A stretch of DNA of 59,173 nucleotides, counting the filler. It is 4 parts of 4 records of this genome, joined end to end, with 100 filler letters (N's around TTAATTAATTAA, not from the genome) between each part and the next. Parts side by side here need not be neighbours in the genome. Positions count along the whole stretch, not along the records: positions 1 to 17,026 come from SRR31147125_7124; 3 more parts are not named here. One strand, 5' to 3'. The notes below the pieces were generated by a model, which was not told the DNA's origin, did not search any database, and saw only the letters and a program-made list of their open reading frames with translations. The translations under genes were made by a program, and so were the position numbers. Of the stretch, positions 1 to 59,173 are shown in pieces (the first letter of the stretch is position 1; each line of letters opens with the position of its first letter).

Positions 1-1
1 T

Positions 2-787
2 TTTTTCAGTAATCGCTTCTAACACACCTATTGTAAGCATATTACCGGAAATGAGTAAAGCGGTAGGGGGATCAGGCAAAGATAAAAGTCTTAAAGTGGA
101 TTCATACCCATCTGCGACTTTGCTGCCAACTCCACATATCAATTCCGGATCATCATCAAGATTAAAAGTATGGATCGCACGTAAATATCCGGATCGTCGT
201 TTTTGTATTGTATAAATATGAGGCCGGCTACTAATAAAACCAATTCTCTTATGACCGGCATTTACAAATTGAGCCACTGCATTAAAAGCAGACTCTTCAT
301 TATCTGTGAGAACGGCATTGGCCTTGATATTTTCAAAATACCGATCAACTAAAACGAGGGGAAAGTTTTTATCCAAAAGTTCAACAATATGTTTTTCCGA
401 ATTTTGCACAGGAGCGATAATAAGCCCATCGATTCCACGACCGATTAAATTCTGGATTAGACTTATTTCCCTATCCTGGTCTTCACCAGTGTTACATACT
501 ACCAGATTATAACCGGCATTAAAACTTTGCATTTCAATACTATGGGCAATACCGGAGAAGAAAGGATTGGAAATATCGGGAAGGATAAGACCAATGGTCA
601 GGGTTTTTTGCAGGCGCAGTGCGCGAGCTACCTGATTTGGATGATAGTCGAGCTCTTTGGCCGCTGTAAAGATACGATTTCGTGTTTTTTCTGACACATG
701 TTGGGCTTCATTCCGACGCAATACTCTGGATACTGTTGAAGGGTGTACCCCAACCTGTTTTGCGATGTCTTTGAGTGTGATTGGCAT
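2..787 (-). CDS. LacI-family transcriptional regulator (3'-truncated at window edge; absent from the ORF track)
   Basis: Manual translation from ATG at 787: MPITLKDIAKQVGVHPSTVSRVL...YHPNQVARALRLQKTLTIGLIFPDISNPFF...VLVDRY. This is a LacI HTH, hinge and periplasmic-binding-like domain, open to the window start. Confidence 0.93.
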   Translation of the reverse strand, partial: MPITLKDIAKQVGVHPSTVSRVLRRNEAQHVSEKTRNRIFTAAKELDYHPNQVARALRLQKTLTIGLILPDISNPFFSGIAHSIEMQSFNAGYNLVVCNTGEDQDREISLIQNLIGRGIDGLIIAPVQNSEKHIVELLDKNFPLVLVDRYFENIKANAVLTDNEESAFNAVAQFVNAGHKRIGFISSRPHIYTIQKRRSGYLRAIHTFNLDDDPELICGVGSKVADGYESTLRLLSLPDPPTALLISGNMLTIGVLEAITEK

Positions 788-816
788 AAATTTGATCTGT
801 TATTTGATATGATAAT

Positions 817-841
817 CCAAACGATTGCCGCAATCGTTTGC
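817..841. promoter_or_regulatory. Putative LacI-family operator(s): perfect 10-bp inverted repeat CAAACGATTG-ccg-CAATCGTTTG
   Basis: Arms at 818-827 and 831-840. Each arm contains an AAnCGnTT LacI-type core. Lies 30 bp upstream of the lacI-family start codon. Confidence 0.65.
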
Positions 842-1008
842 TTTATAAATTATTAAAATATATCATTATTTAATAAAAAAAATAATTTCTCTTTTTATAA
901 ATCCTGTTGAATTGGGGGTGAATACAAATCTTTATCGGGTATTTAAGAAGGCTGATTCGATAGATATCAAACCGATATACTTTAGACTGTTAACCATATA
1001 TAAGAACA

Positions 1009-2094
1009 TTATATTTTTATTTCTCTACACGAACCCCGTACGATAAGGTTCGGATCAAACAACTTTTCTTCAATCATGACACCTTTTTCCGGATTTTCGA
1101 TTTTATCAATGAGAATTGTTGCTGCTTCCCGCCCCATCCTTGTCAATGGTTCTCTGACAGTCGTTAAAGGTGGCCGTGAATAGGGTGCTAACAACACATC
1201 TCCAAATCCAATTACAGAGATATCATCAGGTACGCGTAATCCTTTATTGGCCAATAAATTGATTATATTAATAGCAGTCGGATCATACAAAACAATCAGA
1301 GCGCTCGGTCGGTCTGACAATTGAAGAAAATGATCCAATGTCTTTTCATCATCGTCAGGGTGGTTGGGATTATAAAATATCAGATCTTTATCTAATTCCA
1401 CACCATGTTCATTCAGGGTAGCAGAAATACTTTTCAATCGTTCCTGACTGCTCCAGGATCGCTCTCCCCTGGCAATGACTCCAATTCGCCGATGGCCAAG
1501 AGACAGTAAATACTCAGTAGCGATCCTGCCACCTTGCTCATTATTAACACCTATCATATCCCCATCAACATTGTTCACCTTTCGCCACAAAAACACATAA
1601 GCCATGTCCCTTTCCGAAAGTTCTTGGACTTTATGAACCAATGTAGTGTCAGGATAATCACTGGTAAAAAACAAAATCCCATCAACGTGACGATCGGCAA
1701 TCAGATGAGCATAAGATTCAGACAATCGGGGATCTGAAATAACATCTTCATTAAATACCATGAGGTTGTAATTTCTCTTCTGAGCAACCTCTGCTATGCC
1801 GGTCATGACTCCAAAAGAAAAAGCACTATCAAACAATTCTAACGGTTTTTGTGTGATAATACCAATAGTAAAAGACCGATCCATGGAAAAGGAACGTGCG
1901 AGTCGATTGGGTGCATAATTGAGTTCTTGTGCTACCTCAATGACCCGTTTTTTTGTTTCCTCACTGATCTTGATGGGACTACGACGATTATTAAGCACAA
2001 TAGACACCGTCGCTTTACTCACACCGGCTTTTAGCGCAATATCGACCAGCGTTGGAGTTCGAAAAGCTTTCTTTTTCAGTCCTGAATTCGTCAC
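1009..2094 (-). CDS. LacI-family transcriptional regulator
   Basis: TLVDIALKAGVSKATVSIVLN HTH, YAPNRLARS hinge, VPDDISVIGFGD...PPLTTVREP C-terminal motifs. Confidence 0.95.
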   Translation of the reverse strand: MTNSGLKKKAFRTPTLVDIALKAGVSKATVSIVLNNRRSPIKISEETKKRVIEVAQELNYAPNRLARSFSMDRSFTIGIITQKPLELFDSAFSFGVMTGIAEVAQKRNYNLMVFNEDVISDPRLSESYAHLIADRHVDGILFFTSDYPDTTLVHKVQELSERDMAYVFLWRKVNNVDGDMIGVNNEQGGRIATEYLLSLGHRRIGVIARGERSWSSQERLKSISATLNEHGVELDKDLIFYNPNHPDDDEKTLDHFLQLSDRPSALIVLYDPTAINIINLLANKGLRVPDDISVIGFGDVLLAPYSRPPLTTVREPLTRMGREAATILIDKIENPEKGVMIEEKLFDPNLIVRGSCREIKI

Positions 2095-2557
2095 GATAAA
2101 TCTTATATTAGAATGAGAACACTACATTATTCAGGCAAAACACTTTTTACAGATAAATAACGAAGAGAATGGATAAATTTAAAAAAATGACTCATATATA
2201 TTAAAAGTCACTACTTAAAGCGATCAAAATTTGACCAGATCACCTAACCCAGTTAATTTAATATGAAAATTTACTACATTAATGTCAAGAAAAAAACAAT
2301 TAATCCATTTTTTTCAACTTGGGCTCGAAGTTCAACTATTCGAATCATTTTTACGCTTTTAATATCCTTTATGGTCATAAAAGTTATGTAAATCCGGATA
2401 ACACCATTTAGTAACGGAATTCGGTAAACAGGTCTATTAACTATTGAGATAAATATGCCCCGGGGATTTCAGAACCCTTTTTGTGATAGCCCCATTCTAA
2501 AAAGATCATGGATCGATTCATTTTCATTCTAAAAAAAGCAATAAAGTGAATCCCCTA

Positions 2558-3658
2558 TTATTCATAAACACCAAACTCATCAACAATTTCACTGACTCTC
2601 CTTACTCTAGTCTCAAGACCATCCGGTGGAACCTGATCGGCCACACCAAGCACAAAACCGGGTTCTTTTCTCATGACAGTCAGGACGTGTTTTACATGAC
2701 ATTCAAATTCGTCCTCAGAAACGGAAGGAGTGAAATAAGAACCGGGAATTCCTCCCAAAAAACGCTTTTCGTATCTCCGGTATAGGCTTTCCACTCTTCA
2801 ATCGCCAGGTCCCCGACGGGTTTGGGAGTTAACGCCTCCAGAACGGAAAAACCCACGGAACTTTCTTCCCTTAACAGAGCCTTCAAGGTCCCATCCATAT
2901 GTATAAAGGAATATTTTCCGCTTTGATTTATTTTCCGGGTCCATTTTTCCTGATAGCTTCGCATGAACTGTTGAAAAAAACGAGCCCACCACTTCTGCTG
3001 ACAGGTTTTCCGGGATCATTAGCGCTTCTGCCGGGCTATCCACAGCAATCTGCGCTGCCACATCATGTGAGTTTTCCATTATTTGCATTGTTTCGGTAAA
3101 CTCGTCTGTATAAAACAAGGCTAAAAGGGTTACTGTTTCAATACCTGCCTCGAGTGCTACCAACTGCATAAAAGGACTTTTGGGTAGATAATCAAGGACA
3201 ATCCCTATATCACCTACCTGCTCCAAACGGTTTTCTATGAATTTATAATTCGGCTCATAATAACTGTGTTCATGAACATAAGACAAAGCAGGAAGATCTT
3301 GAATGGATTTCACCAGGTATTCAATTGGTGCTTCGGTAAAAGAATCAGCCATCCATTGCCAGCACTCCCTTAGAGTTCCTTTGGGAGTTTCTATTTTTCT
3401 GTACCTTTTATTCCCTTGTTGCCAGGTTTTAACCTGACAATTATCAATAATCGTCGTAAAAGGGAAATCACCCTGCAAATAAAAACCAACTTTTAACTCG
3501 CGATGCCAATCGATATAAGCCTTTGTCTTTTTAAAATCAGCAGGACACTCTCCTCGTTGAATGCGTGCCGTTGCCCAGTAATCAAGATCACCAAACCATG
3601 GAACACGATCCGGTTTTTCTCCTCTCAATATACAAAAAACTCGTTCACGTGGCGTCAT
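2558..3658 (-). CDS. Uroporphyrinogen decarboxylase/MtaA-CmuA superfamily protein #1 (two apparent frameshifts, near 2974-2980 and 2754-2756)
   Basis: ORFs 2798-3658, 2692-2964 and 2558-2794 join into one protein: MTPRERVF..GEKPDRVPW / FIHMDG..LEALTPKPVGD / FWGGIPG..FVLGVADQVPPD. The breaks fall at or next to homopolymer runs. Confidence 0.8.
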
Positions 3659-3772
3659 GTAAACCTCAAAATTACAATTTTTTAATCATCTTTATACAAT
3701 CAGTAACTTAGATACGTCAGGTTTAGCAAATATTCCTTATTAAATAGGTCCAAGATCAAGTACAAAAAGCTC

Positions 3773-4804
3773 TCAACTCTTTTGTATCTTTTCCCATTCT
3801 TCAAATATAGCAATCGCCGTATCCGGATTCGCGCCAGCACCGAACTCAAATTGGGCAATGAGTCCTCCGGCAGGATCATAAAGATGCTTTGTCACTTTTT
3901 GTACGGCATCGCGGCCTAATTGTGGATCCCGGGACACCAAAACATGTTGTCGATCAATCTCTCCCCAAAAAGTCATTTTACCTTTGACACGCCTGGCAAT
4001 CTCGTTCATGTCCATGCAAAATAGTTGTGAATTTATTGCATTCACGCCAATATTAGCCAAATCCTCATAAATATCCAAAATAAAACCATCCGAATGCATG
4101 AAAACATATTTATTATTCGCATGAGCCAAATCACAATAATCCTGGTATAATGGCATGAATAAATCCTGCCACATCATCGGAGAAATCAATAACTGGTTTT
4201 GAGAACCCCAGTCATCCATAAACATAATCCCATCCACGTCTGTCGACACCCAAAATTCCAGTTCCTTTAGATAAAAATCATGCACAAGTTTGAGAAGATC
4301 ACGACCACCTTCATCCGGCATCATCATATCGATCATGGCATTTGACGTACCGCGTAAAAACTGATAGCGTTCCCATGGTCTGGGGCAACAGGATGCCAGG
4401 ATAAATTTGTCTGACTGCGCGCAAAATCGATTCACTTTATCACGCGCTTCCTGCACATTATCGGGCAATGTTTCATAAGGTGGTTTTACCTGTTTCCAGT
4501 CCGCGATATCTGTTATTTGGGGAATCCGAACTTCGCCTATGATACCATCCTGAATATTAATAAAAGTGCAACCCCACTCATCCACATAAGTTCCCACCTT
4601 ATACTCATCACCTTTAACACGAGAAGAGGGTTGGTAGACGTTGCCAGCATTACAGATATCATTGGGAAAACGACGATTTATTTCTTCTACTGTTTCCGGG
4701 TAATGACTCTGTGCCCATGGCAACACCCATAAATGTCTTGGCATTCGCTCAGGAAAATTAAAATTCAGACATCTCTGCACAATGTCACGAGAAGTTTGAG
4801 CCAT
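3773..4804 (-). CDS. URO-D/MtaA-CmuA superfamily protein #2
   Basis: YVDEWGC, FLRGTSNAMIDM, FMDDWGSQ, MHSDG and FWGEIDRQ motifs. Confidence 0.88.
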   Translation of the reverse strand: MAQTSRDIVQRCLNFNFPERMPRHLWVLPWAQSHYPETVEEINRRFPNDICNAGNVYQPSSRVKGDEYKVGTYVDEWGCTFINIQDGIIGEVRIPQITDIADWKQVKPPYETLPDNVQEARDKVNRFCAQSDKFILASCCPRPWERYQFLRGTSNAMIDMMMPDEGGRDLLKLVHDFYLKELEFWVSTDVDGIMFMDDWGSQNQLLISPMMWQDLFMPLYQDYCDLAHANNKYVFMHSDGFILDIYEDLANIGVNAINSQLFCMDMNEIARRVKGKMTFWGEIDRQHVLVSRDPQLGRDAVQKVTKHLYDPAGGLIAQFEFGAGANPDTAIAIFEEWEKIQKS

Positions 4805-4897
4805 AGTATCCTCACCTCTTTTGAAAAGTCACGTAATGACGATTATCAGACTAATTTAGCCTACACTTCTATTCCGGTAAAACTTGATATCAGTAAA

Positions 4898-5644
4898 TTA
4901 CTTTTCAGCTTTAAATTCGCCCTGAAATTTGAATTCCTTAATATGCTGCAAAAATTTTGCTTCGTTTTCCACCAGGTCCTCAAAGGTCACACCTTGTTTG
5001 CGACAGACAGAGATCACATATTCTAATTCGGCTCTGTCATAAAAACTACAGACATTATCCAATTGTTCGGCAGCCTCCGGTGGTATGGTAATAAAACCAT
5101 GATGGTCGGCATGGATTAACTCGCCTGTTTTTATTTCACAGCCAAAGACATTCACCGGGCAGTCAAAATCAACGACTTTTCCATAAGCAGGAGCAACACA
5201 CAATCGACGGGCAAGGGCTTTAAAACCGGCATTTTTCATTTCATGCAAATCCCGGATGGCACCATCTGTAATCGTACCGACACATCCAAATGGCTTGTGT
5301 TTATTTGCATTGCATTCACCCCAGAAGGAGCCAACAATACCATCCGGGGCATCCAGATCATGAATTACCACAATTTTGGGATCTGGTAAAGAAATCATCC
5401 ATTTAAAATACTCCATAAAATCAACTGATTGCTCCAGATGTTCCTGGCTGGCCTGATATTTAACTGTGACAGCATAACCGCACATGGCGCCCATTTCCGG
5501 CATATAATCAACTGTCGGATCCAGATTAAATCCTTCTGTTTTTTTACGCTTACTTAATACACCCATGGAATTAGCAATTGTGGGAGAATTATGTCGGGTT
5601 AGTGTTTTTATCTGTCCACGGCTCAGATTATATAGCGAAAACAT
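4898..5644 (-). CDS. RraA-like / HMG-CHA aldolase family protein
   Basis: SPTIANSM, GYAVTV, FWGECNA, ITDGAIRD (conserved R-D) and GELIHADHHG motifs. Confidence 0.85.
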   Translation of the reverse strand: MFSLYNLSRGQIKTLTRHNSPTIANSMGVLSKRKKTEGFNLDPTVDYMPEMGAMCGYAVTVKYQASQEHLEQSVDFMEYFKWMISLPDPKIVVIHDLDAPDGIVGSFWGECNANKHKPFGCVGTITDGAIRDLHEMKNAGFKALARRLCVAPAYGKVVDFDCPVNVFGCEIKTGELIHADHHGFITIPPEAAEQLDNVCSFYDRAELEYVISVCRKQGVTFEDLVENEAKFLQHIKEFKFQGEFKAEK

Positions 5645-5715
5645 ATTCGTATTCTTTCATATAAAAATATTCACAATTTATTACATTTATAATCCAAATG
5701 CAAAAAACCCATACT

Positions 5716-6798
5716 TTATTGTCTGTATTCACTCGCCGTGTCAAACATGGCCACCACATTCTCTGTAGGAATATCGGCCTCCAATTGGTGACTGGCAGCA
5801 ACAATATAACCGCCACCCTCTCCCAAAACAGACAAACATTCTTTTGTTTCCTTTACAACATCGTCCACAGAGCCAAAAACCAGGGCCTTTTGCTGATCAA
5901 CAGAACCGTGAAAAACAAGTCGCGAACCAAACTCTTTATTCAATCGTTTTCGATCCATTCCATAGGCATGGGTTTGTATTGGATTCAATACATCTACGCC
6001 AGATTGAATAATATCCTCTATGACAGGATAAATCCCACCACAGCAATGCATCATAACCTTTGTTCCATAACTTTTAAATAAATCTGCCCGTTCACGAATG
6101 AGCGGCATCATGTACTCCCGACACATGTCCGGTGACATGAGCAATCCCTTTTGTCCGCCCAAATCATCACAGGTCCACATCAAATCTATGGTTCCTTCAG
6201 CTGCTTCAAGCACCAAACGTCCATATTCGAGCCAATAATCACACACTTTGCGCAGGAGAGCATGCACAAAATCCGGATTGATGGCCATATCCATCATAAA
6301 ATTCTCAAGGCCTCGTAATCGCCAGGCATCATCAAATACAGCGGATGTTTTGCCGGCAATGGCCATACCTTTATGTTTAAGAGCCTGCTTTTTGATTGCG
6401 GAAAAATCCCAGTCCTCAGCAGGATTGGGCCATGGCCACTCTTCAAGATCTTTAACGGTTTTCAGGTTTTTTAAAGGGAAATCAACGACATCATAAAAAA
6501 TATCTCCTGAAGGAAAGATCGTCTTTTGCCATGTAATCCCCCAATTGTCGATAAACCGGTTCTGATCGATTTGTTTCGGGAACCAATGACCATAATAATT
6601 ACCGAATCCGGCAGTTTGCATAACAGGTCTGATAGTGACAATATCAGATCCGAACCGCTCTCTCAATCCATTAACATCGATCAGACCTAAATCACTTATG
6701 AGCCTCTCCTCCATAACCCTTGTGCACTGCACATCTATGGGCACTCTGTCTACAGATTCCCTGGCAATCGTTGCCATCACACGTTCCCGGCTTGTCAT
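5716..6798 (-). CDS. URO-D/MtaA-CmuA superfamily protein #3
   Basis: MTSRERVMATIARESVDRVP, LRGLENFMMD, CDDLGGQ, MHCCG, LNPIQ, FHGSVDQQ and GGYIVAASHQL motifs. Confidence 0.9.
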   Translation of the reverse strand: MTSRERVMATIARESVDRVPIDVQCTRVMEERLISDLGLIDVNGLRERFGSDIVTIRPVMQTAGFGNYYGHWFPKQIDQNRFIDNWGITWQKTIFPSGDIFYDVVDFPLKNLKTVKDLEEWPWPNPAEDWDFSAIKKQALKHKGMAIAGKTSAVFDDAWRLRGLENFMMDMAINPDFVHALLRKVCDYWLEYGRLVLEAAEGTIDLMWTCDDLGGQKGLLMSPDMCREYMMPLIRERADLFKSYGTKVMMHCCGGIYPVIEDIIQSGVDVLNPIQTHAYGMDRKRLNKEFGSRLVFHGSVDQQKALVFGSVDDVVKETKECLSVLGEGGGYIVAASHQLEADIPTENVVAMFDTASEYRQ

Positions 6799-6838
6799 AT
6801 AACAACTCCTTATATAAAATCACATTAACATTTTAATC

Positions 6839-7921
6839 CTATTCGCATTTTTCACGGCGTCTAATTTCTTTTACTGCATCGATCATCGCATAGTAACCTT
6901 CAGGAGGAATATATTTGGCAATAGAATTGCCCGATCCTAATGCAAATCCATTAGCTTTTTTTCTAAACGATGTTCCTTTTTCAAGGACCTGCTTAAAGAT
7001 ATCATCATATGTTTCCAGACAAAGTGTATTCACATCGATTCCGCCTAACAAACCTATCTGGCCACTATAAAGTCTTATCCATTTATCAAATGGGGCAATT
7101 CCATCTTCATTCGAATGTTTGGCATCTATGCCCAATTCAACAAGATCGTTCATAACTTCAAATATATTACCGCAAGAATGCAGTAAAAATTTCTTACCTG
7201 AATTGTGAATCAAATCTACTATTCGTTTGTATTGTGGAAAAAGATACTTTCGATATGTATCCGGTGCCAGCAATGTGGCTGATTTAAAACCCAGATCATC
7301 CCCCATTCTAAAAATAATGAATATATCGCTGTATTCTTTTATGACCTTTGACCAGAGTGTGACATATAAATCCCCGATTTTCTTATACAGGTCAGAAAAA
7401 AGTTCAGGATCCATGTATTGCATAACACAGAGGGATTCAAATCCAACAAGGTCTTCACTTGACTCAAAAATACCTAAACCGCATCCTCCTATGGCTTTCA
7501 TGCCCTGGGGCAAAATGGCACGTATCGCATCAAAATGTGGCTTGTATTTTTCCCAGAAAATAGTTGGTAATTCATCAAATGGATATTTATTAAAGTCATC
7601 TCTCGTCTGGATAGGACCAAGCTTACCTCCCATTATGGCCCCGTGATCAGGATAGATATCATAAATGGATGCTTCATATGAAAAAGTATCGTAGGTCATA
7701 TCTTTCCAAAAACCACACATATTTGTATAATATTCTTCCAGGTCAACCGGTTTGTTCCCTTGCAATACCAGTTCTTTACCACCAGCTTTAGATATAAACG
7801 GCACATCAATAATGTGTTCATATAAGGGTAATCGTTTTGGTCGTTTATTGTAAACAACATCGAGCATATTCCTGTAATCAGGTTCAAATTTTTGTGAATG
7901 TTTCAAATTTTTACTCCTCAT
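6839..7921 (-). CDS. URO-D/MtaA-CmuA superfamily protein #4
   Basis: PKRLPLYEH, LVGFESLC, MGDDLGFKS, LHSCG, KHSNED, LLGGIDV and FALGSGNSI motifs. Confidence 0.88.
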   Translation of the reverse strand: MRSKNLKHSQKFEPDYRNMLDVVYNKRPKRLPLYEHIIDVPFISKAGGKELVLQGNKPVDLEEYYTNMCGFWKDMTYDTFSYEASIYDIYPDHGAIMGGKLGPIQTRDDFNKYPFDELPTIFWEKYKPHFDAIRAILPQGMKAIGGCGLGIFESSEDLVGFESLCVMQYMDPELFSDLYKKIGDLYVTLWSKVIKEYSDIFIIFRMGDDLGFKSATLLAPDTYRKYLFPQYKRIVDLIHNSGKKFLLHSCGNIFEVMNDLVELGIDAKHSNEDGIAPFDKWIRLYSGQIGLLGGIDVNTLCLETYDDIFKQVLEKGTSFRKKANGFALGSGNSIAKYIPPEGYYAMIDAVKEIRRREKCE

Positions 7922-8032
7922 AAAAAAAATATAATAACAGCAGAAACTTGATAATCTGTCATTGCAAAATCATCAACAATCCTGTTCCAAAAATCAGTAG
8001 TTCGTTCAAATAAGGTTTATTTTAACTCAACA

Positions 8033-9757
8033 TCAGGCAGTCGGTAATCGTTTGTACCAGGTAAAATATAAAATTCCGGCCGTGATACAAGTCGTAAGTA
8101 AAAGTGCTGCAAAAGTCCAGATATGATGTATCATAATATAAACAACAGACATATAAGCGCTGGCAATGGCTACCATACCTAAAAAAGCATTCAAAAGATC
8201 AAGCGAAAACAGATCGGTCTTTTTAAAGTTCGGAAAAAGGGCAATTGTTTTTCGATGAACAGGTTTCCAGAACATGCCTGGTTGTACATGTCTGTAAAAA
8301 TCAATAAGCAACTTTTCATCAACGGGTTTTGTCACCAGTGTGGCAATAACACTGATAACAAGGGATGAAAATGCAATAACCGGAAAATAGATTTGAAATG
8401 GAGCATCCCTCCAAAAAAACGACTGTACCAATGACATCAGCGTACCAGCCAGAGTTCCTGCTGTAAAACCCCAGCCATTAAACCGCCACCAGTACCATCG
8501 TAGCACATTTGGAAGCAGAACACCGGCACCCAAAGCCAGCATAAGCCAGTTCCAGATATCGGCTATGGAACGGGCATTCATACCAACCACAACGCCGCCA
8601 ATAATTATCAATGCTGAACAGGAATAACTGGCAATCATCTGTCTTTTTGCAGTTGGTGTTGTGTCGATATATTTCTCATAGATATCTTTGACAAGGTAAG
8701 AGGCTCCTGCGTTCACTACGGAATTAAATGTACCCATAAAGGAGGAAAAGAGAGCACCTAAAAACATGCCGCGAATACCAATGGGGAAATAATTGCGGAT
8801 AACCACTGGCATAGCCTTTTCCGGATCGGTGATAAGATGCTGAAAATGCACGATAGCCACAACAGCAATCCCGATTGTCATCGCCCAGCGGACGAGAAGA
8901 AAAACACTCCACATACCGCCGATTTTACAGGCATCTGCGGCCGTAGGTGCTGAGAGAAAACGCTGGAAATCAAACAATTGCGCCGGACCACCGGCATTCA
9001 GGAGTAAGCCTTTTGTAACCCAGACAATGACCAATACACCAAAGAGAGAATAAGGTGTATTCTGTAAATATGAAATTTTCCATTCCGGGATCATTGAAAA
9101 CCAGCCTTCCGGCACTTTAGTCGCTAACACAGCCAAACTGGAATCATTAAACATGATCACACAAACAACAATACAGGCAATGGTAATGAGGATTGTTTGT
9201 GCAACATCTGTCACAATGACACTCACGAAACCTCCGGGAATAACATACAGGGCAACAAGCCCCATAAGGATCATGGCGCACACACTTTCCGGCAATGGTA
9301 CAAACTGGGAAGCGAATTTTCCGATTCCTTCAAATGCATAACCAAGAGCACCAATGGTATAAATAATGGCTAAAATGGTATAAGCCAACCGGGCCATTTC
9401 CCCGGCTCTGTCATCGCCAAAGCGGGTCTTCATCCATTCTGCGGCTGTGAACACTTTGGAGCGTTGGACCCATTTACCTGTATACGTCATAAAAAACGCA
9501 CCCATCATAAATCCCCACATCCAGTGAACCCACATACTGCGCAGACCAATAAGGACAAACAGAGATACGATCCACATCGTACCAGTTACATCAAAAGTGG
9601 AAACACTCCCGGACATGGAAAGAAAGAGCCATGGGACTTTGCGGCCTCCAAGAAAATATTGTTCTTCATTTCGTTTTGCTCTCAATTGATAGATAAAACC
9701 AATACTCACAACCAGCACCAGATAGATAACAATAATACCGTAATCAAGACCTACCAC
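8033..9757 (-). CDS. Sodium:solute symporter (SSS) family transporter
   Basis: About 14 hydrophobic segments; YFLGGRKVPW, TAAEWMKTRFG, FQRFLSA, SYLVKDIY and RWYWWRFNGWG motifs. Confidence 0.93.
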   Translation of the reverse strand: MVGLDYGIIVIYLVLVVSIGFIYQLRAKRNEEQYFLGGRKVPWLFLSMSGSVSTFDVTGTMWIVSLFVLIGLRSMWVHWMWGFMMGAFFMTYTGKWVQRSKVFTAAEWMKTRFGDDRAGEMARLAYTILAIIYTIGALGYAFEGIGKFASQFVPLPESVCAMILMGLVALYVIPGGFVSVIVTDVAQTILITIACIVVCVIMFNDSSLAVLATKVPEGWFSMIPEWKISYLQNTPYSLFGVLVIVWVTKGLLLNAGGPAQLFDFQRFLSAPTAADACKIGGMWSVFLLVRWAMTIGIAVVAIVHFQHLITDPEKAMPVVIRNYFPIGIRGMFLGALFSSFMGTFNSVVNAGASYLVKDIYEKYIDTTPTAKRQMIASYSCSALIIIGGVVVGMNARSIADIWNWLMLALGAGVLLPNVLRWYWWRFNGWGFTAGTLAGTLMSLVQSFFWRDAPFQIYFPVIAFSSLVISVIATLVTKPVDEKLLIDFYRHVQPGMFWKPVHRKTIALFPNFKKTDLFSLDLLNAFLGMVAIASAYMSVVYIMIHHIWTFAALLLTTCITAGILYFTWYKRLPTA

Positions 9758-9909
9758 GCGATTCTCCTTCCTTGCCCAAATCGTACTATCGACACTGTTT
9801 TACATATCTGCTATTTAATTACACCTGTCCATCACAAAAAATCCGGTTTTTCTTTTTTTAATAATCAGTCATCTTTAAGATCGAGAAGGACCGTCCAACC
9901 TTTATTCAT

Positions 9910-11154
9910 TTAACAACATCCATTAACTGCCCGAAACATGGCGACAATATTCTCAGGTGGAACGTTAGCCATAATGTTATGCACTTGCTGAAATACAAAA
10001 CCCCCTCTTTGATTCATAATATTTATCTGCTGTTTCACATGCTTTTCCACCTGCTCCGGAGAGGCATTTCCCAGGATATCCCGGGTATCGCACCCGCCTC
10101 CCCAAAAAGTCACTTTATTTCCATACTCTTGTTTTAATTCCGTTGAATTCATTCCTTCTGACGTTATCTGAACAGGATTGAAAGCGTCCATTCCAGCGTC
10201 AATCAGGTCATCAAGTATAGGCCGGATACCGCCGCAGCTATGGAGTTGTACTTTGACATTTGCTAATTCTTTGGTACGACGCCATAGCCTGGCATGATAC
10301 GGTTTATAATACTTGCGATACATCTCGGGTGAAAACAGCGGCCCATTTTGCCCTCCAAGGTCCTCACCACCGAACAGAACAATATCAATATATGGACCAA
10401 CAGCTCCAAGCCACTTTTCCAGATTATCAAGATACATGGATGTCAACTTTTCTGAAAGACGGTGTATGGCATCCGGATATAGCGCCATATACATCAGATA
10501 ATTTTCATTACGATGCAAGTACTGAGGTACCTCAAAAATACTTCCACCAAATAATCCGATGATAGCTCTGTCCGTTGAGAGCCGTAACTTTTGCGCTTTT
10601 TTCGCCATCTCAGCCAAACCCTCTTCTGTGAGTGACAGATGCGCTCCGGGGTGGACGACTTTAGTCCACATACAATTGTCAAAGTGTTCTTCTAAATCTT
10701 CAAAATCATTACATTCAAATTCAGAATCAGCCATTGGATAATGAGTCTGTTCAAAATAGAGACATCCCTGTTTTTGTACACCTAATTCAAAACCATTATC
10801 ATTCAGCAGGAACCAATCTGCACCTCTTTTTTCCATATGAATGTAATACGGGATCTGGCAGGGCGTGCCATCAGGTAAAATCCAGTCCTGCCAATCCCTA
10901 TCGTCTGTTAAAAAACCGCGTCCCATCTCTATGGTGTCGACGCCGAACAAATCAAGAATATCATTATCAACAATGGCCAATTGTTGAATAACATCGTAGA
11001 CGCGAATGGGCTTTTGCGGCATATTAAGATATTGTCTCAATTTTGCATAGGCAATTGCAGATATACCGGACGACCTGTGACCGGAAAAATCAACAGGAAC
11101 ACGATCAGATTGTTGGTGTTCCATTGCAGATAATATTCGTTCTCTGGAATTCAT
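9910..11154 (-). CDS. URO-D/MtaA-CmuA superfamily protein #5
   Basis: MNSRERILSAMEHQQSDRVPVD, GEDLGGQ, LHSCG, FNPVQ, FWGGGCDT and FVFQQVHNI motifs. Confidence 0.9.
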   Translation of the reverse strand: MNSRERILSAMEHQQSDRVPVDFSGHRSSGISAIAYAKLRQYLNMPQKPIRVYDVIQQLAIVDNDILDLFGVDTIEMGRGFLTDDRDWQDWILPDGTPCQIPYYIHMEKRGADWFLLNDNGFELGVQKQGCLYFEQTHYPMADSEFECNDFEDLEEHFDNCMWTKVVHPGAHLSLTEEGLAEMAKKAQKLRLSTDRAIIGLFGGSIFEVPQYLHRNENYLMYMALYPDAIHRLSEKLTSMYLDNLEKWLGAVGPYIDIVLFGGEDLGGQNGPLFSPEMYRKYYKPYHARLWRRTKELANVKVQLHSCGGIRPILDDLIDAGMDAFNPVQITSEGMNSTELKQEYGNKVTFWGGGCDTRDILGNASPEQVEKHVKQQINIMNQRGGFVFQQVHNIMANVPPENIVAMFRAVNGCC

Positions 11155-11362
11155 ATTTTTAATCCCTTAACATTAAAATCGAGACATCATTAAACCAAAT
11201 GCATTTTTTTATCGAACTTTCAAGACACAATAGTTTTTGAATTGACCATTTTCATGAACTATAATTTAGCAGTATTGATATTTTAAACAAATTGAAAAAT
11301 ATCATTTATCAAGCTATACGATTTTTTCTGACAGAACTGATTTTCCCAAAGAGCGAGGTAAA

Positions 11363-13645
11363 TCATTCAGAAATATCTGTACTAAAATCAAGTATCCTAT
11401 CAGGATCTATCACACTGAGATACATCCCCCAACCACCGCCTATCTGATCCACCTTTACCAGCACTTTATTCCAGCCTTTTTTCAGCGTCACGTTCAACAT
11501 ATCCGTATTGGGCGTGGCTTTTCGTAAAACGATTTTGTTATGAATAATTTTGTCATTCAAATAAACACGAACACCATCATTGCTACCTATTCCCAGCTGA
11601 GTTGAAATCTCTTTTGGCGACTTTATATAACACAGTCCATAGGCAACACCGAGACTATCGGGATCAAAAGCTTTGGTGAAATCAACATACAAGCCGTCAT
11701 TCTCAGTCCAATCCTGCCAGGCGACTTTTACCCCACCCACGCCACGATATGCTTTGCTGTAATCGATCTCACTTTCAGGAGGCTGAATCGTTTTTAATAA
11801 TTCTGCTTTTGGCGCCTCAAATGGACCGATAATTTTCAGGTGACGAACAAACCGGCAATCGGAGGACAAGGTTTGCAAAAACGAGGTCATTTTTGAACGC
11901 TCGGATTGGTAAATAATGCCATTTTTTGCCACAAGCTCGTTAAATATAGCCAGCATCTCCTGATCCACAGATACCTGATTCTGAATTTGATCCTGTCCCT
12001 GAAACCAGAGGTCAGCATAGTAAACAGGCAGATGTGCCTTTTGTACCCTGGACAGAATTTCCGGATCTTTTGCTACCATTTTTTCAGCTTTTTCAAAATA
12101 ACCGTGTGCCTTTGTGAAAAACTCTGGCGTCAGATAACCTCCGTCATCAGGATTTGAAAATAGATTGAAATGAATATCCGAATTTTTGACGAGATTGTGC
12201 ATCATATCAAAATAATCCCGCATCGGACCTGCTGCTTTTCCGTAAACACCTTGAAAAAAATCATCGATAACCTCATCCACGTTAACTGAAGGATTCCACA
12301 GCATTTTTGCCAGCACGTATGAGCGCAGTTCTGCATTTTCAGCTCCACCACCTTGAGGTGATCCTCCCTGACAAAACACTCCGGATATACCTTCTTTATA
12401 ATAGAAAGGAATGTCTTTGCGAATTGCATTAAAATTAGGAAAAGGCACCAAATAATGGCTAAAATCGGTAACATAATGCCAGACATACATCTTGCCGCCT
12501 TTTTTTCGCCAGGCACGCAAGTGCTTGACATAATCGGCATTCTTCTCGCATTCGGTCAAGGGATGCGCATCACAGGATGGCTGCATATGGCAAAGTCGAA
12601 TAATGACATTATCCCTGACTTTGAGTGTTTTTGGTGGTTTTTGCGTATACGTATATGCAAATGTATCGAATAGCTTGTCCGGATATTTTTCACCCAAGGC
12701 CTCAGCAATGGCATTGACAAACGTCACGACTGTGGCAGAATGGCTGCCCTCTTTTTCATCCAGCGCCTTGCACTTGTCACATTCACACCAGTCTTCCCAG
12801 TCATTTTGCGTGATCGAAATAATCTTTGCATCCGGTTCTTCTTTGATCCATTTTTCAATTTCTTTTATGGCCACCTTTAAAACATCAGGATTGCTGAGAC
12901 ATATCTGACCCCGGTTATTCACCCGCTTTCCATTGACCAGGGAGAAATATTCCGGATACTTTTTGAAATACTTTTCCGGTGGTACCAGAGCATAAAAAGT
13001 ATGGCCCAGGTATCCTTTGGCATATTTTACTTTACCACCAACCTCCGGAGGTAAATCAGCCCCATAGCCATTTATCTTATTATGAGTGGCCCATGTACGA
13101 TCAAATGCCTCGGTAAAAAAGGTCATTCGATATTCAAAGGCGGGTTTCTGCCAATCATTGATCGCAGGAACAGAAAGTATTTTCTGTTCAGGAATCCTGA
13201 AAACGTCAGAGGTGTACCAGCGACAGTCAGCATATTTTTCCAAAAAGGTAAAAACGCCATACATGGTACCACGCTTTTGTCCACCAATAATAAATAAATC
13301 CTCACCAATCGTTCGAATGAGAAACTCTTCATCTCCCAGGGATGTGATATCCACATCGTTTATCATCTGATCTGTTAATTTATTCTGGCCGATAAAGATT
13401 CTATGTGCCGCAGGTGTCTTTGCATCGGTAACAAGTGGTAAAACGCATCCACTCATTTTATTCACGGTTTGTTGAAATTCTTCAGCCGCATATCGTTCGG
13501 ATGGCGATGCGGATTCGGATAGAACAATGGTGTAATCACTTTTTCCATTTTCAACGATTATTATCTTTGCTTTTTGCATGCATGAGAAAGAGAAAAATAA
13601 CAAGAACATCAGCCAAACAGCAATCGTCTTTTTAAAAAAAGTCAT
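11363..13645 (-). CDS. DUF4838-domain lipoprotein (GH67N-like N-terminal domain; C-terminal PA14-like beta-sandwich)
   Basis: Signal with FSFSC lipobox; EEFLIRT..IIGG..RGTMYGVFTFLE; GHTF, QICLSNP, WCECDKC, FAYTYT; C-terminal GIGSNDGVRVYLN..LKKGWNKVLVKV. Confidence 0.8.
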   Translation of the reverse strand: MTFFKKTIAVWLMFLLFFSFSCMQKAKIIIVENGKSDYTIVLSESASPSERYAAEEFQQTVNKMSGCVLPLVTDAKTPAAHRIFIGQNKLTDQMINDVDITSLGDEEFLIRTIGEDLFIIGGQKRGTMYGVFTFLEKYADCRWYTSDVFRIPEQKILSVPAINDWQKPAFEYRMTFFTEAFDRTWATHNKINGYGADLPPEVGGKVKYAKGYLGHTFYALVPPEKYFKKYPEYFSLVNGKRVNNRGQICLSNPDVLKVAIKEIEKWIKEEPDAKIISITQNDWEDWCECDKCKALDEKEGSHSATVVTFVNAIAEALGEKYPDKLFDTFAYTYTQKPPKTLKVRDNVIIRLCHMQPSCDAHPLTECEKNADYVKHLRAWRKKGGKMYVWHYVTDFSHYLVPFPNFNAIRKDIPFYYKEGISGVFCQGGSPQGGGAENAELRSYVLAKMLWNPSVNVDEVIDDFFQGVYGKAAGPMRDYFDMMHNLVKNSDIHFNLFSNPDDGGYLTPEFFTKAHGYFEKAEKMVAKDPEILSRVQKAHLPVYYADLWFQGQDQIQNQVSVDQEMLAIFNELVAKNGIIYQSERSKMTSFLQTLSSDCRFVRHLKIIGPFEAPKAELLKTIQPPESEIDYSKAYRGVGGVKVAWQDWTENDGLYVDFTKAFDPDSLGVAYGLCYIKSPKEISTQLGIGSNDGVRVYLNDKIIHNKIVLRKATPNTDMLNVTLKKGWNKVLVKVDQIGGGWGMYLSVIDPDRILDFSTDISE

Positions 13646-13658
13646 ATCACTATCCTTA

Positions 13659-14891
13659 TTATTTAGAATCCGGGTTTGTTAATTCATAGATATGCACATC
13701 AAATGGTTTGTAATCGTCTGTCAATTCGCCTTTTTCAATGGTTGCAGTTCGATTTTCCTTCAATACCGTGGCACTCTTGAATTGACTCAGGCCACTAAGA
13801 GTTACTTTAACAGGATATCGGTCTGCGTTGGCGGTAATCAAATAAGTTTTGCCGTCCACTTGTTTTGCCAAAATCTCAACACCTGCATCTACGGAATAAC
13901 CCAATTCATGATATTGCTTGTTAATTTTCAGATCCATTTTACGGGCAGCCAAAACCGGTTGCATATCACTTAATTCCCTTGTCACTTTTTTAAAGCCAGG
14001 CCAAAAGGAAGCATTCGCAGGTGTATAATGAGTTCCCCAGTAAACAATGCCATTGGCGCCATGAATAACAGCATTATAGGCCATGAATCGGGATTCCTCA
14101 TAGGAGGGATATTGTACCATTTTGGGATCACGATCATTTTCCTTTCTTAGCATCTCCCAGGAAAAGCCCTGCAAAACCATAAACAAGGGTTTGGAAGGAC
14201 CTCCGACTTTTCTCATCTTGTCCGTATACTCGCCCACCTGACTAATATAGGGATTCAGCAAGTCTCCCTGCAGCCCATCCGGGTATAATGCATAAGATAC
14301 ACGTATCCCATGGGGAATCACAGGATAAACATCACAGGCGATAATATCTGTGGATGGATTATATTTCTGCATCGTGGAAACGAGATTTACAGGCGCGTGA
14401 TTGGTATAAACCAGGTGTTCAGGATCTTGTTCTTTTATCAATTTGTACGTCTCAATCAATGGCTCAGGTTTGACCCGTGCTTTTGCTGAATTCCATGTGA
14501 AAGCCGGTTCATCCTGCATTTCCCAGCACAGTAGAGATGGATGATCTTTAAATTTTTGAATGTTTTGTATCAGGCGTTCATGACTTTCCTCGCGTTTATC
14601 CGGATTTAGGGAGCCTATTGAAACCCAGGTGTACAGGTCATGCGCGTAAGCGGCATCCATTTTTTCCTTATCAGCTCCTGTTCGCACATAATTATATCCA
14701 TCTTGTTGCAGCTCAAGCCAGGGATTATCACTTTTTGGAGCATAATAACTACCAATAATGAACGTTCTCTCACCATGGACAACCAGCATACCATCATTAT
14801 CAAATGTAAATTTTTTCATTTCTTTCTGCGGCTGACTACAAGCCGACAAAAAAAGGACCACAGTCATAATTCCAAACAACACTTTACGCAT
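13659..14891 (-). CDS. Lipoprotein with putative glycoside-hydrolase-like TIM barrel (family unassigned)
   Basis: Start MRKVLFG at 14891 follows a GGAGG RBS; LSAC lipobox; HPSLLCWEMQDEP, IIACDVYP and VIHGANGIVYWG motifs. The ORF track starts 12 nt earlier. Confidence 0.6.
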   Translation of the reverse strand: MRKVLFGIMTVVLFLSACSQPQKEMKKFTFDNDGMLVVHGERTFIIGSYYAPKSDNPWLELQQDGYNYVRTGADKEKMDAAYAHDLYTWVSIGSLNPDKREESHERLIQNIQKFKDHPSLLCWEMQDEPAFTWNSAKARVKPEPLIETYKLIKEQDPEHLVYTNHAPVNLVSTMQKYNPSTDIIACDVYPVIPHGIRVSYALYPDGLQGDLLNPYISQVGEYTDKMRKVGGPSKPLFMVLQGFSWEMLRKENDRDPKMVQYPSYEESRFMAYNAVIHGANGIVYWGTHYTPANASFWPGFKKVTRELSDMQPVLAARKMDLKINKQYHELGYSVDAGVEILAKQVDGKTYLITANADRYPVKVTLSGLSQFKSATVLKENRTATIEKGELTDDYKPFDVHIYELTNPDSK

Positions 14892-14956
14892 AACACCCTC
14901 CATTTTTTAAAAGTACCTTTGTTTATAGCTATTCAAATTATCACAACGAAAAGATT

Positions 14957-17026
14957 TTATATCCGAAACAGATATGACATTTTGCCAAAAATCATATAAT
15001 TCTCACGTGAAAAATCTCCACCTGACTGATCACGTAATTCTTTATAGGATACATAAAATGTTGAACCAGCGTGAAATTCATAACCAACTAAAAAATCCAT
15101 CATGTGTGAGTTGCCGTCTATATCCACATTCTGAATAATTCTCGAGTATAATTTCCTGGTAATCTGGTAATGCAAGGAGTTGTAAAAAAATAAATTGTCA
15201 TAAATTACCGCACCACTCTCTTGAAGTTTTTGATGATACCAGTTGGCTGTATTTTTAAACATAATATTTGGCTTTGGCTGAAAGGTAAAGCCACACCCTA
15301 TATTCTGATCCATACCAGCTGCCTGGTCCTGGTAATCATTTATATAGATACCTCCCCCATCACTAAATGAATAACTCAGGTTACCATCAAATATGGATCC
15401 GGTGTTACTGGACAAACTCATGCTCATACTATTACTCTGGAATGTATTCGGATTCCATATTAAACTATTTTTTTTCCGAATTTCCGCTCTGGCAGTTCTA
15501 TTGGTAAAAGAAAGACTGGCATTGATTTTACGTATCAGGCCACATGAAGCATTCACTCCCCAGCTTTTTCCAATATCCAAACCAGCATAGGACCGCGAAT
15601 AATTACCGGAGGAGGTTATGGACAAGGTCTCAATGCCCAATTCAGGAATGTGCCACTTGTACCCCACGTAAAAATTGGGATTTCTATAACCTTTTTGACC
15701 AATAATTCCGGTTTTCGGATCATAACCAGGAGCAATGTCCAGGTAGGTCATATTATAGGTAAAGCCCTCAATCGGTGCGTGAGAGTGGTTGACATAAAAA
15801 AGCGTATTCTCTTTATTATCTGTTGCAGAATTAAAGGTCGAGGAAAATTGAAATTGTAGATGATCCACAGCATCTCTATGAAATTGACCATCAATCGAGA
15901 TATTCCGGTTATACATCACACCATCTTCAATTCCTGAAACCATAAAACCAATTTTAGATGTTTTCAGGATATCTCTTTGTATACGTTCTGTATGTATCAA
16001 ACGGTCTCCACTTTGGTCAGGATTATCCCAGGCATTGATTACACCAATATTCCATGGTCCCTCTTTTCCTGTCAATTTCAGCATGGTTTGCGGATTTTGT
16101 ATCCGCCGACTGTAAAAGAGTGTATAAGGAAGAGAAAAGGTGGCGCCCCCTTCATTAAAAAATGGACGATTTTCAGATAATTGATATTCATAGGGACTGA
16201 AATTAACAAAAAAGGGATCGGATTCCACCTGTGAAAAATCAGGAGCAAATGATGCGTCAAGTGTCAAATTCGTTGCCAAACCAAATTTCGCGTCCAATCC
16301 AAGTGCGGCTTCTTTTTCTTCAAAATCTCTACCTATGGAATGTTTACCGGCACTATAGGGTAAAAACTCGATATTATGTCCTCTCGGCAGGTTTTTTAAA
16401 CCTTTTGCCAAATGAAACATGCTATTATAATCTTCATTATAACGACAATCCAGATAGTTGATCGTCTCTCCTTTTCTGTACACATTACGGCCCAGCTCAT
16501 AACCCCATTCCTGTTCTTTTTCATCCGGGAAACGTAAGGATTTAAAAGGTATCGCCATCTCACCTGTCCATCCCAGACTGTCAATGACCGCACCCGAATA
16601 CCAGATCGTATCAAAAGAATTTTTCTGTACCCCTAGTGGATTGATCTGAAATAAATATTGATCCCGTTTACTGTCATACGTATCCAGGTAAATAAAGACA
16701 TAGTCATTATTCACCCACTGATTACGTGGGGTCAGGGTAGCACGAATTTTGGATGGATCGGAATCATAGCATCGATAGGCCACGTATATATTATTTTTAT
16801 CATAGTATAAATAAGCTATTGTTTTTTCAGTAGGTGTCGCACCGTTTAAAGGAGTATATTGATAAAATTCATCTATACGTATGGCCTCTTTCCACACAGG
16901 ATCATCCAGTTTACCATCAATTTTCACGGATTCAGATATAAAGGGAATCTCATCTTCACCTCTGACAAAGACACGTCCGGATTTTGCTTGTACATTATCA
17001 CATATTATCACAATCAGTATAAAAAA
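14957..17026 (-). CDS. CBM9-like/DUF5916 outer-membrane protein (5'-truncated at contig end)
   Basis: IDGKLDDPVW, YDKNNIYVAYRCYD, EMAIPFKSLRF, PDFSQVESD and ENRPFFNEG motifs; C-terminal beta-barrel ending KMSYLFRI. Confidence 0.85.
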   Translation of the reverse strand, partial: FFILIVIICDNVQAKSGRVFVRGEDEIPFISESVKIDGKLDDPVWKEAIRIDEFYQYTPLNGATPTEKTIAYLYYDKNNIYVAYRCYDSDPSKIRATLTPRNQWVNNDYVFIYLDTYDSKRDQYLFQINPLGVQKNSFDTIWYSGAVIDSLGWTGEMAIPFKSLRFPDEKEQEWGYELGRNVYRKGETINYLDCRYNEDYNSMFHLAKGLKNLPRGHNIEFLPYSAGKHSIGRDFEEKEAALGLDAKFGLATNLTLDASFAPDFSQVESDPFFVNFSPYEYQLSENRPFFNEGGATFSLPYTLFYSRRIQNPQTMLKLTGKEGPWNIGVINAWDNPDQSGDRLIHTERIQRDILKTSKIGFMVSGIEDGVMYNRNISIDGQFHRDAVDHLQFQFSSTFNSATDNKENTLFYVNHSHAPIEGFTYNMTYLDIAPGYDPKTGIIGQKGYRNPNFYVGYKWHIPELGIETLSITSSGNYSRSYAGLDIGKSWGVNASCGLIRKINASLSFTNRTARAEIRKKNSLIWNPNTFQSNSMSMSLSSNTGSIFDGNLSYSFSDGGGIYINDYQDQAAGMDQNIGCGFTFQPKPNIMFKNTANWYHQKLQESGAVIYDNLFFYNSLHYQITRKLYSRIIQNVDIDGNSHMMDFLVGYEFHAGSTFYVSYKELRDQSGGDFSRENYMIFGKMSYLFRI

Positions 17027-17126
17027 NNNNNNNNNNNNNNNNNNNNNNNNNNNNNNNNNNNNNNNNNNNNTTAATTAATTAANNNNNNNNNNNNNNNNNN
17101 NNNNNNNNNNNNNNNNNNNNNNNNNN
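17027..17126. other. Artificial contig linker (N44-TTAATTAATTAA-N44)
   Basis: Spacer with stops in all six frames, flanked by N runs; genes on both sides are truncated. Confidence 0.98.
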
Positions 17127-18355
17127 CCGGAACTATTTGTTTTGTACTGATCGATAGCTGTGAGGTAATTAAAAAGTAGGCTTTCGTATTTTTCGGGGTT
17201 TAACTTCCACGCATTTTTTAGAGCCCTAAGCATGTGAGCTGCCGGCCAAACAAAACTTGTTCCTTGCAAGAACTGTGACTCGGCATTTATTGATTCGGCA
17301 TACAGGCCATTGCTCTTGTTGTAAAATTCATCATGAATTTGATCTAAAAGCTTTTCACCGTAGTATTGATGTTTATTCTTGTATAAATCAACACCTACTT
17401 TCGCCAATATTCCTGAGCCATCTGCCGTAGTTGCTGAAATAAAAATTGTATCGTTTTGATAATTTGTTGTTTGTGCTTCGTAAATAACGTAAGCAGAATA
17501 ATCGTCAAATTTGCTAAAGGTAATTTCGCCTGTAGCAACATCCTCCAATAGTGCCCAATCAGCAATAACTTCGCCAGAAACGCTGACTAAAACTGAATCT
17601 TTCCCCTGAGCCAATATCTTGAGTGATCCATTAACCTGAGCAACATTTTTTGAAACCCATGATGTTCCAGTTCCAATCGCACGGTTAAACTGACCTGTTA
17701 GATCTGCAGCTGTGTTGCCCTGTCCTTCATTTAATAACCAGTTTGTAACTAATCCGTTCTCATCTCCAACTAACTGAATGTCCTTGTTAGCACCAATCTC
17801 TTCTCCGCTTCTCGCTACATCCCAAATCCTAAAATCAGATAATTTCCCGTCCAATTTACGACCTTGCCACATTGAACCTTCACCCATAAAGAGATTGCTT
17901 CCTGATCGAAGCATTGGTTTGGATAAAGTTTCTTCCTTAACCAGAATGCCATCTATATATAGTTTCACCAGTTTCTCTGAATCGAGACTTACAGCAACGT
18001 GCTGCCATTGTTTAAGTTTAATCGAATTTTCGGGAGATACAACAGCTTCCCATTCTCCGGTCCCAACATTCATTTCTAACTGACCATTCGACGTAAAGCG
18101 AAAGGCAAACCCAACAGATCCTGAAGCATCATTCCATGATTCGTTAGACATGATATAATTACCTGACCAACTATCAATAAACAACCAGGTTTCAATGGTG
18201 AATTCATTTAGTGAATAATCATCAAAACTTCCACAATCAACAAAACTTTCAGCTTGAGACGAATCAAATTTCAACACCCACTCCTGCCCCTCTGATTTAG
18301 CAGAAAACGAAATAAGCAATAGAGTGACTACTGAGAATAGTAAAGATCTTTTCAT
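17127..18355 (-). CDS. Secreted LamG/concanavalin-like domain protein fused to the start of a GH76-like domain (3'-truncated)
   Basis: Signal peptide; FTIETW..WQHVAV..LYIDG..DGKLSDFRIWDVARS (LamG); then EFYNKSNGLYAE..SFVWPAAHMLRAL, which resembles the first GH76 helix. Confidence 0.7.
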
Positions 18356-18404
18356 TGAAATACGTTTAGAATTGTTTAGGTTCGAATGGCAATTAGGTTA
18401 ATTA

Positions 18405-19519
18405 TTATTCATCAAGCAAAGCCATCGCTTCAATCAACATAGCTCCACTTGTTTGTGTCGTTAATTCAGTTGTAGATCCTGGTTTGTTTTTCCAGTAAGA
18501 GCCATAAATAACCAATTGCTTATTTGTACCTTCTTTCCAAAGTGTTTCAGCATTGTGCTTAAAAGAAGATAGCGTTTTTTAATTGCAGCGTCCAAATCAG
18601 GGTGTTGGATTAGTTGAGTAAAATAACGAATAAAAACACCTTTAAATAAACCGCCATCCCCATCGCCTTCGCTTTGTAATATGCGATCGCTGCTATTTAC
18701 CAAACTATTTAAAGTATAATCAGCAGCTTTTATGGCATCGTTCAAATATCCTCTTTCTCCAGTAATTTTATAAAGCTCAAGCGCAGAACCTAAAAAAGTT
18801 CCTTCGTTATAAGTAAAAATCCAGTCGGTGTTTGTCTCTCCGGTACGACTATTAATATTGTCATAAACAGCTCCGTTAGCGGGATTATAAAGAACTTCTT
18901 TTTCCCAATCGTAAATTTTTAAAGCCCACTCTTTGTCTGAATTATCACCAAATTGTTGATATAAACGTGCAGCAAGAATACAGGCAGGTCCATTTGAACA
19001 TGCATTTTTGCTGTAAGGTTGATCTTTCTTCCATGCAATTCCACCTCCTGCATTATCGTTCCAACCCGTTTTTATATCATTCCAAACGTTTATGGCTGAA
19101 TTCTTATATCTTTCCTCTCCAACAGCATTGTATGCTCTTAGCATTGCCAAAGCAATCCACTCCATATCATCGTAGTAAACATTATAAAAGGAGTTTCCGT
19201 TTTTCATCTTTACTCCTTCGTACCAATCTTCAATTGTTGTTTTGTACAAATTGTTATTGGTTCTGTTATATGCATCAATCACAACATCCAAAGCATGCGC
19301 CTGAGGCCAGTAGTGAAACGTTTTGTTTTGATTATTATCGTAATTAAAATAACTATCAGCTGTATTCCAGAAATTATATATAAAATTAGAACTACTACTA
19401 TCTGCCGCCGATTGCCAATCTACTAGCACATCATTTTCTGTATCAATAGTGTATTCATCCTTTTCGCATGAAAAAAGAAACAGTACAATTAAGAAGAAAA
19501 AATAAAAAGACCTACCCAT
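18405..19519 (-). CDS. GH76 endo-alpha-1,6-mannanase-like lipoprotein (frameshift near 18561)
   Basis: FHYWPQAHALD, YYDDMEW (catalytic DD), KNACSNGP, FTYNEG and DGGLFKG motifs. The alternate frame continues KHNAETLW...TQTSGAMLIEAMALLDE to a stop at 18405. Confidence 0.9.
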
Positions 19520-19543
19520 AGTTTATCTACCTCATCATTGTTT

Positions 19544-19575
19544 ATATAGGGACAAACAAATGTTTGCCCCTATAT
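19544..19575. terminator. Intergenic stem-loop between susE-like and GH76 genes (terminator or mRNA-stabilising hairpin)
   Basis: ATATAGGGACAAACA-aa-TGTTTGCCCCTATAT near-perfect inverted repeat. Confidence 0.5.
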
Positions 19576-19596
19576 TATACAACTAGTTTATATTAT

Positions 19597-20736
19597 TTAC
19601 TGATCGCTAATTTTTATTACGTTGTGTGTATAAGTTCCTTCTGCCTGGAAATAAGCTATAACATCAACAATAGCCAAGTCCATAATACCATCAAACTTCC
19701 ACTTATCATCCCATCTTGATTCAGGAGTTGCAATCATGTGATAGTACTCTTCATTGCCAGAAGGACGACCATCTGTAGAGTTTAGGGTTCCCCACCATTC
19801 CAAGCTTTCGTTTCCATCACTATCCTTTATTGTCATTGTGAACTTATAGCGTTCATCGCGACCCCAACCTTCTTGTTTGAATGTAACAGGCTGACTACTT
19901 GCTTTAAAAATACCGTTGCCAATATAATCTAATGAAAATAAGTACTCATCAGTTGGACTGAAATATAAACGGAAATCAAGAACTTCGGTAATTACAGTTG
20001 ATCCTGTATTAAAATCAAGGTTAATTCGGTAAACACCTGTTGTTGCAACAGTGCTTGTTGAAGTACCTTCTTTAACTACAAAATTGTCAACATAAAATTG
20101 CCTTGGAGTACCTGCACTTGCATCGGTAAAGAAATACTCCTGACCTGCTGTAAGTTGAGTGTAAATTTCAAATTCACCAGGAGCAATTGCTTTCATTACA
20201 CTTGCATCGGCCAGATCAGCACCACCTTCAGAACTAGCTCCAGTAACATACACATCAACAGGTATGTCTGCAAAGCCTGACAAACGAGTAATTTCCATTG
20301 TTCTTACTTCCTCACCTTTCAAATCATTAATTCCTTTGGATGAGAAAACGGTCCAGACAAGTTTCCCGGTTTCAGCAGAACCGATACCAGCCATAGCTCC
20401 AATTTTATTCAACTGCTTATGTGAGATAGTAGCATGATTGTAACCACCATTGTTATCTGCAGCTAGTTTGTAAATTGGTTCTGAAAAGTCGCCACCTTCA
20501 ACATCAAAAGCAACTTCATATAAAACCATCCCGCTATCCTCAGCCTTAGCAGGCTCCCATTCAAAAAACACTGAAGCTGAAGCTGAAGTTTGCAATACAA
20601 TTGCTTTATTATTTGCAGGTTCGTACAGTGCCTGAACCGAAGTAACGCGTGTATCTCTTAATACTTCATCTTCACATCCAAACATTGCCAATAGAAATGA
20701 AGATATAATGGTCAATCTGATTAATAATGTTTTCAT
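19597..20736 (-). CDS. SusE-domain surface glycan-binding lipoprotein
   Basis: Lipobox MFGC; FEWEPA..YEVAFD..GDFS..ISHKQLN..LVWTV (SusE N-terminal domain); located directly downstream of susD. Confidence 0.8.
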   Translation of the reverse strand: MKTLLIRLTIISSFLLAMFGCEDEVLRDTRVTSVQALYEPANNKAIVLQTSASASVFFEWEPAKAEDSGMVLYEVAFDVEGGDFSEPIYKLAADNNGGYNHATISHKQLNKIGAMAGIGSAETGKLVWTVFSSKGINDLKGEEVRTMEITRLSGFADIPVDVYVTGASSEGGADLADASVMKAIAPGEFEIYTQLTAGQEYFFTDASAGTPRQFYVDNFVVKEGTSTSTVATTGVYRINLDFNTGSTVITEVLDFRLYFSPTDEYLFSLDYIGNGIFKASSQPVTFKQEGWGRDERYKFTMTIKDSDGNESLEWWGTLNSTDGRPSGNEEYYHMIATPESRWDDKWKFDGIMDLAIVDVIAYFQAEGTYTHNVIKISDQ

Positions 20737-20787
20737 AATCGATATATATTTATGTATTTTATTCTTTTTTATAATTAATTCCTTTTA

Positions 20788-22425
20788 CTAATAACCTGAA
20801 TTTTGCCCCAGATTCGGGTTCAAATCTTTTTGAGATTGAGGTACTGCCCACACGTAATCTCTTTCGGGATTGAATGATCTTTTATCAAGCCTGATGTACC
20901 CATTATCCATACTTGGATCACCGTACTTAGCTCCATGAGGATTTCCGTTCAAAACATCTTCAGCTGTTCTCCAACGGCGCAAATCAAAAATTCGCAATCC
21001 TTCCAAAGCCAATTCAACTCTTCGCTCTTGACGAATAATTGATTGTAGCTCAGATTTATTTTTAGAAGAATCATAAGCCAAAGCACTTGTATCTGTAAAT
21101 CCGGCACGAGCACGCAATGCTTTAATGGTCATATCCCAAATACCATCATTCATTTGATTCAGTTCATTTTTAGCTTCAGCATACATTAACAGGACATCTG
21201 CATAACGAATTAAAATTAGATTTAGGCCAGAAGCCATCCCTGCTAAAGCCGTAGGATCATAATACTTTCGCATGTAATAACCTGTTGAAGTTGAATTGGT
21301 TCCTTGTCCTTTATATTCATCAACAGCTGCAGATTCATCAGGAGCTGTTCCAGGCTTAATGTAAATAGTTTGAATATTTCCATCAGGTAATCTCCAGGGA
21401 AACTCGTGATATACAACAGAGGCAGTTAATCGAGGGTCACGAGCTTGATAAGGATCGTTCTCATTATAACCTGAATTTGAATCCGTAATCGGTCTTCCGT
21501 TCATCATCAAATAGTCATCTACCAATTCTTGAGTAGGCGACATTTGGTTTACCCTTGCACCTACCGAAAGTGGAGCCAAATCAAAATATTCACTCCAGGT
21601 TCGTAATGAAGGAACATACGCAATATCAAGAATTACTTCATTATTATATTCATTCTCTGGAAGAAAGATTCCTTCGTAAGATGGATAAAGGCTATAAGAG
21701 CCGTACTGATCCGAATTAATTAATTTTTCACAAGTGCTAGCTACATTTTCCCAATCATTACTATATAGATAAGTTCTTGCCTTAAAAGCAACCACAGCTC
21801 CAGAAGTAATACGTCCAAGGTCTGTATCATCATACTCTTCATTGGTCGGAAGTACATCCATAATTGCATCAAGCTCGCTACGAACAAATGCCAATACATC
21901 GGCTTGCGGAGTTCTTGCAATTTCTTTTGATTCTACCAGCGATAAATCGTATTCAAACAAAGGTACATCACCATACCAGGTAGTTAGTCTAAAAAACAAA
22001 TAAGCACGAATAAAACGAGCCTCAGCAACCATTCTTGCCTTCAATGTTTCATCCATCCCCTCAACACGATCTACATTTTCGAGGAAAGTATGACAAGTTT
22101 TAATTCCTCCATAACAATCTTTCCATTCATTCTGAAAGCGCAAATTTGAAGCATCTGCCTGCCCCGAAGATATCACCTTTTCAGAAGATGAACCTCGGCC
22201 TTCAAAAATGTTATCACCTAAAGCTTCCGTTTTGAAGAAATAGTTTGCATTATACATCTGGCTGTAAGCCATATTCAGAACCATATTGGCTTTTTCTGTC
22301 GAAGTCCAGTAATTGGCTTCAGTAAATTTGTTTGTTGGAGCCAGATCCAACTCGTTGCAAGAGCTTAGAAGTATTAAGATCAAACCTGCAACGCCAGCAC
22401 TATATTTTAGAAATTTCTTTTTCAT
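20788..22425 (-). CDS. susD: RagB/SusD family nutrient-binding lipoprotein
   Basis: LSSC lipobox; AEARFIRAYLFF..YGDVP, RDPRL, IRYADVLLMYAEA and ERRVELALEG motifs. Confidence 0.96.
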   Translation of the reverse strand: MKKKFLKYSAGVAGLILILLSSCNELDLAPTNKFTEANYWTSTEKANMVLNMAYSQMYNANYFFKTEALGDNIFEGRGSSSEKVISSGQADASNLRFQNEWKDCYGGIKTCHTFLENVDRVEGMDETLKARMVAEARFIRAYLFFRLTTWYGDVPLFEYDLSLVESKEIARTPQADVLAFVRSELDAIMDVLPTNEEYDDTDLGRITSGAVVAFKARTYLYSNDWENVASTCEKLINSDQYGSYSLYPSYEGIFLPENEYNNEVILDIAYVPSLRTWSEYFDLAPLSVGARVNQMSPTQELVDDYLMMNGRPITDSNSGYNENDPYQARDPRLTASVVYHEFPWRLPDGNIQTIYIKPGTAPDESAAVDEYKGQGTNSTSTGYYMRKYYDPTALAGMASGLNLILIRYADVLLMYAEAKNELNQMNDGIWDMTIKALRARAGFTDTSALAYDSSKNKSELQSIIRQERRVELALEGLRIFDLRRWRTAEDVLNGNPHGAKYGDPSMDNGYIRLDKRSFNPERDYVWAVPQSQKDLNPNLGQNSGY

Positions 22426-22436
22426 CTAATTCATTT

Positions 22437-25400
22437 TTAAAATTCTAGATCCAAACCAAATCCATAGTACTTAAGCGTAGGATAATTTCTGCCACTGTTT
22501 GCTCCAGTACCTCCGGTACCACCCATATTACTTCCGAATTCGGTTGATTCAGGATCGATAAAAGAGACATTGGAGAGTGTAAACAAGTTTTGTGCATTTA
22601 CGCTCAAGCGAAGTTTTTGTATCCCCAACTTTGAGGTTATCTGACGAGGAACAGTATATCCCAATTGGATATTCTTCAATCGCACATAAGATGCGTTGAA
22701 TAAATAGATATCCGAATTTTTATGGTAGTTGTTCGCATTCGAAGCTGATCCTGGAGCTGCTAATCTGGGCCATTCGGCATTTGGATTAACTGGGGTCCAG
22801 AAATCCAGCTGATGGTTATAAATAACATAGGAATAATTTGCATGGAACGGTTCTACCAATTCGCCACGAAGGAACATATCACGTTTTCCTACTCCCTGTA
22901 TTAAAACACCAAGGTCAAAACCTTTCCAGCTTAAATCGTAGTTTAAGCCAACAGTGTAACGAGGAAAAGCATTTCCTAATACCTGACGATCTTTATCATC
23001 AATAATACCATCGTTATTACTATCAACATACTTCACATCTCCCGGTTCTACAGTAGACCCAATAGGTAAAGCGCTGTTTGCAATTTCTTCGTAACTCTGA
23101 AATAGACCATCGGTTTTGTATCCATAATAAGATCCTAAAGCAACCCCTTCACGGATAATCTTTTTCATCTCATCATTAGAGTCTATCTGCTCATTTCCAC
23201 CAAAATCAACTACTTTATTTTTAGAATCAGCAATATTCATTCTTATATTATGATCAAAACTACCCGTTCTTGCGTGGTAATTCAAGGTGGCTTCCCAACC
23301 TATGTTTCTCATATCACCTGCATTTTCTTTTGCAACTGCTCCTCCAAATACAGAAGGCACCACAGGGGTTAGCAAAATTTGAGAGGTAAGTTTATTAAAG
23401 TAATCTAATGCAACAGAAAGCTTATTATTGAAGAAAGTTGCATCGGCACCAATATTAAAGTTTGCAGATTGTTCCCATTGCAACGAACTGTTTCCAAAAT
23501 CGAAACCTGTACCCGATACCGCTTCATTATTGAAGCCATAGGAGTTATTATATACAGTATAGGTTGTGAAATAAGAATAATCATCGACATTCTGGTTCCC
23601 AAGAACACCATACGAACCACGAATTTTTAAATCACCAAGACGATCTCTATATCCCGACATAAAGTCTTCTTCAGAGAGTCTCCATGCTGCAGTAAACGAT
23701 GGGAAAAATCCCCAACGGTAATCTTCGGCAAATTTCGAGGAACCATCATAACGAAAACTAACTTCACCGTAATATTTGTCCCTGAAATTATAGTTCGCTC
23801 TACCGAAAACAGAGTAAATACTTCTTTCCTGCGTTTGCGCCGGAGTATTATAACTGCCCGGATCAATTTCAGTTTCGGACTCAGGAAGACCAAGATCCCG
23901 GTCAGTATATTTCATTTTGATCTCATTTGCCTGGCGGGTATATGACTCATTTGAAACACCAAGCAAAGCCGACACACGATGATCTTCACTAAAAGTTCGG
24001 TTATAATCCAGAAGGAACTGAGTATTCAGTATATATCTCTTCTCATTATAATCTTCGGTATTCCTTGCATCATTTGCATAAGAATTTGGTTTGATTGCAG
24101 TTTCACTGGAATAGAAAGGCACTTCTAAACTCCGAATAAACCGGTGATTTGCACTCAAATCCAATCCAACCATACCTGTTGCTTTCAAGCCCTCTGCAAC
24201 TTCAAGTTCTATATTTAAACTCCCTAGAAAATTATCGTTATCATGCTTCTGATATCCACCGGCTTCAAGAAGTCCAAGAGGGTTAAACTGAGATAAAACA
24301 TCATTAATTAAGTAGTTTCCATTTTCAGCCTTCAACTTATAGTTGTAATAATTTGGGATACGAGACCCATCAACCATAAGTATGCCCGGACTGACATTAG
24401 GTGAGTTTTGCAATGTACGGTTAAATGCCATTAAGGAACTTACCTTTAGCTTTCCGTACTCATTGACCATATTCGTCCGAAAATTATAACGCTCAATTCC
24501 GAAATCGCCCACAAAATTACTTTCCTGATCATAGTATCCTACCGAAATCATATAGGTTGAATTCTCACTACCTCCGGCAATACTTGCATTGTAGTTTTGT
24601 TGCAAAGCCGATTGTAGTATTCCATCTAAAAACCATTGGCCTTCTCCGTTTTCCTGAAAGTCCCTGATTTCAGCTGGAGTATATTTTGGAGACAACCCTC
24701 CATTAATTAAGGCCTGGTTTTTCAACAAGGCATTTTCATACCCTTTTACTGGCTTAAACAATACATCTGGATCTTGCATCCCGGTCATTGTACTAACCCG
24801 CACCACAGGTTTATTATTTTTTGACCCCTTTTTAGTAGTTACTAAAATAACACCGTTCGATGACCGAGACCCATAAATTGCAGCACTACCTGCATCTTTT
24901 AAAACCGAAATATTTTCAATATCAGCGGGGTTCATATTGTTTAAACTCCCTATTTCAGTAATCATCCCGTCAATTACAATCAGCGGATCATTGTTATTCA
25001 TGGTGCTTACACCGCGAATATTAATGTTCATGCTATTGTCGTTCGGGTTCATACTTTTTTGCTGAATAATCAGGTTAGCAGAAGCACCCTGTAAAGCTTG
25101 CATGGTATTTCCAACTGGACGATTCTCTATAAGATCTGCGCTAATTTGATCAACTGAACCTGTCAAATTTTTCTTTTTCATGGTTCCATATCCAATTGCT
25201 ACAACCTCTTCAATCCCAATCGCATCTTCTTCCAAAATAATGTTAATGGTTGCTTTTCCAGCAATATCAACTTCCTGAGTTTTCATTCCAACAAATGAGA
25301 ATACCAAAATTGAATTTCCGGGAACATTAACTAATGAAAAGTTTCCATCAAAATCAGTAATCGTTCCTATTGTTGTTCCTTTAATAATAATAGAGACTCC

Positions 25401-25847
25401 GGGAAGTGATGCTCCTGAAGAATCGGATACCTTGCCACTAATGGGTATAGGTTGATTCATGAAAGAATCTTTTGAAGAAGACTCTTTGCTCATAATCATA
25501 ATCAATTTCCCTTTAACAGAATAAGTAAGACCCTGATCTTTTAATACTTCATCTAAAATTCGGAATACATCTTTATTCTGATATTCTCCACTTTGTAAAT
25601 CCGTATTTTCAATTAATTCATTTTTATAAAAAATTGAATAATTAGAGCTTTCTTCAATCTGCGAAAAAATCTTCTCAAGTGACTGATTCTCAAATTTCAG
25701 GTTTAATTTTGTTTGCTGCGCAGCTGTGTTTGCAGAAACCTGAATGAGCAGAACAAAGAAAAAGACTGTCGTAAGTTTCATAATGTTCAAAAATTTTTTA
25801 AGCACATGGCGTCGTCTAAGCCATTGCGTTAGCACATTTTTTTTCAT
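22437..25847 (-). CDS. susC: SusC/RagA TonB-dependent transducer with N-terminal STN extension
   Basis: STN region, carboxypeptidase-regulatory-like domain, VLKDAGSAAIYGSRSSNGVILVTTKKG plug, RYDGSSKF and C-terminal F. Confidence 0.97.
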   Translation of the reverse strand: MKKNVLTQWLRRRHVLKKFLNIMKLTTVFFFVLLIQVSANTAAQQTKLNLKFENQSLEKIFSQIEESSNYSIFYKNELIENTDLQSGEYQNKDVFRILDEVLKDQGLTYSVKGKLIMIMSKESSSKDSFMNQPIPISGKVSDSSGASLPGVSIIIKGTTIGTITDFDGNFSLVNVPGNSILVFSFVGMKTQEVDIAGKATINIILEEDAIGIEEVVAIGYGTMKKKNLTGSVDQISADLIENRPVGNTMQALQGASANLIIQQKSMNPNDNSMNINIRGVSTMNNNDPLIVIDGMITEIGSLNNMNPADIENISVLKDAGSAAIYGSRSSNGVILVTTKKGSKNNKPVVRVSTMTGMQDPDVLFKPVKGYENALLKNQALINGGLSPKYTPAEIRDFQENGEGQWFLDGILQSALQQNYNASIAGGSENSTYMISVGYYDQESNFVGDFGIERYNFRTNMVNEYGKLKVSSLMAFNRTLQNSPNVSPGILMVDGSRIPNYYNYKLKAENGNYLINDVLSQFNPLGLLEAGGYQKHDNDNFLGSLNIELEVAEGLKATGMVGLDLSANHRFIRSLEVPFYSSETAIKPNSYANDARNTEDYNEKRYILNTQFLLDYNRTFSEDHRVSALLGVSNESYTRQANEIKMKYTDRDLGLPESETEIDPGSYNTPAQTQERSIYSVFGRANYNFRDKYYGEVSFRYDGSSKFAEDYRWGFFPSFTAAWRLSEEDFMSGYRDRLGDLKIRGSYGVLGNQNVDDYSYFTTYTVYNNSYGFNNEAVSGTGFDFGNSSLQWEQSANFNIGADATFFNNKLSVALDYFNKLTSQILLTPVVPSVFGGAVAKENAGDMRNIGWEATLNYHARTGSFDHNIRMNIADSKNKVVDFGGNEQIDSNDEMKKIIREGVALGSYYGYKTDGLFQSYEEIANSALPIGSTVEPGDVKYVDSNNDGIIDDKDRQVLGNAFPRYTVGLNYDLSWKGFDLGVLIQGVGKRDMFLRGELVEPFHANYSYVIYNHQLDFWTPVNPNAEWPRLAAPGSASNANNYHKNSDIYLFNASYVRLKNIQLGYTVPRQITSKLGIQKLRLSVNAQNLFTLSNVSFIDPESTEFGSNMGGTGGTGANSGRNYPTLKYYGFGLDLEF

Positions 25848-25854
25848 AAATTTG
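25823..25854 (+). promoter_or_regulatory. Bacteroidota sigma70-type promoter antisense to susC (-33 aTTG; -7 TAAATTTG)
   Basis: TAnnTTTG match at 25847-25854 overlaps the susC start codon; TTG at 25824-25826 sits 20 bp upstream. Confidence 0.55.
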
Positions 25855-25857
25855 TTT

Positions 25858-25928
25858 CGATTTAAATATGTTATTTATTTCAACTATTGGGCGTTAGCAG
25901 AGGGGCCACTCCGCTAGCGTCTTTTTTT
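25858..25928 (+). ncRNA. Candidate cis-antisense sRNA to the susC 5' leader
   Basis: Bounded by the antisense promoter and by a GC-rich hairpin (25890-25921) followed by T7 on the + strand. The 5' end is approximate. Confidence 0.5.
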
Positions 25929-25930
25929 AA

Positions 25931-26914
25931 TCAATTGATCATAACTTGTATTTTTCGTGATTCATTTCTTTCATATTTTAATGGTATATATAGTTTTATT
26001 GCATCCAGTACTTGCCAAATGGTTTCTTCGTTTTTAAATACTCCAGTAAATCCCACTCCCTTTTCGCTATTGTCAATCAATTCTATATCTACATCATACC
26101 AGTTTTCCAGTCGTTTCATTAGCTCTGAAACAGAGATATTCTTAAAATTGAATTGATTGTTTACCCAACTGGAAGCCTGAGTTGTATTCCCTTCAATAAT
26201 TTGGTATTTATTATCCTTTAGAATAAAGGCCTCACCGGGCTTTAGGGTTTCTTCCACATTGTTTACTTCAATATCCACCCGCCCTTCCAGTAAGGTTATT
26301 TCTTTTCGTCCAAAATCATCATAAGCCATTACATTAAAAACAGTTCCAAGAACCCGAATATTACACTCATTTGTGTGTACGATAAATGGCATTTCCTTAT
26401 TACTTGTGACTTTGAATAATGCTTCCCCTTCTAAATCAACGGATCTTTCTTTTTCACTAGATGAATGATAGACAAGTTTCGAATTTGCATTTAACCAAAC
26501 TTCAGTTCCATCGGGTAGAGTAACTTTCGATTTGTCTCCTCGGGGAGTCTCAAAAACAAGCTCTTGTTCGTTAATTGTTTTTCCCAAGAATAAGTCCCAT
26601 TCCATTAAGCTGCCAACTAAAACTCCAACAATCAGGATTGCAGCTACAGAAGCAATTTGAAGCCATTTCTTTAGTGGTTTTACAGGCAATTCACGATTCT
26701 GCTTGTTGGCATCTATTTTATAAGAAAGACGCTTCCAGTTGACCATCGTCTGAAGATCTGAGACAGGTTCTGATTCCCATTTTATTTTCATTTGATGAAA
26801 GAGTCTTGAGTTATCTTCATCGCCCAACATTTGAGCCAGTTCTGAATATTCGTGATCTTTAAGATTACCTTGGAAGTATTGTTCTACAAGAATTTGAAAC
26901 TTCTTTTTTTCCAT
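25931..26914 (-). CDS. fecR: FecR-family anti-sigma factor
   Basis: Single TM segment, LPDGTEVWLNANSKL, VDLEGEALFKV, IRVLGTVFNV and LENWYDV motifs. Confidence 0.95.
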   Translation of the reverse strand: MEKKKFQILVEQYFQGNLKDHEYSELAQMLGDEDNSRLFHQMKIKWESEPVSDLQTMVNWKRLSYKIDANKQNRELPVKPLKKWLQIASVAAILIVGVLVGSLMEWDLFLGKTINEQELVFETPRGDKSKVTLPDGTEVWLNANSKLVYHSSSEKERSVDLEGEALFKVTSNKEMPFIVHTNECNIRVLGTVFNVMAYDDFGRKEITLLEGRVDIEVNNVEETLKPGEAFILKDNKYQIIEGNTTQASSWVNNQFNFKNISVSELMKRLENWYDVDIELIDNSEKGVGFTGVFKNEETIWQVLDAIKLYIPLKYERNESRKIQVMIN

Positions 26915-27009
26915 AATTTTGACTTTACCGTCTAATCTATTAACGATTCCAGATATCGGTTACCCATCATGCAACCAATATTTTTTTAAAATAAGTTTTG
27001 AAAAAGAAA

Positions 27010-27630
27010 CTAAGACAATAAGTTTCTAATAATGAGAATTACAATTACGAGAGGAACATCTTCATTAAATTTGTCTCGAAATTCCTTTAAGGCACGCCCA
27101 ATATGGCGTTCAACATTTTTTATATTAATATCCAGCTGTAATGCAATTTCTTTATTTTTCAACCCTTTGATCCGGCTTAAAATAAAGACTTCTTTACAGC
27201 GATCTGGTAGTGAATTTATTATTGACTCGATTTCATTACGAAGTTCTTCTTCAATTAAAACATAAGGTTCATCACCAATGAAATCGATTCTATAAAGTTC
27301 TTCTACCTCTGCTGAAATTTGAAGTTCATTCCGATTATTATTTACAACCCGAATATGTTTGATATAATCCAGACACTTATTTCGAACCATCTTAAACAGG
27401 AAAGCCTCAATATTTACACTGTAATATTCTTTCTTCTTTTCCCATATTTTTATAAAAACTTCCTGAACAATATCTTGAGAAATATCCTCATCCTTAACGA
27501 TCTTCCTGGCAAAATCATTTAAGCGAGCAAAAAATATTGAGAATAATTTTTCAAATGATTCTTTACTTTCTTTCTCACAAACATCTTTAAAAAGATGATC
27601 AACCTGTCTTTGAGTAACCGTTTTTTGCAT
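27010..27630 (-). CDS. ECF RNA polymerase sigma-70 factor (Bacteroides PUL type)
   Basis: DIVQEVFIKIWE and LPDRCKEVFILSR..GLKNKEIA motifs; adjacent to fecR and susC. Confidence 0.95.
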   Translation of the reverse strand: MQKTVTQRQVDHLFKDVCEKESKESFEKLFSIFFARLNDFARKIVKDEDISQDIVQEVFIKIWEKKKEYYSVNIEAFLFKMVRNKCLDYIKHIRVVNNNRNELQISAEVEELYRIDFIGDEPYVLIEEELRNEIESIINSLPDRCKEVFILSRIKGLKNKEIALQLDINIKNVERHIGRALKEFRDKFNEDVPLVIVILIIRNLLS

Positions 27631-27759
27631 TCAACTTAAAATATTGCCATAAAAGTAGAATCAATAAATTCATTTTCAAAAAAAGAGTTTTTAAACATTT
27701 ATGTCACTATTTCTCAAATCTATTATCAGCCCAGACAAACATCAAATAAAAGGTTAACC

Positions 27760-29672
27760 TTATACTTTAACCTCAACCAGTGCTCCTTTAATTATCTTCT
27801 CAACAACGTCTTCATCAAGTAAAGTAGTCGTATCTCCAAGGTTTGTTGCATCTCCTTCAGCAACTTTCCGCAAAATACGCCTCATTATTTTACCGCTTCT
27901 TGTTTTTGGTAGCCCAGGAACCAGCTGAACCAAATCTGGTCTCGCAATAGGTCCAATTATTTTTGTCACACCCTGCATAATACTTTTTCGAATACCTTCT
28001 TCACCCCCAGTTGATAATTCGCCACAAACAACAAAAGCATAAATTCCTTGCCCTTTAATATCGTGAGGATAACCAACCACTGCAGACTCATTTACGAGAG
28101 GATGTTCGTTAATGGCGTTCTCAATTTCAGCAGTTCCAAGTCGGTGACCTGAAACATTAATCACATCATCAACACGTCCTAAAATTCGATAATAACCATC
28201 CTCATCACGTTTTGCACCATCTCCAGTAAAATAATAATTATTGAATGTCGTAAAGTATGTTTCCCTAAAACGCTCATGATCACCCCAGAGTGTACGAGCC
28301 ATTCCGGGCCATGGGTATTTAATACAAAGATTTCCTTCAACTGAATTCCCTGTTAGTTCCTTCCCTTCCCCATCAACAATAACTGGTTGAACCCCGGGAA
28401 GTGGCATTGTTGCAAATGAAGGTTTGGTTGGCGTAACCCCTGCAATTGGAGAAATCATAACTCCCCCTGTTTCAGTCTGCCACCAGGTATCTACAATCGG
28501 ACATTTATTTTTCCCAACGTGGTCATGATACCAGTGCCAGGCTTCTTCGTTAATTGGCTCTCCAACAGTGCCCAGTACTTTTAGTGAGGAAAGATGTTTT
28601 CCATCTAAATAATCATTGCCTTTAGCCAGCAATGAACGAATAGCGGTTGGAGCTGTATAAAACTGATTTACCTGGTACTTATCTACAATATCCCAAAACC
28701 GACCTGCATCTGGCCAGGTTGGCACCCCCTCGAACATAAGTGTTTTAGCACCATTCAATAAAGGTCCGTACACAATATATGAGTGCCCAGTGATCCATCC
28801 AATATCAGCAGTACAGAAATATACGTCTCCGGCCGAATACTGGAACACATTTTTAAACGTATAAGCCGAATAAACCATGTATCCACCTGTAGTATGTACA
28901 ATGCCTTTCGGTTTTCCAGTTGAACCCGATGTGTACAAGATGAACAATTCATCTTCAGAATCCATTTCAGTGGCAACACATTCCGTTGACTGACCATCAA
29001 CTGCCTGATGCCACCAAATGTCACGCCCAACATGCATATCTACTTCCGAGTTTGTGCGCTTTAAAACCACAACGGTCTCTATTGAAGGACATGATTCCAA
29101 TGCTTCATCCGAGATTTCTTTAAGGGGTGTAATTTTTCCCCCACGAAAACCACCATCTGCAGTTAATAAAACTTTACAACTTGAATCGTTAATACGTTCA
29201 GCTAAAGCGTTGGCTGAAAAACCTGCAAATATCACAGAATGTACAGCTCCAATACGAGCACATGCCAGCAATGCGATAGCTAATTCAGGAACCATTGGCA
29301 TGTAAATAGCTACACGGTCGCCTTTTTTTACACCCAAGCGTTTTAAAGTATTCGCAAATTTATTGACTTCTTCAAAAAGTTCAGAGTATGTTAAAATACG
29401 GGTTTCGTCATTCGGATCATTTGGCTCCCAAATTATTGCTTCCTGATCACCATGCGTGTACATATTCTTCTCAAAGATATTCTCAGTTAAATTCAATTTC
29501 CCGTTTAAGAACCATTTAACATCAGGTTTCTGGAAATTCCATTCCAGAGTTTTATCCCATCTTTTCTCCAATAAAAACTTTCAGCTTGTTGTGCCCAAAA
29601 CGCTTGTGGATTTGCTACACTCTTTTGATATTCATGGATATAACCACCCAAACTGTGAATTTTATTAATCAT
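27760..29672 (-). CDS. acs: Acetate--CoA ligase (frameshift near 29562)
   Basis: ILYTSGSTGKPKG, DTWWQTETGG and LPKTRSGKIMRRILRK motifs. The true N-terminus MINKIHSLGGYIHEYQKSV..FYWRK lies in an adjacent frame; one A is missing. Confidence 0.95.
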
Positions 29673-29864
29673 GGTATTCAGTTTTATTAGTTTAGTATTA
29701 AATTCAGAATATGATTCAACTGAATACAAACAACAAGTTAAGAATGAATATGGTTGACCAAATATGGATCAAGATTTGATTTTTGTTTTCTGTAAGGTTT
29801 CTTTAAATTTAAAAGATCATAAATCGTATTTTCAGCAAAAAACCAATTTGAGTTTGAAAACCTA

Positions 29865-30533
29865 ATGAAAAAATTATCAGCAAATATTATTGGAGCAACA
29901 GGATTAGTTGGGAAACAACTGGTTCAACTTCTTATTGATGATAACCGCTTTGAGAAAATTTCAGTATTTACACGAAGAGAAATTGGTTTTTCTCATCCAA
30001 AACTATCAGAGTATATTATTGATTTCAACACAATTAAATCATGGTCAGAACTTATACAAGGTGATATCCTTTTCTCTACATTGGGAACAACAATTAAAAC
30101 AGCAGGGACTCAAGACGAACAGTACTTAGTTGATTTCACATATCAATACGAGGTGGCTAAAGCAGCATCTTCAAATGGTGTTTCAACATATGTATTGGTT
30201 TCTTCAACTGGTGCAAACTCAAAATCCAAAATTTTCTATAGCAAAATGAAAGGGCAACTTGACGAAGCTGTCCAAGAACTCAACTTTAAACAAGTTTCAA
30301 TTTTACGACCTTCAATTCTTGATGGAAATAGAAAAGAAAAAAGAAAAGGTGAAAAATTTGCACTAAAACTAAGTCACTGGCTTACAAAAATTGTTTTTAA
30401 GAAATATCGTCCGATTAAAGACATAATAGTTGCCCAGGCCATGGTTAACTCTTCTGTACTGAAAAATCAGTCAGATAAAAAATACTGTATTTATGAGTTA
30501 GATGAAGTATTTTCACTCGCAGAGAATAATTAA
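29865..30533 (+). CDS. NAD(P)-binding Rossmann protein (TIP30/CC3-like atypical SDR)
   Basis: IIGATGLVG, LGTTIKTAG, VSSTGA..FYSKMKG and RPSILDG motifs. Confidence 0.88.
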   Translation: MKKLSANIIGATGLVGKQLVQLLIDDNRFEKISVFTRREIGFSHPKLSEYIIDFNTIKSWSELIQGDILFSTLGTTIKTAGTQDEQYLVDFTYQYEVAKAASSNGVSTYVLVSSTGANSKSKIFYSKMKGQLDEAVQELNFKQVSILRPSILDGNRKEKRKGEKFALKLSHWLTKIVFKKYRPIKDIIVAQAMVNSSVLKNQSDKKYCIYELDEVFSLAENN

Positions 30534-30653
30534 AAAACTTGCAGAAAATAAAATTCTCCAATACATTTGCGCCTTTAAAAGTCTACACCAATTAGTTGAT
30601 TCGAATCACCCCCAATTGAATCCTAATTTCTGTCGGGACAACATTGATTATTT

Positions 30654-32297
30654 ATGAACAATATTTTTAGGCCTAAGCTTTTTAGCTTATTAAAAGTTGG
30701 TATAAGTAAAAAGCAAATTAGTTCTGATATTCTTGCTGGCATTGTAGTAGGCATTGTAGCACTCCCATTAGCTATTGCATTTGCTGTTGCATCTGGAGTG
30801 TCTCCTGAAAAAGGACTAATTACAGCAATTATCGCTGGTTTTTTTATTTCTTTTCTGGGTGGTAGTCGTATCCAAATTGGAGGACCTACCGGTGCATTCA
30901 TTGTTATTGTTTACGGAATTGTTGAGCAGTACGGTTTTAATGGGCTTATAATTTCAACCATTCTAGCTGGCATAATACTAATTATCTTTGGGCTACTCAA
31001 GCTAGGAACCTTATTGAAATATTTTCCCCACCCCTTGATTGTAGGTTTTACCAGTGGTATTGCAATTGTTATTTTCTCAACTCAAATAAAAGATGCACTC
31101 GGACTTGATATCCAAAACGTTCCATCAGAATTCATTCAAAAGTGGGCGATTTACCTTGGAAATATTAACCAAATCAATTTTTATGCATTACTAATCTCAG
31201 TAATTACAATACTCATAACTATCTTTTCTAAAAAGATTACAAAAAAAGTTCCAGGATCATTTATTGCCATCATCTTCATCACTTTAACTGTAAATATACT
31301 GGGTATACCTGTTACTACAATTGAATCATTTTTTGGAGAAATTCCTACTAGTTTCAGCTTCGAAGTACCGCAAATAGAATTTAGCAACATTCACAATTAC
31401 CTTGCTCCAGCATTAACCATTGCCTTGCTTGGAGGTATTGAATCTCTTCTTTCGGCTGTTGTATCTGATGGAATGATTGGCGGAAAACACCGTTCCAATA
31501 CAGAACTCATTGCCCAAGGAATTGCCAATATAATAACTCCATTTTTCGGAGGAATACCTGCAACAGGGGCAATTGCCCGAACAGCTACCAATGTAAAAAA
31601 CAACGGAAGAACTCCTATATCAGGGATTACGCATGCCATAACACTCTTATTCATTATGCTTTTTCTGGGAAAATGGGCAAAACTAATTCCAATGTCGTGC
31701 CTTGCTGGTATTTTAATCGTAGTTGCATATAACATGAGTGAATGGAGATCATTTATTTTAATTTTGAGAGGTTCATTCTTTGATAGCATTATACTGATAA
31801 GCACCTTCATTCTAACCGTATTTGTTGATCTTACCATTGCAATTGAAGTAGGCGTTGTGCTTTCTGCAATTCTGTTTATGAAACGAATGTCTGATATTTC
31901 AGAAAAGCGAGTCAATAACATTGTTGATTCAGATATCATTGAAGACTATTCCCAGATTCCCAAAGGAATATCAATCTATGAAATTAGTGGACCGCTATTT
32001 TTTGCATCTGCACGAAAATACTCTGAAGTAATCGAAAAGATTGGAGTGAAGAGCAAGGTAATGATTATTCGTATGCGGCATGTCTCTTTTGTTGATCAAA
32101 CCGGTCTTCATAATTTAAAAGACACAATAAAGATTTTAAAAAAATCGGGTACAATAGTCATTTTATCAGGAGTAAACCAAGAAGTTTTAAACGATTTTAA
32201 CAAATCACAGCTAACTTCTATTGTAGACCAGAATAACATCTTTGATTCATTTGATTCTGCAATTGAAGGTGCTAAAGAATATTTGAAAAGATCATAA
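30654..32297 (+). CDS. sulP: SulP-family anion transporter with STAS domain
   Basis: DILAGIVVGIVALPLAIAFA, IGGPTGAF, ESLLSAVVSD, ATGAIART and GPLFF..DQTG motifs. Confidence 0.95.
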   Translation: MNNIFRPKLFSLLKVGISKKQISSDILAGIVVGIVALPLAIAFAVASGVSPEKGLITAIIAGFFISFLGGSRIQIGGPTGAFIVIVYGIVEQYGFNGLIISTILAGIILIIFGLLKLGTLLKYFPHPLIVGFTSGIAIVIFSTQIKDALGLDIQNVPSEFIQKWAIYLGNINQINFYALLISVITILITIFSKKITKKVPGSFIAIIFITLTVNILGIPVTTIESFFGEIPTSFSFEVPQIEFSNIHNYLAPALTIALLGGIESLLSAVVSDGMIGGKHRSNTELIAQGIANIITPFFGGIPATGAIARTATNVKNNGRTPISGITHAITLLFIMLFLGKWAKLIPMSCLAGILIVVAYNMSEWRSFILILRGSFFDSIILISTFILTVFVDLTIAIEVGVVLSAILFMKRMSDISEKRVNNIVDSDIIEDYSQIPKGISIYEISGPLFFASARKYSEVIEKIGVKSKVMIIRMRHVSFVDQTGLHNLKDTIKILKKSGTIVILSGVNQEVLNDFNKSQLTSIVDQNNIFDSFDSAIEGAKEYLKRS

Positions 32298-32452
32298 AAA
32301 CATGTTTACATTCTAAATAAAACTGATTATAATTCGACACTCCTATTAATCGAATCAAACTCCTGTTGACCTCAACTTTTTTTAATAAATTTAATTCGAA
32401 TTGCAACCCTAAATAAAAATCCTTGTCAGTAATAGCGAAAACAGACTAAGAA

Positions 32453-33004
32453 TTGGGAAAAGCAGCATTTATACACCAAGACCTGATTGAAGACAGCAAG
32501 CGCGGCAGCGACCGGGCACGCTTTCAATTGTATCAGCTATATTCCAAAGCGATGCTCAATGTGTGTTACCGCATAATGAATAATCGTGAGGATGCTGAAG
32601 ACATGCTTCAGGAAGTATTTTTGCAGGCTTTAACCAAACTGGATCATTTTCGCTATGAATCAAGCTTTGGAACATGGATAAAAACCATTGCCATAAGAAC
32701 TTGTATCAATGCCATAAAGAAGCGAAAACTCGATCTGGTGTATTGTGAGGAGATATACGATCAAGGGTCATCAGAAGAAAAGACAAATGATGTTGAATTG
32801 ACGGTAGACAAAGTCCTTAAAGCCATGGAAAAATTGCCAGAAGGTGGCCGGATCGTTTTCTCACTATACCTGCTTGAAGGTTACGATCACGGTGAAATTG
32901 CCCAAATAATGGGCATCACCGAATCGACCTCCAAATCGCAGTATATGCGGGCAAAACGCAGGGTGCATGATATTTTAAGTAACGAACAATTGCAAACAGC
33001 ATGA
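32453..33004 (+). CDS. ECF RNA polymerase sigma factor
   Basis: DAEDMLQEVF and LPEGGRIVFSLYLLEGYDHGEIA..STSKSQYMRAK motifs. Confidence 0.93.
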   Translation: MGKAAFIHQDLIEDSKRGSDRARFQLYQLYSKAMLNVCYRIMNNREDAEDMLQEVFLQALTKLDHFRYESSFGTWIKTIAIRTCINAIKKRKLDLVYCEEIYDQGSSEEKTNDVELTVDKVLKAMEKLPEGGRIVFSLYLLEGYDHGEIAQIMGITESTSKSQYMRAKRRVHDILSNEQLQTA

Positions 33005-33516
33005 AAAAAGATCGTTTAGAAACATTCATTACAAATAATAAAACATCATTTGATGTTCATACTCCATCAGCTGATGTTTGGGAAACGCTGAATAAAGAAC
33101 TTCAGCAAATAGAAAAGAAGCACTGGATAAAATCTCGATGGTTGCAAATTGCTGCTACACTCGTTGTCGTGTTTATTGCATCGGGCATCCTTGTGAATTC
33201 ATATCTATCTCCATCAAATGGAATTCGTTTTTCATCAAATGCCGACCCTGAAGTACGTGAATTAATTGAAGCCGAAGCTTACTATGCACAACAAGTGAAT
33301 GGGAAAATGAAAGAAATTCGCAAGTGTTATAAGCTAATGCCCGAATTACAAATGGACGTTGAAAATGACCTACTTGAGTTGGAAAGCATGTATAATATAC
33401 TGAGAAGAGATTTGAAAGAAAATGTTTCCAACAGGGAGGTTATTGAAGCTATGATAGAGAACAATCGCTACCGAATGAAACTGGTAGATGAAGTACTGGA
33501 ACAGATTAATTGCTAA
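33001..33516 (+). CDS. Putative anti-sigma factor (single TM segment)
   Basis: Overlaps the sigma stop (ATGA); FDVHTPSADVW, TM segment and C-terminal EAMIEN..RMKL, as in Bacteroidota ECF partners. Confidence 0.6.
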   Translation: MKKDRLETFITNNKTSFDVHTPSADVWETLNKELQQIEKKHWIKSRWLQIAATLVVVFIASGILVNSYLSPSNGIRFSSNADPEVRELIEAEAYYAQQVNGKMKEIRKCYKLMPELQMDVENDLLELESMYNILRRDLKENVSNREVIEAMIENNRYRMKLVDEVLEQINC

Positions 33517-33519
33517 GTC

Positions 33520-34525
33520 ATGAAGAATATAGATTTAAGTCGCCAATTGATTCTACTGCTAGTTATACTTTTTGCCGGAAGTATAACTGCCCGCGCCCAA
33601 TTTACCGAAACCCGTGAATTTATGAAGCGGTTTAAGGTAACTCCGGAGCAAAGCATAGAAATTACCAACAAATATGGGAAAATTGAGCTCATAACTTGGG
33701 AAAAGGATTCCGTAGTTTTTGAGGTCAAGATGAAGGTAGAAGAGAAAAAGCTTTCACGACTGGACAAAGCTCTGGACAACATTGACTTTGATTTTACAGA
33801 GAGCCAGCATTACCTGATTGGGCGAACCATTGCCGATAAAAATAGAAGTCAGCTTGGGAGCGAATTCCTTAAATTTAAAGAGACTTTATTACAAACTGAC
33901 GGGAGCATTGAAATTGATTATAAAGTTTGGTTGCCGACAAGCAATCCTTTGAAAATTGAAAATAAATTTGGCGACATTTATTTAGACGATTACAAGGGTG
34001 AACTTGAGATTAGACTTAGTAACGGAAAACTAAAAGCCCATGATCTTAATAAGCGTAGCCGTGTTATTCTAAATTTTGCAGACGCTACAATCAATACGAT
34101 GAATAATGGAATTATTGAATCAAGCTACAGCGATGTCTACATCAAAAATGGAAACCAAATAAGTTATTCCGGTAAATCCTCTGAAGTAGAAATTATTGAG
34201 CTTGAAAATTTGACCATTGACTCCCGACGTGATAAATTTCGTTTAAGACGAATTGGAACTCTGGAAGCTGATGGTAATTTTTCAAATTTTAGGATAACCG
34301 ACTTACTTGAACGTGCAAATATTCGAATGATTTATGGTGATCTCGAAATTGAAAATGTAATGGCTGATTTTGAAGATATTCGTATTGAATCCAAATCGAC
34401 AGACATCAACCTTTATTTCTCGACAGAATCAGAATTTGGATTTGAAATTGATGAAACCAAAGCCGAATTAGATCTTACTCGGGAAATGGTAATAGTTGAA
34501 CAAAAAGAAATTGATAAAAAAGAAG
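33520..34525 (+). CDS. Secreted DUF4097-like beta-strand repeat protein (3'-truncated)
   Basis: Signal peptide; ITNKYGKIELITW, IDYKVWLP, IENKFGDIYL and beta-repeat pattern. Confidence 0.65.
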
Positions 34526-34625
34526 NNNNNNNNNNNNNNNNNNNNNNNNNNNNNNNNNNNNNNNNNNNNTTAATTAATTAANNNNNNNNNNNNNNNNNNN
34601 NNNNNNNNNNNNNNNNNNNNNNNNN
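34526..34625. other. Artificial contig linker
   Basis: N-run + TTAATTAATTAA + N-run. Confidence 0.98.
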
Positions 34626-34708
34626 CTGTGGCTCTGTGAGAGAAAAGATGGTTTTGATTTTATCAGCGTTTATCTGTGTGCATCCGCGGCTAGTATAGGT
34701 CTTTAGTT

Positions 34709-35734
34709 TTGAATATAAGAATTGCAACAGATTCAGATCAACAAGCCTGGGACTCATATGTCTGGAGTCATCCTGACGCTGTGGCCTACCATCAGTTTGC
34801 CTGGGGGCAGGCCGTCAGGAACGCTTATGGGTTTGAACCAGTTTATCTGATTGCCGAAGATCAAGGCCAAATCACAGGTGTTTTGCCCTTAATCAGGTTG
34901 AAGGTTCCACTGCTGGGATCTCAGCTTGTATCACTCCCCTATTGTGACCTGGGTGGTGTGCTTGCCAAAGACGATAGCGTTGCTGCTACGTTATTTGATT
35001 ATGCGATCGATCTTGCAAAGAATAACAACGATAAAAAAGTTGAACTGCGCCAATCCGCAGAAGGAAATGATCTGGAACAAGCGAGTAAAGTTCGAATGGT
35101 TTTACAGTTACCAGGGTCATCAGACGAGTTGATGAAAGGCTTCAAAGCCAAACTGCGCAGTCAGGTAAAAAAGCCGTTGAAGGACGGTCTGACCAGTGAG
35201 CTTGGCGGTGCGGAACTGATTGATGACTTTTACCAGGTTATGTCAGTTAATATGCGTGATCTGGGATCGCCCGTTCACAGCCGTCGCTGGTTTCAAGCTG
35301 TGGTTGATCAATTTGGTGAAAAAGCCCGTGTCGGAATCGTGAGAAACTCTGATGGGAAAGCCATTGGTGGGGGAATTGTTTTGTTACATAAAGAGATTGT
35401 CTCAATCCCTTGGGCTTCAACTTTACGCGAGTATAACCGCTTGAACCCAAATATGTTGCTTTACTGGTCTTTTTTGTCTTTTGCAGCAGACGCCGGTTTT
35501 AAAAAGTTTGATTTTGGTCGTTCGACCCCTGGTGAGGGGACATACAAGTTTAAGCAGCAGTGGGGGGCAAAACCGGTCAACCTTAATTGGTGGGACGCTT
35601 TAAATATTAACAATTCCTCGGTTGAGTCTGGCAAAAGTGAGGTTCGTAATTTTGTAGAAAGCGCCTGGTCTCGGCTCCCAGTTTCCGTTGCAACTTTTTT
35701 AGGGTCAAGGCTTCGGTCTTATGTCAGCTTGTAG
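34709..35734 (+). CDS. FemAB-like GNAT protein, PEP-CTERM/exosortase-system associated
   Basis: WDSYV..YHQFAW, LVSLPYCDLGG, KLRSQVKK, MRDLGSPV and FDFGRST..TYKFKQQWGA motifs. Confidence 0.88.
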   Translation: MNIRIATDSDQQAWDSYVWSHPDAVAYHQFAWGQAVRNAYGFEPVYLIAEDQGQITGVLPLIRLKVPLLGSQLVSLPYCDLGGVLAKDDSVAATLFDYAIDLAKNNNDKKVELRQSAEGNDLEQASKVRMVLQLPGSSDELMKGFKAKLRSQVKKPLKDGLTSELGGAELIDDFYQVMSVNMRDLGSPVHSRRWFQAVVDQFGEKARVGIVRNSDGKAIGGGIVLLHKEIVSIPWASTLREYNRLNPNMLLYWSFLSFAADAGFKKFDFGRSTPGEGTYKFKQQWGAKPVNLNWWDALNINNSSVESGKSEVRNFVESAWSRLPVSVATFLGSRLRSYVSL

Positions 35735-36527
35735 GTGCTTATGGATATCTCTTTTGTCATTTTGACATGGAATTCTGAATCTTACTTGAATAAGTGTTTT
35801 GATTCTTTGCTCACCTGTCTGGATTCAGAACATTTCGACTACGAAATCTTCATTATTGAAAATGGTTCCACCGACAGAACTGTTGAGCTTTTAAAAAATT
35901 ATGAAAAGCAGTGCCCGGCGCTTGAGGTGATTTATCTGCCGGAAAATGTTGGCACGACACGCTCACGTAATATGGGCTTAAAAAAATGTTGTGGTGATTA
36001 TATCTGTATTATGGACTCTGATGTCGAGATCAGCAGCCCAGTTTTTAAGACTTTGATTGAAACATTGGAGGAAAGTCCAAAAACCGGGCTGGTTGTTCCT
36101 AAAATCATTTACCCCAGTGGAAAATGGCAGAAGTCAATTGATCAGTTTCCGACCTTGCTTCACAAACTTAATAGATTTCTCTTTTTAAGGAATATTGAAG
36201 AAAAAGAAGGTCAATTAGCGGTCGATGTTGATCAGAAAAAAGTGTCGATTACGCAATTTCAGCATTCTGGTTGCTTAAAAAAGAACTTCTCGAAAAGGTC
36301 GGTTTCCTCGATGAAAATTATTTCTATGCACCGGAAGACGTAGATTATTGTCTTTCTACCTGGAAAGCGGGATATGAAATCATCTATCAGCCTGAAGCTG
36401 AAGTGATTCATCATACACAGGAAATTTCGCGCGGGCTGAAGTTAAACAAGGCGAAAAAAGAACATATCAAGGGGCTGATCTACTATTTTCAGAAGCATAA
36501 GTACTTTTTAGAAAACCTTTATTCTGA
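35735..36527 (+). CDS. GT2-family glycosyltransferase (frameshift at A-run 36236-36241; probable second one near 36505)
   Basis: SFVILTWNS, ENGSTD and MDSD motifs; the shifted frame gives VDYAISAFW..FLDENYFYAPEDVDYC. The end is inferred as ..KYFFRKPLF* (the ORF track runs on to 36654). Confidence 0.82.
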
Positions 36528-36571
36528 TTTAGATTGTCATTTTATATCAATTGATTGGATGTCAAATTCGA

Positions 36572-37927
36572 ATGAAAAAAGTTCTTTTTCTAGCATACAC
36601 GTATCCACCCGACTCAAGGAGTGGGACTTTTCGTATTCTCCATTTTGCCAATGAAATTGCTGCAAGGGGAAATTACAGACCATTTATTCTTACTGTAGAT
36701 GAAAAATATTATGAAGAAGGGGTGCAACTTGATAAGCAACTTGTTAGACAGGTAAATGAAAATGTTACTGTTATAAGAACGAGAAGTCTACAGTACAGGG
36801 ATTTTATTTTAGGTTTGAAATTATCTTTTTCTAGAAACTCAAATGAAAATATATCTTGTTCATCAGAAGTGCAAAAAACACCTTCTAGTAATAAAACCAT
36901 ATGGCAGCAAGTTAAAGATATTATTACCGAAGAGATATGTGCATTTCCTGATAGACAGTCGGGTTGGCTTCCTTTTGCCGTTTTTGCAGGGATCAAAACA
37001 ATTCGGAAAGAAAAAATTGATATCATTTTTGCAACAGGTTCACCCTGGACATCTTTTTGTGCAGGAGCATTAATAAAAATGTTTACTAACTGTCCACTAA
37101 TTATTGATTACAGGGATCCTTGGAATGACAATCCATTTCTGGATAAAAAATCAAAATTGTTTAAAAATGTTTCTAAATTCCTTGAAAGAAAAATTGCCCT
37201 CTTTTCAAATGCTATAATATCAAACACACATACCTTTAATCAGCTATTAACTACTAAATATCCCATGAAAAAGTCACTATATACTGTTCATAACGGTTAT
37301 TTACAAAAGGATATTGATTCAATTACCATTGAAAATAATAATCATGATAATGGTGAACTAATTTTTACATACACAGGCGCATTATACGGGCACCGGTCTA
37401 TTGATGCCTTTCTGATTGCTTTTAAAGATTTGATCACTAAAGCAGATTGTTCACAGTCTCTTCGCTTGCAGATTATAGGCGTAGAAAACAACATGAAATT
37501 GACGTGTGAAAGAATATTAGGCACGGATCTGGTGGAAAAGCATTGCTATATTGCTGGTAGAATACCGCATGAACAGTGCCTCCAATATCAAATGAATTCA
37601 CATTGTCTTCTAATTTTTCAACAGGGAACGGCCAATCAAATACCAAGAAAAATTTTTGAATATATGGCAATACGTAAACCAATTCTCGCTATTGTAGATT
37701 GTGATGGTGAAACCTCTAATCTTATAAATAAAAATCGCTGTGGAATTGTTGTTAATGATAGCCCTGATTCAATAAAGTCCGCTCTAGAAGATATGTGTTT
37801 GAATTATGATAAGCACTTAGCTATCACTGAGAGTAACGATTCCTACAAGCAGTATGATGTGAGGGAGCTTTCACTTAAAATTGAAACAATCATGGATAAA
37901 ACAATCTCACCGAACACGAGATCTTGA
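36572..37927 (+). CDS. GT4-family glycosyltransferase
   Basis: MKKVLFLAYTYPP, FPDRQSGW, DYRDPW, YTGALY and PRKIFEYM motifs. Confidence 0.9.
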   Translation: MKKVLFLAYTYPPDSRSGTFRILHFANEIAARGNYRPFILTVDEKYYEEGVQLDKQLVRQVNENVTVIRTRSLQYRDFILGLKLSFSRNSNENISCSSEVQKTPSSNKTIWQQVKDIITEEICAFPDRQSGWLPFAVFAGIKTIRKEKIDIIFATGSPWTSFCAGALIKMFTNCPLIIDYRDPWNDNPFLDKKSKLFKNVSKFLERKIALFSNAIISNTHTFNQLLTTKYPMKKSLYTVHNGYLQKDIDSITIENNNHDNGELIFTYTGALYGHRSIDAFLIAFKDLITKADCSQSLRLQIIGVENNMKLTCERILGTDLVEKHCYIAGRIPHEQCLQYQMNSHCLLIFQQGTANQIPRKIFEYMAIRKPILAIVDCDGETSNLINKNRCGIVVNDSPDSIKSALEDMCLNYDKHLAITESNDSYKQYDVRELSLKIETIMDKTISPNTRS

Positions 37928-39201
37928 ATGTCACTAACTGCTCTTGCTTATTTAACCCTTCTTTTTGTTTTAGGCTACTTGTGTCTATCAAAATCGCCTT
38001 TTTGGGGTGTTATTATTTGTCTGGTTGTTTATTTTATCAACCCAAATGAGCACTGGTGGGGCTCTGATTTTTCTCACATGAGATTTAGTTTATTTGCAGT
38101 TGGAATAACTGCTGTAAGCTACATATTTCATAAAGATAAGCTAAACGGCATAAAGGTGTTTTGTACAAGATATCGCCATCTCATCTTTTTTTAGTGTTGT
38201 CGTGCATTGTTTCTTTTTTTGCCGTTGATCAAAGAGCTAGCTATAGTCGCTGTTACGATCTCGCGACTTTTTTGATTGTTGGTTATTTTGTTTTAGTAAG
38301 TGTGACAGACGATAATAAATTATTTCTATTAATTTTTGTCATTTTGATACTTGGGGCAGTATTAGGTGTTGAAGCATACACATCCCCGCGCTATGGCGGC
38401 AGGTTAGAAGGCATTGGTCCCTCTGATTCAAATGATTCCAATAACCTTGCCTTACTTTTAGCGAGCCTCGTTCCTTTAGGGCTTCCATGCTTTCTGGCTA
38501 CAAAAAAAATAGGGCTGAAAATAGCTGTAATTATCTGTATTGCCTTTATTAGCAACGGTATAATTTTAGCCAATAGTCGGGGTGCTGTTTTAGCACTTAT
38601 TGTTGCGTGTCTTTCTATGGTGCTGCTCAGTGGGTCTTGGCAGTTTAAAAAAAGAATGATTGTGCTTTTGTTGGTTGGTTTTATTGGTTTTTGGTATCTT
38701 TCTGATGCAGCTTTTTTCTCACGATTTCGAACAGTTGTAGACGCTAATGCTGATAGAGGGTCGGGTCGTTTAGATATTTGGAGCTATGGACTAGAAATTG
38801 CGAAAGACCATCTCCTAGGCGCCGGCGGGGACGGTTTTAGGCGTTTGAGTAATCATTATATGCCAAATGAATTACTCACCGGTGGTGAGCGAGTTCCCCA
38901 TAATACCTATTTATTGGTTCTTTGTGAACAAGGGTTGATTGGCTTGACTCTTTATTTGTCGTTTATCTATTTATGCCTTAAAGATTTGTATGCCGCTATA
39001 AAACGAAGTAGTGCCAGTGATCAACTCAGATTCATGATTTCCTTGAGCTTAATGGCTTCTCTGGTTTGTCACCTCGTTGGATCATTTTTTGGAGACAGAC
39101 TGTACTATCAATTTTTTTATATATTGATAGCCCTTATAATTGTTGTGAGTTATGTGCCAAATCAGGCACTTCCGTCACTTAATAAAGGCAGACATGAATA
39201 A
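37928..39201 (+). CDS. O-antigen ligase/Wzy-like polymerase (frameshift at T-run near 38186-38192)
   Basis: Multi-TM; NPNEHWWG, DSNNLA, SRGAVLAL, GRLDIW and PHNTYLLVLCEQG motifs. Two ORFs join by adding one T. Confidence 0.85.
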
Positions 39202-40294
39202 AATACGTAAAATATTTCATATCGTCTACTCTTTTGAATCTATAGGCGGACTTGAAAACGGGTTGATAAATATAGTCAACAACTCTGATACAAGTAAATT
39301 TCAACACGTTATTTGCTCGTTAACTACAGTTGGCAGTTTATCTTCAAGAATCACAAACTCGAATGTTTCTTTTTATAATTTAGGAAAACAAGCTGGCAAT
39401 GATTTTTCGTTGCCATTCAAAATTTATAAAATTTTAAGGCATGAAGCACCTGATGTTGTTCATTTAAGAAATTGGCCTACAATGGTTGAGGGTTTTATCG
39501 CCGCGAAAATGCTAGGAAGAACAAAAATCATTTATTCTGAGCATGGCAGACACTTCGAGTCGGTATGGCAAAAACAATATTTTAAAACGGCCGTTATCCG
39601 TTTTGTTTTGAGTCATGTAGATCAATGCCTTTGTGTCTCAAATGATGTAGCTGTTGAAATGCAGCAACTTTATCAGTTGAAGCGAACTGTCGATGTTGTA
39701 CTTAATGGTGTGGACACTACCAAGTTTTGTCCCTTTGAGGTGACTGACAAGAGGTCTAAAGAAGGTTGGGTTAATGCAATTAATGTGGGCTCAGTTGGCA
39801 GGCTTGATAAGGGAAAAAGATATTATGAGCTTATATCGGATTTCGCTGAACATATACAAGGTGCGAACTTAATAATTGCTGGAGGCGGGCCGGAGTCTAC
39901 CCGGTTAAATAAACTTGTCGATAGCCTCGGTAAGGAAAAGTGTGTTTATCTTCCAGGTAGTGTCAATAATATTAGCGAATTACTTAATTGTTTTGACTTT
40001 TTTGTTCTACCTTCAGAAAGTGAAGGATTGTCTAATGCCATAATGGAGGCAATGAGTTGTGGTTTGCCAATAATTGCATATGACGTTGGCGGGAATAAAG
40101 AGTTGGTGGTGCATGGAAAAGGCGGTTATTTAATAAAGGCGGGCGATCGAAAATCTTTTATAGAAAAAATTAATTACCTTTCAGGCAATATGGAGCAGAT
40201 AAAGGAAATGGGACTCTTCAATAGGAACTATATTGAAAAGAATTATTCGCTCTCTTTGATGATAGAAAAATACAATTCTCTGTATAGCATTTAA
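39194..40294 (+). CDS. GT4-family glycosyltransferase (PEP-CTERM-associated type)
   Basis: GGLENGLINIVN, YSEHGR, SVGRL and PSESEGLSNAIMEAMSCGLP motifs. Confidence 0.92.
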   Translation: MNKIRKIFHIVYSFESIGGLENGLINIVNNSDTSKFQHVICSLTTVGSLSSRITNSNVSFYNLGKQAGNDFSLPFKIYKILRHEAPDVVHLRNWPTMVEGFIAAKMLGRTKIIYSEHGRHFESVWQKQYFKTAVIRFVLSHVDQCLCVSNDVAVEMQQLYQLKRTVDVVLNGVDTTKFCPFEVTDKRSKEGWVNAINVGSVGRLDKGKRYYELISDFAEHIQGANLIIAGGGPESTRLNKLVDSLGKEKCVYLPGSVNNISELLNCFDFFVLPSESEGLSNAIMEAMSCGLPIIAYDVGGNKELVVHGKGGYLIKAGDRKSFIEKINYLSGNMEQIKEMGLFNRNYIEKNYSLSLMIEKYNSLYSI

Positions 40295-40301
40295 AAGATA
40301 A

Positions 40302-41662
40302 GTGATTCCAGGAATGATTAGATATATTTTATATAATATTAGATATTTAAAAAATAAAAAATACTTCGATAGTATAGACAGTAATTTAAGTTTAATAAAT
40401 GAATTTGATAGTATTTCATGTTATGAAAAGTACAATTTACAGAATGAAAAAATAAATAATATACTTTGCCACACAGTTAGTTCATGTGAATTTTATAAAC
40501 GGTACAAAAAGAGTTTAAATTCTTATAGTAAAAAAGATATAGAGTCTTTTCCTGTACTGACAAAGAATATTATTCGAGAAGAATCAAAACTTTTAATTAG
40601 TGATAATATCTCTTCGGGGGTGAAAAAAACACTTCTGGTGGTACTACTGGTGAGCCAGTTATTATATTTCAATGCGAAAACTATTCACATTGGAACCATG
40701 CGTATGTTGAATTTATGTATCAATCATACACAAGGAAGAATAAATATAATCGTAAAGTTATAAAACTTTGGGGTTCAGAAAGAGATATACTCAAGGGTAA
40801 TGAAAGTTTAAGTATTCGAATGTGGAATTATTTAGATAATCTGAAATTGCTTAATGCATTTATGATGAATGATTATTTAATGCAGAATTATAAAAAGGTT
40901 ATTGAGGACTACAGTCCAAGTATCATAGAAGCTTATGCTCAATCTGCATATGAATTTGCTCTTTTTTTGAAAAGAAAAAATTATAAATTATCTGTTCCTG
41001 TCATTTTGACCAGTGCTGGCACACTAGAGCCTTCAATGGAAGAAATAATAAAAGACTCTTTTCCAGAGTCTAAGATAATAAATCGATATGGTTCTCGTGA
41101 ACTTGGTGGAATTGCCTGTAGTTGTGACGGTAGTGATTTTCTCCATGTGTCTATGTTAAGTCATTATGTAGAAGTGGTGGATGATGATGGAAATCTACTG
41201 CCTGATGGTGAGGTTGGTAATATTGTAGTTACCTGTTTAACGAATTATGCGATGCCTTTAATACGTTATGAGATAGGTGATAGGGGTATCCTGAAAAGAG
41301 GGTCTGCGTGCCCAAAGTGTGGTTGGCAGGGCGATATACTTGAAAAAATAACAGGGCGCACGGTTGATGTTTTTAAAAGTAAAGATGGATCATTGATAGA
41401 TGGGGAGTTTTTTACACACCTTTTTTATTTTAGAAACTGGGTGAAAAAATTTCAAGTTATTCAACAAAGTTTAGATCATGTAGATATCAATATTGTCCTT
41501 CAGTCTGGTTATAATGATATCCCCATAGATGATAGACTGGAAATAGATCAAGCATTTCGTAAGGTTCTTCCTGACATAGATATAAATTGGAATCAAGTAT
41601 CCGACATTATGAGTGATAAATCAGGTAAAATTCGTTTTACTATTTCAAATGTTGAGAGGTGA
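40302..41662 (+). CDS. CapK/phenylacetate-CoA ligase-like adenylate-forming enzyme (frameshift at A-run 40623-40629)
   Basis: FPVLTK; the shifted frame gives the TSGGTTGEP P-loop, contiguous with NRYGSRE, MPLIRYEIGD and SGKIRF. Confidence 0.88.
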
Positions 41663-43137
41663 AATTGAAAATGAATAGAAGCCATATTGTAACAGCTATT
41701 TCGCAGTCGATTTTTAATCCATATCCAAAAGATCCTCCTTTTCTTCCTGATGTTTCTTTTCCTGAATTCGGACATAGGATTGATGTTGGTAAAGAAAAAA
41801 ACCCTGTCTATCCTCTTCTCAGAGGTATGTTCGTTTCACATGGGTTTGATGCAGAAAATTATTCCTCTTCTACTTGGAATCCGCTTGGTGCTTTGATTGT
41901 ACCAGGTCAAACAGTATTGATTAAGCCAAATCTTGTACGACATAAACATATGGAAAATGGTGATTATCGAACGGTTGTAGCTCATGGATCAGTTATTCGT
42001 GGGGTGTTGGATTACGTTGGTCTGGCATTGCAGGGGAAAGGTAAAATAATAGTTGGTGACGCACCAGTACAAAGTGCCGATTTTGATTTAATTGTTAAAA
42101 AGAACTTTCTTCATGAAATCTGTAAGGATATCCAAGAAAGTTGGAATATACCTGTTGAGCTTTATGATTTTCGACTCTGTGAAACTACTATTGATGAAAA
42201 TCATAAGGTACTAGATAGATCTATTAGAGTGAATAATCAGGCTGATTTTACACCTGTTAACTTGAAAACGCATAGCCTACTAAATAATATAAATAAATAT
42301 AATAGTTTGTTTAGAGTTACAAACTATGACTGTGGTGAAATGGTAACTCATCACAATGAAAAAGTTCATGAGTATCTTATACCGAATAAAATATTAGAAT
42401 CGGATGTTATCATAAGTATACCTAAATTAAAAACACATCGGAAAGTGGGGCTGACTGCCGGACTGAAAAATTTAGTAGGTATTAACGGCCATAAAGATTG
42501 GCTTCCCCATCACAGACGTGGAGCCGTTCCTGATGGTGGCGACGAATATAAAAATGCTTCAATTTTAAAAAAGTGGATGACTAGTCTTATTGAAGCAAAT
42601 GATAAGACTCTAGGGAAAGATGTTTTTGAACCATATAGATCTTTTTTGTTGCGGGTCTTAAGACGCATTTCTTTATATGTTGCGAAAGATCATTTTGAGG
42701 AAGGTAGCTGGTATGGAAATGATACGCTTTGGCGAACTGTACTCGATTTAAATAGATTATTGATTTATGCGGATAAGGATGGTGTTATCCAAAACAAATC
42801 ACAACGACAATATTTTACAATTGTCGATGGAATTATTGCAGGCGAAGGAGAAGGACCTATGGAGCCAGATCCTGTTTATTGTGGAATGCTTGTCTGTGGT
42901 TCTTCTAGCCTCGCTGTTGATTGTGCTTTGGCATCAATTATAGGGTTTGATTATAATAAAATCCCTTTAATACGAAATGGGTTTGAGATTGAATCATTAC
43001 CACTTGTAAATTTTACTTCTAAGGAGGTTTTAATAATTAAAAAAATGATTGATTCTGATGATGAAACATTAGCTGATTCGGATATGTCGTTCAATTTCAC
43101 TCCACCATCAGGTTGGCTAGGACACATTGAAATTTAA
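41659..43137 (+). CDS. DUF362 domain protein
   Basis: VLIKPNLV, IVGDAP, ISIPKLKTH..GLKNLVG and DGIIAGEGEGP motifs. Confidence 0.87.
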   Translation: MKLKMNRSHIVTAISQSIFNPYPKDPPFLPDVSFPEFGHRIDVGKEKNPVYPLLRGMFVSHGFDAENYSSSTWNPLGALIVPGQTVLIKPNLVRHKHMENGDYRTVVAHGSVIRGVLDYVGLALQGKGKIIVGDAPVQSADFDLIVKKNFLHEICKDIQESWNIPVELYDFRLCETTIDENHKVLDRSIRVNNQADFTPVNLKTHSLLNNINKYNSLFRVTNYDCGEMVTHHNEKVHEYLIPNKILESDVIISIPKLKTHRKVGLTAGLKNLVGINGHKDWLPHHRRGAVPDGGDEYKNASILKKWMTSLIEANDKTLGKDVFEPYRSFLLRVLRRISLYVAKDHFEEGSWYGNDTLWRTVLDLNRLLIYADKDGVIQNKSQRQYFTIVDGIIAGEGEGPMEPDPVYCGMLVCGSSSLAVDCALASIIGFDYNKIPLIRNGFEIESLPLVNFTSKEVLIIKKMIDSDDETLADSDMSFNFTPPSGWLGHIEI

Positions 43138-43185
43138 CAATCTGCACTTTCACCTTGCTCAAAATACTGGAGAGAAACAAATCAT

Positions 43186-45069
43186 ATGTGTGGAATAGCC
43201 GGGCTTATTAGCCATTCTTCTGCGGTTGATGAAACAACACTACAGCGTATGATTGCTCCGATAGAATATCGTGGCCCCGACGGTGACGGTTTCAAGTACC
43301 TTGAAAGCAATACAGTGGGTTTTGCTCACCGGCGTTTAAGCATATTGGATACTCGTGAAATTGGACGTCAGCCCATGAGATCCGCTTGCGGTCGCTATTG
43401 GGTGACTTTTAATGGGGAGATCTATAATTACCTTGAACTGAAAAAAGAGCTGGTCGCCGCCGGTTATAGTTTCAAAACTGAAACCGATACAGAGGTTTTG
43501 ATTTATGCCTACACCCAGTGGGGTCAACAATGTCTGGATCGTTTTATCGGCATGTTCGCTTTTGCCCTTTGGGATACTGATAAAAAGGAACTGTTTGCCG
43601 CGCGTGATCGACTGGGGATCAAGCCTTTCTATTATTATGTGAACCATGATTGCTTTTACTTCGCATCAGAGGTCAAATCGATTCTTGCTGTTCTGGAGTC
43701 TATACCTGACGTTGACGAAACACTCATCGATTCCTATATGTCGTTTGGATATGTTCCCGGTGAATCGACTCTTTTTAAGGGCATCAATCGCCTGTTACCA
43801 GGGCATGCTTTGACCTATAGTCAGAAAGATTCACTCAAAATATTCACCTATTGGGATTTGAACTTTGACAATATTTCTGACAAAGGCATCAATGACCATG
43901 TTCGTGATGTTGATCAGATTCTGACTGATTCGATCAACCTGCGTTTACGCAGTGATGTGCCGCTGGGCGTCTTTTTAAGCGGAGGTCTCGATTCCAGTGC
44001 AGTGGTTTCGCTATTATCTCCCGGAGCCAGCAGTGGCTTAAAGACATTCTCTGTCGCTTACGACTTTGGCGCAGCTTATGACGAAACGCCCTACGCGCGC
44101 GAAGTATCGCAAAAGTTTAATACCGATCACTATGAAACCCGCATGTCGCCGCAACAGTTTGTTGACTTTATTCCACAGTATATCCGTCATATGGATGAAC
44201 CAGTGACCGAAGCAGCGGCCATCTCGCTCTATTATGTTTCAAAATTGGCGCGTGAACAGGTCGTCGTCTGCCTTAGTGGTGAAGGTTCTGATGAGCTTTT
44301 TGCCGGGTATGATTTTTACGCATATAATTTGGCTATCGAAAAAATGCGATCATTGCTAGGGATGTCTGGCTCCTCCTTGCTCTCTTCTTTGGGGCGCAAA
44401 ATATCTCGATCACAAAAAATCAATAAATATCTGGATATGTTGGAACGTCCTTTTGAAGAGCGTTACAAAGGAATCTCCAGTTATGATGATTCAGTCAAAA
44501 ACAGTCTTTATCACAACAATTTTTTGCCAGTCGTCAAACAGGGGAATACACAGCTTGGCGGTTTTTTACAATCGTTGCATGATAAAAGCAAGAGCTGGGA
44601 TTCTTTAAGCCGGATGCTCTATTTTGACACAAAAACCTGGCTGGTCGATGATCTGTTGATCAAGGCAGACCGCATGAGCATGGCGGCATCGATAGAACTG
44701 CGCGTGCCTTTTCTTGATAATCGTCTGGTTGAACTGGCGGCTTCGATCCCGTCAAAATATAAAATGCGCGGGTTCAATCCTAAATATGTTTTAAAGCAGT
44801 TACTAAAAAACCGTCTGCCAGATTCGATTATAAAACGTAAGAAGATGGGCTTTCCAACTCCCTTGGAAACAATGTTCAAGACAGATCTATATGACTATGC
44901 CTATGAGACCTTATTGTCGCAACAGGCTGTGAACAAGGGGTACTTTGATCGCGGTGCTGTCCTGCAATTGCTGGAAGATCATCGTCAAAATAAAGCGAAG
45001 AATCATCGTGAAATTTGGCAGTTGGTTGTTTTAGAAGAGTGGCACAGACAGTTTCTTTGCAATGGTTGA
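43186..45069 (+). CDS. asnB: Asparagine synthase (glutamine-hydrolysing)-like amidotransferase
   Basis: MCGIAG, RGPDG, HRRLSILD, FNGEIYN, LSGGLDSS, SGEGSDE and RVPFLD motifs. Confidence 0.96.
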   Translation: MCGIAGLISHSSAVDETTLQRMIAPIEYRGPDGDGFKYLESNTVGFAHRRLSILDTREIGRQPMRSACGRYWVTFNGEIYNYLELKKELVAAGYSFKTETDTEVLIYAYTQWGQQCLDRFIGMFAFALWDTDKKELFAARDRLGIKPFYYYVNHDCFYFASEVKSILAVLESIPDVDETLIDSYMSFGYVPGESTLFKGINRLLPGHALTYSQKDSLKIFTYWDLNFDNISDKGINDHVRDVDQILTDSINLRLRSDVPLGVFLSGGLDSSAVVSLLSPGASSGLKTFSVAYDFGAAYDETPYAREVSQKFNTDHYETRMSPQQFVDFIPQYIRHMDEPVTEAAAISLYYVSKLAREQVVVCLSGEGSDELFAGYDFYAYNLAIEKMRSLLGMSGSSLLSSLGRKISRSQKINKYLDMLERPFEERYKGISSYDDSVKNSLYHNNFLPVVKQGNTQLGGFLQSLHDKSKSWDSLSRMLYFDTKTWLVDDLLIKADRMSMAASIELRVPFLDNRLVELAASIPSKYKMRGFNPKYVLKQLLKNRLPDSIIKRKKMGFPTPLETMFKTDLYDYAYETLLSQQAVNKGYFDRGAVLQLLEDHRQNKAKNHREIWQLVVLEEWHRQFLCNG

Positions 45070-45087
45070 AGATGAAAAGGTATTTTT

Positions 45088-47496
45088 GTGAGAAAAATTA
45101 AAGTTCTGGCTCTCAGTTATTTATTTCCGAATCCAGAAAATCAAGGATATGGCATTTTTGTATTTAATCGCCTGCAGGCTGTTAAGAAGTACTGTGATGT
45201 GAAAGTGGTCGCCCCACAACAGTGGTTTCCCTTTTTGAATCGTTTGCGTAGAACACCGACAAGCAAAAACATTAAAAAATACGCCAACGTTAAAGGAATG
45301 GACGTTTTTTATCCACGGTTTTTCTCTATCCCTAAATATCTGAAATGGGTCGATTCCATCTTCTATTTTTTATCTGTTTTGCCAGTAGTGTTTTATCTGA
45401 AATACAAAGAAAAATATGAATTTGACATTATTGATGTCCATTGGACTTATCCTGATATTCTTGCCGGGTATCTTTTAGCGACAATCTATCGTAAAAAATT
45501 CATGATCACGATCAGGGGGAAAGAGGCTCTTTATCCAGGCGAAACTGGTGGACGTAAATGGATCCTTGATTATTGTCTGAAAAAAGCAGACGCAGTAATC
45601 TGTCTAAGCTCTGAGTTGAAGAAATTCGTCCAAGATGTTGGTGTCGATCCTGATAAGATTAAAGTGATTCACAACGGTATAGACCCTGATACCTTTTTTT
45701 ATCTTGACCAAAAAATTGCACGTCATGAGCTTTCACTTCCTGTCGATAAGAAAATCATTATATCAGTAGGGTCGCTAATTCATCGTAAAGGTCACCATGT
45801 TTTAATCGAAGTCATGGCGGATCTTGCGAATGAGCAGGAGGTTGATCTTTATATTATTGGTGGTATTAACCCTGAAGGCGATTATAGCTTTGAACTGAAA
45901 CAATTAATTGCTGATAAAAAAATTACAAATGTTCACTTTATCGAATCGGTTGATCATAGTCAGTTACCATGTTGGTACGCAGCAGCTGATCTTTTCTGCC
46001 TTGCGACATCTGGTGAAGGTTGCCCGAATGTTGTTCTCGAATCTATGGCTTGTGGTTGTCCTGTTGTCGTCTCTGATGTTGGCGCTGTCTCCGATATTGT
46101 CAGGGTGCCACAGGATGGAATGATTGTTGAAATTGATGAATGGAATTGGAAAGAAAAAATTGAGTCAGCTTTAGAACGCACATGGGATCGCAAAGAGATA
46201 GCTGTGCGTATGGCAACCATGGATTGGGATGGTTGTGCGAAACAGGTTGTAAAACAGTATGATCAAGTGCTGGCGGCGTCTACGCAAGACAAGACTGATG
46301 ATAAACTTAAAATCATCTACCATCACAGAACTCTTGGTGATGGTGCAGAGGGGATTCATATTCGTGAAATGGTTGCGGCTTTTCGATCATTGGGTCATCA
46401 GGTCAAGGTTATTGGTCCTGCAGGGGAGACTGTCCCAGAAAAAGGCAGAGGTGGCAGCTGGCTCTCAAAAATAAAATCAATAATGCCGAATTTTCTTTTT
46501 GAGCTCTGTGAAATTGGGTATTCGGCGTACTCGTTTGTTCAACTCTCCTGGATTATTCACAATGAAAAGCCAGATTTTATTTATGATCGTTATATAACTT
46601 TTAATGTGGGTTGTGTGCTGGCTGCTAAACTGCAGAAAGCACCACTTTTCCTAGAAGTTAATGCACCTTTAGCTTTGGAGAGGAGCGAGCAGCCGGATGA
46701 AAAGCTATATTTAAAGACAATTGCTTTTGCTATGGAACGGTGGGTTTGCTCAAATGCTTTTAAAACGATTGTCGTGTCCACGCCATTGAAAGAGTATCTT
46801 GTTTCACAGGGGGTCACTGATTCACATGTTGTCGTGATGCCTAATGGTGTGAATACAGAAAAGTTCTTCCCCCATGAAAAGGATCAGCAACTTGCGCGTC
46901 AGTTAGGAATTCCAGACAATGTCACTGTGATTGGTTTTACCGGTGTTTTACGGCATTGGCATGGCCTTGAAATGCTGATTGATGCATTCAGTCATATCGT
47001 TAAAGCTGAACAGGATACGAGGTTGCTAATTGTTGGAGATGGCCCCATACGCAACGAGTTGGATAATCAAATTGGCAGCTTAGGGCTAACAGATAAAGTT
47101 ATTATCACTGGTCGAATTGCCTATGATGATGTGCCTACACATGTAAATCTGTTTGATATTGCCGTAAGTCCGAAGGCGACATTTTATGCGTCGCCGATGA
47201 AAGTGATTGAATATATGGCGCTTGGTAAGGCCGTTGTTGTGCCTGATAGTGCGAATTTTTTGGATTTAATTGATTCTGGGAGTACTGGTTTAATTTTTGA
47301 AAAAGATGAATCTGAAGATTTGTGCCATAGGTTGTTAACTTTACTTGGAAATAATGAGTTGATTAATGAAATTAGCATCAAAGCAGGAGAAAAAGTTAAA
47401 GCAAGACTAAATTGGCAGTGGAATGCTGAAGCTATTTGTCGTATATTAGGACATTCTAAGCGGCGTGAGTACAATAAGGTTGTAGGTCATAAATGA
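45088..47496 (+). CDS. Tandem double GT4 glycosyltransferase
   Basis: Two complete GT-B units (EGCPNVVLESMACG; SPMKVIEYMALGK). The second unit starts at KLKIIYHHRT. Confidence 0.9.
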   Translation: MRKIKVLALSYLFPNPENQGYGIFVFNRLQAVKKYCDVKVVAPQQWFPFLNRLRRTPTSKNIKKYANVKGMDVFYPRFFSIPKYLKWVDSIFYFLSVLPVVFYLKYKEKYEFDIIDVHWTYPDILAGYLLATIYRKKFMITIRGKEALYPGETGGRKWILDYCLKKADAVICLSSELKKFVQDVGVDPDKIKVIHNGIDPDTFFYLDQKIARHELSLPVDKKIIISVGSLIHRKGHHVLIEVMADLANEQEVDLYIIGGINPEGDYSFELKQLIADKKITNVHFIESVDHSQLPCWYAAADLFCLATSGEGCPNVVLESMACGCPVVVSDVGAVSDIVRVPQDGMIVEIDEWNWKEKIESALERTWDRKEIAVRMATMDWDGCAKQVVKQYDQVLAASTQDKTDDKLKIIYHHRTLGDGAEGIHIREMVAAFRSLGHQVKVIGPAGETVPEKGRGGSWLSKIKSIMPNFLFELCEIGYSAYSFVQLSWIIHNEKPDFIYDRYITFNVGCVLAAKLQKAPLFLEVNAPLALERSEQPDEKLYLKTIAFAMERWVCSNAFKTIVVSTPLKEYLVSQGVTDSHVVVMPNGVNTEKFFPHEKDQQLARQLGIPDNVTVIGFTGVLRHWHGLEMLIDAFSHIVKAEQDTRLLIVGDGPIRNELDNQIGSLGLTDKVIITGRIAYDDVPTHVNLFDIAVSPKATFYASPMKVIEYMALGKAVVVPDSANFLDLIDSGSTGLIFEKDESEDLCHRLLTLLGNNELINEISIKAGEKVKARLNWQWNAEAICRILGHSKRREYNKVVGHK

Positions 47497-47510
47497 AAAG
47501 GAGTAGGTCA

Positions 47511-48805
47511 ATGAAAATTGTAAATAAAAAAATCTATTCATTAGCTTGTGCGTTTTGTTTGTTTTATTGTTTTTTTCTTCCGCATTCGCAGAAACCGTCC
47601 TTTACGATTGGAACAGTGGAAATGACTCAGGGACTACGTGGGATGATTGGACATGGTATCCAAGTGGAGCCAATGACTACGGGGCTGTTGGCTGGCGTAA
47701 GGATGATGGACAATTCTATAGTGGAAGCACAAATTGGCATCCGCGCATCCACGAAAAAACTGACTATGGTAGCAGTAACCTTGCGACAATCGATGTTAGT
47801 ACCCGTGCACCAAACACATCAACAGGCGGAAGTCTAAAAGTATATGATGACGGTACCAGTTCAACTTATCAATCAAGCTATTGGTATATGTGGGGTGATA
47901 GTTTTGGAACTCATGGCCTTGCTGATGAAAACACAGACAGGTTGAGTTATTATCTAAAAACTGATGGGGCAAATGCAACCGATTTTAGCTCTGGTGCTAT
48001 CCCACACGCTAATGTGCACTTTGGTACATACCTTTGTTGGGAAGGGGGAGGATCTGGTTATCCGGCAGCGTGCCCAAATGAAGGGCCAAACACTCACTTC
48101 TATCACTATTTATCTGTACCTTTTGGGTCGAATACACCTTGGATCAATGTTCAAATTGACCAGCACCCAACACACAGAAGAGGTGCGTCAGAACCAAACG
48201 AACCCGATAACGACCCTGTATTTTCTAGTGATGGTTATCATTATTTTGAAAACATGAACACATTCTATCTAGAAATACGCTACGCACAAAGCAATCCAAC
48301 TGCTTATTGGATTGACGAGGTTAAACTTTGGAACCAAACACAAGTAGAAAATGAAGAATCAATAGGCAGTGCGGTTTGGGTTGGCTATTGGCCTTCAACT
48401 GATAAATGGCAGATGGGTTTTGGCTCTGTTTGGCCTGGAAGGCCAATGCAAGCAACTTTTGAAGTTCGTTGGTCAACTTCTCCTATAACGAATGAAAACT
48501 ATCTCTCAGCTACAGTTGCAGAGCCGGAATATCGTGAGAGAGGTACGTCTAATACATTCACATTATCCGACAGTGGATGGTCGAAGCAGGCTTGGACTCA
48601 ATTTGAGATCCCTGACGCTGTAGAAAGTTCAGCCGATACTATTTATTTTGCTATTCGTGATGTTTCTGCGACTGCGAATGGGGATGGCTACAATTCACCA
48701 ACAACAAATATTAAAACGATTGATTATGCACTTAGTGCTTCTAGCATAACAACGCCATCAACAGTTCTGCCTCCAGGTAATTTATTGTTGAACTCGTCAA
48801 ATTAA
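47511..48805 (+). CDS. Secreted Trp/Gly/Ser-rich hypothetical protein (frameshift at A-run near 47526-47532)
   Basis: An AGGAG RBS precedes ATG 47511. Adding one A gives the signal peptide MKIVNKKNLFISLCVLFVLLFFSSAFA-E, continuing into ORF 47546-48805. Confidence 0.75.
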
Positions 48806-48825
48806 TCACAAATTATAGAGTTTTT

Positions 48826-48860
48826 AAGCCCTGATTGAAAATATCTATCGGGGCTTTTTT
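48826..48860 (+). terminator. Intrinsic terminator
   Basis: AAGCCCTGATTGA-aaata-TCTATCGGGGCTT followed by a T-run. Confidence 0.7.
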
Positions 48861-48880
48861 AGGCTGAAACATTGGGAACC

Positions 48881-50328
48881 ATGTCGCATCAAACAAGTAT
48901 TTTCAAGGGCGCTATTTTAACCGTAACCTTACGCTGGACAGATCGCTTGATCGGGTTTGTCAGTACCTTGATTTTAGCACGCCTATTATTGCCAGATGAT
49001 TTTGGTGTTGTTGCTATGGCGTCTATGGTTATTTTGCTCGCAGACGTATTTTTAAATTTGGGAGTGAACATTGCCCTGATTCAAAATCAGCAAGCGACTC
49101 AAGATCATTACAATACTGCCTGGACACTGCGTTTATCGCAAACGATTCTTTCATGTCTCATTGTTTCCCTTCTGGCACCTTTTGCCGGGCAATATTTTAA
49201 TGACCTGCGTGTTGTTCCGGTGATTCAATTGATATCTTTGCACCTTGTTTTAAATGGCATGGAAAATATTGGTGTTATCAACTTTCAAAAGCAGATGCTT
49301 TTTGCCCATGATTTCCGCTTCAGGTTGTCAAAGCGTTTTTTTGGTTTCGTTGTGACCATTATAGCAGCGTACTTTTTGAGAAATTATTGGGCTTTAGTGA
49401 TTGGTACATTAGCAGGGAGTGGTTTGGGGGTCATACTTAGCTACTTGATGCACCCAATGCGTCCCAAGTTTAGTTTTGTGAAAATAAAAGAAATATTTTC
49501 GGTTTCACAGTGGATGCTTGTTAATAGCATTGGTCAGTATTTCAATAATAATGCCCATAAAATATTAGTAGGTCGAACAAATAGTACCTCAGTTATGGGT
49601 GGTTATTCATTGTCAGACGAAATCGCATTAATGCCTACAGGTGAGTTGTTAGCACCGATAAATAGAGTCTTGTTCCCAGCCTTTTCTGCAGTTAAAACAA
49701 ACCTTATAGAATTAAAAAAAATGTATTTGCTTGCACAAGGTGTGCAGACTCTTATAGCCATACCTGCCAGTGTGGGTTTAATGTTGGTAGCGCATGAAGC
49801 TGTGTATGTGCTTCTGGGTGAAAATTGGTTGTTTGCAGTTCCTTTTTTGAAAATTCTTGTTTTGGCTAATGTATTTCAAGCTATAATAACAAGCGGTCAT
49901 TATATCATAATAACACTAGGGTATTTTCGCTATGCAGCGATGGTTACTTGGTTCCAGGTTTTTATATTTATTGTGTTATTTACAACATCAAATACTTCTG
50001 CTGCTTACGAAATCGCAATGATAAGAGTTTTGTCAATTCTTATTGGTTTTTCATTGTCGATATGGTTAGTGATGAGAGTTTTACCAGATTTAAAACTATA
50101 TGAGATAATACGTACAGTAATTAGGCCAATTATTGCTTCTTTGATTATGTATTTTGTTGTCACCGGTTTAAATGATTATTTAACTTTTAATTTGAAGATA
50201 GTTCTTTTTTTAAAATTTTTATAGGGGCATTTGTTTATTTCTTTTCAGTTCTATCTTTCTGGCTTCTTTCAGGGAAACCTGATGGATCAGAGAAGTATAT
50301 CCTAAAAAAAGTTTTCTTACAAAAATAG
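48881..50328 (+). CDS. wzx: Wzx/WzxC-like polysaccharide flippase (frameshift near 50212-50220)
   Basis: LARLLLPDDFGVVAMA, TAWTL and RVLFPAFS motifs; the shifted frame completes ..IGAFVYFFSVLSFWLLSGKPDGSEKYIL..* at 50328. Confidence 0.88.
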
Positions 50329-50421
50329 GCATTTTAAATATTTACAATTTTAAGTAGATACACTGTTCCGGACAAACAATTCAATTACTGAATAAATTGA
50401 ATTGATCACCAAGGGTTTTTC

Positions 50422-51489
50422 ATGCGGTATCATTATCTGGATTTTGCACGTGGTTTATTAATGAGTCTTGGTGTTGTGATTCATTCTGCACAGGTTTATA
50501 GTCTTGAACCGTGGCGTGTTCATAGTGAAGAAAGTAGTCTAATTTTTAATCACATTATTAACATTATTCACTTATTTAGGATGCCAAGTTTTTATGTGAT
50601 CTCCGGCTTTTTTGCCATGATGCTTTATCAACGTTATTCTCTTAAAAACTTTTATCTCAATCGGCTGATAAGACTTGGTGTTCCTCTTTTGTTCTGTGGA
50701 CTTTTCCTGAACAGTATTAATCATTACTTAAGTTACGGAAATGCTGCTAAGGGGTTATCTGCTTTTGATTTGTCTTATTGGCTAGGGGGCGGATGGCTTG
50801 GTCAGTTGTGGTTTCTTGCAAACCTAATTATTTATATTGTGTTTCTAGCTCTTCTCATGAATTATTTTAAAGAGGCAGTCAGAAAAATTTCTTATTTGAA
50901 AGTAACTTCATTCTCTATTTTTATCCTTATTCCTCTTGTTCTTTTTTTAACATTACGTATTGCATGGCGCTTGCCTACCCCTCCCTACGGTGATGCTTGG
51001 ATCTTTATCACGACAACTAACTTTATTTTCTATCTGCCTTTTTTTCTTTTAGGTGTAATTTTTTTTGTAAATCAAACTGCCTTTAAAGAATTTATGGATA
51101 GTGTTTTGTTGGCCTTTGTTGGGTTAATTATTTATTTGACTTTTTATTACGTCAATCTAGAAAACAGTGTTTATGTCTATCTGAAAGAGATATCCAGCTA
51201 TTTATGTTTGGTTTGTTTTATTGTTTTAATGTTGAAACTTTTTAACTGTTACTTTAACCGCAACTGCAACCTCATACGCTCAATTTCAGATTCATCATAT
51301 ACCGTCTATCTTGTTCATCCTCCTATATTATTAATTATCGCAAGCTTGCTTATTGAAACTTCTTTGAATATTTATGTTCAATTTTCTATTTTAGTCGTTT
51401 CTGTCTGGTTCCTTTCTTATATGGTCCACGTCCTTCTTGTTAGAAAATTTAAAATCATTAACTTTCTGTTAAATGGCAAATACAGTTAG
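50422..51489 (+). CDS. Acyltransferase family 3 (OpgC/MdoC-like) membrane protein
   Basis: RYHYLDFARG, HLFRMPSFYVISGFF, RLIRLGVP, LWFL and SYTVYLVH motifs. Confidence 0.92.
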   Translation: MRYHYLDFARGLLMSLGVVIHSAQVYSLEPWRVHSEESSLIFNHIINIIHLFRMPSFYVISGFFAMMLYQRYSLKNFYLNRLIRLGVPLLFCGLFLNSINHYLSYGNAAKGLSAFDLSYWLGGGWLGQLWFLANLIIYIVFLALLMNYFKEAVRKISYLKVTSFSIFILIPLVLFLTLRIAWRLPTPPYGDAWIFITTTNFIFYLPFFLLGVIFFVNQTAFKEFMDSVLLAFVGLIIYLTFYYVNLENSVYVYLKEISSYLCLVCFIVLMLKLFNCYFNRNCNLIRSISDSSYTVYLVHPPILLIIASLLIETSLNIYVQFSILVVSVWFLSYMVHVLLVRKFKIINFLLNGKYS

Positions 51490-51624
51490 AGTGGTAGCAT
51501 CTCCGACAATGATGTATTGAACACTTTTTAGTTGCCAACTGGATAATTTTTTACAGATTGTTGACTTTTTTAGGATGTCAATGTCAGGATTGGATAAAAT
51601 GTAGAAATTAATAGGAGGAAAAAT

Positions 51625-51746
51625 ATGGAAATTTCGAATGATAAATATCGTGTAAAAATTAATTTCTTATTTATGTTTTTTTTAAGCGTTATTTTAGGCT
51701 TGTTGAATGTTCAATGTCTTCTTGCGGAGGAAACTGGTTTGAATAA
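51625..51746 (+). CDS. N-terminus of a probable secreted protein (truncated at contig end)
   Basis: AGGAGGA RBS; MEISNDKYRVKINFLFMFFLSVILGLLNVQCLLAEETGLN is signal-peptide-like. Confidence 0.5.
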
Positions 51747-51846
51747 NNNNNNNNNNNNNNNNNNNNNNNNNNNNNNNNNNNNNNNNNNNNTTAATTAATT
51801 AANNNNNNNNNNNNNNNNNNNNNNNNNNNNNNNNNNNNNNNNNNNN
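51747..51846. other. Artificial contig linker
   Basis: N-run + TTAATTAATTAA + N-run. Confidence 0.98.
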
Positions 51847-54800
51847 AAAATCAGAAAAATCATTAAGATTAATAGAATGATTAATAATAGAGAGGGGAAA
51901 ATAGCAGAGTTAGAAAATGAAAATAAAGAATTAGATAAGAAAATAGATAAAGTTCTAGCTAAGTTTTTTGAACTAGTTCAAGGAAATATTTATAACGATG
52001 CTGTATCAGAAGTAGGTGAAGGAATAAGCAATCAACTCTTAGCTATAGGAATGGCTCTTTTTACAAGAGCTAATGCAGTTGATTTTATAAAGAAGATTTT
52101 AGAAGAGGCAAAAGATTATTCGCTTAACAAATTGGATAAACTTTTGTATGCTATGCCAAATGAGCTGGAGGGAGCAATACTCGGATTAACGGAAGAACTG
52201 AAGTATTATGATACTGGCTTTAGAGCTGTTGCTTTTAAAAGAGGAAACGAAATAGTTTTATCATTCAAAGGCGATGAGGATGAAGAAAAATCAAAGAAAG
52301 AACTGTTACCTCTTGGCTTAGATAGAGTGAAGCTAGTTTATAATAAAATAAAAAAAGATTATCCCAATGAGCATATAACCTTAACTGGATTTGGACGTGG
52401 AGCAGAGTTAGCTTTTGTTAATAATATTAAAGAAAACAACAAAGATTCATCATTGTTATTTTTAACTAACCCAAATGAGATTCAAGGAGCACTTACGTTT
52501 TCACTTGAAGATGTTGATAAAAAGTATACGTCTAACTACCGTTTTTATGTAAAAAATAGTGCTGGAGAAATTGTGACTTATGCTACTCAAGCAGGTTTAG
52601 GATATTTATTACTTAATTATACTGGAAGCCTTCTGGTAAAGGAAGCGGTCAAAGAAGCAGTCAAAGGAGCACTCTCTCCTAAAATATTATCGCATATCAG
52701 ACCACTTGTGAGATTTGGTAGTAAATCGATAACTTCTTTTTGGTGCTGGACGGGAGGGGCAATTTATAGAGTGTCAGCTACAGTATTAAGTAGAATGGGA
52801 GCGAGTGCTATTATAGCATCGGCTACGACTGCTATACTTGTAGCACTTGCTGTAATTATAGTATTTGAGGGATATGAGTTGTGGAAGAGATACCTAAAAA
52901 ATAAAGAAGCAGAAAGTTTACTACAATACATTAAGAATGAGAAAATTATTGAATTAACTCAAGATAATAGTGGTTTATATGTTGTATCAAAGAATTATAT
53001 AAAAGATGAAGGAGTTAGATGCCCAAATAACAAGCTGCGGAATATTAAAGTAGATTTAGGAACAGCTCTCTTTTTTCACCTGAAAAAGGATGAGAACCTA
53101 AAAATAATCTCTGATACAGAAAGTAAGTATGGAACAAAATATAGAATTAATGCTGAAAAAGATGAATTCTATATTGTTAGAAAAGAAGTTGAACCTGGAA
53201 TGGCAACAAACTTTAAGACTTATTACTTATCTCTAGTTCCAAATGAAAATAATGTTTATAGATTGGGAAGATATTTACTGGCAGAGAGAATAATTTCAGT
53301 TAGAGGATATCAATATGCAGATAAAATTGAAGAAAATGAGATTATTATTACTGGAACTATAAAAAAAGATGCAAAAGATTTAGAGAAAGTAGGCTCTTTA
53401 TCTTCAATTATCGATGTTCATAAAGATATAAACTATAATTACAATGAGATGTTAGATAGTGATATAGAACAAAAATTTTACTACTTTAACGGAACAGAGA
53501 TTGAGTATGCCACGGATATTTATGAATTTAGTAGTAAAGATAATTATGATAATTCGGAGTTTTACAGAAATGAGCATGCATTTCTTCCATATATTGATAA
53601 AGATAGCGGTATGATATCAAGTGAAATGAAGGAAGATTATGGTGTGATATCAACTGAAATTAGGAAGGACTATAAATATGCTATTTTTAAATATGCACTT
53701 TTAGAAGCTTATAGTAAATTTAATTTAATGGGATATCAATATGATTATCTTTGTGAAAAAATCAATATAAATTTTGGGCGTGTTGATATTGAACTTGAAA
53801 TGAAAAATAAAGTTTTGGAGGCTAATAAACATTTTGGTATGAATTTTCATTATTTATCTAAATTAATCGAGGGAAAAGATGAGGTGTTTTTAGAAGAAAA
53901 TATCCAGAAGATTTATAAAATTAAGAGAACTAACCTTGATGAAGGTTACATCACATTTAAATCATTTGGAAATTCAAATATGAAGTATAAATACAATCCT
54001 TTGATTAATAGTTCGTTTTTATCTGAATCGTTTATGATTAATGCAAAAAGATTGCCAAATTATAAGAAAAAAGATATTTTGGGAACGAATGGTTTAATTG
54101 TAAAAGAACAAAGAGAATTAAAAAAACATATTCGTGAAATAGATTCTAATAATGAAAATGAAAGTGAAGATGAAAATGTACTTGGTAGTATTACAATAGA
54201 GAATACTTTGTTAGGTGAAAATATACAACTACTTAAACCAGAAGATGAAAATTTTTGGAGTACAGGAATTGACAATATAAAAGATTTCTTTAATTTGATA
54301 AGTGATGAAGAAAAAAAATCAGAGTTCCATCAAAATTCTTTAAAAACTCACTATAAAGATTTAGAGCAATACTTTGAGGTTTTAAACATAGAGCGAAAAA
54401 ACAGAAATAACGAGAATGAAATCAGGGTAATTAATACCAGATATTTCTATAGTCCTTCAAATAGCTTAATTCATATTCAATATGGAGAGGAAGAAGTATA
54501 TAAGCATGTTCAAATAGTAAGAAACTTTCAAAACAAAGATTACAGTATTGACCTCCCTAGATATCACAAACTTAAAGGAAGCCTAAAAGCGGACATAGAA
54601 GATGCTAAACAATATGAATTTGAGATAAACACTGAAACAATTATAAATGATAGTGAAAAATCAAATAGTAATGGAAGTGCTATTACACTTGATTTTAATG
54701 GAAATAAATTTGAGTTAGGTAGTGAGATAGAAAAACTAGAAGTGATAGAAAGTGATTCGCATGAGATGTATAAATATCAAGAAAAACTAGGCAGTCACAC

Positions 54801-55686
54801 AGTATATTATGAATATAACTTACTCGAAAGCAAAGTTTTTATTTATTATGGAGAACTATTTGATGTAAGTGATTATGTTTATACTGATGAAGAGAATGAA
54901 AAAACTGAGAATTCTTTTGTTTATGAACATCGATTTGGAAATGCTGTTGAAATTACTGACTTTGTTAATCATAACCTCGGCCTAGATTTAGCTATTGATT
55001 ACCCAATACTATATGGTTCTATTTACGAGCGAGAAAATACTGAGAAAGCTGAGTATGCTTTTACAAATGGTTTTCCTATGAACTATTATGTTAAATCGAA
55101 TGGTGAGGGAACAATTGTTTGCAATGATAAAAATCTAAATAGTTTAGATTTCATTAATCTGTATAAATTTGAAGATGTGGAGAATAGTCAATTTGATAAT
55201 ATTGTGGATTTGGCAGAAGATAAAAGTAGTTCTAGGAAATATAATGAGAATTTCTGTTTTAAAACCAAGGATGAAAAATATTTTGGAGTATATAACGATT
55301 CTCTTAAAATATTTTCAGTTTATTATAAATCACAAGCAGAAGATAAGACTGACGTAAAGCTATATAAAACTAGAGATGAATTTGATCTATTTAATTTAGA
55401 TGGTTATAAAAAACTAGAGATAAGAAACTTTAAAAGTGGCGATTATGGAATCAATATCCCATTAAAAATGAGTACGATACTGGGGAGTTTATCTAAAAAA
55501 ACAATTTATAGTGTGAAAAAAGGTGATACTTTATGGAAAATATCTGAGAGAGAGTTAGGTGATGGAAATAAGTGGAGAGAGCTTTGTTATGATGACGGAA
55601 AAAGTGTCACAACTAAAAACCCTAACTTGATTTATGTAGGACAAAAAATATTACTACCACTAGACGCTAAACAAGGAGCAATTTAA
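51847..55686 (+). CDS. Large multidomain protein (probably 5'-truncated): degenerate lipase-like domain, hydrophobic segment, internal repeats, C-terminal LysM
   Basis: Frame is open from the contig start. Contains DTGFRAVAFKRGNEIVLSFKG..HITLTGFGRG and C-terminal YSVKKGDTLWKISERELGDGNKWREL..NPNLIYVGQKILLP. Confidence 0.8.
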   Translation, partial: KIRKIIKINRMINNREGKIAELENENKELDKKIDKVLAKFFELVQGNIYNDAVSEVGEGISNQLLAIGMALFTRANAVDFIKKILEEAKDYSLNKLDKLLYAMPNELEGAILGLTEELKYYDTGFRAVAFKRGNEIVLSFKGDEDEEKSKKELLPLGLDRVKLVYNKIKKDYPNEHITLTGFGRGAELAFVNNIKENNKDSSLLFLTNPNEIQGALTFSLEDVDKKYTSNYRFYVKNSAGEIVTYATQAGLGYLLLNYTGSLLVKEAVKEAVKGALSPKILSHIRPLVRFGSKSITSFWCWTGGAIYRVSATVLSRMGASAIIASATTAILVALAVIIVFEGYELWKRYLKNKEAESLLQYIKNEKIIELTQDNSGLYVVSKNYIKDEGVRCPNNKLRNIKVDLGTALFFHLKKDENLKIISDTESKYGTKYRINAEKDEFYIVRKEVEPGMATNFKTYYLSLVPNENNVYRLGRYLLAERIISVRGYQYADKIEENEIIITGTIKKDAKDLEKVGSLSSIIDVHKDINYNYNEMLDSDIEQKFYYFNGTEIEYATDIYEFSSKDNYDNSEFYRNEHAFLPYIDKDSGMISSEMKEDYGVISTEIRKDYKYAIFKYALLEAYSKFNLMGYQYDYLCEKININFGRVDIELEMKNKVLEANKHFGMNFHYLSKLIEGKDEVFLEENIQKIYKIKRTNLDEGYITFKSFGNSNMKYKYNPLINSSFLSESFMINAKRLPNYKKKDILGTNGLIVKEQRELKKHIREIDSNNENESEDENVLGSITIENTLLGENIQLLKPEDENFWSTGIDNIKDFFNLISDEEKKSEFHQNSLKTHYKDLEQYFEVLNIERKNRNNENEIRVINTRYFYSPSNSLIHIQYGEEEVYKHVQIVRNFQNKDYSIDLPRYHKLKGSLKADIEDAKQYEFEINTETIINDSEKSNSNGSAITLDFNGNKFELGSEIEKLEVIESDSHEMYKYQEKLGSHTVYYEYNLLESKVFIYYGELFDVSDYVYTDEENEKTENSFVYEHRFGNAVEITDFVNHNLGLDLAIDYPILYGSIYERENTEKAEYAFTNGFPMNYYVKSNGEGTIVCNDKNLNSLDFINLYKFEDVENSQFDNIVDLAEDKSSSRKYNENFCFKTKDEKYFGVYNDSLKIFSVYYKSQAEDKTDVKLYKTRDEFDLFNLDGYKKLEIRNFKSGDYGINIPLKMSTILGSLSKKTIYSVKKGDTLWKISERELGDGNKWRELCYDDGKSVTTKNPNLIYVGQKILLPLDAKQGAI

Positions 55687-56703
55687 ATGAATGAAGCATA
55701 TAAATTTAATGAAGAGAATGAAGTAGAAGAGATATATCATTACGGTTTCTCAAAGATAAAAATAATGGGTAACTATATTGGAGATAATATATCAAAGGAT
55801 GAAAGCGGAAGATATGTGGATAATTTTGGAAATATTTATACAAAAGATTATAGAGAAAAAACATTAGTTATCGACTATTTATCAAGGGAAAAGTTAAGGA
55901 CTTGTATTAAGATACAAAATTTTAAAGAGGGAGACTATGGTCTTTGGTTAGAGAGAGTTCCCCCTTACTATATTGAAAATGGGAATATACTATGCAAAAT
56001 AACTAGAAAAAAAGATAGCCCTAAAAATATAAAGGCAGAAGCTGAGAATGATTATCTGGCTCTTGAAGAAAGAATAATTGATGATTTTTTATGGATTCAA
56101 GCTCACGATAAATTAATATTTCCATCAACACAAGAGGATCTGTCGCCAGAAGAAAATGAAAATTTAGATGATAAGCTTGAAGAGGAACAAAAGATAATAG
56201 AAACGCGGGAAATGGAAGCAGAAGAGAGTGAAGCACTTACAACTGCTCAAGCTGAGGTAAGTAGTATAGAGTTGCTAGATATTGATATATCTCCACAAAA
56301 AGCAGGTAAAGGGAAAAAGTTATTTGTAACAAGTGGTGCAAAACTAAAATGCAATTTTGGTGAAAAAGAAGGTAAACTTACAGCCACTGTAGCTGCTACA
56401 GTAGCAATAGATGGCCAAGTTAAGGCAACTATTATGGATTCTGCTCCAATGGCCAACATAGCACCGTTTGGTAAATGTAAATGTATGGGTTATCCTCTGA
56501 CAGCGGCAGCAACAGCAGCAAACAAAGGTAAGCTAAAACCTATGCCGTGTATGCCAGGAACAGGAGCACCTTGGACAGGAGGAAGCGGGGTAGTAAATGT
56601 GATGGGAGCCCCAGCCTTACTTGAGAACTCTAAACTGGTTTGTATGTTTGGCGGGCAGATTCAGATAACTGATCCTGCACAAAAACTGACAAAAGGGAAG
56701 TAG
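55687..56703 (+). CDS. DUF4280 (PAAR-like) protein with ~210-aa N-terminal extension
   Basis: VTSGAKLKCNFG, NIAPFGKC, PMPCMP..PW and ALLENSKLVCMFGGQIQITDPAQ motifs. Confidence 0.9.
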   Translation: MNEAYKFNEENEVEEIYHYGFSKIKIMGNYIGDNISKDESGRYVDNFGNIYTKDYREKTLVIDYLSREKLRTCIKIQNFKEGDYGLWLERVPPYYIENGNILCKITRKKDSPKNIKAEAENDYLALEERIIDDFLWIQAHDKLIFPSTQEDLSPEENENLDDKLEEEQKIIETREMEAEESEALTTAQAEVSSIELLDIDISPQKAGKGKKLFVTSGAKLKCNFGEKEGKLTATVAATVAIDGQVKATIMDSAPMANIAPFGKCKCMGYPLTAAATAANKGKLKPMPCMPGTGAPWTGGSGVVNVMGAPALLENSKLVCMFGGQIQITDPAQKLTKGK

Positions 56704-56843
56704 AGTTAATAATAAATCAATAGCTTTTCTCCCAAGATGAAATTCCTAACATATTTAAATTAAAAATAAAAATTATTATAATTAAAAGAGGTAGCTAAAT
56801 CAACTGGACTTAACGTTGAGGAAATTGAAAATTTAGACTAATT

Positions 56844-56869
56844 AAAGCAGGGGCTAACCCTGCTTTTTT
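56844..56869. terminator. Intrinsic terminator (probably bidirectional) between convergent genes
   Basis: AAAGCAGGG-gctaa-CCCTGCTTT followed by further Ts. Confidence 0.8.
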
Positions 56870-56871
56870 GA

Positions 56872-58080
56872 TCAACTTACACTAATTTTTTCTTTAACAA
56901 AAGAGCCTTTCCAAAATATCCCCAGCATTACAAGAACTAAGCATAATTCAAATAGATATATAGGGAAATCAATAAATTCAAGCAAAATACCAATCAGTGC
57001 AAACGAAATGGGGAATGAGATATTTGCTATGGCAGACACCAGACTAAACACCCTTCCTCTTAAGTTTTTCGGCGTATTAAGTTGCAGTATCAACTGCCAA
57101 AATGTGGCTGCATTTGATATTGTGATTCCCATTATTATTACAATTAGTAGATAGGGTATTATTAGTCTAATCTGCATGAAGCTAAGCATGGCAATCGCAC
57201 CGTAAGTTAGTCCTAAGATAATCGTATAAACAGCAAGTAAATTATGTGTAGATTCTCTCTGTTTAGACAAATTAAGTATAGTTGCCCCTATGATTAATCC
57301 TAAACCTAAACTTCCCTGTAGGAGAGCAAGGTTCATTGCATTTGCAGAGATCATGTTTGCCAAAAATGGCAGAATCAGCGTGAAACTTCCAACGGCAAAA
57401 TGAACCAAAGCAATGATTATAAGGATTTTATTTAATAATTTCTTTTTCACAACAAACTGAAACCCCTCTTTCAAATTATCAAAAAAACGTTTTTCATTAT
57501 TTATAACAGCTTTTTTATCAGATACCGCGATAAATAACTCAAAAAAAGCTGAGAGTATGAATGAGACTCCGTTAATGATGAAACCTCCGATAAATCCAAG
57601 CGCTCCAATAGCAAGGGCACCAAGTATTGGCCCTATAACAGAGCTAATTCCATTTATTAACTGCTCTAACGCATTTGCCTTTGGCAACTCATCTCTACTA
57701 ACTACTTCGGGAATTATTGACTTGATAGCAGGTTCAAAGAAAGCATTGAGAGCTGAGATAATAGCCGAGATAATTACAACAATCTGAATAGTTAGAGCAT
57801 TGTGATGTTCCAAATATGAGATAGTCAAAATCAACAGCCCCCTAATCAAATCCGTAACGATCATAATATTTCTCTTGTTTTTCATGTCAACAAAAGCACC
57901 ACTGAAAAAACAAAGTACAAATGCTGGCACTGTAGATGCCACCAGTACCGATCCCATCATTAAAGAAGAGTTAGCTCTTTCCAAAACCCATAAAGCCAAA
58001 ACCAGAGTGTAAAATCGATCCCCAATCATTGATACAAATTTTCCTGACCAAACTAAAAAGTAGTTTTTGTTAATAAACAT
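56872..58080 (-). CDS. MFS efflux transporter (DHA3/MefA-like)
   Basis: NYFLVWSGKFVSMIGD, GAFVDMKNKRNIMIVTDLIRG, FFEPA and LRGRVFS motifs; about 12 TM segments. Confidence 0.92.
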   Translation of the reverse strand: MFINKNYFLVWSGKFVSMIGDRFYTLVLALWVLERANSSLMMGSVLVASTVPAFVLCFFSGAFVDMKNKRNIMIVTDLIRGLLILTISYLEHHNALTIQIVVIISAIISALNAFFEPAIKSIIPEVVSRDELPKANALEQLINGISSVIGPILGALAIGALGFIGGFIINGVSFILSAFFELFIAVSDKKAVINNEKRFFDNLKEGFQFVVKKKLLNKILIIIALVHFAVGSFTLILPFLANMISANAMNLALLQGSLGLGLIIGATILNLSKQRESTHNLLAVYTIILGLTYGAIAMLSFMQIRLIIPYLLIVIIMGITISNAATFWQLILQLNTPKNLRGRVFSLVSAIANISFPISFALIGILLEFIDFPIYLFELCLVLVMLGIFWKGSFVKEKISVS

Positions 58081-58117
58081 CCTAATCCTCCATCTTTATA
58101 AAATTATTGATAATATA

Positions 58118-58148
58118 ATGATAGAGTATGAAGCTGTAGTCAGGTCAA
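58118..58148 (-). promoter_or_regulatory. MerR-type promoter of the MFS gene (-35 TTGACC, 19-bp spacer, -10 TATCAT)
   Basis: Minus strand reads TTGACC-tgactacagcttcatactc-TATCAT, followed by a GGAGG RBS and the MFS ATG. Confidence 0.72.
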
Positions 58149-58676
58149 GCTCTTTATTTTATTTCGTAAAGTTCTAATATTTTCATCATTTAGTCCCAAT
58201 GCCTTCAAAAAAGCCGTATGCTTTTTAGGAGAATCCTCCTCAAAATCTCGATGCCACTGGTAGAGATCTTCGTCAGTATAACCTATTCCAGTAAGCATAT
58301 TAGACCATGTAACATTGTTAAAGGATGATTTTTCACTATTGCTGACCTCTTTCGTTAATGATTCAATGATAATGCGTTCCTGTTTCTTCATTAATTTTAT
58401 CTCTTCCTGAATATGGGCTAATCTTTCGGTTAAAATATCTGAGATGCTGCTTCTGTTTATAGTTAGAAGTTTTGCGATATTTTCAAGTGAAATCCCAGCC
58501 TCTCTGTATTGGAGTATTATTTTTAACCTCTCTTTGTCTTTCTCTGAGTATAAACGGTAGTTACTACTGCTTCTGGCAGAAGGTTTTAGTAGTCCTATCT
58601 TGTCATAATAGAGAATAGAACTTCTAGAGAGTTTAAACTCTTTTTTCAAATCACCAATGGTATACATTTTATTCAT
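58140..58676 (-). CDS. MerR-family transcriptional regulator
   Basis: YTIGDL..SRSSILYYDKIGLLKPSARSSSNYRLY; C-terminal WHRDFE..P..H..FL..LG. Confidence 0.94.
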   Translation of the reverse strand: MNKMYTIGDLKKEFKLSRSSILYYDKIGLLKPSARSSSNYRLYSEKDKERLKIILQYREAGISLENIAKLLTINRSSISDILTERLAHIQEEIKLMKKQERIIIESLTKEVSNSEKSSFNNVTWSNMLTGIGYTDEDLYQWHRDFEEDSPKKHTAFLKALGLNDENIRTLRNKIKSLT

Positions 58677-59173
58677 CCCTTTCTACTTTAATCGTGATTG
58701 ATTTATAATATTTTTAATTTAAAATTTCAGTCGAGTAAGTGATATTTAAAATCTATTTTATTTTTTCGAATTAATAGTTTTATGTCAAAGGAGTTTAGTA
58801 GTGCTCACAGCATTGTCACCCATAATTCCTTGCTATATCTAATGAAACGAGGTGTGTATCACCTTAACAAAGAGTTCTATTAGGGGAATAATTATATATT
58901 ACTCATAGTATATATGAGTAAAGTTAATTTAACAAATATATATTTTGGCGATAAAATTAATTCATTGATGAAATTTTTAATTAAATTTATCATTGCACTC
59001 ATTTCCTCAGCTTTGGATTCGAAGATTATAAATGAAAAAAATTCAAAAACCAATTATTATATTTGTAATAAAGGATTTTTGAATTAAAATTGTAAAGAAT
59101 ATTGCTTAGAATTTTTTTCATAAATAACTGAAGAAGCACCAGTGATTTACTCAAAACTTTAAGAGTTATATAA

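Follow-up and report, generated by a model that had tools for sequence, protein, structure and literature searches.

The five URO-D-fold proteins encoded between positions 2558 and 11154 of the window (the whole 59-kb stretch of DNA analysed here, made of four parts joined end to end) stand, in our judgement, an even chance of being cytoplasmic, substrate-specific methyltransferase-I enzymes that take part in the O-demethylation of methylated sugars with the help of a corrinoid (vitamin B12). Their genes belong to a Bacteroidota SusC/SusD locus of the mannan- or N-glycan-degrading type, which is complete and of which they constitute the cytoplasmic end.

Organisation of the locus

Gene calls were derived from open reading frames and families from Pfam, all coordinates being positions in the window. 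The genes of the block, all on the minus strand and separated by short gaps, are UROD1 (9910-11154; 414 aa, cytoplasmic URO-D fold; Pfam URO-D 91.6 bits, E 6.6e-26), an SSS (SSF) transporter (8033-9757; 574 aa; Pfam SSF 80.5 bits, 1.5e-22), UROD2 (6839-7921; 360 aa; URO-D 74.3 bits, 1.2e-20), UROD3 (5716-6798; 360 aa; URO-D 102.3 bits, 3.7e-29), an RraA/HMG-CHA-aldolase-like gene (4898-5644; 248 aa; Pfam RraA-like 68.2 bits, 1.2e-18), UROD4 (3773-4804; 343 aa; URO-D 53.2 bits, 3.1e-14) and UROD5 (2558-3658), a URO-D-family gene spread over three frames by two frameshifts. An earlier sequence-only reading had described five co-oriented, mutually dissimilar URO-D genes interleaved with the RraA-like gene and the transporter. 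Both of the latter are present, the RraA-like gene scoring above its Pfam cut-off (PF03737, 24.5 bits), and the URO-D paralogues do share one strand and a pairwise identity of 24-29% in BLASTP, but only four are intact, the frame of the fifth being broken. The two LacI-family regulators that had been placed downstream were likewise recovered on the minus strand, one complete (1009-2094; Pfam LacI and Peripla_BP_3) and the second cut by the window end (2-787; LacI and Peripla_BP_1), with 27% identity to each other (BLASTP).

Upstream, and again on the minus strand, lie genes for a DUF4838 glycoside hydrolase with a GH67N/GH20b-like N-domain (11363-13645; Pfam DUF4838 3.1e-100), a GH2_C-like barrel (13659-14903; a marginal Pfam match, 21.7 against a cut-off of 21 bits), a CBM9/DUF5916 protein (14957-17011), a LamG protein (17075-18355), a member of the GH76 alpha-1,6-mannanase family (18461-19519; 8.5e-46), SusE (19597-20736), SusD (20788-22425), SusC (22437-25847), a FecR anti-sigma factor (25931-26914) and an ECF sigma factor (27010-27630), all as recognised by Pfam. 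The carbohydrate-associated envelope genes noted earlier are thus present, but that description understated a full polysaccharide utilisation locus, with adjacent SusC and SusD, glycoside hydrolases and its own ECF sigma/FecR pair on a single strand. Of the uptake and degradation route proposed under LacI control, the modified-sugar part holds, but not a LacI-only operon, given the ECF sigma/anti-sigma control in the SusC/SusD locus; nothing in the locus points specifically to the sugar-acid substrate that had been suggested. DUF4838 is described as the catalytic domain of both GH163 and GH185, GH163 enzymes cutting GlcNAc-beta1,2-Man in N-glycans (PMC10570127).

The SSS transporter, presumably the inner-membrane importer of the released sugar or sugars, matches in NCBIfam only the 'sss' superfamily model and falls below every equivalog cut-off. 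The RraA-like protein, which may act on a sugar-derived keto acid as a class II pyruvate aldolase or as a decarboxylase, also lies far below all NCBIfam cut-offs (e.g. 34 against 179 for PRK09262) and belongs to a large family (6343 proteins at E<=1e-20). Its orthologues (42-49% identity) are found beside GH29, PfkB and ROK genes, beside GH2, sulfatase and Amidohydro_2 genes, or beside DHDPS and BNR genes, and no URO-D gene was found in the stretches fetched around them (up to ~10 kb each side).

Family membership and predicted metal sites

UROD1-4, as well as the intact UROD5 orthologue, score above the Pfam URO-D cut-off (PF01208, 23.9 bits); relatives in this family, of which some genomes carry up to ~70 copies, usually bear the automatic name uroporphyrinogen decarboxylase. 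Whether the paralogues group with characterised MtaA, CmuA or HemE enzymes had been posed as a check, and they do not: with TIGR01463 (MtaA/CmuA; cut-off 235.4 bits) UROD1-4 reach 54.2, 47.3, 79.6 and 22.5 bits, the NCBIfam equivalog cut-offs for MtaA and MtbA being 400 and 600 bits (models including NF040654 and NF041608), whereas with TIGR01464 (HemE) UROD1-3 reach 25.9, 17.1 and 21.3 bits against 302.95 and UROD4 gives no match. In agreement with the sequence-only reading, none of the five proteins contains the sequence RQAGR, which we take to be the HemE motif, and it does not occur in any of the six frames of the window. An MtaA/CmuA identity was rejected on the NCBIfam scores, the missing His-Cys-Cys site and the absence of a nearby corrinoid protein, and a HemE identity on scores that do not exceed 26 bits where 303 are required, the missing RQAGR and the absence of haem-pathway neighbours.

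Among PDB sequences, UROD1 is most similar to CdmB (9rui, E 7.7e-4) and UROD2 to MtaA (4ay7, E 0.0067), with HSCGN aligned to HICGN of MtaA; MtaA (4ay7/4ay8) is also the best match of UROD3 and of the UROD5 family, and UROD4 has no PDB sequence match at E<=0.1. The AF2 model of UROD3 (pLDDT 94.2) finds its best Foldseek match in MtaA 4ay7 (E 1.3e-17, TM 0.70, 20% identity), the best HemE match reaching E 3.7e-14. The nearness of UROD3 to MtaA and of UROD1 to CdmB speaks for O-demethylation; against it, the model of the UROD5 orthologue (pLDDT 94) resembles MtaA and HemE about equally (Foldseek TM ~0.6), and this predicted fold alone would not separate the two. The members of the UroD superfamily listed in the literature are corrinoid methyltransferases, with the exceptions of HemE, MetE and the epoxide CoM transferase (PMC10418091, PMC13222342), and this family prior also favours O-demethylation.

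S-methyltransferases of the superfamily are described as having a His-Cys-Cys zinc site, and O-methyltransferases as having one or both cysteines replaced by Glu/Asp or by non-ligands (PMC10418091). In our alignment the predicted metal-site columns of UROD1-5 read H-C-H, H-C-N, H-C-H, H-D-E and H-D-D, respectively (UROD5 taken from the intact orthologue), the H-x-C/D motif aligns with H-I-C of MtaA, and the UROD3 residues H251, C253 and H337 are invariant in 20 orthologues. None of the five paralogues has the His-Cys-Cys triad: one Cys column appears to be replaced in UROD1 and UROD3 (by His) and in UROD2 (by Asn), and both in UROD4 (Asp, Glu) and UROD5 (Asp, Asp), a predicted arrangement that would agree with the O-methyltransferase pattern of replaced zinc ligands. 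In the compared genomes the MtaA-like H-C-C genes form a separate pair beside a corrinoid protein, and those beside the corrinoid protein in genome G001 read H-C-C.

Corrinoid systems in the window and around relatives

Corrinoid protein, activator and haem genes had been reported missing, and they are: an HMM built from 13 MtaC-like proteins detected no corrinoid protein in the six frames of the window, and Pfam recognised no B12-binding (PF02310, PF02607), RACo or haem-pathway family among its 42 ORFs. No methyltransferase II was found either, and the Rfam search of the window returned no family and therefore no cobalamin riboswitch; these absences from 59 kb weigh against O-demethylation. 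The suggestion that the reaction would use a corrinoid protein encoded elsewhere draws its support from comparison, both from the gene clusters of relatives and at the genome level.

In locus L124 a Hcy S-methyltransferase, a corrinoid protein and RACo accompany two URO-D proteins with predicted H-C-H (31% identity to UROD3, E 5e-58) and H-D-H (33%) sites. In L127 a URO-D gene of the H-C-N type (31% to UROD2), carrying the LHSCGN/LGSGNS motifs of UROD2, is followed by MTHFR, pterin-binding, corrinoid, DUF1638 and RACo genes, and L039 combines GH2, a URO-D H-C-H gene (32% to UROD3), a URO-D H-C-E gene, a corrinoid protein, a sulfatase and a URO-D H-C-D gene. The UROD3 relatives of L039 and L124 (31-33% identity) are immediate neighbours of corrinoid proteins. 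Four URO-D genes with corrinoid, DUF1638 and MTTB genes (L126) lie 48 kb from UROD4/UROD5 orthologues on the same contig. The occurrence within corrinoid clusters of relatives whose metal sites are predicted to be of the window type argues for O-demethylation. Nonetheless, several observations count against it. The corrinoid-linked relatives are only 31-33% identical and are therefore not orthologues, whereas the fetched stretches (<=10 kb each side) contain no corrinoid gene either around those UROD3 orthologues that are most similar (53-59%) or around the UROD4/UROD5 module of G094. Moreover, most URO-D matches do not adjoin a corrinoid protein: those that do are 2 of 68 in G001, 0 of 39 in G002 and 3 of 20 in G003, and a corrinoid protein occurs in one (L039) of 89 loci fetched around UROD3 relatives.

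Conservation of the gene combination in other genomes had also been proposed as a check. None of these 89 loci yielded the full set of genes, but the UROD4-UROD5 tandem recurs with a UROD3-like gene in a Planctomycetota genome, i.e. in another phylum; in G094 a UROD4 orthologue (40-41% identical) lies directly upstream of the UROD5 orthologue, and UROD1 relatives with 33-39% identity are present in G104 and G001. The neighbours of relatives are consistently carbohydrate-catabolic (GH2, GH4, GH5, GH29, GH32, DUF4838, sulfatases, sugar kinases and transporters), which favours O-demethylation of sugars.

At the genome level, the corrinoid activase RACo is present in 41 of 121 Planctomycetota genomes and in all 17 of those with at least 10 URO-D matches (Fisher p = 7e-10, uncorrected for kinship), an association that argues for O-demethylation. 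In the same direction, 8 of 19 URO-D-rich genomes have RACo with no acetyl-CoA synthase match. Against this use of the association, it may reflect anaerobiosis or shared descent; RACo also serves the Wood-Ljungdahl pathway, and acetyl-CoA synthase is present in the other 11 of the 19 genomes. The control, Bacteroides thetaiotaomicron, gave no RACo match, a further point against. MtaC-like proteins number 1-2 as against 13-54 URO-D candidates in 14 of 16 URO-D-rich genomes, a pattern of few carriers and many methyltransferases that argues for O-demethylation.

Proposed mechanism

Methyl ethers on sugars block ordinary glycosidases and catabolic enzymes. In the mechanism that we favour, the SusC/SusD locus with its GH76 and DUF4838 hydrolases would degrade a mannan- or N-glycan-type glycan bearing O-methyl sugars, and the SSS transporter would take up the methylated mono- or oligosaccharides. 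Each paralogue would bind one kind of methyl sugar, its divalent metal site (His + Cys/Asp + His/Asn/Glu/Asp) polarising the methoxy oxygen, and the methyl group would pass to the cob(I)amide carried by a corrinoid protein whose gene lies elsewhere, from which a separate methyltransferase II would transfer it to tetrahydrofolate or homocysteine, while the free sugar would enter central metabolism. The presence of five divergent paralogues in one locus would be easier to explain by a single chemistry applied to several substrates than by five consecutive steps of a pathway. On the other hand, the RraA-like gene has no place in this mechanism. O-methylated mannose is described as common on microalgal oligomannosidic N-glycans (PMC6344472), a point in favour of the mechanism; the methyl ethers of microalgal N-glycans include 3-O- and 3,6-di-O-methyl-mannose.

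With confidence somewhat short of even, we would extend this proposal to a hub-and-spoke, cobamide-dependent sugar O-demethylase of anaerobic glycan degraders, in which one or two corrinoid carriers, an activase and a methyl-acceptor enzyme would be shared by dozens of divergent methyltransferase I enzymes of the URO-D fold across glycan loci. The five of the window, including the conserved UROD4/UROD5 pair with its predicted all-oxygen/nitrogen site (H-D-E / H-D-D), would then demethylate O-methyl-mannose-type sugars from methylated mannan or microalgal-type N-glycans.

Alternative explanations

The best-surviving rival, although we regard it as rather unlikely, is that the URO-D barrel acts on imported sugars or sugar acids without a corrinoid, for instance in a metal-dependent decarboxylation, an isomerisation/epimerisation or a hydrolysis, with the RraA-like aldolase in the same route. 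HemE demonstrates that the URO-D fold can decarboxylate without a cofactor. This precedent, and the structure of UROD5 being as near HemE as MtaA, would suit such a role, but the HemE cut-offs are far off and RQAGR is missing. The orthologues' operons hold kinases, aldolases, lactonase-type amidohydrolases and oxidoreductases, among which a catabolic step would fit, and RraA-like orthologues occur in sugar loci with no URO-D genes; it would nevertheless be unusual for one locus to use homologous enzymes in five distinct steps. Most URO-D genes in the examined genomes do not adjoin corrinoid genes, yet relatives of the same predicted metal-site classes sit inside complete corrinoid systems and a corrinoid activase is encoded in every genome with at least 10 URO-D matches. 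Furthermore, the accessible text of the superfamily literature describes no activity of PF01208 members other than those of HemE and the methyltransferases.

It is improbable that the proteins are corrinoid-dependent methyltransferases for non-sugar donors (methoxylated aromatics, methylamines or methyl-sulfur compounds), their position in a glycan locus reflecting co-regulation or chance. The characterised methyltransferase-I members named in the literature consulted do all act on aromatic methyl ethers, haloalkanes or methyl-sulfur compounds, and two loci (L126 and L071) join URO-D with MTTB-family genes, but sugar-catabolic neighbours recur in many independent loci and phyla, the His-Cys-Cys site of S-methyltransferases is found in no paralogue, and the genes are closely spaced on a single strand amid a sugar-type SSS importer, LacI regulators and glycoside hydrolases.

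The three pieces of UROD5 (2798-3658, 2692-2964 and 2558-2794) lie in three different frames, and even with the threshold at E 5 none of them matches Pfam. An intact 367-aa relative, P0127, which exceeds the Pfam URO-D cut-off (30.9 bits), is 88% identical to UROD5 over the unshifted part and aligns collinearly from 3658 to 2561 (tblastn), the middle part in another frame, with the shifts sitting at T7 and T6 runs. The subfamily is strongly conserved (21 sequences, mean column identity 70%), and the good conservation of the out-of-frame middle piece is what a sequencing error, or a break of very recent date, would leave. A GT2 gene of the window (35735-36654) is likewise split, here at an A6 run, suggesting errors of assembly. 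Two frameshifts could mark UROD5 as the first visible casualty of a block that is decaying or non-functional in the source organism, but this is highly improbable, as UROD1-4, the RraA-like gene and the SSS gene are all intact, both shifts fall at homopolymer runs with the shifted middle still conserved, the GT2 split indicates assembly errors and so close a relative of UROD5 is intact.

Comparison with known systems and implications

MtvB, OdmB, VdmB, MtoB and CdmB, the methyltransferase I of corrinoid O-demethylases and dehalogenases, share with the window proteins the cytoplasmic URO-D barrel and, in the O-methyltransferases, the replacement of the zinc Cys by carboxylates or other residues, although sequence similarity is marginal (to CdmB for UROD1) or nil (for the other paralogues). 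Their operons, like those of the relatives but unlike the window, encode the corrinoid protein together with its activase and methyltransferase II; they are methylotrophy operons of acetogens or methanogens for aromatic ethers or haloalkanes, whereas a Bacteroidota glycan locus and presumably methyl sugars are concerned here. MtaA, MtbA and MtsA include the best structural match of UROD3, but the window proteins have neither their His-Cys-Cys site nor their coenzyme M context and score 22-80 against 235 bits. HemE has the same fold (Foldseek TM 0.6-0.7), but its RQAGR and its haem-pathway neighbours are lacking here.

The proposed role is that of the cytochrome P450 sugar O-demethylases of marine Bacteroidota, which demethylate a methyl-ether sugar set free through a polysaccharide utilisation locus, namely the 6-O-methyl-galactose of porphyran (PMC6292453, PMC9400963). 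The P450 route is described as oxygen-dependent and releasing formaldehyde, with an unrelated fold, whereas the proposed system would be oxygen-free and would pass the methyl group to a cobamide. Within the texts retrieved in our literature search, the P450 route was the only one described for sugar O-demethylation; the search returned no paper on how anaerobes handle methyl sugars, no description of such a URO-D glycan locus and no described enzyme for oxygen-free sugar O-demethylation.

The window provides a compact test set, with four intact enzymes differing in their predicted metal sites beside a presumed importer. If the proposal is true, thousands of proteins automatically named uroporphyrinogen decarboxylase would gain a function, glycan degradation would be tied to cobamide supply, and anoxic sediments and guts would have a new source of C1 units. 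The system would then do without oxygen what the P450 sugar demethylases do with it, and the methyl groups of the sugars would be channelled into the metabolism of folate or methionine.

Organization of the locus

Every gene from 2 to 29571 is encoded on the minus strand and separated from the next by a short gap. Following the direction of transcription, Pfam assigned an ECF sigma factor (27010-27630), a FecR anti-sigma factor (25931-26914), SusC (22437-25847), SusD (20788-22425) and SusE (19597-20736) proteins, a GH76 enzyme (18461-19519), a LamG protein (17075-18355), a CBM9/DUF5916 protein (14957-17011), a marginal GH2_C barrel (13659-14903) and a DUF4838 protein (11363-13645). Then come the five URO-D-family paralogues with their companions: UROD1 (9910-11154), an SSS transporter (8033-9757), UROD2 (6839-7921), UROD3 (5716-6798), the RraA-like gene (4898-5644), UROD4 (3773-4804), UROD5 (2558-3658, in broken frames), a LacI regulator (1009-2094) and another LacI gene cut by the window end (2-787). 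Therefore, by the order of the Pfam-assigned genes, the URO-D block forms the cytoplasmic end of a polysaccharide utilisation locus of Bacteroidota type. The five URO-D proteins, whose N-termini were read by eye, start without a hydrophobic leader and are thus taken as cytoplasmic. A scan of positions 1-14000 revealed no clear intergenic terminator within the block, and the count of sigma-70 promoters in the same stretch was not above that of shuffled sequences, an outcome uninformative for Bacteroidota. GH76 is the alpha-1,6-mannanase family. PMC10570127 describes DUF4838 as the catalytic domain of GH163 and GH185, the founding enzyme of GH163 cleaving GlcNAc-beta1,2-Man of N-glycans.

Elsewhere in the window, the plus-strand stretch 34709-51489 is a surface-polysaccharide synthesis cluster with FemAB/GNAT-like, GT2, several GT4, Wzy_C ligase-like, DUF362, asparagine synthase, Polysacc_synt flippase and acyltransferase genes. 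Within it (40302-41662), a 315-aa ORF whose match to the AMP-binding profile is confined to the C-terminal part (profile positions 263-374, out of 384) is overlapped at its start by a 153-aa ORF with no Pfam match, and the two may be another split gene. The stretch 50000-56703 has a GC content of 0.28-0.31, versus about 0.39 elsewhere, and resembles an acquired island; it carries a 1269-aa ORF assigned to no Pfam family (51877-55686), directly followed by a DUF4280-domain protein (55687-56703).

Relation to known enzymes and putative metal sites

The sequence-only reading described the paralogues as mutually dissimilar, and this was borne out: pairwise identities are 24-29%. NCBIfam scores fall far under the cut-offs for MtaA/CmuA, MtaA, MtbA and HemE. 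Sequence matches in the PDB were weak, being to MtaA (4ay7) for UROD3 (E 4e-8), UROD2 (E 0.007) and the UROD5 family profile (E 0.03), and to CdmB (9rui) for UROD1 (E 8e-4); UROD4 had no PDB sequence match, and in the ESM Atlas it retrieved URO-D clusters and nothing else. Confident AF2 models (pLDDT 94) were obtained for UROD3 and the UROD5 orthologue. Foldseek ranked MtaA first for UROD3 (E 1.3e-17 vs 3.7e-14 for the best HemE) and placed MtaA and HemE level for the UROD5 orthologue. Each paralogue is nearer to relatives from other phyla than to its locus mates, the closest relatives found sharing 52-66% identity with UROD3, 50-67% with UROD5 (leaving apart P0127, an intact 367-aa relative at 88%), 40-41% with UROD4, 37-39% with UROD1 and 33-35% with UROD2. 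Judged from these sequence comparisons, the paralogues are old subfamilies and not recent duplicates.

The three zinc-ligand columns of MtaA, anchored through pairwise alignment to 4ay7, were read in an alignment of 15 sequences (A5) to which more were added by hmmalign. They hold H-C-H in UROD1 and UROD3, H-C-N in UROD2, H-D-E in UROD4, H-D-D in the UROD5 orthologue and H-C-C in MtaA-like genes adjoining corrinoid proteins in Planctomycetota. H251, C253 and H337 of UROD3 are invariant across 20 orthologues, as are H254, D256 and D342 across 21 members of the UROD5 family. A preprint (PMC10418091) attributes His-Cys-Cys to S-methyltransferases of the UroD superfamily and the replacement of one or both Cys by Glu/Asp or by non-ligands to O-methyltransferases, a description that the window proteins fit at these putative metal-site columns.

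The broken fifth gene

Five URO-D genes had been counted from the sequence, and the fifth does belong to the family, but its frame is broken in the assembly. The stretch 2558-3658 consists of three overlapping frames, none of which matched Pfam; profile comparison of the pieces gave weak matches only, in collinear order. With the first piece as query, 1055 of 2486 candidates were relatives at E<=1e-5, most of them 366-371 aa long and with source labels including Sedimentisphaerales, KSB1, KSB3 and Anaerohalosphaera lusitana. The best, P0127, is 88% identical and the following ones 59-67%. Family membership and breakage are both deduced from P0127, since it passes the Pfam URO-D cut-off and is collinear with 3658-2561, its residues around 227-298 falling in a different frame. 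The breaks were located at one T7 run and one T6 run. Close to an A6 run, a GT2 glycosyltransferase gene of the window likewise appears to fall into two overlapping frames (35735-36343 and 36271-36654), which favours homopolymer errors as the cause, and we lean towards such assembly errors rather than decay.

Conservation of the gene combination

Neighbourhoods were collected around UROD3 relatives at 9 genome and 80 metagenome loci, 50 of these at least 5 kb long. The full gene combination was repeated in none of the 89 loci, which offered only scattered second URO-D genes and single neighbours of the window type: DUF4838 (L080), LacI (L022, L052), RraA-like (L071) and SSS (L074). A neighbour in L049 labelled DUF4838 by BLAST was discarded, Pfam assigning that ORF to DUF2961. 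A UROD4-UROD5 sub-module is nevertheless kept in another phylum, in G094, a Planctomycetota genome with 61% GC, where orthologues of UROD4 (40%) and UROD5 (51%) are followed, in this order, by a 189-aa ORF, a UROD3-like gene (32%), a gene for a Kelch protein, a regulator of the GntR/periplasmic-binding type and a further URO-D gene. Near-identical proteins are known for UROD3 (94%), RraA (97%) and UROD5 (88%), each listing a longest contig of 13274 bases; they may thus come from a single close relative that shares the gene order.

Across the loci examined, the Pfam-assigned neighbours of URO-D relatives are mostly carbohydrate genes: hydrolase and lectin-like families (GH2, GH4, GH5, GH32, DUF4838, DUF2961, BNR, sulfatases, LamG), PfkB and FGGY kinases, DHDPS-type aldolases, ABC and SSS transporters, and LacI and GntR regulators. 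In L003 (CAZHPE010000001.1, 5858-9718) the genes immediately preceding a UROD3 orthologue (56%) on its upstream side encode a RuBisCO-like protein, an FGGY kinase and a class II aldolase.

No linkage to URO-D genes was found around three Planctomycetota orthologues of the RraA-like gene (42-49% identity), whose neighbours are GH29, PfkB and ROK; GH2, sulfatase and Amidohydro_2; or DHDPS and BNR. The RraA-like gene thus belongs to sugar loci independently of the URO-D genes. Given the equal 27576-base contig size and taxon label of P0251 and P0185, an RraA-like and a URO-D gene may share one KSB1 contig, a tentative tie between the two.

Search for corrinoid partners

As anticipated, no corrinoid protein was found in the window. 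Among the 89 loci around UROD3 relatives a single one, L039, encodes such a protein, in the order GH2 (beta-mannosidase type), URO-D (32% to UROD3), URO-D, corrinoid protein, sulfatase, URO-D. Three MAGs with UROD3 relatives (G001-G003) contain 68, 39 and 20 URO-D matches, and all of them encode small MtaC-like corrinoid proteins and the corrinoid activase RACo, which among 14 control genomes was matched in Methanosarcina alone. A fused protein would place PF01208 (URO-D) and PF02310 (B12-binding) matches together, but these coincided nowhere in the three MAGs.

Among 121 Planctomycetota genomes sampled, with up to 15 URO-D matches scored per genome, RACo was present in 41, including 17 of the 17 with at least 10 URO-D matches (Fisher p = 7e-10, a value that ignores kinship and a likely link to anaerobiosis). 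Of 19 URO-D-rich genomes, 11 have an acetyl-CoA synthase, and in these RACo may serve the Wood-Ljungdahl pathway; its presence in the other 8 is without that explanation. One or two MtaC-like proteins were encoded in 14 of 16 further URO-D-rich genomes, and 9 of the 18 flanks fetched around their genes contained URO-D genes. A corrinoid gene between two H-C-C URO-D genes is the recurrent core, found at L090 (G001:C123), L123 (G100:C50), L129 (G009:C140) and L131 (G049:C15). This module, with its one MtaC-like protein, is a feature of URO-D-rich Planctomycetota and often lies near RACo in other sample genomes (e.g. G065:C5, G090:C97, G035:C1, G115:C7 and G042:C71).

Window-type metal sites were also found within such corrinoid clusters. 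L124 combines a homocysteine S-methyltransferase, a corrinoid protein, an H-C-H URO-D (31% to UROD3, E 5e-58), an H-D-H URO-D (33% to UROD3) and RACo. In L127 an H-C-N URO-D, 31% identical to UROD2 and sharing its LHSCGN and LGSGNS motifs, diverges from genes for MTHFR, a pterin-binding enzyme, an amidohydrolase, a corrinoid protein, DUF1638 and RACo. A third cluster, L126, holds a corrinoid protein, DUF1638, an MTTB-family gene and four URO-D genes, on the same contig as the G094 orthologues of UROD4 and UROD5, 48 kb away. At about 30% identity to the window proteins, the URO-D genes of the three clusters are, by sequence, relatives and not orthologues. With its stand-alone homocysteine S-methyltransferase domain, L124 (G012:C21:11000-26500, 5648-13883) resembles a dismantled methionine synthase with new methyl donors. 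In L125 (G049:C54, 11523-13670) a 715-aa frame with a URO-D match and an H-D-H site, about twice the usual length and 5 kb from a corrinoid protein, is a fusion or else a reading frame that runs too long in high-GC DNA.

Proposed function

We see roughly even chances, better than for any rival, that the locus performs corrinoid-dependent O-demethylation of methylated sugars, the five paralogues being methyltransferase I parts. Each paralogue would serve one substrate, and the corrinoid carrier, the activase and the methyl-acceptor enzyme would be encoded elsewhere in the genome. The main rival, corrinoid-independent chemistry in the same URO-D fold, appears unlikely to us; it would accord with the distance of most URO-D genes from corrinoid genes, and with the RraA-like gene, for which demethylation offers no explanation. 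Under the demethylation reading, the GH76/DUF4838 context points to O-methyl-mannose as the putative substrate, and methylated mannose is plentiful on microalgal N-glycans according to PMC6344472. The sugar demethylase already known is an oxygen-dependent P450, as stated in PMC6292453 and PMC9400963. Our literature search turned up no publication that treats URO-D-family genes of polysaccharide loci, and none on the demethylation of sugars under anaerobic conditions. To this picture the present analysis contributes the broken frame of the fifth gene, the classes of metal site, the conserved UROD4/UROD5 tandem, the relation of URO-D count to RACo, and three complete corrinoid clusters holding relatives with window-type sites.
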